Shown here: one piece after another, positions 1 through 33,493 of the stretch
How positions within the stretch are numbered: position 1 is the first letter of the stretch
Layout: each line of letters opens with the position of its first letter
From: Macrostomum lignano
Lineage: Eukaryota
Direction: 5' to 3'
Assembly (NCBI GenBank): GCA_002269645.1
Contig: NIVC01001003.1
Span: 342,217-375,709, forward strand
Length of the DNA: 33,493 nt
Translations under genes and position numbers: made by a program
The notes under the pieces: model-generated
What the model saw: the letters and a program-made list of their open reading frames with translations, nothing else
Told to the model about the DNA's origin: nothing
Database searches by the model: none

Positions 1-1445
1 AGTAAGATTGAGACTGGTGAGGGGTGAGAGTAAGATTGAGACTGGTGGAGGGGTGAGAGTAAGATTGAGACTGGTGGAGGGGTGAGAGTAAGATTGAGAC
101 TGGTGGAGGGGTGAGAGTAAGATTGAGACTGGTGGAGGGGTGAGAGTAAGATTGAGACTGGTGGAGGGGTGAGAGTAAGATTGAGACTGGTGGAGGGGTG
201 AGAGTAGATTGAGACTGGTGGAGGGGTGAGAGTAAGATTGAGACTGGTGGAGGGGTGAGAGTAAGATTGAGACTGGTGAGGGGTGAGAGTAAGATTGAGA
301 CTGGTGGAGGGGTGAGAGTAAGATTGAGACTGGTGGAGGGGTGAGAGTAAGATTGAGACTGGTGGAGGGTGAGAGTAAGATTGAGAACTGGTGAGGGGTG
401 AGAGTAAGATTGAGACTGGTGAGGGGTGAGAGTAAGATTGAGACTGGTGAGTGTGAGAGTGAGATTGAGACTGGGGAGGGGGCGAGAGTGAGATTGAGAC
501 TGGTGGAGGGGTGAGAGTGAGATTGAGACTGGTGGAGGGGTGAGAGTGAGATTGAGACTGGTGGAGGGGTGAGAGTGAGATTGAGACTGGTGGAGGGGTG
601 AGAGTGAGATTGAGACTGGTGGAGGGGTGAGAGTGAGATTGAGACTGTGGAGGGGTGAGAGTGAGATTGAGACTGGTGGAGGGGTGAGAGTAGATTGAGA
701 CTGGTGGAGGGGTGAGAGTAGATTGAGACTGGTGGAGGGGTGAGAGTAAGATTGAGACTGGTGGAGGGGTGAGAGTAAGATTGAGACTGGTGGAGGGGTG
801 AGAGTAAGATTGAGACTGGTGGAGGGGTGAGAGTAAGATTGAGACTGGTGGAGGGGTGAGAGTAAGATTGAGACTGGTGGAGGGGTGAGAGTAAGATTGA
901 GACTGGTGGAGGGGTGAGAGTAAGATTGAGACTGGTGGAGGGGTGAGAGTAAGATTGAGACTGGTGGAGGGGTGAGAGTAAGATTGAGACTGGTGGAGGG
1001 GTGAGAGTAAGATTGAGACTGGTGGAGGGTGAGAGTAAGATTGAGACTGGTGGAGGGTGAGAGTAAGATTGAGACTGGTGGAGGGGTGAGAGTAAGATTG
1101 AGACTGGTGGAGGGGTGAGAGTAAGTTGAGACTGGTGGAGGGTGAGAGTAAGATTGAGACTGGTGGAGGGGTGAGAGTAGGATTGAGACTGGTGGAGGGT
1201 GAGAGTGAGATTGAGACTGGTGGAGGGGGAGAGTGAGATTGAGACTGGTGGAGGGGTGAGAGTGAGATTGAGACTGGTGGAGGGGTGAGAGTGAGATTGA
1301 GACTGGTGGAGGGGTGAGAGTGAGATTGAGACTGGTGGAGGGGTGAGAGTGAGATTGAGACTGGTGGAGGGGTGAGAGTGAGATTGAGACTGGTGGAGGG
1401 GTGAGAGTGAGATTGAGACTGGTGGAGGGGTGAGAGTGAGATTGA
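1..1445. repeat. Tandem array, 29-bp unit AGTAAGATTGAGACTGGTGGAGGGGTGAG (runs off the window edge)
   Basis: Direct reading; blocks of AGTAAG and AGTGAG variants. Confidence 0.95.
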
Positions 1446-2093
1446 GTGGATGATAAAAGGTGAGATTGAGAGTCTATGATAAAAGGTGAGATTGAGAGTC
1501 GATGATAAAAGGTGAGATTGGAAGTCGATGATAAAAGGTGAGATTGAGAGTCGATGATAAAAGGTGAGATTGAGAGTCTATGATAAAAGGTGAGATTGAG
1601 AGTCGATGATCAAAGGTGAGATTGAGAGTCTATGATAAAAGGTGAGATTGAGAGTCGATGATAAAAGGTGAGATTGAGAGTCGATGATAAAAGGTGAGAT
1701 TGAGAGTCGATGATAAAAGGTGAGATTAAGAGTCGATGATAAAAGGTGAGATTGAGAGTCGATGATAAAAGGTAAGATTGAGAGTCGATGATAAAAGGTG
1801 AGATTGAGAGTCTATGATAAAAGGTGAGATTGAGAGTCGATGATCAAAGGTGAGATTGAGAGTCTATGATAAAAGGTGAGATTGAGAGTCGATGATCAAA
1901 GGTGAGATTGAGAGTCTATGATAAAAGGTGAGATTGAGAGTCGATGATAAAAGGTGAGATTGAGAGTCGATGATAAAAGGTGAGATTGAGAGTCGATGAT
2001 AAAAGGTGAGATTGAGAGTCGATGATAAAAGGTGAGATTGAGAGTCGATGATAAAAGGTGAGATTGAGAGTCGATGATAAAAGGTGAGATTGA
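1446..2093. repeat. Tandem array, 26-bp unit GATGATAAAAGGTGAGATTGAGAGTC
   Basis: Direct reading; the 26-aa periodicity in the spurious ORFs agrees. Confidence 0.95.
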
Positions 2094-3070
2094 GTGGATC
2101 ATAAAAGGTGAGATTGAGGGGATCATAAAAGGTGAGATTGAGTGGATCATAAAAGGTGAGATTGAGGGGATCAAAAAAAGGTGAGATTAAGGGGATTATA
2201 AAAGGTGAGATTAAGGGGATTATAAAAGGTGAGATTGAGTGGATCATAAAAGGTGAGATTGAGTGGATCATAAAAGGTGAGATTGAGGGGATCATAAAAG
2301 GTTAGATTGAGGGGATTATAAAAGGTGAGATTGAGTCGATGATAAAAGGTGAGATTGAGTCGATGATAAAAGGTGAGATTGAGGGGATCATAAAAGGTGA
2401 GATTGAGGGGATCATAAGAGGTGAGATTGAGGGGATCATAAAAGGTGAGATTGAGGGGATCATAAGAGGTGAGATTGAGGGGATCATAAAAGGTGAGATT
2501 GAGTGGATCATAAAAGGTGAGATTGAGTGGATCATAAAAGGTGAGATTGAGGGGATCATAAAAGGTTAGATTGAGTGGATCATAAAAGGTGAGATTGAGT
2601 GGATCATAAAAGGTGAGATTGAGTGGATCATAAAAGGTGAGATTGAGTGGATCATAAAAAGTGAGATTGAGTGGATCATAAAAGGTGAGATTGAGTGGAT
2701 CATAAAAGGTGAGATTGAGTGGATCATAAAAGGTGAGATTGAGTGGATCATAAAAGGTGAGATTGAGGGGATCATAAAAGGTGAGATTGAGGGGATTATA
2801 AAAAGTGAGATTGAGTGGATCATAAAAGGTGAGATTGAGTGGATCATAAAAGGTGAGATTGAGTGGATCATAAAAGGTGAGATTGAGTGGATCATAAAAG
2901 GTGAGATTGAGGGGATCATAAAAGGTGAGATTGAGGGGATTATAAAAAGTGAGATTGAGTGGATCATAAAAGGTGAGATTGAGTGGATCATAAAAATTGA
3001 GATTGATTGGATCATAAAAGGTGAGATTGAGTGGATCATAAAAGGTGAGATTGAGGGGATTATAAAAGGT
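2094..3070. repeat. Tandem array, 24-bp unit GATCATAAAAGGTGAGATTGAG(TG/GG)
   Basis: Direct reading; 8-aa MIHSISPF periodicity. Confidence 0.95.
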
Positions 3071-3848
3071 GTAGCAGTGAAGCTGCAGGTTAAAAAGAGA
3101 TTACATAAGAGGCGGCTTTTTGAAGAGTGACTGACACAAGTCGTTCCCCAGGAGACGATGGTGAGACGTGAGTGCATGTTGAGAGAGCAAAGCAATATTG
3201 CAGTTAAATGCAGACTAATTTCCCAAAGCAACCAGTCTATAATTTGCACTGGTTGCAAAAGCAAACAGCGTGTGAGAGAGAGTGTGAACGAGAGAGTGAA
3301 AATTGCTTTTCACAAAAGAAGTAGCTCGTAACAAGCAATAGAAAACCAACCCAGAGGCTAAAAAAGGGATTGGAGAAACACTTGGCAGATCGGGCAGTCA
3401 TTCATCAAATTCATGCAGCCTTTGACTTCAGCAATTGAAGGGCAGCGTATAACCGCGCTGGCAAACCGCCTCGCTTTTCTACTGGCTTGAGGATCAAAGG
3501 AAATGCGTAATTAGAAACCAGCGAACACACATGTGGTGCACAGCTAGCGTAATAGCCTCTCTACAATGCGAATTGAAGCAGCCAATATATCTTCTTATTA
3601 CTTTAGTAGATAAATTAATTATAAAGATTAGAAACGAGAAAAGTAACTTTATTGCTAATATTAGCAATTAATTAGTCAATGCAACAACGTCTTATAAAAA
3701 AGTTATATTATTATTTGTACATAAATTCCAGCTGCTACTTATGGAGACTACTAACAGTAGGCTTGCATGCAATTTACTTTAGAATGTACTAAAAGAAGAT
3801 TAAAGGAACAATTATTATACAATAGTATTAACAAGGTGATACTTAAAT

Positions 3849-3854
3849 TTTATT
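3849..3854 (-). promoter_or_regulatory. Candidate MED23 polyadenylation signal AATAAA
   Basis: First AATAAA I found on the minus strand beyond the 27-bp array, ~680 nt after the stop codon. Confidence 0.4.
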
Positions 3855-3874
3855 AATAGGACGTTTCTCTCCAG

Positions 3875-4490
3875 GTGGACTATCAGGGCGATTCTCTCTC
3901 AGTGGATTATCGGGGCGATTATCTCACAGTGGATTATCGGGCCGATTCACACACAGTGGATTATCGGGCGATTCTCCCACAATGGATTATCGGGGCTATT
4001 CTCTCTCAGTGGATTATCGGGGCGATTCTCTCACAGTGGACTATCGGGCGATTCTCTCTCGGTGGATTATCGGGGCGATTCTCTTTCAGTGGATTATCGG
4101 GGCGATTCTCTCAGTGGATTATCGGGACGATTCTCCCACAATGGATTATCGGGGCGATTCTCTCTCAGTGGATTATAGGGGCGATTCTCCCACAATGGAT
4201 TATCGAGGCGATTCTCTTTCAGTGGATTATCGAAGCGAGTCCCTTACAGTGGATTATCGGGGACGGGGAGATTCTCTCACAGTGGACTATCTGGGCGATT
4301 CTCTTTCAGTGGATTATCGGGGCGATTATCTCACAGTGGATTATCGGGCGATTATCTCACAGTGGATTATCGGGGCGATAATCTCACAGTGGATTATCGA
4401 GGCGATTCTCTTTCAGTGGATTATCGGGGCGAGTCCCTTACAGTGGATTATCGGGGCGATTATCTCACAGTGGATTATCGGGGCGATTCT
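3875..4490. repeat. Tandem array, ~27-bp unit CAGTGGATTATCGGGGCGATTCTCTCA
   Basis: Direct reading; lies immediately downstream of the MED23 stop codon. Confidence 0.92.
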
Positions 4491-4533
4491 CCCTAAGTCA
4501 CCGGGAGCCAGTCTTCAGACTGAGCTTTCAGAC

Positions 4534-4884
4534 TCAGTTTTCAGACTGAGCGGGAAAGTTGGGCGCATCGGCCGGTCCGTCAGGCTGGTGACCCGGCGCG
4601 ATGGACCGTAGTCGGCTCTGCATGGACGGGCTCAACCGCTCGATGACACTGGAGGCGACTCGACGAACCCCGTCGCCGACAAACATGTACTTGATGTGAT
4701 AGAAATAGTCGGCTAGGGCGTCCTGGTGCTCAAGACGGCCGGAGCAGGCGGCGTCCACCTCAGCCAGACAGTGGTAGAGCTCGGCCACCAGCTCGTTCTG
4801 CACCGAGTTGCAGGCCCGGAGCAGATCGGCGAATAGGGGGCCGATGAGGTGGCAGGACAGCAGCAGCTGGGCCTCGCAGCGGAC
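4534..4884 (-). CDS. MED23: MED23 last coding exon (VRCEAQLLL...AQSEN*)
   Basis: Acceptor cccgcag|GTC; C-terminal YFYHIKYMFVGD motif; TGA at 4536-4534. Confidence 0.93.
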   Translation of the reverse strand, partial: VRCEAQLLLSCHLIGPLFADLLRACNSVQNELVAELYHCLAEVDAACSGRLEHQDALADYFYHIKYMFVGDGVRRVASSVIERLSPSMQSRLRSIAPGHQPDGPADAPNFPAQSEN

Positions 4885-7800
4885 CTGCGGGTTTTTTGGT
4901 TGGAGATTGATGGCAGGTGAATATGGGATTGTGGGATTATTGGGGTATGGGATATGGGATTCTGAGGGTATGGAATCTGGGATTTTGAGGTTATAGGATT
5001 CTTGGAGTACGGGATCTGGGATTCTGAGGTTATAGGAATCTTTGAGTACGGGATCTGGGATTCTGAGGTTATAGGAATCTTTGAGTACGGGATCTGGGAT
5101 TCTGAGGGTATGGGATTCCTGGGTACGGGATCTGGGATTCTGAGGGTATGGGATTCCTGGGGTACGGGATCTGGGATTCTGAGGGTATGGGATTCCTAGG
5201 GTACGGGATCTGGGATTCTGAGGGTATGGGATTCTTGGGTACGGGATCTGGGATTCTGAGGGTCTGGGATTCCTGGGGTATGGAATCTGGGATTCTGAGG
5301 TTATGGGATTCTTGGGGTACAGGATCTGGGATTTTGAGGGTATGTGATTTTTGGGGTACGGGATCTGGGATTCTGAGGGTATGGGATTCTTGGGGTACGG
5401 GATCTGGGATTCTGAGGGTATGGGATTCCTGGGGTACGGGATCTGGGATTCTGAGGGTATGGGATTCCTAGGGTACGGGATCTGGGATTCTGAGGGTATG
5501 GGATTCTTGGGGTACGGGATCTGGGATTCTGAGGGTATGGGATTCCTGGGGTACAGGATCTGGGATTCTGAGGGTCTGGGATTCTTGGGGTATGGAATCT
5601 GGGATTCTGAGGTTATGGGATTCTTGGGGTACAGGATCTGGGATTTTGAGGGTATGGGATTTTGGGGTACGAGATCTGGGATTCTGAGGGTATGGGATTC
5701 TTGGGGTACGGGATCTGGGATTCTGAGGGTATGGGATTCTTAGGGTACGGGGTTTTTGATTCTGGGATTTAAATCATAGGATCTAACAGTTAAAAATATG
5801 ACAGTTACGGGAGTCACCTTAGCCCTAACACTGTGCCTGAAGAACACTGGCAGTTGGGCGACTCTGCCAGGTCCGGCGTGGCTGAGGTAGGCGAACCACA
5901 GGCAAACCTCTGGCCGGCTGGCCAACTCGTGTCCGAGAGCTTTGTGGGGCGCCGCTCCGGACAGCTGATCGTACAGAGCCAGCAATGGCTGCTGAACCAG
6001 GCGAGTTGTGAACCTATGGGGTCGGGGCAGAGACAAAGAGAGACAATCTAATGAATGGAATTGTGACAAACTGAGGTACTTTTATACTACTTACAATGAA
6101 CTACTATTCCACCTCACAATGACCTCATTTGACCCTTAATAGTCGTAGGCTACCATTCCACCTCACAATGGCATGACCTTATTTGACCCTAAAGAGTCGT
6201 AGGCTACTACTAATTAACTTCACAATGACCTCAATTAACCCCAAGAGTCGTAGGCTACTTATCTACCTCAAAATGACCTCATTTGACCCCTAAGAGTCGC
6301 AGGCTATACTATTCCATCTTACAATGACCTCATTTGACCCCAATAGTCGAAGGCTACCATTTAATCTCACAATTACCTCATTTGACCCTAAGAGTCGTAG
6401 GCTACTGTTGATTTTGAAGGCACAGACACTATAACACCAATTTTGATGTAGCCTTTAGCTAACTCGGTAATTTCTTAAGTGCTCCAGTTGAGCAGCTGTC
6501 ACTATCACTTTTATTTATTGTGGCCTTAGAACGAGGCACCGCTCATTCAAGTTGTACTGTAATGCTAGTGGCGGTCATGCCATAGATAAAAGTCTATATC
6601 AAATTAATACATCTAACACTCCTTCCCGATAGTTTCTGCAACTGTCCGAGTTCACTCCAGTTCACGCGCAATCCGGGCTTCCTAAAGTTGAGTAGTTCAA
6701 TCTGTCGGGTGCCTTCCGCGTGCGCTGGCAGCGATGACCTCTTTCAGGTTGTCCAGGCTCTTCCGTCGGGTTACTTGTGTTCTGGTCAGCAACACCTTGC
6801 TGTGACCTCTCCTGAGGCTCGCTAGTTTCAACGGGAATCCTTGGTTTTGTTGCTCCAGATGATATCGGCTGTGTTTTCCGTCTTCCAATTGTACGCCCAC
6901 AATTTTCTTACCTTCTCTAGCAACGATTTCACCGGGCTTCCATTTCTCGGTTTCGTTCCTGTAGGTCTTTACCCACACCGGTTCTTTGGCCAAGGTCAAC
7001 GTTGCCGTCCGAAGCAGATGTCCTCGCATTAACTCTGCAGGTGCCCTTCTTGTCGTGGAGTGACGGGAGTTCCTGTACTGTAGAAGGAAGCGGTCGACAC
7101 TGGTTTGTAGATCGTCTTCGCCTCCTGATGCCGCCACATGGTTCTTCAGGTCTCTCACAAACCTTTCGGCAAGGCCGTTTGATCGTGGGTGGTACGGAGG
7201 CGTGAGCACGTGTCTGCATCCGTTTCCTTTGAGCCAGCCCTCCATCTCCACTGAAGTGAATTGTGGACCATTGTCAGTAACCAATGTTGCGGGAACACCT
7301 TCTTGCGAGAACGTTCTTTGGAAACGTCGGATAGTCTCTGCCGATGTGGTTGACTGCGTAACATGTACTTCTGCCCATTTGCTGTAGGCATCGACTATTA
7401 CGAGCAGGTACTTGTTGCCCTTAAACGGTCCAGCGTAGTCTGCGTGCACACGGCACCACTTTTCGCTTTCCTCTGGCCAAGATGCCCATTGGATTGATGC
7501 TCCATGGTCTTGATTTGTCTGGCAAGCGACGCATTGCTTGGTATGCCTAGTGACATCAGCGTCTATTCCTGGCCACCATACGCATTGTCTGGCAATGGAT
7601 TTCATCTTGTCCGCGCCTATGTGGCCGTCGTGCAATAGTTGAAGAACTCTTTGTCGCTCCTCCTCCGGGATCAGCAGGCGTATTCCTCTGTAAAGAAGAC
7701 CGTTCTCGATCACCAGTTCGTCACGAGTTCGAGCGTATGTTGGTAGCTCCTTGATTCCTTGGGCTGTCCAGCCATGCTTGACGAGCGCAAACAGCCGTCG

Positions 7801-10800
7801 CATCTCCTGATCAAGCATTGAAGTGCGCCTAAGCCGCTGCTTGTCAACTGGTATATCGAGTAGACTGTCCTGAATCGAGTTGACGTCGAATTGCTCGCTC
7901 TCCGCGGCACTATTATTCAATCGAGATAGGGCATCGGCGACAGGGATCTCCTCGGAACGCTTACACTCGATGACGTAATCATACTCCATGAGTGTGATCG
8001 CCCATCGCTGTAGCCTAGCAGCAGCAACCATAGACAAGGCCTTTCCAGGGTTGAACAAAAATTTCAGTGGGTGATGGTCCGTCCTGAGCACGAACTTGCG
8101 TCCTAGCAGATATTTGTGGAGGCGTTTAACCGCCCAGACTATGGCTAGCGCCTCTCTTTCGATCTGTGCATAATTTCTCTCAGCCTGTGTCAACGTCTTG
8201 GAGATAAATAGAACAGGACCGGACGACTGCTCCAACACGGCTCCCAGTCCCACCGGTGATGCATCAGTCGTAAGTATAATATTGTCAGCTGGATCGAATG
8301 ACTTTAGAAGTCCGGCGTTGAGCAATCTTTCCTTGATTGTGTTAAAGGCCTTCTGTTCTTGCCTTCCCCAGGTCCATCGCACACCTGACCTGGTTAGATT
8401 GGTCAATGACTCTTTCAACGTAGCCAAGTTAGGAATGCATCGTCCATAGAAATCGACCATTCCCAAGAACGCCTGTAGTTGTTTGAGGTCGCTTGGCTCT
8501 TTCAATCCGGCAATGGCTTCCACTTTCTCCTTTAGAGGGCGAATTCCATCAGCACTGATCTCGTAGCCCAAAAATCGTATTGACGACTTGTTTAGTACAG
8601 ACTTGTCAGCATTTATGCAAAGTCCATTGTTTTCCAGGATCTTCATTACAGTGTTGAGCCTTTTGTCATGATCAGTCTGACCTTGGCCCCAGATGAGGAT
8701 ATCGTCCTGGTAGGATATCACGCCGTCGAGGTTTAGCAGGAGTTTATCCATATGTGACTGGAAGATAGCGGGTGCTTGTTTTACCCCAAAAGCCAGTGCG
8801 GTTGGACGAAACAGGCCAAAGGGTGTGCTCCAAGTTTGCATCTGACTTGTCTCGGCGTCGACTGATACCTGCAAGTATGCGTTTGTGAGATCTAGCGTGG
8901 AGAATTTCCGGGCTCGACCCAATCTGGACATCACTTCATCAATTGATGGCGTCGTCGACACCATGTCTTCCAAGACTGGGTTCAGTGTTATCTTATAGTC
9001 GCCACAAATCCTGATACTACCAGATTGCTTTCTGACACACACTATAGGCGTGGCCCATTCGCTTAATTCTCTAACTGTCCTTCAGATTCCATTCTTCGTA
9101 GCTCATTCTTTACGTCTTCTTGAATACCATAGGGAATCGGTCTTGGCTTGCAGAAAACAGGTTTTGCGCCTGGCCTGATCGATGGTGACACCTTCACGGT
9201 GTCGACTGGAGACATGCGACTTGATTGCCGTTCTTCAGTAGTGTCAGCATTACCACCTTGGGTTATGGCGACATAAAGCTCCGGCTCCAGCTCTGCAATC
9301 CAGTCCAAACCATATATGGGCTCCACATCTCTGTGGTCAACGACAAACAATGGCAGGTTTGCTACTGCGCCGCCACGCTCTACTCTGACAGTAACTTCTA
9401 AAACACGCACCGGATCTCCTTGGTATGCTGTAAATCGTCGGGCTGTCGGTCTTAAATTGGATTTCAACGGAAGGCCTTGATACACCTTTAGCGATACAAA
9501 TGATGAGACGGATCCCGTGTCCATAATCATATGAAGATTGGCCCCATTGACCAGCAGAAGCCTTGTTATCCTGCGCCTGCTGGGCTCCTCACAGCTGCCA
9601 TTTACGGAGAAGATGCTGTCCTGTGCTCCTACAGGTCCTGAAGAATCTTTCTGCGGTTCGATCGCTCTCACCTTGACAGTCTGTCTTGACCCTTGAGCAG
9701 GTCTTGATGGATTAGACTTACACACAGCTTTCAGGTGGCCAGTCTTTCCGCAATTCAGGCAGGTCTTAGAACGGTGCTGGCAGACGTCCTTGCGGTGTCC
9801 ATCCTTGCCACAGCAGAAACATTTTGTTTGGTCGCGATGGCTTTTTGATTCCACTTGCCGTAACCGGCTGGCTGCCACGCTTTGCGATCGTTCTGTCGAG
9901 TCTCTGGCAAACGCGGTCGATCCGTCCTATTGACCGATAAGATTTCGCTGCTGCTCATCTGTTTTTCGCCTCGCCTGCGCTTGCGCTTGCCATGGACGTC
10001 ACCCTCTCCCAGGTGAGGTCTGCAAGTTTTTCAGTTAGCAGTTTCCTCACAATGTCTTTGTTAGACAGACCAAACACAAACTGGTCGCGCAACCTGTTGT
10101 TTAGGTCCGTGAATTCACAGTTGTCCGCGGCTTGTCGAAGTCTCCTAGCATAGGCCGACGTGTCTTCTCCGCTTTCTTGCTTCATGTGGTGGAAAGCGTA
10201 TCTATAGGCCAGTCCCGACTTCGATGCTTTCGTTTCGTTTGTTAGTAGCGTCTTCAGCTGATCGAAGGTCTTTTCCTCTGGTTTTGCTGGCAGTACAGCG
10301 TCAGCCAAAAAGTTGAACGCCTTCTTCCCCAGTTGTGCTATAAACGCGTACTTCAGCACGTCGTCGTTCCACTTGTTAACTTTGGCTATAGCCTCGAATC
10401 GCTGTAGCCATCTGCTGACCTCGGCAGGCACGTCTGTCTCCAGGGGTTCGATTGGAATCGTCGCCATCCTCGTCACCAGTGTTGATTCTGAAGGCACAGA
10501 CACTATAACACCAATTTTGATGTAGCCTATAGCTAACTCGGTAATTTCTTAAGTGCTCCAGTTGAGCAGCTCTCACTATCACTTTTTATTTATTGTGGCC
10601 TTAGAACGAGGCACCGCTCATTCAAGTTGTACTGTAATGCTAGTGGCGGTCATGCCATAGATAAAAGTCTATATCAAATTAATACATCTAACAGCTACCA
10701 TTTCAAGTCATGACCTCATTTGACCCCAAGAGTCATGGGCTACTGATCTACTTCACAATGACCTCATTTGACCCCAGGAGTCGTAGGCTATACTATTATT

Positions 10801-13800
10801 CCACCTCAAAATGACCTCATTAGACCCCAAAAGTTGTAGTGACCTCATTTGACCCCAAAAGTTGTAGTGACCTCATTTGACCCCAAAAGTTGTAGTGACC
10901 TCATTTGACTCCAGGAGTGGCAGTGACCTCATTTGACCCCAAGAGTGGTAGTGACCTCATTTGACCCCAGGAGTGGCAGTGACCTCATTTGACCCCAGGA
11001 GTCATAGGCTACAATTCCACCTCACAATGACCTCACTTGACCCCACTATCTATTCCAAAGCACCAACCTGGCAGGCATCTGAGCCAGCAGCAGTCCAGCG
11101 CTTTGCCAATCCAATTTGTCAACTTCGTCCTCATCAGCATCCTCAGACTCTTCGCCACCACCTTCGTCGTCTTCCTCGCCGTCGCCGCCATCGTCGGCAT
11201 CAAGAAACGCGTCCTGCTCAGCCTCCAATCGGGCCCTCTTCGCTGCAGCGCCACCGTCATTCTGCCTATTGGAATGCGGCTTGGACTTCGACGACAGAAT
11301 GAAGCCAGAGGACAACCCGGCAGTTCTTGGCGGCATCACCGGAGCCGGCAGGTCAACCGGGCACAGCAGCAGCTGCAAGGCGCAGCAGTTCACCGCATGG
11401 GAGCAGCTTGAAGGCCACTCGTGACCGAACCAGTCCAGCTGAGGGAAGCCCCGCCGGCCGTGGCTGCTCAGGGCGAGCGACAGGCGGTTCAGCGCCGCCT
11501 CAGGCGGGCCGATGCAGCTGAGCCAATCGGAGGAGCTGGCCTGAGCAGCTGGGGCCGGCGGGCTGGGAGAAGCCAGCAGGGATTTGAAGAACGGCAGGCA
11601 GTCAGACGGCAGGTAGGCCCCATCAGCGGCAGCCTCCATTCGAGGCGCTAAAAGTGCAGCGGCCAAGTAGAGCCGGAGAGGCGCTGGCGGGTCGTAAACA
11701 GACAGCAGGCTGATCAGACAGGTGCCAGGCGCTGGCATATGGCGCAGGAATGGCGCCAGAGTGGCGCTCAACAAGGCGCAAGAGTCTGGCGGCTGCAGTT
11801 GAACCAGCCTAGCAAGCGCCGTGTCCATCAGCAGGGCAACGCGGATGGCGGCATGGGAGTACAGACTGGCTGAGCTACTGCTGCCGCCTGGGGTGTCGTC
11901 ATAGACTTGGCGCAGCTGTGACACCAGCGCTGACAGGCTGCCGTTGGCGCCACCGCTTGGCGGGAAGCTGCGGGCGGTTGGGAGCAGAAGGGGGGTTGAG
12001 CGGGTTGCAATCTGTCATCAAGTCAGCCTGAGTCTTTGATTTATGATAAGGTTACATGTTATTAGGCTAGGCTAATGACCTTATAGACTGCCAGGGTCAA
12101 ATTGGCGTCATATTAGCATGCAATCATTATCAGCTTAGAGATCTAATCAACTAGATATGTTTAGGGTCATAAGGGTTGATTAGGGTCACGAGATATCAGA
12201 TTAGGGTCACGAGATATCAGATTACGGTCATGAGAAATCAGATTAGGGTCATGAGGTATCATTTAGGGTCATGAGGTATCATTTAGGTTCATGAGGTATT
12301 ATTTAGGGTCATGAGGTATTATTTAGGGTCATGAGGTATCATTTAGGGTCATGAGGTATCATTTAGGGTCATGAGGCATCATTAGGGTCATTAGGTATCA
12401 TTTAGGTTCATGAGGTATCATTTAGGTTCATGAGGTATCATTTAGGTTCATGAGGTATTATTTAGGGTCATGAGGTATCATTTAGGTTCATGAGGTACTT
12501 TTTAAGGTCATGAGGTATCATTTAGGGTCATGAGGTATCATTTAGGGTCATGAGGCATCATTTAGGGTCATTAGGTATCATTTAGGTTCATGAGGTATCA
12601 TTTAGGTTCATGAGGTATCATTTAGGTTCATGAGGTATTATTTAGGGTCATGAGGTATCATTTAGGTTCATGAGGTACTTTTTAGGGTCATGAGGTATCA
12701 TTTAGAGTCATGAAGCATCATTAAGGGTCATGAGGCATCATTTAGGGTCATGAGGCATTACTTAGGGTCATGAGGTATCATTTAGGTTCATGAGGTATTA
12801 TTTAGGTTCATGAGGTATTATTTAGGGTCATGAGATATCATTTAGGTTCATGAGGTATCATTTAGGTTCATGAGGTATTATTTAGGTTCATGAGGTATTA
12901 TTTAGGTTCATGAGGTATCATTTAGGTCATGAGGTATCATTTAGGTTCATGAGGTATTATTTAGGGTCATGAGGTATCATTTGTTAAAGATGTTATAAGT
13001 AATCGTTTATCTTAAAATAGTCAACTTTATATTTATAGTAAGTGAATCCAAGTTTTCCTTCTAGAATTTTCTATAACAGACTTTTTAGTTATATCTATGG
13101 TTTTCGACTCCCTTACCTGTACCACTAAGTTTTGTTTGAGCTACGCCAGTGCTAAATTCCATGTTAACCCTTTCTTTTGCTATCTTTCTCAAAACTCAAT
13201 AAACGCCGATTCATTATAACTTAACAAGGCTTTCTTAATATCATTTAGGGTCATGAGGCATCATTTAGGGTCATTAGGTACCATTTAGGTTCTTGAGGTA
13301 TCATTTAGGGTCATGAGGTATTATTTAGGGTCATGAGGTATCATTCAAGGTCATGGGGTATCATTTAGGGTCATGAGGTATCATTTAGGGTCATGAGGTA
13401 TCATTTAGGGTCATGGGGTATCATTCAAGGTCATGGAGTATCATTTAGGGTCATGAGGTATCATTTAGGGTCATGAGGTATCATTTAGGCTTTTGAGGTA
13501 TCATTTAGGGTCATGAGATATCATTTAAGGTCATGAGGTATCATTTAAGGTTATGAGGTATTATTTAGGGTCATGAGGTATCATTTAGGGTCACGATGCA
13601 TCATTTATGGTCATGAGGTATCATTCAAGGTCATAAGGTAACATTTAGGGTCACGAGGTATCAGCTTAGCTGGATAAGCATCAGCTTGGTCATGAGCTAT
13701 CTGAGCAAGCTCATGCCAGCAGTAAAGCTACCTGTTGAGCACAGGCACGAGGCCAGCCATGGGGCTGTTAGGAGTGTCAGCCGACAGCAGATGCCGCAGA

Positions 13801-16800
13801 ACTCGAAACGCAGCCAACTCCAGCCGACGCTCAGCAAAAGGCCGCATCAGCAGCACCAGCAGCAGCCGGTGCAACGGGAGCAGCCGGTGGGTGTACACCA
13901 GACTAGTCACGTGATGCAGAGCCGAAACCTCGGCATTGTCGGCCGCGCTAGCGACTTCCCTGGTGAGCAGGTCGCAGAAGATGCGCAGATGCGGCAGGGC
14001 GCCCTTTGGCCCGAGGCTCTCCTGGACTCGGGCGAACAGCTGGGCCGCTGGAAGGTCACCGCCACGCTCCCGCAGGCAGCTGAGCGCCACCCAGTACAGG
14101 CAGCCAGCTGAGGGGTCGCTTAGCTGGGCCTCATCGCACTGGCCCTCCTGCAGGATGCGCTGGCTCAGGCGGGTGGCCAGCTCGGCTGAGCCGGTCAGCT
14201 GATGCGACTGACGCTCAGCTGAGGGCACCGAGATTCTGTCCGGGCTGGCCAACAGGCGCGGCTGCATGGAGATCGGCACCTGGGGTGGGTGGAGAATGAG
14301 GAATGTGAAGGTTCTGGGATTTGAGACTATGGGATATGGGATTTGAAGCTATGTGATATGGGATTTGAGGCTATGGGATATGGGATTTGAAGCTATGTGA
14401 TATGGGATTTGGGGCTATGGGATATGGGATTTGAGGCTATGGGATATGGGATTTGAGGCTATGGGATATGGGATTTGAGGCTATGGGATATGGGATTTGA
14501 AGCTATGTGATATGGGATTTGAGGCTATGGGATATGGGATTTGAAGCTATGTGATATGGGATTTGGGGCTATGGGATATGGGATTTGAGGCTATGGGATA
14601 TGGGATTTGAGGCTATGGGATATGGGATTTGAGGCTATGGGATATGGGATTTGAAGCTATGGGATATGGGATTTGAGGCTATGGGATATGGGATTTGAAG
14701 CTATGGGATAGGGGATTTGAGGCTATGTGATATGGGATTTGAGGCTATGGGATATGGGATTGAGGCTATGGGATATGGGATTTGAAGCTATGGGATATGG
14801 GATTGAGGCTATGGAAAATGGGATTGAGGCTATGGGATATGGGATTTGAGGCTATGGGATATGGGATTAGAGGCTATAGGATATAATATTTAAGGTTATG
14901 GGATATGGGATTAGAGGCTATAGGATATAAGATTTAAGGTTATGGGATATGGGATTTAAAGCTATGTGATATATGATTTTAGGTTATGGGATATGGGATT
15001 TGAGGCATGTGTCCTTGAGCAAGACATCTTAACTCTGCACTGCTTCAGTTCACCCAGCTGTAGAATGGGTGCCATGGGTGCCCTAACCCCCCAGTCCTTA
15101 GACTGAACAGTCGTATGCAGCCTTCAGTTACGCCGCGCAATCGAAGTAATCAATTATACTGTGAATTATTACTGGGATTAAGCACAAAATGATTTACGAG
15201 TACTATTTGTTAGCAAGATATGAATACTTAGAGATGCTATAAAAGTTCATCTTGTACCAGGCATGCAGCCGAGCATTTCTGAAACAGCGGCTGAACAAAG
15301 TCGGATAGCAGCAGGCCGTCAGGATCTGCTTGCTGGTGAATCAGCTGGTGATTGATCTGCAGCAGTAGGTATTTATTCAGCTCCTCCTGGTCGCTGCCGC
15401 AGATCCAAGCCACGTACAGCTTCTTCACGTGGTTGTTGGTGACCTGGGGGGGATTGTACTAATAAGTATAACTGCATTGTACCCATTGCCTACCTGCCTA
15501 CTAATGGTATTTACTAGTCTATCTACTACCCATTATACCCCTAATAGAACTATAATTATCCCTAATCTACCCATGATATCTCTAATCTACCCATGATATC
15601 TCTAATCTACCCATGATATCTCTAATCTATCCATGATATCTCTAATCTACCCATGATATCTCTAATCTACCCATGACATCCCTAATCTACCCATTATATA
15701 CCTAATCTACCCATTATATACCTAATCTACTCATTATATCCCTAATCTACCCACTATATCCCCAATCTACCTATTATATCCCTAAGCTACACACTATATA
15801 CCAAATCTACTCATTATATCCCTAAGCTACCCACTATATACCAAATCTACCCATTATATACCTAATCTACCCATTATATACCTAATCTACCCATTATATA
15901 CCTAATCTACCCATTATATACCTAATCTTCCCATTATATCCCTAATCTACCCATTATATCCCTAATCTACCCTTTATATACCTAATCTACCCATCATATC
16001 CCTAAGCTACCCATTATATCCCTAAGCTACCCATTATATCCCTAAGCTACCCATTATATCCCTAAGCTACCCATTATATACCTAATCTACCCATTATATA
16101 CCAAATCTACCCATTATATACCTAATCTACCCAGCCCACAACCAACCTGCAGAGCGGGAGTGAGCAAGGCTTGAGCCTGCCTATACAAGCACAGCTCAGT
16201 GTCCAGCCCCAGCCGGTTAGCCTTGGCCAGAGTGACCAGGTTCTGCAGCAACAGGTGCCTCTGCATGGGTTCAACGCTGTTCAAGTGATACGTGGCCAGC
16301 TCGAACACAAAGGCCAACACTCTGCTTCCACCAGTGTTGCCAGCCTTAGTGAAGGCCTCCGTGAGTACAGATTTAGGCTGCAAATTCAAATCGTGATGCA
16401 TGAGCACAGTGATCCTGGCGTACGTGTCCAGCACCACGGGACTGTCGGCATGGGTTGACAGCAGGTTGTACAGCAGACTGTTGATAGCCAGCAGTGACAT
16501 TGTGGCTAACTGGCGTAGGCTGGAGTAAGATGGAGCAATGGCGTCTGATTGTTTGAGCGCTTCTACCAGCTTGGAGTTGAGCGGGCTGACCACCTGCGGG
16601 TCATAGGGTCATGGTCTATGATTGTGCGATCATACACTTTTCGGAACTTTGGATGAATGATTTTGGAATCATGCGATATTAACATAGGGTCATGGAATAA
16701 CGGAGATCAGTAAGGGACTTCCAAAAATGCGATTGAGAATGAGAATAGGATCATGTGACCCTGCAGAATATAATTATGGGATCATAAGAGAATGTGATCA

Positions 16801-19800
16801 TAGTCATAGAGAATGGGATCATAGGGTCATAGAGAATGGAATCATATGGTCATAGAGAATGGAATCATAGGGTCACAGAGAATGGAATCATAGGGTCATA
16901 GAGAATGGAATCATAGGGTCATAAAGAATGCGATCATAGGGTCATAGAGAATGGGATCATAGGGTCATAGAGAAGGGGATCATAGGGTCATAGAGAATGG
17001 AATCATAGGGTCATAGAGAATGGAATCATAGGGTCATAAAGAATGGGATCATAGGGTCATAGAGAATGGGATCATAGAGTCATAGAGAATGGGATCATAG
17101 TCATAGAGAATGGGATCATAGTCATAGAGAATGGGATCATAGTCATAGAGAATGGGATCATAGTCATAGAGAATGGGATCACATACATAAATATTTAAAT
17201 CATGGGATCATAGAGAATGGGATCATAGGGTCATAGAAAATGGGATCATAGAGTCATAGAGAACGGGATCAGAGTCACAGAGAACGGGATCAGAGTCATA
17301 GAGAATGGAATCATAGGGTCATAGAGAATGTGATCATAGTCATAGAGAATGGAATCATAGCGTCATAGAGAATGGGATCATAGGGTCATAGAGAATGGAA
17401 TCATAGGGTCATAGGGAAGGGGATCAGAGTCATAGAGAATGGAATTATAGGGTCATAGAGAATGGGATCAAAGTCATAGAGAATGGAATCATAGTCATAG
17501 GGAATATGATCATAGTCACACGCACGTAATGGGATTAGGGGATCAATGGGAAAACATCCCAGCGCTACAAACCTGAGGCTGACCCAGAGGCGCATAAGCA
17601 TTATAAACGTAGGCGAACCAGCGAAACTCTTCGGGATCCAGCGGGACTTGATAGCTGGGAGACTGCGACATCTGCTGGAACTTCTCCATCAGCTCTGACA
17701 TCATTGGCTGCATCGGAGGCGGCAGGGCTCGAGGCAGCCGCTCGTTGGGCGCGCTGGACTTCTGGGTGAGGCTGAACCAAACCAGCAGGGTGGTGTCAAA
17801 GGCTGGCGCCCCGCCTGGAAACAGCGCGTCAAGGATGCGCAGGATGGGAGCAAAATCTACGAGGGGATTTTTGTTTTGAGCGCCCAAGAAGTTGAACAGC
17901 ATCCAAGCGATGTGCGGCGCCGAACGGCTGAGCGAATCTCGTCGATCTTGCAGGCCTGGTTTTGGTTGAAGGGAATTGAATATTAGCGAAATGTTTGCAT
18001 TGCTACTCAGTCAGTAGAGTAGTCCAAGTATGTTGCAATATCTATCTGAGCCAGGTGAGTGTCTCAGTTGACGATATGCGAGATTAGGGAAAAATAGCTG
18101 GCATACTAAGGGATCTGGGAGGCTGACCCAGCAACTGAGGATCTGGGAGGCTGGTACAGCAACTGAGGATCTGGGAGACTGGTACAGCAACTGAGGATCT
18201 GGGAGGCTGACCCAGCAACTGAGGATCTGGGAGGCTGGTACAGCAACTGAGGATCTGGGAGGCTGGCCCAGCAACTGAGGATCTGGGAGGCTGACCCAGC
18301 AACTGAGGATCTGGGAGGCTGACCCAGCAACTGAGGATCTGGGAGGCTGGCCCAGCAACTGAGGATCTGGGAGGCTGACCCAGCAACTGAGGATCTGGGA
18401 GGCTGACCCAGAAACTGAGCTCAATACCTTCCAAAACTCCAAGGCACATCTCGGGAAAGCGCACGAGATGCAGCCGACAAAGATGGATGCTGTACAGTCC
18501 CAGATGACGCCACATCATGTCTGCCCAAGCCATCTCGCTATCGGATTCGCAGGCCTCGGTCTCGTCGGCAGTCCACAGAATGGTGTCAATCAAGCATCGC
18601 TCCAGAAACAGGCACCTGGATATCTTGCTAGCCCTTGGTGCCGTGTGCAGTGACAGAAGACTCAACAACAGGTCCATGCTGCCCTGCTGCGTGAGCACAG
18701 CCCTGATGAGGCTGGTATGCGGTCTCTGCAAGCACCTGGCATAGGGCAGGGGGCCCTTCAAATCCAGGGCGCCAGTCGAGGCCAGCAGATTCACGGGCAC
18801 ATTGGTGACGCTGCTGGGCTGCGGATGCTGCAGAATGGCCGGCGGCATGCAGTAGTTGCCAACACCGGCTATGGGAACGATTTGACGGATCACTGCGGGG
18901 GCGGAGCAGGCGGGTGAGTCATCTGCTACTCTGATCCAGCAGGAATGATTAGCAGCACCTTACCTCTGTGCGAGAACATGTTGGCAACGTTTTTGAAGCT
19001 ATTGCGAAATGTTTCCAGTTTGGTCTTTAAAATCTGAGGGAGGAAAGTTATTGAGGATCTGCTGCTGGACTGATTGTGAATTTATCGATCATTCTGTATA
19101 AAATATAGACACCCGTACGACTCTACTACGACTAGGACTACTACTACAACTTTTCTACTATTAGTCTACTACTGAAATACAGTGCCCAGTTGCCTGTGAA
19201 CAGGGTCTGAGCAGACAGTAGTCTGTAAACAGGGTCTGAGCAGACAGCAGTCTGTAAACAGGGTCTGAGCAGACAGCAGTCTGTAAACAGGGTCTGAGCA
19301 GACAGCAGTCTGTAAACAGGGTCTGAGCAGACAGCAGTCTGTAAACAGGGTCTGAGCAGACAGCAGTCTGTGAACAGGGTCTGAGCAGACAGCAGTCTGT
19401 GAACAGGGTCTGAGCAGACAGCAGTCTGTGAACAGGGTCTGAGCAGACAGCAGTCAGTGAACAGACGCCGCCAACTGCGACTCGTGACTTGTCTGGCTAC
19501 ATTAAAACAGTCTACCAGTACGACTCTACTAAGACTACGACTACTACGTCTGTGACCAGATGCCATGAACTGCTACTTGTGGCCGGTCTGGCCTACTCAA
19601 ACTAATTTAATCTCGTATGTGCATCAAATTATTTACACTTCGTTAATTAGTCAGAGTTCTCAGTGCTCTATAACAATTATTTATTTTTCTAAATAACTTA
19701 TTTGTAGTATTTTTCAAGCTGGTTAGTCACATTTCTAAGCTGTAATGCCTTAACCAGTCAGAGTGCTTTAATTCCCTCTTTGTATTAGCTATATGTACGT

Positions 19801-22800
19801 GCATTTTTACACAACACTGCTCAGTGCACCCAGCCAAAGCTGGTACATAAATAATAATGTTATGAGGAAATAACTTCACTACCAAAATAATTGCTACTTT
19901 ATATACCCTCAAAATAAACCCTGACGAAGGCCATGATTTGGCCGAAATATCGGTTATTTCAAAGTTTGACACCTGAAAACTTCAATCTTCCGTGTGCGTG
20001 GTTGCGGTTTCAGACTGTCTTATACTCGTAGATATCTCTATTTATCTATTTATCGATCTTTCGATCTATATATCCATCTATCTTTCTATCTATCTATGGA
20101 TCAAATATACTTCATTAACTACTAAACGGCAGTGCCCAGTTGTCTGTGTCCAGGGACTGAGCAGACGGTGATCTGTGTCCAGACGCCGCCCACTGATACT
20201 TGTGGCTTGCCAGGATAAACAATTAAATTACTGCATATGCATCAGTATGTAATTATTTACCCTTCTTTAACCAGTTTAAGTAAGGTCGTAGTGCTCTGTA
20301 ACAATTTAATTTACTTTAAAAACATTAGACACCAGTGAATGCGGCGGAAAGATCCTCCCAACGCTGCGCATTGAGGGACAGGAATTAACCTACGACCCGA
20401 CACCCACGTTCCTTGGCCTTCGCCTAGACGACCAACTGACTTTCGCCAACCATATAGAGGCAGTGCGCAAAAGATGGCCACCAGGCGGCGTTGTCTGCAA
20501 AGTCTCGTTGGCAAATCCCAGGAAAATACTTCATCTTATTAAAGAGGAACCAATTTTTTGAAAGAATCCGGTGATGAAGAAGTCTTGCCTACAGAGTTTT
20601 TGGTGGTGGCTGACTCAGCCCCTAATGCTGCTGCTTCTGGGCTTCCAGGCGGCCCTGCTTCTGCTGATTCTGGGCTTTCCGGCACTCCCGCTGCTGCTGC
20701 TGCCGAGGGCGCCCCTGCTGGTGTTGCTATTACTGTAAACTCCAGGGGTCCACGTGGAGTCCGTGGCCAAAAATGGCTGATTTGGAGTCCGCCCTCAATA
20801 AGCTAGAGCGCAATCCTCGGTTTGGAACGGACCTTATGTTAAAGGCGAATTTCGTCAACAAGTTTTTAACTTACATCATCAATGACGTCTTTAACAATTA
20901 TAAAAGCCGGCAAGATCCGTATCTTTATGGAAAAGAGCTAAATGACATAACCATCTCCATCGTTTCTATGTACCCAGGAATGCGAGACGGGTCGAGCGAT
21001 GGACTATTTTTTGGTGGCAGAAAATTCACCGAAGATTCGCTGCTAATTCCAGCAACTCCGGCATTTCCGCGTCGTGCATGGCGGAAAATGATGAGGATAG
21101 TGACGAAGAAAACGTAGTTTCATTTGCAAGTAAGCGCCGAAAAATTGCTACCATCGTAGATGCGTCCGATGATGACGAAAACGTAGTACAAGCAAAGCGC
21201 CTGCAAGTCAACTGTGAGGATGCTGAGAGTACGACTACATCGACAAGCAAGCTTGTCAAAAGCGTCATTTTTGGAGATGTGGAATGCGTTCCTGAAAGTC
21301 ACGAAGTTGACCGAATTAGGTTGAACAAAAATTTCCACACAATGGAAATCGAAGAGGTATTAAGCAATATGAAAAGTCTATTTAGTGTGCGAGTCGTGCG
21401 TTGCCAAGAGAGAACTGTTGAAGAGGAGGCTGAATTGTATAAGCCATTATCACTACCACGTGTTCAGTTGCAAGAGGCATTTCTTATGATTCAGTTGTAT
21501 AACTCTAGACGCAAGGCTGACTATGTGTTTCCTCGAACACCTGAGGATATTGAACAAAATGTATGCGGTGCACTCCGGCATGTGTGGCAAGAACGAGATG
21601 CAATGAAGCGGTACTTGTACTGCTAGCCGTTTCTGAACGCTGAATGTGATAACGACGACACCATTCTAATAAACGGCCTTTGCCTGCACCTTGATCGATT
21701 AAGGATTGACCCTGCGAAACTTTTTTGATACTGAGCTGCCAATTGAAATTCTGAAGGAAGGCGAAAGTAATTGCAATCTGTTCCGTATCGTTTACCTGCA
21801 GCATGTGCCCTATCTGGAAGCCTCCCTCGAGACGTATTAGAAGTATTGTGAAAACTCCCTCGACGTGATGCTGTGTCCTGCGCACCTTCCCAGTCGCTGA
21901 TTGCTATACTTCGTTAATAAAACTTTAACTTAGCATTCGACATTTTATTCGTATAATGAAAGTCTATGTTCCCCCTTAAACACCACCTAAGCTTAAGGTT
22001 TATTAATGTCTCCACTAATAAAAAACCCTTTAAACTTACCTTAATAAGTTTAACCCAATTACCGGCTACCTTAATAAACAAATGACAATTTTTCTTAATA
22101 CAGAATTGATACTGCATAGCTATTTTTATACTGTTTATTCTTATATTAAGCTGAAGCTTGTAAATGGTATTGTCTGCAGCACTGGATCACTCATTTATAT
22201 ATAAAATCATGTATGACATTATAAAATATAAACAATATTTTTATAAAGTAATGTTTTTTTATAATGTTTGCATCTAATTTTCGTGTAGTTCCATGTAATT
22301 TTTGCATACTTTTTGACGTTGACGTAATAATTGAAATACTTTCATGCGTGTGTATGTATGTTGTATTAGTATTTCACGTTGCGAAAAAATAATAAAACAC
22401 CAAGTAATGAGTGTATGTCAATATACACTGCATGTGATAATTATAATACGATAGGGAGCATTTATCTGGCAGACAGATATTAGTGTTGTAATTCATGGTT
22501 ACAAATTCAAGACTTGCATATCGTATAATTTTCTTCTTGTCAGTGATTTTTTTCGTATTATAATACAAAAATGATGGGTGTTCTCGATTGTGTACATTAA
22601 CTTTTTATTAAAAAGAATTTGCATCAGTTGATCTAACTTCTAAGCGTGCGAAAGCCAATAAATCTGAATTTAGCTAGTCAACCTTGCAAACGAAACTACG
22701 CTCGTACATGCGGACCCTTCTTGCATTCGACCTTTAGGGTCCGTATATAGCGACGCCGCGGACCCTAACATACGGACCCCTGCCGGACCTTTTTTCGAAC

Positions 22801-25800
22801 CCATACATTCGGACCTTTAGGGTCCGTATATAGCGACGCCGCGGACCTTAACATACGGACCCCTGCCGGACCTTTTTTCGAACCCATACATTCGGACCTT
22901 TAGGGTCCGTATATAGCGACGCCGCGGACCCTAACATACGGACCCCTACTTGACCTTTTTTCGGATCCATACATTCGGACATTTGGGGTGTAGCGACGCC
23001 GCGGACCTAACATACCGACCCCTACTTGACCTTTTTTCGGATCCATACATTCGGACATTTGGGGTGAGCGACGCCGCGGACCTAACATACCGACCCCTAC
23101 TTGACCTTTTTTCGGATCCATACATTCGGACATTTAGGGTCCGTATATAGCGACGCCGCGGACCCTAACATACGGAACCCTACTGGACCTTTTTCGGATC
23201 CATACATTCGGACATTTGGGGTGAGCGACGCCGTGGACCTAACATACCGACCCCTACTTGACCTTTTTTCGGATCCATACATTCGGACATTTGGGGTGTA
23301 GCGACGCCGCGGACCCTAACATACTGACCCCTACTGGACCTTTTTTCGGATCCATACATTCGGACATTTAGGGTCCGTATATAGCGACGCCGCGGACCCT
23401 AACATACGGACCCCTACTGGACCTTTTTTCGGATCCATACATTCGGACATTTGGGGTGTAGCGACGCCGCGGACCTAACATACCGACCCCTACTTGACCT
23501 TTTTTCGGATCCATACATTCGGACATTTAGGGTCCGTATATAGCGACGCCGCGGACCCTAACATACGGACCCCTACTGGACCTTTTTCGGATCCATACAT
23601 TCGGACATTTGGGGTGAGCGACGCCGCGGACCTAACATACCGACCCCTACTTGACCTTTTTTCGGATCCATACATTCGGATATTTGGGGTGAGCGACGCC
23701 GCGGACCTAACATACCGACCCCTACTTGACCTTTTTTCGGATCCATACATTCGGACATTTGGGGTGAGCGACGCCGCGGACCTAACATACCGACCCCTAC
23801 TGGACCTTTTTTCGGATCCATACATTCGGATATTTAGGGTCCGTATATAGCGACGCCGCGGACCCTAACATACGGACCCCTACTGGACCTTTTTCGGATC
23901 CATACATTCGGACATTTGGGGTGAGCGACGCCGCGGACCTAACATACCGACCCCTACTTGACCTTTTTTCGGATCCATACATTCGGACATTTGGGGTGAG
24001 CGACGCCGCGGACCTAACATACCGACCCCTACTTGACCTTTTTTCGGATCCATACATTCGGAAATTTGGGGTGTAGCGACGCCGCGGACCTAACATACCG
24101 ACCCCTACTTGACCTTTCTTCGGATCCATACATTCGGACATTTGGGGTGTAGCGACGCCGCGGACCCTAACATACCGACCCCTACTTGACCTTTTTTCGG
24201 ACCCATACATTCGGACATTTAGGGTCCGTATATAGCGACGCCGCGGACCCTAACATACGGACCCCTACTGGACCTTTTTCGGATCCATACATTCAGACAT
24301 TTAGGGTGTAGCGACGCCGCGGACCCTAACATACCGACCAATACTTGACCTTTTTGGATCCCTGGGGTTTACAGTGTACAATTGAGCCGGTGGAGCCAAT
24401 TCCTGATTGAATCAAGGAGTCTGATCAGACTATCGTGGCGGCAAATATTCTACCCGGCGTGTCGTTTTCCTACCGCCTGTCAGCGGTGCCGGGTATGCAG
24501 TGACTTAGAAGAACATATATATTTTATTTCCCACTAACAATATAAATTCGTTGCATTTTGTTATTAATAATTATACTAAGAACCCTGACGAAGGCCAATC
24601 CACAGCCGAAGTATCGGTTCACTAAATTGATTTATATTAGTTATGACCTCTGCGTCTCTCTTTGATATTTCTTGGCTAACTTAGTTAGAGCTGCTAATGT
24701 GTGAGTGGTCTTTTTCAAACGTCTATTTATCTATCAATGAATCAAATATACTTCATCAACTACTGAACGGCACTGCCCAGTTGTCTGTGTCCAGGGACTG
24801 AGCAGAAAGTGGTCTACTCGTATGTCCAGACGCCGCCAACTGATAGCCTGATAGTTTGATAGCCTAAGTGAGGTCTCAGTGCTCTATAACAATTTAATTT
24901 ACTTTTTTTAAAACGTATTCATTATACCTTTCAAGCTGTTTAGTCACACTTTAATAATCGTTCAATGTGACTTTATATAGCTCCTAATGCCTATAATTTT
25001 TTGTGTGAGGCATTAGCCGCAAAGCTCTAACCAATCAGTGTGCTTTAATACACTTTTTACACAACACTGTTTAGTGCACCCAGACAAAGCTGGTGTATAA
25101 ATAACCTGGTTATGATGCAATAACTTCACTGTCAAAATTTTATTTTCTTTTAACCTGACGAAGGCCACGATTTTGCCGAAATATTGGTAGTTTTGAAGAA
25201 AAGTACGACTTCTGATTTCTGCTTTATTCATATTTATCGATAGAATAGATATCGATAGCTGGTGAAACCCGCAAATCGCAGCATCAGCAGCAGTCAAACC
25301 GTCGGAGACCTGATACCCAGTACCATCTTCGGAGGGATGGGCGCCGGTCAAGGTCGCAAGACAGAGGCTCTGAGAATGTCACCATCATTGTACTCGTACT
25401 CGTAAACGTCGAAGTGCGAAAGGTGCGATGACAGTAGACAATGCCCGGCTGGTTCGGTTGGTCAAGAAACTCTTCCCGATCTGTTCATCACTATGAAAAC
25501 TGTCAGACCATCCCAAAATAACTGCAAAGCAAAACAGAACAACTCAAGACTTTTATTCGACCGGCCATGCCAACCAAGAGGACTGAGGAGAACGTCCGAT
25601 TGAACGCAGACACCTGAGATGTGAGCACCCAGGACGCAATGCAAAGTCATTGTGAAGAATGAATCTTTTGAACGACTTCCACAATTAAGGGAAGCGTTCA
25701 AGGGAGTCGACAGCGAAAGACGGTTCAACTGTGACTCGACGGTGTTACGGTAAGTTACGAATTGTGTTTGAAAAAAATGGAACTTGGAAATCCTCTATAA

Positions 25801-28188
25801 AAGACATTCTGTGCCCATCCAAACCCCGTGCACTGACTGCACGTGGTCAAGCCGGGTTAGTTCATCAGTTTATCTCTCATCGCTGCGCTCCCATCACTTC
25901 TAACAATTTATTGATTTTAATGTCCCCAGCAAACTCTTTTTGAGTGCTCATATTTTATAAACCATTGCTTTACTGTTTCTCGCAAAACAAATTTTCGGAC
26001 CCTGACGAAAGCTACGATTTGGCCGAAAATTTGGTCTAGTTTATAAACAAATCAAATTGTACCTTCTCTCACTGTGTGTGCGGTTTTTTAATTGATTTCG
26101 TCTTTCTATCTATCTATCTATCTATAAATCAGCCCAGCAGCCTCACCGGATGCAGATTGGTCTGCTCAGCCGGGGGCAGTTTAGTCACTTCGTGCAGAGC
26201 AAAATAGGCGGGCATCAGGCAAAGCGAGCGATCCATCAGGGTGGTGATGAGCTGCGGGTTCAGTGGGTGTCACAGACAGTTATAAAGCAATAAATAATTT
26301 CGAGTTGTAGCTCGTAAGTAAGATAAATATTTGATTTAAAAGAAATCGACAGTAAGCAACTTTATTACACACGGGTAAACTTCTAAATCTTACTAAAGCT
26401 TCAATAAATTCCATAGAAATTCTCTACTTATTTCTTGTATTTATTAGCCTCAATTGTCGGAAAAAAAAACAACTTGTACAGTTGAAAGCGTCATTTGTAG
26501 GATTCCAAAGGCGCCATTTGTTGAATTTTAAAAGCGCCATTTGTGAGAATTAAAAAACGAAATTTTTAGGATTTAAAAAGCGCCATTTGTAGGCTTTAAA
26601 AAGTGCCATTTGTTGAATTTAAAAGGCGCCATTTGTGAGATTTAAAAGCGTTGTTAAACAAACAAAACAATATTGCAACAAACCTTGAACGCAGGAACAA
26701 AGACTTTGTCTTCACCTTCGCTGAAAGTCTTGTACAAGCCCAACACTTTTCCAAACAGATCCCTGCAGCCTTTGTAGTCCATCTGTCTGACCAGACGATC
26801 CATCACTGTCACGGCCTCTTTAAAGAAGGCCGGATTTCGCATGATATCGTCGTGAGAGACCAACAACTCGTCACAGATGTGCCTGAGTAGGGGGTGATTT
26901 TCGTTCGGGGCGACACTTTGAAACTGAGTTTTATAAACTGGGCAAAACGAACCGAATAACTCAGCCTTAATGAATCCATGAACAGCTAACTCATTCATGA
27001 TGTGAAAGTGTGAGAGAGCATCTTAATAATAGATGTTGTACACCATTTATTGTAACCAAGCAAACATTACTGAAAGGCACTAACTTGGCAGACAGTAATC
27101 CGCTGTTAATAAGCGGATAAAATACTTCCAGACAGCTGACTAACACGCGATCAAGGAACTCCTCCATGACGTGGCTGATGTACAGTTTCACTGCTCGTTT
27201 GCGGTCCTCCTGAAAGTTGAGAATGTACTTTTTTGAAGACGAAAAATCTTTTTTCAGGACCTTCAACGGTTTGCTAAACTTTGTCCCTGAACCTTTAGTG
27301 GACTGCTCAGCCTTGTCCCTGAACCTTTAGTGGACTGCTAACCCTTGTTGCTGAACCTTTAGTGGACTGCTAACCCTTGTTGCTGAACCTTTAGTGGACT
27401 GCTAATTCTTGTCCCTGAACCTTCAGTAGCCTATTCAGTCTTGCCCCTGAACCTTCAGTAGCCTACTCAGTCTTGTCCCTGAACCTTCAGCAGCCTACTC
27501 AGTCTTGTCCCTGAACCTTCAGTAGCCTATTCAGTCTTGCCCCTGAACCTTCAGTAGCCTACTCAGTCTTGTCCCTGAACCTTCAGCAGCCTACTCAGTC
27601 TTGTCCCTGAACCTTCAGTAGCCTACTCAGTCTTGCCCCTGAACCTTCAGTAGCCTATTCAGTCTTGCCCCTGAACCTTCAGTAGCCTACTCAGTCTTGT
27701 CCTTGAACCTTTAGTAGCCTACTCAGTCTTGTCCTTGAACCTTCAGTGGCCTATACAGTATTGTTCCTGAACCTTCAGCGGTCTGTTAACTCTTGTCCCT
27801 GAGCTTCCAGTGGTTGCTAACTCTTGTCCCTGAACCTTCAGTGTCTGTTAACTCTTGTCCCTGAGCTTCCAGTGGTTGCTAACTCTTGTCCCTGAACCTT
27901 CAGTGTCTGTTAACTCTTGTCCCTGAGCTTCCAGTGGTTGCTAACTCTCGTCCCTGAACCTTGTCACTGAACCTCCCGTGAACTGCTAACCATTTTCCTT
28001 GATCCTCCTCAATAAAAACTCACCAGATTAAAAGGCCGAAAGGTGTCGATCACATAGCTAGGCAAAAAGCTGTCAGCATCCCCAGCAAGATAGCTGTTCT
28101 CGCTGGCAGAATTTGGCGAAGACTGACTGCCACTTAGTCGCTGGTATGAGCCCAGCCGATACAGAGCAATGTCAGACACATGGTTCTC
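4534..28188 (-). CDS. MED23: Mediator complex subunit 23 (spliced CDS; first ATG exon not located). join(complement): 28024-28188, 27085-27260, 26684-26882, 26147-26251, 18964-19033, 18428-18892, 17573-17955, 16147-16593, 15258-15443, 13732-14279, 11068-11967, 5818-6013, 4534-4884
   Basis: Colinear motifs matching MED23 as I recall it: MDYKGCRDLF (VDYKGVRDLL), DRSLCLMPAYFAL (ERNACLLPAYFAV), QEELNKYLL (SEELNRALI), FPQLDWFGHEWPSSCSHAVNCCALQL (FPNCDWRFNEFPNPAAHALHVTCVEL), ADYFYHIKYMFVGD (CDFLYHMKYMFTGD). All junctions are GT-AG with matching phases; total 4191 nt, no internal stop. Confidence 0.93.
4925..5770. repeat. Intronic tandem array, 39-bp unit GGTACGGGATCTGGGATTCTGAGGGTATGGGATTCTTGG
   Basis: Direct reading; 13-aa periodicity in the spurious ORFs. 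Confidence 0.93.
5818..6013 (-). CDS. MED23: MED23 exon 12 of 13 traced
   Basis: Acceptor cccatag|G, donor AAG|gtgact; AYLSHAGPGRVAQLPVFF aligns to AVWHHSSIGQLSLIPKFL. Confidence 0.88.
6406..6618 (-). repeat. 3' LTR (213 bp)
   Basis: Direct repeat of 10480-10693; preceded on the element strand by the PPT GGGAAGGAG (6619-6627). Confidence 0.95.
6697..9062 (-). CDS. Gypsy pol: reverse transcriptase, RNase H, integrase
   Basis: SEWATPIVCV..., LDLTNAYLQ, YQDD, TDASPVGLGAVL, NYAQIEREAL, HHCC zinc finger, DDE motifs (HADYAG / VTDNGPQF / NGLAERF). Disconnected from the protease by a small deletion at ~9063-9068. Confidence 0.92.
9063..10467 (-). pseudogene. Gypsy gag-protease region with two frameshifts
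   Basis: Gag starts MATIPIEPL; capsid-like WLQRFE...LRDQFVFGL; two CCHC knuckles (CFCCGKDGHRKDVC, CLNCGKTGHLKAVC); protease MDTGS. Frame breaks near 9961-9966 and 9842-9846. Confidence 0.88.
10464..10478 (-). other. Primer-binding site TGGTGACGAGGATGG (tRNA-Ser(GCT)-type)
   Basis: Lies 1 nt after the 5' LTR; complementary (one G:U pair) to the ...CCAUCCUCGUCG-CCA 3' end known for animal tRNA-Ser(GCU). Confidence 0.75.
10480..10693 (-). repeat. 5' LTR (214 bp)
   Basis: Differs from the 3' LTR by 3 substitutions and a 1-nt indel; contains overlapping AATAAA on the element strand. Confidence 0.95.
11068..11967 (-). CDS. MED23: MED23 exon 11 (900 nt, phase 2-2)
   Basis: Acceptor ccgcccgcag|C, donor AG|gttggt; contains the FPQLDW...HAVNCCALQL and WQSAGLLLAQMP motifs. 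Confidence 0.88.
12170..13670. repeat. Intronic tandem array, 20-bp unit CATGAGGTATCATTTAGGGT, interrupted at 12982-13240
   Basis: Direct reading. Confidence 0.93.
12982..13226 (+). mobile_element. Probable solo LTR (245 bp)
   Basis: Unique AT-rich insert in the 20-bp array with TGTTAA...TTAACA termini and AATAAA near the right end; no TSD found. Confidence 0.45.
13732..14279 (-). CDS. MED23: MED23 exon 10
   Basis: Acceptor ccccag|GTG, donor AG|gtagct; LVYTHRLLPLHRLLLVLLMR aligns to MVWKYNIVTLDRLILCLAMR. Confidence 0.88.
14315..15005. repeat. Intronic tandem array, 22-bp unit GGGATATGGGATTTGAGGCTAT
   Basis: Direct reading. Confidence 0.93.
15008..15069 (+). mobile_element. CORE-SINE (MIR-like CORE domain) fragment
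   Basis: TGTGTCCTTGAGCAAGACATCTTAAC...TCAGTTCACCCAGCTGTAGAATGGG aligns with the MIR CORE consensus (GTGACCTTGGGCAAGTCACTTAAC...TCAGTTTCCTCATCTGTAAAATGGG); no tRNA-derived head seen. Confidence 0.7.
15258..15443 (-). CDS. MED23: MED23 exon 9
   Basis: Acceptor ccccag|GTC, donor CTG|gtacaa; SDQEELNKYLLLQI motif. Confidence 0.85.
15555..16130. repeat. Intronic tandem array, 20-bp unit CCTAATCTACCCATTATATA
   Basis: Direct reading. Confidence 0.93.
16147..16593 (-). CDS. MED23: MED23 exon 8
   Basis: Acceptor cgcag|GTG, donor CAG|gttggt; LDTYARI and FELATYHL motifs (VETYSRL, LEMFSYRM). Confidence 0.88.
16800..17515. repeat. Intronic tandem array, 23-bp unit CATAGGGTCATAGAGAATGGGAT
   Basis: Direct reading. 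Confidence 0.92.
17573..17955 (-). CDS. MED23: MED23 exon 7
   Basis: Acceptor accag|GC, donor CAG|gtttgt; AWMLFNFLGAQNKNPLVDFAPILRILDALFP aligns to MWVLLQFISGSIQKNALADFLPVMKLFDLLYP. Confidence 0.88.
18105..18420. repeat. Intronic tandem array, 28-bp unit CAGCAACTGAGGATCTGGGAGGCTGACC
   Basis: Direct reading; explains the repetitive tail of ORF 18084..18893. Confidence 0.93.
18428..18892 (-). CDS. MED23: MED23 exon 6
   Basis: Acceptor ccccgcag|TG, donor G|gtattg; LPY...LIRAVLTQ...WRHL motifs. Confidence 0.88.
18964..19033 (-). CDS. MED23: MED23 exon 5 (70 nt; ILKTKLETFRNSFKNVANMFSHR)
   Basis: Not in the ORF track. Acceptor cctccctcag|ATT, donor G|gtaagg; phases bridge exons 4 and 6; aligns to LLGNLVSDFVDTFRPTARINSIC. 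Confidence 0.85.
19195..19462. repeat. Tandem array, 29-bp unit TCTGTAAACAGGGTCTGAGCAGACAGCAG
   Basis: Direct reading; an expansion of a segment of the ribozyme-bearing module. Confidence 0.92.
19912..19959 (+). ncRNA. Minimal type-I hammerhead ribozyme motif HHR1 (best-formed copy)
   Basis: AACC-CTGACGA-A-GGCCA(tgatt)TGGCC-GAA-ATAT-C^GGTT: stem I AACC/GGTT, core CUGANGA, 5-bp stem II, GAAA, palindromic helix III AUAU, predicted cut after the AUC at 19951. Confidence 0.8.
20325..20519 (+). pseudogene. Non-LTR retrotransposon (I-group LINE-like) RT C-terminal fragment
   Basis: Hand translation LRIEGQELTYDPTPTFLGLRLDDQLTFANHIEAVRK, then (after a 1-nt shift at the A-run ~20469-20472) KMATRRRCLQSLVGKS. 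This fits the LINE motif FLG-x-LD-xx-LTF-xx-HI...R...L..L.G. Confidence 0.75.
20520..21900 (+). pseudogene. Broken intronless ORF of unknown function (~450 codons if repaired), likely a transposon accessory gene
   Basis: ORFs 20558-20806, 20773-21117 and 21078-21626 lie in three successive frames. The T6 run at 21007-21012 links MYPGMRDGSSDGLF to WWQKIHRRFAAN. Coding-like sequence continues past TAG 21624-21626, T6 21721-21726 and TAG 21838-21840 to TGA 21900. Confidence 0.55.
22730..24355. repeat. Satellite array with ~75-bp and ~83-bp unit variants (GACCTTTTTTCGGATCCATACATTCGGACATTT...GCGACGCCGCGGACC...)
   Basis: Direct reading; 25-aa periodicity in the spurious ORFs. Confidence 0.92.
24580..24620 (+). 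ncRNA. Hammerhead motif HHR2 (core variant GAAG)
   Basis: GAACC-CTGACGA-A-GGC(caatccaca)GCC-GAAGTATC^GGTTC; 5-bp stem I; A15.1->G change, probably impaired. Confidence 0.65.
25151..25189 (+). ncRNA. Hammerhead motif HHR3 (degenerate stems)
   Basis: TAAC-CTGACGA-A-GGC(cacgatttt)GCC-GAA-ATAT-T^GGTA; core intact, one mismatch in stem I. Confidence 0.6.
25997..26037 (+). ncRNA. Hammerhead motif HHR4
   Basis: GGACC-CTGACGA-A-AGCTA(cgatt)TGGCC-GAA-AATT-T^GGTCT; stem I GACC/GGTC, palindrome AAUU, mismatch at the base of stem II. Confidence 0.6.
26147..26251 (-). CDS. MED23: MED23 exon 4 (LITTLMDRSLCLMPAYFALHEVTKLPPAEQTNLHP)
   Basis: Not in the ORF track. Acceptor cccgcag|CTC, donor CCG|gtgagg; strong match to the LLPAYFAV motif. 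Confidence 0.9.
26485..26650. repeat. Short intronic array, ~24-bp unit AAAAGCGCCATTTGTAGGATTTA
   Basis: About six degenerate copies read directly. Confidence 0.8.
26684..26882 (-). CDS. MED23: MED23 exon 3
   Basis: Acceptor ctactcag|G, donor AAG|gtttgt; DYKGCRDL motif. Confidence 0.9.
27085..27260 (-). CDS. MED23: MED23 exon 2 (acceptor position uncertain)
   Basis: Donor AA|gttagt; LINSGLLSAK aligns to AVETGLLPPR. The phase-0 acceptor gttgaag|GTC was chosen to match exon 1. Confidence 0.75.
27280..27965. repeat. Intronic tandem array, ~32-bp unit CTTGTCCCTGAACCTTCAGTAGCCTACTCAGT
   Basis: Direct reading; three sub-blocks of variant units. Confidence 0.92.
28024..28188 (-). CDS. MED23: Probable MED23 exon 1 of those traced (ENHVSDIALYRLG...FRPFNL)
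   Basis: Acceptor ttgacag|GAG, donor CTG|gtgagt, 55 open codons. Sequence similarity is weak; the assignment rests on position and phase. Confidence 0.65.
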
Positions 28189-28869
28189 CTGTCAACGATA
28201 TTTTTTAGATAAATTTTGACATAAAAATAACATAAATCTAGCTAAGAAAAAAAGGTTTAAAATTCAATTAGTATACATATGGCTTTAATTTCTAATATGG
28301 ATATAATTGCTGACATCAGTAGTATATAGTAGAAGAAACTTCCTAGACAATTTTAAAAGAGTACATTTTTTCATGCATTCACACTTTTAAATGAAATGTG
28401 TTTTTAACACAATACGGTTAAGTTTACTTTAGGCACAACTATAGCTTTTTGAATTACTTGCTTTTTGGGAGTATACTTCAAGCAGTGGGTACCCAAATTA
28501 CCATATTTTAATATTGAAAAACAACAAGTATCAATAGTTGTAGCTTATAGTACTTTTAGTACTTACATAAAGTTAGTTTATTCCATTTAGTTAATAAAGT
28601 TACTCTGAATCAGTCAGTCTCCATTGATTTAACTTTATGTAAGCTAGGCATCTTAGTACAAAGTAGAAGTAGTAGTTGCACCCAAAAGAGCATTAATTTT
28701 AAAGGATACTATTAAAAGCAATATGCAATTGCAATACTTGGACTTCTTGAACTTTAGGTAGATAAAATAGTTGCAGTTTTGATAGGATCATAATTTTGTC
28801 TCTATAGAGGTTTTTGATAGTACTGATTTCAAATTTGAGCTTCATTTTTTCATAGCTTAAAGCCAACCA

Positions 28870-29510
28870 CCGGGACATGGGGAATGGGGGGTTTTAGGGT
28901 GGGAAGAATCTTCATGGGGATTGATTTTACCTACTTAAACTTTAATAGAGGCATGGGGGTCTATTGAAGATTAGATAGGTAAATTCTGAACCCAAGGGGG
29001 GGGGTCTGATCAGAGGGGGGGGTGGGGTGGGCCGATAACTACCAACTACTGGGATAGGGAATGGGGGGGTTTAGGGTAAGGAGAATCTTCATGGGGATTG
29101 ATTTTACCTACTTAAACTTTAATAGAGGCATGGGGGTCTATTGAAGATTAGATAGGTAAATTCTGAACCCAAGGGGGGGGTCTGATCAGAGGGGGGGGGG
29201 TGGGGTGGGCCGATAACTACCAACTACTGGGATAGGGAATGGGGGGTTTAGGGTAAGGAGAATCTTCATGGGGATTGATTTTACCTACCTAAACTTCAAT
29301 AGAGGCATGGGGTCTATTGAAGATTAGATAGGTAAATTCTGAACCCAAGGGGGGGGTCTGATCAGAGGGGGGGGGTGGGGTGGGCCGATAACTACCAACT
29401 ACTGGGATAGGGAATGGGGGGGTTTAGGGTAAGGAGAATCTTCATGGGGATTGATTTTACCTACCTAAACTTCAATAGAGGCATGGGGGTCTATTGTAGA
29501 TTAGGTAGAT
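28870..29510. repeat. ~3.5 tandem copies of a ~177-bp G-rich unit
   Basis: GAATCTTCATGGGG anchors at 28906, 29083, 29260, 29436. Confidence 0.92.
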
Positions 29511-30184
29511 AAATTTGGAGACTGAGGGGTCCAGGGTGGAAATGTAATGAAGCTTAAGTAAAACATTCAGCAAGTTATCAAATACCTCCATTAAGAAAAA
29601 ATTATAATCTTATCAAACTAATTGATATAAGCAGCTATAGTTACCATTGAGAATAGAGAAAAAAATGCAGATTAGTAGAAATTAAGTATAGGCAAACAAG
29701 TAAAGAATGTACAGTTAGTCACAACCATGAGAGAACAACAGCAAATCAAAAGCAGGAGGTGAAGGTGGTGGTGAACCAGGAGTCAGCATTTTTTAAAAAC
29801 ACAAATTTGATGTGGCACTCTCCATGCACTATAACAAACTGAGTGAAGAAAAATTAGAATAGACACTCCTTTTATTAGAGTTAAAAATCTAACCTCCTAA
29901 ATGTTTTTTAGAGTGAACTAGCAATCTAGTGTGGCTGTGGCCCCCCTTTGGGGCACCCAATAAGCAAGGAGCAAAAATAGTTCATGGAAAGAAAAATGAA
30001 AAGAGCACATTTTCTTAAACACCAATTCCATCTTCAGTTTAAAAAATCACCTTATTCATGGAAAATTTTCACAGACAATGATGTTTGCTATGAATCTCTT
30101 TTTCCAAAATCAACAAACAGACAACAAAATATAGCTTTCACAAAGATAAAAGACATTCCCCTAAATAGAAAATATTCCTAAGAA

Positions 30185-30315
30185 AGCAAGCATCCTTCTA
30201 TATAGCAAGCACCCCCTCCAAAAGTAAGCAATGGCAGATAGCAAGCATCCACCTAGATAGCAAGCATCCACCAGATATTGTTGAAGTATCCACCCAGATA
30301 GCAAGCATCCCCCAG
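30185..30315. repeat. Short degenerate array with core GATAGCAAGCATCC
   Basis: Five to six imperfect copies. Confidence 0.65.
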
Positions 30316-31368
30316 AAATTGCTTGCATCAAATTATCACTAATTATATAGGGGATTACCAAATTGAGCTCCTGTTAACTCTGTAGGTAATTTTTTGCAGT
30401 TTTTTTTGCTTTATTATCATTTTAGATAGCCTCTAAGACTCGAGTAAAAGTTTTAGAAAAACCAGAAAATTGGACATATTTTATATTCCTAAAGTTCAAG
30501 AAGTCCTAATACTTGTTATTGGCTTAAGAAAGGTATGCTAAACATTGATACAGTACACTATAAATAGCACCAAAAAATGTCATCTTAAAATAGAATGCAA
30601 TACCAAAATTAATTGCAAAATCTATATATAAGAGCAATTTTTTTTAATTTTGTCTTTGTATAATATAAAATAAATAAAATATCATATTTCCAAAACTTGA
30701 TACTCCTTGGTCAAATTTGAATGATAGTTGAATTAGCTACATATAGAATTATAAGGTATAGTACCAAGACCACCACATACCAAGACTGCCACACTTAGGG
30801 AGCTAGGAGAAATTTGGCTCAATGTGTTAATTAGATGGTGCTAGAGAGATGAGTGGATAGGAGAGCTAGCAGGACAAGGCTGTGAGAAAAGAACCTATGA
30901 CTTATGAGAAGAATAGCAATGCTAGAAGATTGGTAGCTCCCCCTCAATACCAGTAATAGCTACGGCGATCTTGGTTCATGATTGTCTTAGTCATGCACCA
31001 ATTATAAAGCTGAAAATAAGCTTTGCAAAATAGAATGCAAGTTTGTCAAAATTCAATGGAAAAGGTATTAACATACAATATAATCAAATATATATTTGGC
31101 ATATATTGATTATTCTATAGAATGCAAATAATAAATAGCTAAAATAGCCATTCTGCTTTTTATATATAGTGACCATAAAAAGCTTTACTTTATTCCTTTT
31201 ACAAGACTTTAACTTTACAAAAATTTTATAGGCTTCTTCAAGTTTATGTTGATAAAATGCTTCCAATTTTTGATTTTTCTAAAATTTTGACCAGACACTT
31301 GGGAGTGCTCAAAATGATAAAAAAAGCAATATAATCACCAAAAAACTACATTCTATAATGGTGCAACC

Positions 31369-31651
31369 CATACATGTGCAACAGTCGGCCGAGTCGACCG
31401 ATTTGGCGGCCAACCAAAGAAGTTGCAAAAATGCCCACCCGAAAAAAACCAAAGTAGTAGTACTAAGTAGCTGACGAGGCATTTTGGCTTAATAATACAG
31501 TTATAGTTACTCCTGCCGTTTACCCAAAGTTGTGGTTATTTTACTTTAGGGTTTTTTACATGTAAGTTGCATTTTTGGCCAAAAACTACGTCGCATTTTT
31601 GTTAAAACTAAGTTGCACGGCCGACCGAATTTTGGAGGTTGCACATGTATG
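31369..31651. mobile_element. hAT-type MITE (283 bp)
   Basis: Perfect 14-bp TIR CATACATGTGCAAC / GTTGCACATGTATG; perfect 8-bp TSD GTGCAACC (31361-31368, 31652-31659); internal inverted GTCGGCC/GGCCGAC motifs. Confidence 0.88.
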
Positions 31652-32139
31652 GTGCAACCTCAGTTTATTAATTGACTATGGTGTCAATGAGAATTCAATA
31701 AAAATTGCTTCAATGAAATTTTATTTAAAAAGGAACCATTTTTGAAACAAAAAATAAGTTAACTTGTTTTGTTAATATAAAATTAAACAATCACAAGTAA
31801 TATTAATCATTTTCCAATTATAATGTATAGTGAATACAAATTACTTTATCTAATTTGATATTCAGTTTTGTTATAATGTCAAATAATTGCCTTGTCATGG
31901 TTTCCTCTTTTTTAAATTTTATGGTTTTTTACGGTTCCTTTATCCTAAAAAACCCCCAAAACATTCCTAATGGCATATGCCTTAGTATTTGGTCATTGAT
32001 CTTCTAGTAGGGTACCCCTCCACTGAGTCTAGAATTTATCAACACTATCTTGAATAGGTCTCCATGCCTCTATTCAAGTTTATGTTGATAAAATCAATCC
32101 CTATGAAGAATCTCCCCACTCTAAAAGGTACCCAGTCAA

Positions 32140-33365
32140 TCCGGCGACAAGATGATCTGGCAACAGACAATCTGGCAATAGTCAATCTGGCAATAGACGA
32201 TCTAGCAACAGATATTAAATCAATGTATATCAGCATATATATGGAACAGTTAAGCTATTATTTTTTGCTTTTTAATCTAGTCTTCTAGTATTCTAAAAAT
32301 GGTAAAATTGTTTGCTTGAATGCTTGTATGCAATCAATTATCTCCAAAAAGGCTCAACCGATTTTCTCCGTTTCTTCGCCAAAAGATGTCAAATGTGCCC
32401 GGGACAGTACATGTATTTTTATTAAGCTCTAGCTCATTGCTAAAGGGATTAAATATTAGAAAAACTGTTTTAAATGGGCTTTTTAATGCAAATTTTATCA
32501 GCCTGCGCGCAGCGAGAGAATTCACAGCCAATTTTAATGATTGCATCGACACCAACTGATAAGAAAACAAACTGCACCCCACTGCCCAGATAATTACTCT
32601 ATTTAACTTGCGTAACCAATTAAGGGGGGGGTATAATAAAAATTCTGGATGCTAGCAGACAGCCTACCCTAGCTAGTCCATATACTAAAAATGAGTTGTT
32701 TGTATGTTTGCTTGTGCGCAATTGATTATCTCCCGAATGGCTCAACTGATTTTGTTTAAACTTGCACCATTCAATCAGAAATTTTTCTATGACGGTACAT
32801 GCATTGTGGCTAAGATATTGCTAGATGCTAAAGGATTAAATATTCAAAAACTAGCTTTTTTGCAAAGTATTACCTATTAATACTAAAATAATTAAATAAA
32901 AATCACATAAAATATAATTCTTGTAGTTATATTTTGATAGCTGTATATGTACATGGCTGTTGATTTTCAAAATGTTATTTGCAAATATAATCAATCATTT
33001 AATCTGCTTGGAAAGCAAGTTTGTATGGCTATGATCAATAATGTTGTATATATTAATATTGTATTTGCTTGACAATATTCAAGAGTCAATCAAACCAAAA
33101 AATACTATTTTGCATTGCAACTTATACATGTTTTTTAACATGTATATGTAACCCGCATTTAATGTAACAAATGCTACATGGATAATAATTATAATTATAT
33201 AATTATAATATATAATAATAATATTATAATAATAAAATGCTAAGAATAATAGCTCAACTAATCTATATAGCTCGTATATGCTAATATACATTGATTTAAT
33301 ATCTGCTGCCAGATTGTCTATTGCTGGGATTGTCGTTGCCAGATTGTCTTGTTGCTAGACTGTCT
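32140..33365. repeat. Long imperfect inverted repeat (arms ~32140-32262 and ~33242-33365) with 15-bp GACAATCTGGCAATA subrepeats
   Basis: The arms share CAGATATTAAATCAATGTATAT(C/T)AGCATATA in opposite orientation. Confidence 0.75.
32290..32860 (+). mobile_element. Two degenerate copies of a Helitron/HINE (Lep1/DINE-like) non-autonomous 5' segment
   Basis: Both ~32290-32480 and ~32680-32860 read TA..CTAAAAATG...TGTTTG...ATTATCTCC..A..GGCTCAAC.GATTTT...CTAAAGG.ATTAAATATT. This resembles the conserved 5' block of invertebrate Helitron-derived MITEs as I recall it; no database check. Confidence 0.4.
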
Positions 33366-33493
33366 AGTCTAGAAGCCCTCTAAAACCCCTTATTCCCTAT
33401 GTTCCAAATGGTTGGTTTTAAGTGCCTAGTATAGTTGGGTTCAAGCTACCAATAAATGAAGCTCAATTTGAAATCAAGCACTATCAAAAACCC

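What the first reader, a model, noticed from the sequence alone, without database searches (positions are those of the whole stretch)
19180..26125. Intronic cluster of four minimal hammerhead ribozymes punctuating a cargo-carrying composite element
Four CUGACGA-A-stemII-GAA-N4-H^stemI motifs (cores at 19921, 24585, 25155, 26002) lie on the same strand inside one MED23 intron. They have the minimal type-I architecture known from Penelope-like element pseudo-LTRs and metazoan retrozymes: extra A after A9, and a loopless palindromic helix III that needs dimerisation. The copies covary in structure: stem I AACC/GGTT vs GAACC/GGTTC vs GACC/GGTC, and helix-III palindrome ATAT -> AATT. Segments between predicted cut sites are 4664, 570 and 847 nt and contain unrelated cargo. 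The layout resembles a small, RT-less analogue of HHR-punctuated multi-cargo PLE assemblies such as bdelloid Terminons. Inference: a non-autonomous ribozyme-delimited retroelement system that packages and moves DNA fragments.
Basis: partly seen in the sequence, partly recalled or inferred. Interest (0 to 1): 0.9.

Follow-up and report, generated by a model that had tools for sequence, protein, structure and literature searches.

The report
Decayed hammerhead retroelement pile-up in intron
Four related copies of a small self-cleaving-RNA (hammerhead) motif typical of Penelope-like retrotransposons do sit in one MED23 intron, but they are stacked, mostly decayed non-autonomous retroelement copies, and the largest "cargo" between them is a broken DNA transposon, so this is an ordinary transposon pile-up.

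Summary
The observation mostly holds. Four homologous minimal type-I hammerhead (HHR) motifs lie on the + strand at 19921, 24585, 25155 and 26002. All are inside one MED23 intron (19035-26146) and antisense to the gene. Predicted cut sites are 4664, 570 and 847 nt apart. Only HHR1 is fully canonical; HHR2 has A15.1>G, HHR3 an A.G mismatch in helix I, and HHR4 an A.C mismatch at 10.1-11.1. Covariation in helix I and at 15.2-16.2 is real.

Rfam finds none of the four. It also misses equivalent HHRs that flank a Penelope-like (PLE) RT in a control contig. A custom covariance model ranks exactly these four sites first.

The "cargo-carrying composite" reading is not supported.
- The 4.7-kb segment is mainly a 5'-truncated, pseudogenised DNA transposon (20767-24376).
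- That transposon belongs to a CACTG...CAGTG-terminated, two-ORF family found as intact insertions in Macrostomum lignano, and it ends at its own conserved terminus.
- The informative unit boundaries fall at the tail or (TCTA)n, 77-146 nt past the cut sites.
- No PLE RT or endonuclease is in the window.

Best reading: head-to-tail, non-autonomous PLE-type elements with a nested insertion and a deletion. These are new members of a known kind; interest is low.

The parts
19917..19955 (+). HHR1: intact minimal type-I hammerhead. Layout: AACC / CUGACGA / A / GGCCA-UGAUU-UGGCC / GAA / AUAU / C17 / GGUU. Predicted cut between 19951 and 19952.
   Evidence: It is the only site that passes the strict descriptor. 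Custom covariance model: 37.7 bits, E 1.6e-9. A 49-nt monomer folds into helices I and II.
24580..24620 (+). HHR2: a hammerhead homologue with a core mutation, A15.1>G (GAAG). Helix I is 5 bp (GAACC/GGUUC), helix II only 3 bp, and N4 is GUAU. Predicted cut between 24615 and 24616.
   Evidence: (35.4 bits). That it is inactive is inferred from the known requirement for A15.1-U16.1 (my own knowledge).
25150..25190 (+). HHR3: the catalytic core is intact. Helix I has an A.G mismatch at 2.2-1.2 and a compensatory U-A at 2.4-1.4. Helix II has 3 bp. H17 is U at 25185.
   Evidence: (34.6 bits).
25997..26037 (+). HHR4: the catalytic core is intact. Helix I is GGACC/GGUCU with a compensatory G-C at 2.4-1.4. 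The helix III palindrome is AAUU. There is an A.C mismatch at 10.1-11.1. H17 is U at 26032.
   Evidence: (18.0 bits, E 0.003).
19100..20097 (+). Unit A: a full-length HHR-bearing non-autonomous element. It contains an internal 29-bp minisatellite expansion (19194-19464), HHR1, an ~85-nt tail and a (TCTA)n tract at 20037-20097. The 5' limit is approximate (19096-19150).
   Evidence: Self-BLAST homology to units B and C; TRF; alignment of unit starts.
20098..20330 (+). Unit B: only the 5' ~230 nt of an A/B/C-type unit, 86-90% identical to unit C. Its 3' part, including its HHR, is missing.
20333..20766 (+). Unassigned junction segment. It shows weak, non-significant RT-like and linker-like similarities.
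   Evidence: Pfam and PDB give no hit. The one tblastn match to a PLE RT has E=0.06.
20767..24376 (+). 5'-truncated, pseudogenised copy of a CACTG...CAGTG-terminated two-ORF DNA transposon (CACTA/Mirage-like). Components: second-ORF pseudogene 20767-21914 (frameshifts near 21010, 21725 and 21850; stop at 21624); an AT-rich spacer; subterminal GGACC repeats expanded to ~20 copies of 75 nt (22733-24355); terminus TTACAGTG at 24369-24376, followed by TA.
   Evidence: homology to M. lignano CIDE-N proteins. (repeat homology and linkage). (sharp conserved termini with unrelated flanks). (weak Tnp2 hits in the first ORF).
24379..24745 (+). Unit X: 206 nt of unassigned sequence, then HHR2, a tail and a short TCTA-like tract. 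It is not the missing 3' part of unit B.
   Evidence: No significant similarity to units A or C upstream of the HHR.
24746..25262 (+). Unit C: a compact (517 nt), full-length A/B/C-type unit with HHR3 and a short tail that lacks a clean (TCTA)n.
25263..26125 (+). Unit E4: a ~730-nt body that is at best remotely related to A/B/C, followed by HHR4, a tail and (TCTA)5. It ends 21 nt from the MED23 splice donor.
19035..26146 (-). The MED23 intron that hosts the whole cluster. Only about 61 + 21 nt of it is not repeat-derived. Flanking exons are 26147-26250 and 18968-19034.

Best explanation
The locus is a pile-up of at least five head-to-tail copies (A, B, X, C, E4) of non-autonomous, Penelope-like-element (PLE)-type retroelements. 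They lie in a formerly short (~80 nt) MED23 intron, antisense to the gene.

Each complete copy has a variable body, then a minimal dimer-dependent type-I hammerhead, then an ~80-100-nt tail, then a (TCTA)n tract.

Inferred life cycle, taken from the literature on PLEs and retrozymes:
- Multimeric or read-through transcripts are cut by paired hammerheads.
- The RNA is copied in trans by an autonomous PLE RT/GIY-YIG enzyme encoded elsewhere in the genome.
- New copies insert preferentially into the microsatellite or AT-rich tail of resident copies, which stacks units head-to-tail.

Inferred history here:
- A CACTA/Mirage-like DNA transposon later inserted at a TA dinucleotide in or next to unit X.
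- One deletion then removed the 3' part of unit B and the 5' ~3.5 kb of the transposon.
- Internal repeats of unit A and of the transposon expanded into minisatellites.

What is shown: the four HHR homologues and their covariation; the homology between units and their boundaries; the identity and terminus of the transposon fragment; the intron context.

What is inferred: mobilisation by a PLE; microsatellite targeting; the order of events; that the array is now inert (one intact HHR of four).
For: HHR identity:
- Strict descriptor: 1 hit against 0.007 expected per shuffled window.
- The custom covariance model's top four hits are exactly the four sites, all on the + strand.
- Covariation across the four copies. 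Between HHR1 and HHR4 there are 2 compensatory changes among 10 differences and none in the core. A random-substitution simulation gives P=0.022 for two or more compensatory changes, and P=0.0013 if the core must also stay untouched.

PLE link:
- The architecture matches the features of PLE min-HHRs in PMC4209133.
- The same core and architecture occur twice, 6023 nt apart, around an RT ORF in L010 and next to homologous RTs in L009, L026, L029 and L034. Many relatives of that RT carry a GIY-YIG domain.
- Head-to-tail partial tandems, tails, microsatellite insertion bias, and non-autonomous derivatives that share 3' ends are described for PLEs (PMC8557442). Retrozymes as PLE derivatives are described in the 2026 bioRxiv preprint.

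Unit structure:
- A/B/C homology is 70-90%, with B-C closer to each other than either is to A.
- All clean (TCTA)n runs of three or more repeats in the window sit at unit ends.
- The body of E4 and the region upstream of HHR2 in X differ from A/B/C.

Nested transposon:
- ORF 21078-21626 has homologues only among M. lignano CIDE-N-domain proteins and two unnamed proteins from a metagenome and a Logan assembly.
- A family HMM maps a frameshifted pseudogene to 20767-21914.
- In five loci the gene follows a homologous ~800-aa ORF and is followed by GGACC repeats. The repeats are homologous to the window's 75-bp satellite in three of the five, and they end in TTACAGTGT in three of the five plus the window. 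Beyond the conserved CAGTG terminus, which is present in all five, the sequences are unrelated.
- The 5' ends start sharply at CACTGTAA followed by GGTCC repeats. L036 and L037 carry identical elements in different flanks.

No PLE RT or endonuclease in the window: 121 query proteins, best E=0.06.
Against: - No other genomic copy of the HHR units could be retrieved, so mobility, family size and the autonomous partner are unverified.
- Rfam hammerhead models give no hit. The control shows that they also miss PLE-flanking min-HHRs.
- All identifiable pieces in the 4.7-kb segment are in the + orientation. Template-switch capture would predict this too, although antisense bias of intronic TEs also explains it.
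- Segment 20333-20766 and segment 24379-24584 remain unassigned.
- The single-deletion scenario is parsimonious but has not been demonstrated.
- Cleavage activity is untested, and metazoan min-HHRs cleave poorly in vitro (PMC4209133).
Confidence: 0.72

Rival explanations
1. The HHR + tail + (TCTA)n module is a portable retrotransposition signal, and the RT switches templates during cDNA synthesis. Heterologous RNAs are therefore captured upstream of the module and moved as HHR-delimited cargo. Here these would be a transposon transcript, the possible RT fragment and the E4 body. The result would be an RT-less analogue of Terminons.
For: - Three different 'bodies' sit upstream of a homologous 3' module.
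- Unit B keeps an intact 5' end but lacks its 3' end, and the transposon fragment is 5'-truncated. A cDNA that jumped from one template to another would look like this.
- Every identifiable piece is on the + strand.
Against: - The transposon fragment runs to the element's exact DNA terminus, TTACAGTG followed by TA. That is the hallmark of a DNA-level transposase insertion. A captured transcript would be expected to end near the poly(A) signal at about 21917, upstream of the subterminal repeats.
- Where boundaries can be placed precisely (the C/E4 junction and the array end), they are at the tails or (TCTA)n, not at the cut sites.
- HHR2, which would delimit the cargo, has a core mutation.
- There is no RT, no telomeric repeat and no second copy of the composite in any sequence reachable here.
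Confidence: 0.1
2. The array arose from a single insertion of a multimeric cDNA, made by rolling-circle reverse transcription of a circular retrozyme RNA. It then diverged in place and was interrupted. This would make it a classical non-LTR retrozyme tandem array.
For: - The units are arranged head-to-tail and each carries an HHR.
- Retrozyme consensus lengths of up to 972 bp have been reported.
- Tandem cDNA synthesis has been proposed for retrozymes (PMC7229834).
Against: - The units are heterogeneous. B-C identity is 86-90% but A-B and A-C are 70-81%.
- The bodies of X and E4 are not alignable to A/B/C.
- Compensatory changes between the HHRs point to divergence under selection in different source copies, not to neutral decay in place.
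- The HHRs are of the min-HHR (PLE) type, not the canonical loop-loop type I found in retrozymes.
Confidence: 0.12
3. The motifs are host-exapted intronic ribozymes that regulate MED23 pre-mRNA, or they are chance look-alikes with no ribozyme ancestry.
For: Conserved intronic HHRs exist in amniote genes (mentioned in PMC7229834). Rfam models do not recognise these motifs.
Against: - The motifs are antisense to MED23, so they are absent from its pre-mRNA.
- They sit inside repeated element copies.
- The chance expectation is 0.007 per window, and covariation supports the fold.
Confidence: 0.03

Closest known systems
Minimal hammerheads (min-HHR) of metazoan Penelope-like element pseudo-LTRs, and the dispersed solo copies derived from them (Cervera & de la Pena 2014, PMC4209133)
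   Same: - Type I topology with a helix I of 4-5 bp and no defined loop 1.
- An unpaired nucleotide between A9 and G10.1, and a G10.1-C11.1 pair.
- No helix III beyond a palindromic 15.1-16.1 tetranucleotide, which implies dimerisation.
- High sequence variability with compensatory changes.
- Most genomic copies are solo or truncated and lack an RT.
- Known in flatworms (Schistosoma Cercyon).
   Different: - No autonomous PLE is present in the window.
- Helix II here is 5 bp at most, whereas 7-8 bp is reported for the Schistosoma families.
- Each unit ends in a (TCTA)n tract.
Non-autonomous PLE derivatives and animal non-LTR retrozymes (PMC7229834; bioRxiv 10.64898/2026.07.22.740005; non-autonomous Chlamys elements in PMC8557442)
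   Same: RT-less units of a few hundred nt up to ~1 kb, each with a type-I HHR, arranged head-to-tail. The 3' module is shared between families with different bodies. The presumed mobilisation is by a PLE RT acting in trans.
   Different: - Retrozymes carry canonical loop-loop type-I HHRs in near-identical tandem monomers of about 170-400 nt.
- Here the HHRs are of the minimal type and the units are heterogeneous (70-90% identity or unalignable).
- The array is interrupted by an unrelated transposon.
Terminons / Athena elements of bdelloid rotifers (as summarised in PMC8557442 and PMC7229834)
   Same: Several min-HHR motifs lie in the same orientation, separating blocks of unrelated sequence.
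   Different: Terminons are giant telomeric elements. They carry endonuclease-less Athena RTs, several intact ORFs, and reverse-complement telomeric repeats next to the HHRs. Here there is no RT, no telomeric repeat and an intronic location, and the 'cargo' is a broken DNA transposon.
CACTA/Mirage/Chapaev (CMC) DNA transposons. This applies to the nested element, not to the HHR units.
   Same: CACTG...CAGTG termini; arrays of subterminal direct repeats in opposite orientation at the two ends; two ORFs; a 2-bp direct TA or TG repeat flanking each copy; weak Tnp2 (PF02992) similarity in the first ORF.
   Different: The second ORF carries an N-terminal CIDE-N domain. The transposase assignment rests on sub-threshold hits (E 0.03-0.08). 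The window copy lacks the 5' half.

Membership tests
Hammerhead ribozyme, type I minimal (PLE-type) | Catalytic core: C3-U4-G5-A6-N7-G8-A9, G12-A13-A14, an A15.1-U16.1 pair, and H17 | tested here: met
   Met in HHR1, HHR3 and HHR4. HHR2 has G at 15.1, so it fails.
Hammerhead ribozyme, type I minimal (PLE-type) | Helices I and II flank the core in the type-I arrangement and are supported by covariation | tested here: met
   HHR1 has 4 bp in helix I and 5 bp in helix II. Across the four copies 87.5% of cells are paired. Three pairs, including 2.4-1.4 and 15.2-16.2, show changes on both sides, and slid registers collapse. Each of HHR2, HHR3 and HHR4 has one or two weakened pairs.
Hammerhead ribozyme, type I minimal (PLE-type) | [quoted passage not shown] | tested here: met
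   The extra A is present in all four. G10.1-C11.1 is present in three of four (A.C in HHR4). 15.2-16.2 is U-A in three copies and A-U in one.
Hammerhead ribozyme (Rfam families RF00163, RF00008, RF02275-7) | A match to a curated covariance model | tested here: not met
   There is no hammerhead hit at gathering threshold or at E<=10. The control weakens this result: the min-HHRs that flank a PLE RT in L010, L011, L026 and L034 are missed as well, so the test is uninformative for this subclass.
Hammerhead ribozyme | Site-specific self-cleavage, here presumably as a dimer | not testable with these tools
   This needs in vitro transcription of monomeric and dimeric constructs. The predicted dimer MFE of HHR1 favours a competing 17-nt near-palindromic duplex rather than the HHR dimer.
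Autonomous Penelope-like element | An ORF encoding a PLE/TERT-like RT, with or without a GIY-YIG endonuclease | tested here: not met
   tblastn of the L010 RT and 120 homologues against the window gives a best E of 0.06. The only RT in the window belongs to a Ty3/gypsy element at 6697-9042.
Non-autonomous PLE derivative | Its 3' module (HHR plus tail) is shared with an autonomous PLE of the same genome | not testable with these tools
   The source genome is not in any searchable collection. The only support is by analogy with L010.
Non-LTR retrozyme | Tandem array of near-identical short monomers, each with a canonical type-I HHR, expressed as circRNA | tested here: inconclusive
   Head-to-tail units are present, but they are 517-1000 nt long, share 70-90% identity or are unalignable, and carry the minimal rather than the canonical HHR. 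Expression is not testable.
Terminon | Athena-type RT, several ORFs, HHRs adjacent to reverse-complement telomeric repeats, and a telomeric location | tested here: not met
   There is no RT and no telomeric repeat. The locus is a MED23 intron.
CMC (CACTA/Mirage/Chapaev) DNA transposon (the nested element) | CACT[A/G] terminal inverted repeats, subterminal repeats, a short target-site duplication, and a Tnp2-type transposase | tested here: inconclusive
   The termini, the subterminal repeats and a 2-bp flanking direct repeat are shown in 4-5 loci. The transposase family rests on two sub-threshold PF02992 hits. The window copy retains only the 3' terminus.

The most novel reading that the evidence does not exclude
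The HHR + tail + (TCTA)n module acts as a transferable 3' retrotransposition signal. Through template switching by a PLE RT, it mobilises heterologous upstream sequence, so that units with unrelated bodies (A/B/C, E4, X and even the transposon-containing segment) are products of a ribozyme-tagged transduction system in a macrostomid flatworm.
Probability: 0.1. Interest if true: 0.6.

Novelty: new member of a known kind. Interest (0 to 1): 0.22.

Why it matters
As it stands, this adds one more set of PLE-type minimal hammerheads, probably in a macrostomid flatworm. It also shows how such elements stack head-to-tail at their microsatellite tails and can inflate an ~80-nt intron to 7 kb. That is useful for annotation but not surprising.

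It also makes a methodological point. Rfam hammerhead models miss this subclass entirely, so a negative Infernal/Rfam result cannot refute a min-HHR.

The by-product may be the more original observation: a recently mobile CACTG-terminated DNA transposon family in Macrostomum whose second ORF carries a CIDE-N domain.

Only if the composite were shown to move as a unit would the cargo idea become interesting.

Tried and rejected
- Rfam cmscan on the whole window, on the region at E<=10, and on an 81-nt slice around HHR1: no hammerhead hit. This was rejected as a refutation after the L010 control.
- Word-indexed protein searches with the 182-aa ORF and with a MED23 exon: no hits. The exhaustive HMMER search was needed to find relatives of the ORF.
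- Exact-pattern scans for the full HHR1 motif in viral and metagenome collections: 0 hits. A relaxed pattern gave 35 loci. None shares the unit body, tail or (TCTA)n with the window.
- My initial reading of 20333-20530 as a LINE RT fragment: not supported by Pfam or PDB, so it is left unassigned.
- The idea that the CIDE-N-like ORF is a processed host retrogene: rejected, because the ORF and the downstream satellite belong to a TIR-bounded transposon.
- The idea that unit B plus 24379-24745 are two halves of one unit split by the transposon: rejected, because 24379-24584 has no similarity to the corresponding parts of A or C.
- GIY-YIG or RT remnants in the E4 body: none found.
- tRNA-like or pol III features and inverted repeats around the cluster: none.
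- Exact look-up of the window's gypsy pol, to identify the source assembly: not on record.
Full report
**Context.** The window is eukaryotic. Pfam Med23 (PF11573) hits lie on minus-strand ORFs at 26654-26998, 18084-18893, 16114-16593 and 13728-14279. I inferred two small exons from their splice sites: 26147-26250 and 18968-19034. Joining them to the exon that starts at 18893 raises the Med23 score from 50.4 to 94.1 bits, with one continuous profile alignment over positions 167-355. The reported cluster therefore lies in one MED23 intron, 19035-26146 (7112 nt), and is antisense to the gene. A neighbouring unexpanded intron is only 75 nt long (18893-18967). Only about 61 + 21 nt of the host intron is not repeat-derived.

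**The hammerheads.**
- *Layout.* All four sites share the arrangement stem I / CUGACGA / A / 15-nt stem-loop II / GAA / N4 / H / stem I'.
- *Chance.* A strict min-HHR descriptor finds only HHR1. It expects 0.007 hits per shuffled window.
- *Defects in the other three.* They are homologous copies, each with a single defect: HHR2 has A15.1>G (GAAG) and a 3-bp helix II; HHR3 has an A.G mismatch at 2.2-1.2; HHR4 has A.C at 10.1-11.1.
- *Covariation.* It is real despite there being only four copies. Pair 2.4-1.4 is A-U, A-U, U-A and G-C, and pair 15.2-16.2 switches from U-A to A-U. 87.5% of cells pair, and the covariation score is 0.347 against 0.147 in shuffles (3 of 500 reach it). Slid registers collapse.
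- *HHR1 against HHR4.* They differ at 10 of 41 positions, with 2 compensatory pairs and no change in the core. Random substitution gives P=0.022 for two or more compensatory changes, and P=0.0013 if the core must also stay untouched. This points to selection on the fold in the source copies, not to decay in place.

**Covariance-model test.** Rfam 15 reports no hammerhead at gathering threshold, at E<=10 over 7.4 kb, or on an 81-nt slice. As a control I scanned metagenome contigs for CTGACGAAGGC-N5-12-GCCGAAATAT and obtained 35 loci.
- L010 carries two identical motifs 6023 nt apart, around an ORF1 and an RT ORF. Homologous RTs lie next to the motif in L009, L026, L029 and L034.
- Many relatives of that RT carry a GIY-YIG domain, so these are Penelope-like elements.
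- Rfam misses these HHRs too. Its negative result is therefore uninformative for this subclass.
- A covariance model built from seven metagenomic motifs ranks exactly the four window sites first: 37.7, 35.4, 34.6 and 18.0 bits, with the next hit at 11.2 bits. This test is partly circular, because I chose the seven motifs with a pattern derived from the window's own HHR core.
- The architecture matches what Cervera & de la Pena described for metazoan PLE pseudo-LTRs, including flatworms: an unpaired nucleotide after A9, G10.1-C11.1, and a palindromic 15.2-16.2 that implies dimers (PMC4209133).

**Units.** Self-BLAST and alignments define the following head-to-tail units.
- A, ~19100-20097: it includes a 29-bp minisatellite grown from its own sequence.
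- B, 20098-20330: only the 5' 230 nt of a unit.
- C, 24746-25262: a compact full-length unit.
- X, 24379-24745: it carries HHR2.
- E4, 25263-26125: it carries HHR4.

A, B and C are 70-90% identical, and B and C are closer to each other than either is to A. X and E4 share with them only the HHR, a weakly similar tail and the TCTA tract. Every clean (TCTA)n run of three or more repeats in the window sits at a unit end. The boundaries that can be placed precisely are the C/E4 junction at 25262 and the array end at 26125. Both lie at the tail or (TCTA)n, 77 and 93 nt downstream of a cut site; at unit A the (TCTA)n end lies 146 nt downstream. The array start (~19100) is approximate but is not at a cut site. 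The DNA units are therefore insertion units, not ribozyme-delimited units. No PLE RT or endonuclease is present in the window, and there is no telomeric repeat.

**The 'cargo'.**
- *Relatives of the ORF.* The 182-aa ORF at 21078-21626 had no hit in the word-indexed search. The exhaustive HMMER search found seven relatives. Five are Macrostomum lignano CIDE-N-domain proteins, one is from a JGI metagenome and one from a Logan assembly.
- *Pseudogene.* tblastn and a family HMM map a frameshifted, stop-containing pseudogene at 20767-21914 that lacks about the first 130 residues.
- *Linked features.* In four M. lignano loci and one metagenomic locus the gene is single-exon, preceded by a homologous ~800-aa zinc-finger ORF, and followed 450-900 nt downstream by a GGACC-rich repeat cluster. 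In three of these loci the cluster is detectably homologous to the window's 75-bp satellite at 22733-24340.
- *Termini.* The cluster ends in TTACAGTGT in three of the five loci and in the window. All five share the CAGTG terminus, beyond which they are unrelated. The 5' ends start equally sharply at CACTGTAA followed by inverted GGTCC repeats. L036 and L037 carry identical elements in different flanks, with TG or TA directly repeated on both sides.
- *Classification.* Two of the upstream ORFs give sub-threshold Tnp2 (PF02992) hits to the same region of the profile. This is a 6-6.7-kb CACTA/Mirage-like DNA transposon.
- *The window copy.* The window holds the 3' ~3.6 kb of the element (20767-24376). 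Its subterminal repeats have expanded to about 20 copies, and it ends at its own terminus followed by TA. A captured transcript would not be expected to extend past the poly(A) signal near 21917 to the exact transposon end. This is a DNA-level insertion.
- *History.* Because 24379-24584 is not the missing 3' part of unit B, the simplest history is insertion of the transposon in or next to unit X. One deletion then removed the 3' part of B together with the 5' half of the transposon.
- *Unassigned.* Segments 20333-20766 and 24379-24584 remain unassigned.

**Mechanism and verdict.** These are non-autonomous PLE-type retroelements. Their hammerheads were maintained in source copies and are presumed to process multimeric transcripts as dimers. 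The copies are presumed to be reverse-transcribed in trans by a PLE enzyme and to stack at microsatellite tails. Tandem or partial-tandem structure, tails, microsatellite bias and 3'-end-sharing non-autonomous derivatives are all described for PLEs (PMC8557442, PMC11167929, PMC7229834 and the 2026 bioRxiv preprint). This particular array is old and mostly decayed, with one canonical HHR of four. I leave about 10% for a template-switch or transduction reading.

Noticed in passing
window 20767-24376; L036 666-7356; L037 666-7356; L039 5933-12559; L040 204-6272: A DNA transposon family that I could not match to any named family. It is 6-6.7 kb long, with CACTGTAA...TTACAGTG termini, GGTCC/GGACC subterminal repeats, a 2-bp TA/TG flanking duplication, a ~800-aa zinc-finger ORF with weak Tnp2 similarity, and a second ORF with an N-terminal CIDE-N domain. 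L036 and L037 hold identical copies in different flanks, which suggests recent mobility in Macrostomum lignano.
   Followed up: yes
window 1-3071, 3865-4498, 4953-5751, 12160-13663, 14315-15006, 15526-16133, 16782-17515, 18111-18419, 27281-27962, 28880-29515: Much of the non-coding sequence in and around the MED23 gene is filled with long minisatellite arrays (periods 20-48 nt, and one of 177 nt), while an unexpanded intron is only 75 nt (18893-18967). The M. lignano loci show the same style. Intron growth by minisatellite expansion seems to be a feature of this genome.
   Followed up: partly
window 6697-10503 (-), flanks 6100-6406 and 10710-11002: A Ty3/gypsy retrotransposon with a long open pol ORF (781 aa: RT, RNase H, integrase) and open gag and protease ORFs. 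It is flanked on both sides by the same ~28-53-nt tandem repeat (ATGACCTCATTTGACCCCAAGAG...). Either it inserted into a minisatellite or its LTRs contain one.
   Followed up: no
L010 1-6150 (also L011, L026, L034, L009): Metagenomic Penelope-like elements with identical min-HHRs 6023 nt apart, a 711-aa ORF1 with no Pfam hit, and a 624-aa RT ORF that lacks GIY-YIG although many relatives have it. Rfam hammerhead models do not detect their HHRs.
   Followed up: partly
window 19944-19960: The 3' half of HHR1 (GAAAUAUCGGUUAUUUC) is a 17-nt near-palindrome. RNAcofold predicts that two copies form this long duplex rather than the 4-bp AUAU helix III dimer. In a 55-nt context the monomer MFE is an alternative hairpin that sequesters the cleavage site. 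This may be a conformational switch or just coincidence.
   Followed up: partly
window 20333-20614: Two short RT-like peptide similarities in different frames: ...TFLGLRLDDQLTF... and FLKESGDEEVLPTEFLVVAD, the latter against the PLE RT motif region (E=0.06). Neither is significant, and they are not colinear within a single RT.
   Followed up: partly
window 31460-31574 and L037 10771-10894: A 126-nt match at 78% identity between the window and an M. lignano contig, outside the finding. It is another repeat shared with Macrostomum, consistent with a macrostomid origin of the window.
   Followed up: no

Follow-up and report, generated by a model that had tools for sequence, protein, structure and literature searches.

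A 570-nt interval between two damaged minimal hammerheads, most likely formed by separate insertions of a short non-coding retroelement

Our analysis of the window (here meaning the whole 33,493-nucleotide stretch of DNA) leads to a reading to which we give a probability of roughly 60%, namely that the region holds old and decayed copies of a non-coding retroelement of about 0.5 kb, which carries a minimal hammerhead of the Penelope-like element (PLE) type in its 3′ part and was mobilized by PLEs, with two insertions meeting at a 570-nt hammerhead-to-hammerhead junction. The motifs themselves, their defects, the copy boundaries, the association with microsatellites, and the link of the motif type to PLEs are established. 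The sequence-only reading of this DNA had assigned it to the hammerhead-bearing, non-autonomous retroelements, and with this we agree. The locus is an unexceptional case within an established class, and it adds one lineage and one sequence family to the many minimal hammerheads already tied to PLEs.

Four hammerhead-like motifs, all of them on the + strand, are found at positions 19914-19958 (HHR1), 24578-24622 (HHR2), 25148-25192 (HHR3), and 25995-26039 (HHR4), and judged by their sequences these are minimal hammerheads of the PLE type, the two that lie 570 nt apart being genuine but damaged. As the type I core, we took C3, U4, G5, A6, N7, G8, and A9, followed by G12, A13, and A14, an A15.1–U16.1 pair, and H17 (any nucleotide other than G) at the cut site. 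HHR1 has every one of these positions and is the sole intact minimal hammerhead of the four, consisting of helix I (AACC/GGUU), CUGACGA, an extra A, helix II (GGCC/GGCC) with a 7-nt loop, GAAA, UA, U16.1, and C17, with the cut after C19951. In HHR2, CUGACGA is kept (from position 24585), helix I has 5 bp (GAACC/GGUUC), helix II has 3 bp, and the cut would fall after C24615, but the conserved A15.1–U16.1 pair is replaced, with a G at position 15.1 giving GAAG at 24608-24611. HHR3 retains both the core (CUGACGA from 25155) and A15.1, has U as H17, and would be cut after U25185; its defects are a helix I mismatch (A25153 x G25187) and a helix II of 3 bp with a C·U at the fourth pair. Thus, the earlier claim that the local copies are impaired, which named the GAAG of HHR2 and the stem I mismatch of HHR3, is borne out. 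HHR4 is more diverged, with a helix I of GGACC/GGUCU, a helix III of AAUU, and a predicted cut after U26032, and its core is kept apart from an A at position 10.1 (A·C with C11.1). Here, the extra A after A9 is present in all four copies, the G10.1–C11.1 pair occurs in HHR1, HHR2, and HHR3, and positions 15.2/16.2 are UA in these same three motifs and AU in HHR4. Moreover, helix III has shrunk to A-UA-U and lacks a hairpin, and helix I is an open stem of 4-5 bp with no defined loop 1.

The resemblance of these motifs to hammerheads goes beyond what chance would produce. In fact, HHR1 is the single match of a strict minimal-hammerhead descriptor in the window, and this descriptor was matched in only 1 of 200 dinucleotide shuffles, for a chance mean of 0.005 per window. 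A covariance model built here (R1) gave HHR1 60.6 bits, with HHR1 itself among the training sequences. The 45-nt block around each motif is an island of similarity, since the flanks of HHR2 and HHR4 fail to align with the other copies. In an alignment of eight sequences, which includes three outside families, 80% of the cells pair, compared with at most 45% when the partners are slid, and helix I positions 4 and 5 are paired in all eight sequences, with 4 and 3 pair types, respectively. RNAalifold recovered helices I and II unaided. The outside families were retrieved by a pattern taken from the window's own core, and therefore the independent evidence is limited to helix I, helix III, and the inner part of helix II. 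Alternatively, there might be no ribozyme at all, merely a conserved 37-nt repeat core that resembles a hammerhead. Two observations speak for this: Rfam returned no hammerhead match (neither by cmscan over the whole window at the gathering score and at E ≤ 10 nor with its hammerhead models at E ≤ 10 on stretches of 121 nt and 701 nt), and the minimum free energy (MFE) folds of single sequences favour the hammerhead shape for HHR2 only. However, the same Rfam models also miss the hammerheads of a genuine PLE contig and of a large outside family (JAAUYG01), so the negative weighs little and does not discriminate for minimal variants. With the low chance rate of the descriptor and, over four families, compensatory changes in all three helices also set against it, we hold the absence of any ribozyme to be extremely unlikely. 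Because the Rfam hammerhead models miss the whole class, genome annotation pipelines leave minimal hammerheads unreported.

Comparison with published PLE hammerheads shows where the motif type belongs. The minimal hammerheads of PLEs have a nucleotide between A9 and position 10.1, a G10.1–C11.1 pair, a helix I of 4-5 bp, palindromic 15.2/16.2 positions, and no loop 3 (PMC4209133). In those described by Cervera and de la Peña (2014; PMC4209133), as in the motifs here, the topology is of type I, the core consists of CUGANGA and GAAA, one base stays unpaired between A9 and G10.1, the G10.1–C11.1 pair is present, helix I measures 4-5 bp, loop 3 is missing, and the palindrome at 15.2/16.2 implies that the motif acts as a dimer; shared as well are a place near the 3′ end of the element, 5′-truncated copies, and an association with microsatellites. 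The motifs differ from that system in that helix II here is 3-4 bp with a loop of 7-9 nt, compared with 6-8 bp in Schistosoma and Drosophila PLEs (PMC4209133), and in that the carrier here is a non-coding unit of about 0.5 kb with no PLE open reading frame nearby or elsewhere in the window.

Relatives of the motif type outside the window tie it to PLEs. A scan of metagenomes with a loose core pattern recovered more than 120 loci. One of these is the 3.2-kb contig L089, whose open reading frame of 931 aa has a match to RVT_1 (E 4.9e-10) and a weaker one to GIY-YIG (E 0.0027, with 18.4 bits falling below the 22.6-bit cut-off), and the same type of motif lies 160 nt after the stop codon of this frame. 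In the JAAUYG01 family, about 53 nt separate the hammerhead from the end of the element, an optional 35-nt tail is found in some copies, and there are inverted hammerhead pairs 100-200 bp apart; at two of its loci (L010 and L041), an inverted PLE-RT-like sequence is adjacent. To judge from these arrangements, the family shows the hallmarks of PLEs as described in PMC8557442. Placement beside a frame with reverse transcriptase and GIY-YIG is absent in the window and is present only in L089, L010, and L041. Neither tblastn with the L089 frame nor Pfam scans of open reading frames found a PLE reverse transcriptase in the window, and a protein profile made from the two open frames through the module matched none of 5.8 billion proteins. 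The strict pattern of the family gave 0 matches in metagenome and viral contigs, and the looser core pattern recovered other families but none of the window's own. Thus, with no PLE reverse transcriptase in the window and no outside copy of the exact family found, it is the motif type and the style of insertion that connect the element to PLEs. Four bacterial matches of the looser pattern, lacking a flanking helix I and surrounded by ordinary sequence, were taken as chance.

Along the locus, the copies all lie antisense within a MED23 intron, and their coordinates are given here for the + strand. Copy A has its body at 19165-19913, ahead of HHR1, and includes a 29-nt minisatellite (19194-19464, 9.3 copies), an expansion of a module motif that copies B and C have 1.5 times. 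The second unit that had been claimed for 19180-20129 is real as a module period, as CAGTGCCCAGTTG at 19180 recurs at 20130. A (TCTA)n tract identified by TRF (20037-20097) lies 86 nt 3′ of the HHR1 cut, and directly after it begins copy B (20098-20325), which comprises only the 5′ part of a body and is 85% identical to copy C; divergence sets in after about 20317-20325, and copy B is therefore without a hammerhead. HHR2 opens a 5′-truncated copy, which begins only a few bases before helix I, and upstream of about 24578 there is no similarity to the other copies. Its tail (24616-24721) is followed by a short (ATCT)-like tract (24722-24735), which is 107 nt after the HHR2 cut and is directly followed by copy C. 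By blastn self-comparison and alignment, the copy C body spans 24737-25147 up to HHR3, and its identity is 85% to copy B over the 5′ part and 75-81% to copy A. A degenerate ATCG/ATAG-type tract (25233-25258) closes the HHR3 copy, with unrelated intron DNA beyond. The sequence upstream of HHR4 does not align with the bodies of the other copies, and the (TCTA)n tail after this motif (26102-26125) reaches to within about 22 nt of the donor site of a MED23 exon (- strand). Altogether, HHR1, HHR2, and HHR4 are each followed by an (ATCT)n tract and HHR3 by a degenerate relative of it. The window contains 17 (ATCT)n-like matches, and for 14 of them the distance from HHR1, HHR2, or HHR4 is 70-110 nt in the downstream direction. 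Bodies B and C start directly after such tracts, and the HHR3 and HHR4 copies end at them. No target-site duplications were definable at the copies.

Microsatellite tails and 5′ truncation would also fit SINEs mobilized by LINEs, and the element could be a SINE-like passenger of a LINE rather than of a PLE, with the hammerhead serving only as a 3′-end or processing signal in the manner of Schistosoma Sm-alpha. The simple-repeat tail, the truncation, the dispersed short copies, and the flatworm host are all in keeping with this. As far as Sm-alpha is described in the source consulted (Ferbeyre et al., 1998, via PMC4209133), it is likewise a short, dispersed or tandem, non-coding retroposon of a flatworm with a type I hammerhead, but that hammerhead is canonical, unlike the minimal motif here, and no sequence similarity between Sm-alpha and the element was found. 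A tRNA-derived SINE head was sought and rejected, as no tRNA-like sequence was present. Given the minimal PLE type of the motif, the missing tRNA-like head, and the occurrence of the same motif type in the 3′ UTR of a real PLE, we find such a LINE passenger distinctly unlikely, and mobilization by PLEs is the reading retained below.

The interval between HHR2 and HHR3 (24616-25185) consists of the post-HHR2 tail, the (ATCT)-like tract, and the body of copy C as far as HHR3, and it had been read as a 570-nt monomer running from one hammerhead to the next. Its coordinates and arithmetic are correct, in that cuts after 24615 and after 25185 are spaced 570 nt apart and bracket one module unit. What does not hold is that HHR2 is the end of a sister monomer, for it belongs to a truncated stub, and the 45-nt blocks of HHR2 and HHR3 share only 60% identity. 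Since, in addition, the tails downstream of HHR2 and HHR3 do not align and (ATCT)n tracts lie at the junctions, the interval most likely represents two separate insertions joined at a microsatellite tail, rather than a tandem monomer. The possibility that HHR2 is the 3′ end of an interrupted copy B was rejected, as the sequence upstream of 24578 shows no alignment with the module body. In the region, there is one complete hammerhead-to-hammerhead unit and there are two junctions with the order hammerhead, tail, (ATCT)n, body (HHR1 to copy B and HHR2 to copy C). This repeated order, together with the habit of PLE insertions to consist of a full copy preceded by a 5′-truncated one (PMC8557442), could suggest that the HHR2 stub and copy C came from one event, either as a pseudo-LTR of PLE-type integration or as the relic of a longer array from circular or multimeric RNA, and have diverged since. 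However, copies from the same event start out identical, yet HHR2 and HHR3 share the mentioned 60% and have unalignable tails, when HHR3 is 80% identical to the distant HHR1; moreover, the HHR3 and HHR4 copies both end at a microsatellite, and this speaks for a fixed 3′ end rather than a permuted array. We therefore consider a single event rather unlikely. Being bracketed, in the preferred reading, by motifs from copies of different age, the interval illustrates that a hammerhead-to-hammerhead distance is insufficient for calling a retrozyme monomer.

With two insertions as the preferred reading, the history of the locus might run as follows. The element, laid out as a minimal hammerhead in its 3′ part, then about 50-110 nt, and then an (ATCT)n tract (degenerate after HHR3), would be a non-autonomous passenger of PLEs, belonging to a class also named animal non-LTR retrozymes. 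Its RNA would be copied into DNA by the reverse transcriptase and GIY-YIG endonuclease of a PLE, often with 5′ truncation, and insertion would prefer microsatellites, such that the (ATCT)n tails of older copies become the landing sites of new ones. Accordingly placed, copy C (ending in HHR3) would have inserted in or at the tail of the HHR2 copy, an older, 5′-truncated insertion, and the junction so formed would have generated the 570-nt interval. Lacking a helix III of its own, the hammerhead is expected to need a partner: activity would require a transcript with two motifs whose palindromic A-U-A-U segments pair to give a double hammerhead, and this may trim multimeric or read-through transcripts, with ligation of the ends by a tRNA ligase as a possible further step. 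The mobilizing enzyme and any RNA processing are what we infer from the features above, as is the order of insertion, which is drawn from divergence alone across four copies. The copies are old, as their identity of just 60-85% indicates. The locus is a relic that shows no sign of present-day function, and circular RNA is unlikely to come from it.

The sequence-only reading had gone further and proposed that self-cleavage at HHR2 and HHR3 frees a substrate for circularization. This is possible in principle but improbable at this locus, given a minimal PLE-type motif that is damaged in both copies. If the locus or its close relatives were a working retrozyme, cleavage at the two sites would yield a 570-nt RNA to be circularized by RtcB. 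Two same-strand hammerhead motifs do surround one unit, a double hammerhead could form by pairing of their helix III segments (AUAU and GUAU), RtcB circularizes cleaved animal retrozyme RNAs in vitro (PMC7229834), and the unit length lies inside the reported range, animal retrozyme consensus lengths being 51-972 bp (Li et al., 2026 preprint; 10.64898/2026.07.22.740005). Against this stand the G15.1 of HHR2 and the helix I mismatch and 3-bp helix II of HHR3, as well as the poor cleavage by minimal PLE-type hammerheads even as dimers, as self-cleavage was undetectable in vitro for single motifs and activity was low for dimers and trimers (PMC4209133). Moreover, the copies are old by their 60-85% identity, no known promoter is present, and the locus is antisense to its host gene. 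The predicted fold of the 570-nt circle (MFE of -119.1 kcal/mol, 54% paired) has a z of -1.08 against 100 dinucleotide shuffles and resembles two control stretches, and we thus rejected a rod-like, unusually stable or self-paired circle. Overall, a working retrozyme at or near this locus strikes us as very improbable.

Set beside known retrozymes, the locus is alike in some respects only. With the animal non-LTR retrozymes (Cervera and de la Peña, 2020, PMC7229834; 10.64898/2026.07.22.740005), it shares a non-coding unit with a GC content below 50% (0.37 here), same-strand type I hammerheads that bracket the unit, and a proposed dependence on PLEs. Those animal retrozymes proven to form circles, however, carry a canonical type I hammerhead, with a helix III hairpin and contacts between loops 1 and 2 (PMC7229834), whereas the motifs here are minimal and without evident loop-loop contacts. 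Described animal retrozymes also occur as head-to-tail arrays of similar units and give highly paired circles (PMC7229834), in contrast to the one bracketed interval with 60% identical motifs and the ordinary fold seen here. Plant LTR retrozymes (Cervera et al., 2016; PMC4918200) are alike in concept, as non-autonomous retroelements with an RNA lying between two hammerheads, but they have type III hammerheads inside LTRs, a PBS, a PPT, and 4-bp target-site duplications, none of which is present here. It is conceivable, though in our estimation quite unlikely, that intact copies of the family elsewhere in the genome form tandem arrays, from which paired minimal hammerheads release RNAs of 0.5-0.9 kb that are then circularized, with (ATCT)n as the integration target. 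If true, this would be the first case of PLE-type minimal, rather than canonical, hammerheads yielding retrozyme circles, and any such intact relatives would test whether minimal hammerheads drive circRNA formation.

As separate observations, a search with a MED23 exon and exact look-ups of nine open reading frames of the window gave no match, whereas its gypsy pol sequence is 60% identical to a protein of Macrostomum lignano and 78% identical to a Logan contig (SRR31628403).

Each of the four hammerhead-like motifs on the + strand (HHR1, 19914-19958; HHR2, 24578-24622; HHR3, 25148-25192; HHR4, 25995-26039) has a complete core, and together they share a 45-nt block with pairwise identities of 58-80%. 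From our reading of the sequence, CUGACGA starts at 24585 in HHR2 and at 25155 in HHR3; in both, an extra A precedes a short GGC...GCC stem, after which come GAAG (HHR2) or GAAA (HHR3), UAU, and a non-G base. The same 12-mer is carried by HHR1 (19921), while HHR4 (26002) has a version with two mismatches. As the sequence-only reading had proposed, the predicted cuts fall after C24615 and U25185, with a spacing of 570 nt. Here, HHR1 (A15.1-U16.1, C17, a 4-bp helix I, and a 4-bp GGCC/GGCC helix II) is free of defects. HHR2 pairs GAACC (24580-24584) with GGUUC (24616-24620) in a 5-bp helix I and has a 3-bp helix II, and its defect is a G at 15.1. In HHR3, helix I consists of C25154-G25186, a mismatched second pair (A25153 x G25187), A25152-U25188, U25151-A25189, and U25150.G25190, and the 3-bp helix II counts as a second defect. 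HHR4 keeps a 5-bp helix I, though the closing pair of helix II is lost, as an A at 10.1 faces C11.1. The earlier view that the local copy is impaired, through GAAG in HHR2 and a stem I mismatch in HHR3, thus agrees with the G at 15.1 and the A25153 x G25187 mismatch.

To gauge these motifs against chance, we used a strict descriptor (core, one extra base allowed, a minimum of 3 bp in each of helices I and II, a palindromic helix III segment of 0-6 nt, and U-H), which matched once in the window (HHR1) and in one of 200 dinucleotide shuffles (mean 0.005). Moreover, a covariance model built from the window motifs and outside relatives, when searched on both strands, returned exactly four sites, these being HHR1-4, with the next match at only 12 bits. 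Compensatory changes are seen in helix I, where the fourth pair is A-U, A-U, U-A, and G-C among HHR1-4. In an eight-sequence alignment of the window motifs, two metagenome loci (L089 and L049), and two variants from assembly JAAUYG01, the hammerhead structure pairs 80% of cells versus 18-45% with slid partners, with the independent evidence confined to positions other than the core, outer helix II pairs, and GG after the cut, as these were preset by the search pattern. Both inner helix I pairs are kept in all eight sequences (with four and three pair types), 15.2 and 16.2 pair as AU, UA, or CG, and helices I and II were predicted unaided by RNAalifold.

The hammerhead models of Rfam 15 gave no match at the gathering score, and none when the limit was relaxed to E<=10 for the whole window or when 121-nt and 701-nt stretches were searched. 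Even at E<=10, they were likewise silent on three metagenome loci with the same minimal hammerhead type, of which L089 alone encodes a Penelope-like element (PLE) ORF, and L045 and L102 belong to the large JAAUYG01 family. The Rfam models do not cover variants without helix III, and so their negative result is no evidence against the window motifs; this gap is a blind spot for the annotation of minimal hammerheads.

Minimal hammerheads were defined in PLE terminal repeats by Cervera and de la Pena (PMC4209133). In these, a nucleotide separates A9 from 10.1, the G10.1-C11.1 pair is conserved, helix I is short, and loop 3 is missing, with 15.2/16.2 being palindromic and helix III possible only through the pairing of two motifs. 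Every one of these traits is also found in the window motifs. In contrast, animal retrozymes proven to yield circles (PMC7229834) use a canonical type I hammerhead, which has loop-loop contacts and a hairpin at helix III, and neither is seen in the window motifs. Judged by these sequence traits, we assign the window motifs to the minimal PLE-type class, such that the original hammerhead call stands, but not as the canonical retrozyme type.

Among metagenome or viral contigs, the strict family pattern found no match. A looser core pattern (CTGACGAAGGC N5-12 GCCGAAA NN T H GG) gave more than 120 loci in metagenome contigs, nearly all in the single assembly JAAUYG01, which carries animal genes. 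This family (GGCAGA-GAGAU-UCUGCC with AAUU) comprises more than 100 near-identical minimal hammerheads of a PLE, 88 of which share one 35-nt sequence, and many lie at contig ends, which suggests that it was recently active in its animal host. The element ends sharply about 53 nt from the hammerhead, an optional 35-nt tail is seen in some copies, inverted pairs 100-200 bp apart occur at seven loci, and the inverted stubs at two loci (L010 and L041) adjoin PLE-RT-like sequence. All these traits (near-end hammerhead, optional tail, inverted pairs, and adjacent RT) are included in PLE descriptions (PMC8557442). L089 (OFEW01009023.1) encodes a 931-aa ORF matching RVT_1 (E 4.9e-10) and, more weakly and below the Pfam cut-off, GIY-YIG (E 0.0027), though the sequence does show the GIY-YIG motif. 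The stop codon of this ORF is followed 160 nt later by a minimal hammerhead (GGC/GCC, with ACGU as helix III).

Self-comparison of the window revealed the layout of the copies of the short non-coding element. The body of copy A (19165-19913) is directly followed by HHR1, from which 86 nt separates a (TCTA)n tract (20037-20097). The next one, copy B, runs from 20098 to about 20325; it contains only the 5' part of the body, at 85% identity to copy C. Some 4.2 kb of other sequence lies between copy B and HHR2, upstream of which nothing is alignable with the other copies. The HHR2 copy has a 106-nt tail and a short (ATCT)-like tract (24722-24735), and is followed by the body of copy C (24737-25147), HHR3, a degenerate tract (25233-25258), and unrelated DNA. 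For HHR4, the upstream region is unrelated to the other copies, and a (TCTA)n tract (26102-26125) lies downstream, beyond which the DNA is unrelated. The window has 17 near-matches to ATCTATCTAT (4 expected by chance), and 14 of them fall into three clusters, lying 70-110 nt 3' of HHR1, HHR2, and HHR4. Such a layout and clustering therefore point to an element with a fixed 3' end (hammerhead, tail, and microsatellite) and a variable 5' end, and new bodies appear to start exactly at older microsatellites. Copy A also contains a 29-nt minisatellite (19194-19464; 9.3 copies, 98% matches), whose motif occurs only about 1.5 times in copies B and C; it grew from the module's own motif, as a minisatellite arising out of mobile-element sequence. 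A 1.6-kb satellite (22748-24355), in which periods of 75, 232, and 468 nt are nested, sits directly upstream of the HHR2 stub.

The interval between the HHR2 and HHR3 cuts (24616-25185) had been proposed as a retrozyme circRNA monomer, and its 570 nt already lies inside the range of reported retrozyme consensus lengths (51-972 bp; 10.64898/2026.07.22.740005). The main rival to separate insertions is that the HHR2 stub and copy C form a pseudo-LTR from one event. Such a tandem would begin with identical copies, yet HHR2 and HHR3 are only 60% identical over the 45-nt block, their tails are at background similarity, and HHR3 is closer to the distant HHR1 (80%). Beyond this block, upstream sequence aligns for copies A and C alone (z = 25.6), with the remaining pairs at background. 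The simplest reading of these comparisons is that two insertions, differing in age or subfamily, were joined at a microsatellite. As a circle, the interval has a predicted fold of -119.1 kcal/mol (z = -1.08, 54% paired), which is unremarkable; two control stretches were similar. In vitro, single minimal motifs showed no cleavage, and dimers and trimers only weak cleavage (PMC4209133). Thus, while the bracketing pair is real and a retrozyme circle is possible for the family, one is unlikely at this locus, because both motifs are damaged and come from different copies, even intact minimal motifs cleave poorly, and the interval has no sign of a structured circle.

The window is animal DNA dense in minisatellites, and contains a divergent MED23 (Mediator subunit 23) gene on the - strand, with exons within 11046-26998 and introns full of 20-39-nt minisatellites. 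Matches to Pfam Med23 cover its positions 88-146 (26654-26998), 224-359 (18084-18893), 561-636 (16114-16593), and 809-882 (13728-14279), and the stretch of about 26148-26270 (- strand) is likely another exon; a word-seeded protein search found no homologue. HHR1-4 are therefore all antisense inside MED23 intron sequence, and host transcription would not yield the ribozyme strand. No PLE ORF was found in the window, nor a tRNA-like head for the element. Between HHR1 and HHR2, two overlapping ORFs (20773-21626, + strand; 114 and 182 aa) have no Pfam match, and may represent a nested gene or a piece of an unknown mobile element. A Ty3/gypsy-type retrotransposon (6697-10503, - strand) carries gag-like, protease, and RT-RNaseH-integrase ORFs, each in its own frame. 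Its pol is 60% identical to the best named relative, a Macrostomum lignano protein, and 78% to a Logan contig from SRR31628403; the former match hints weakly at a flatworm host. Arrays of a 28/48-nt 'TGACCTCATTTGACCCC' repeat flank this retrotransposon (6100-6406 and 10710-11002). A 177-nt tandem repeat (28880-29515, 3.6 copies) recurs in part, and inverted, 2.5-3 kb downstream (32014-32126). Lastly, two G-rich minisatellite arrays of very large size are found within 1-3071, one made up of about 50 copies of a 29-mer and the other of about 66 copies of a 24-mer, with a GC skew of about 0.8-0.86 across 3 kb.
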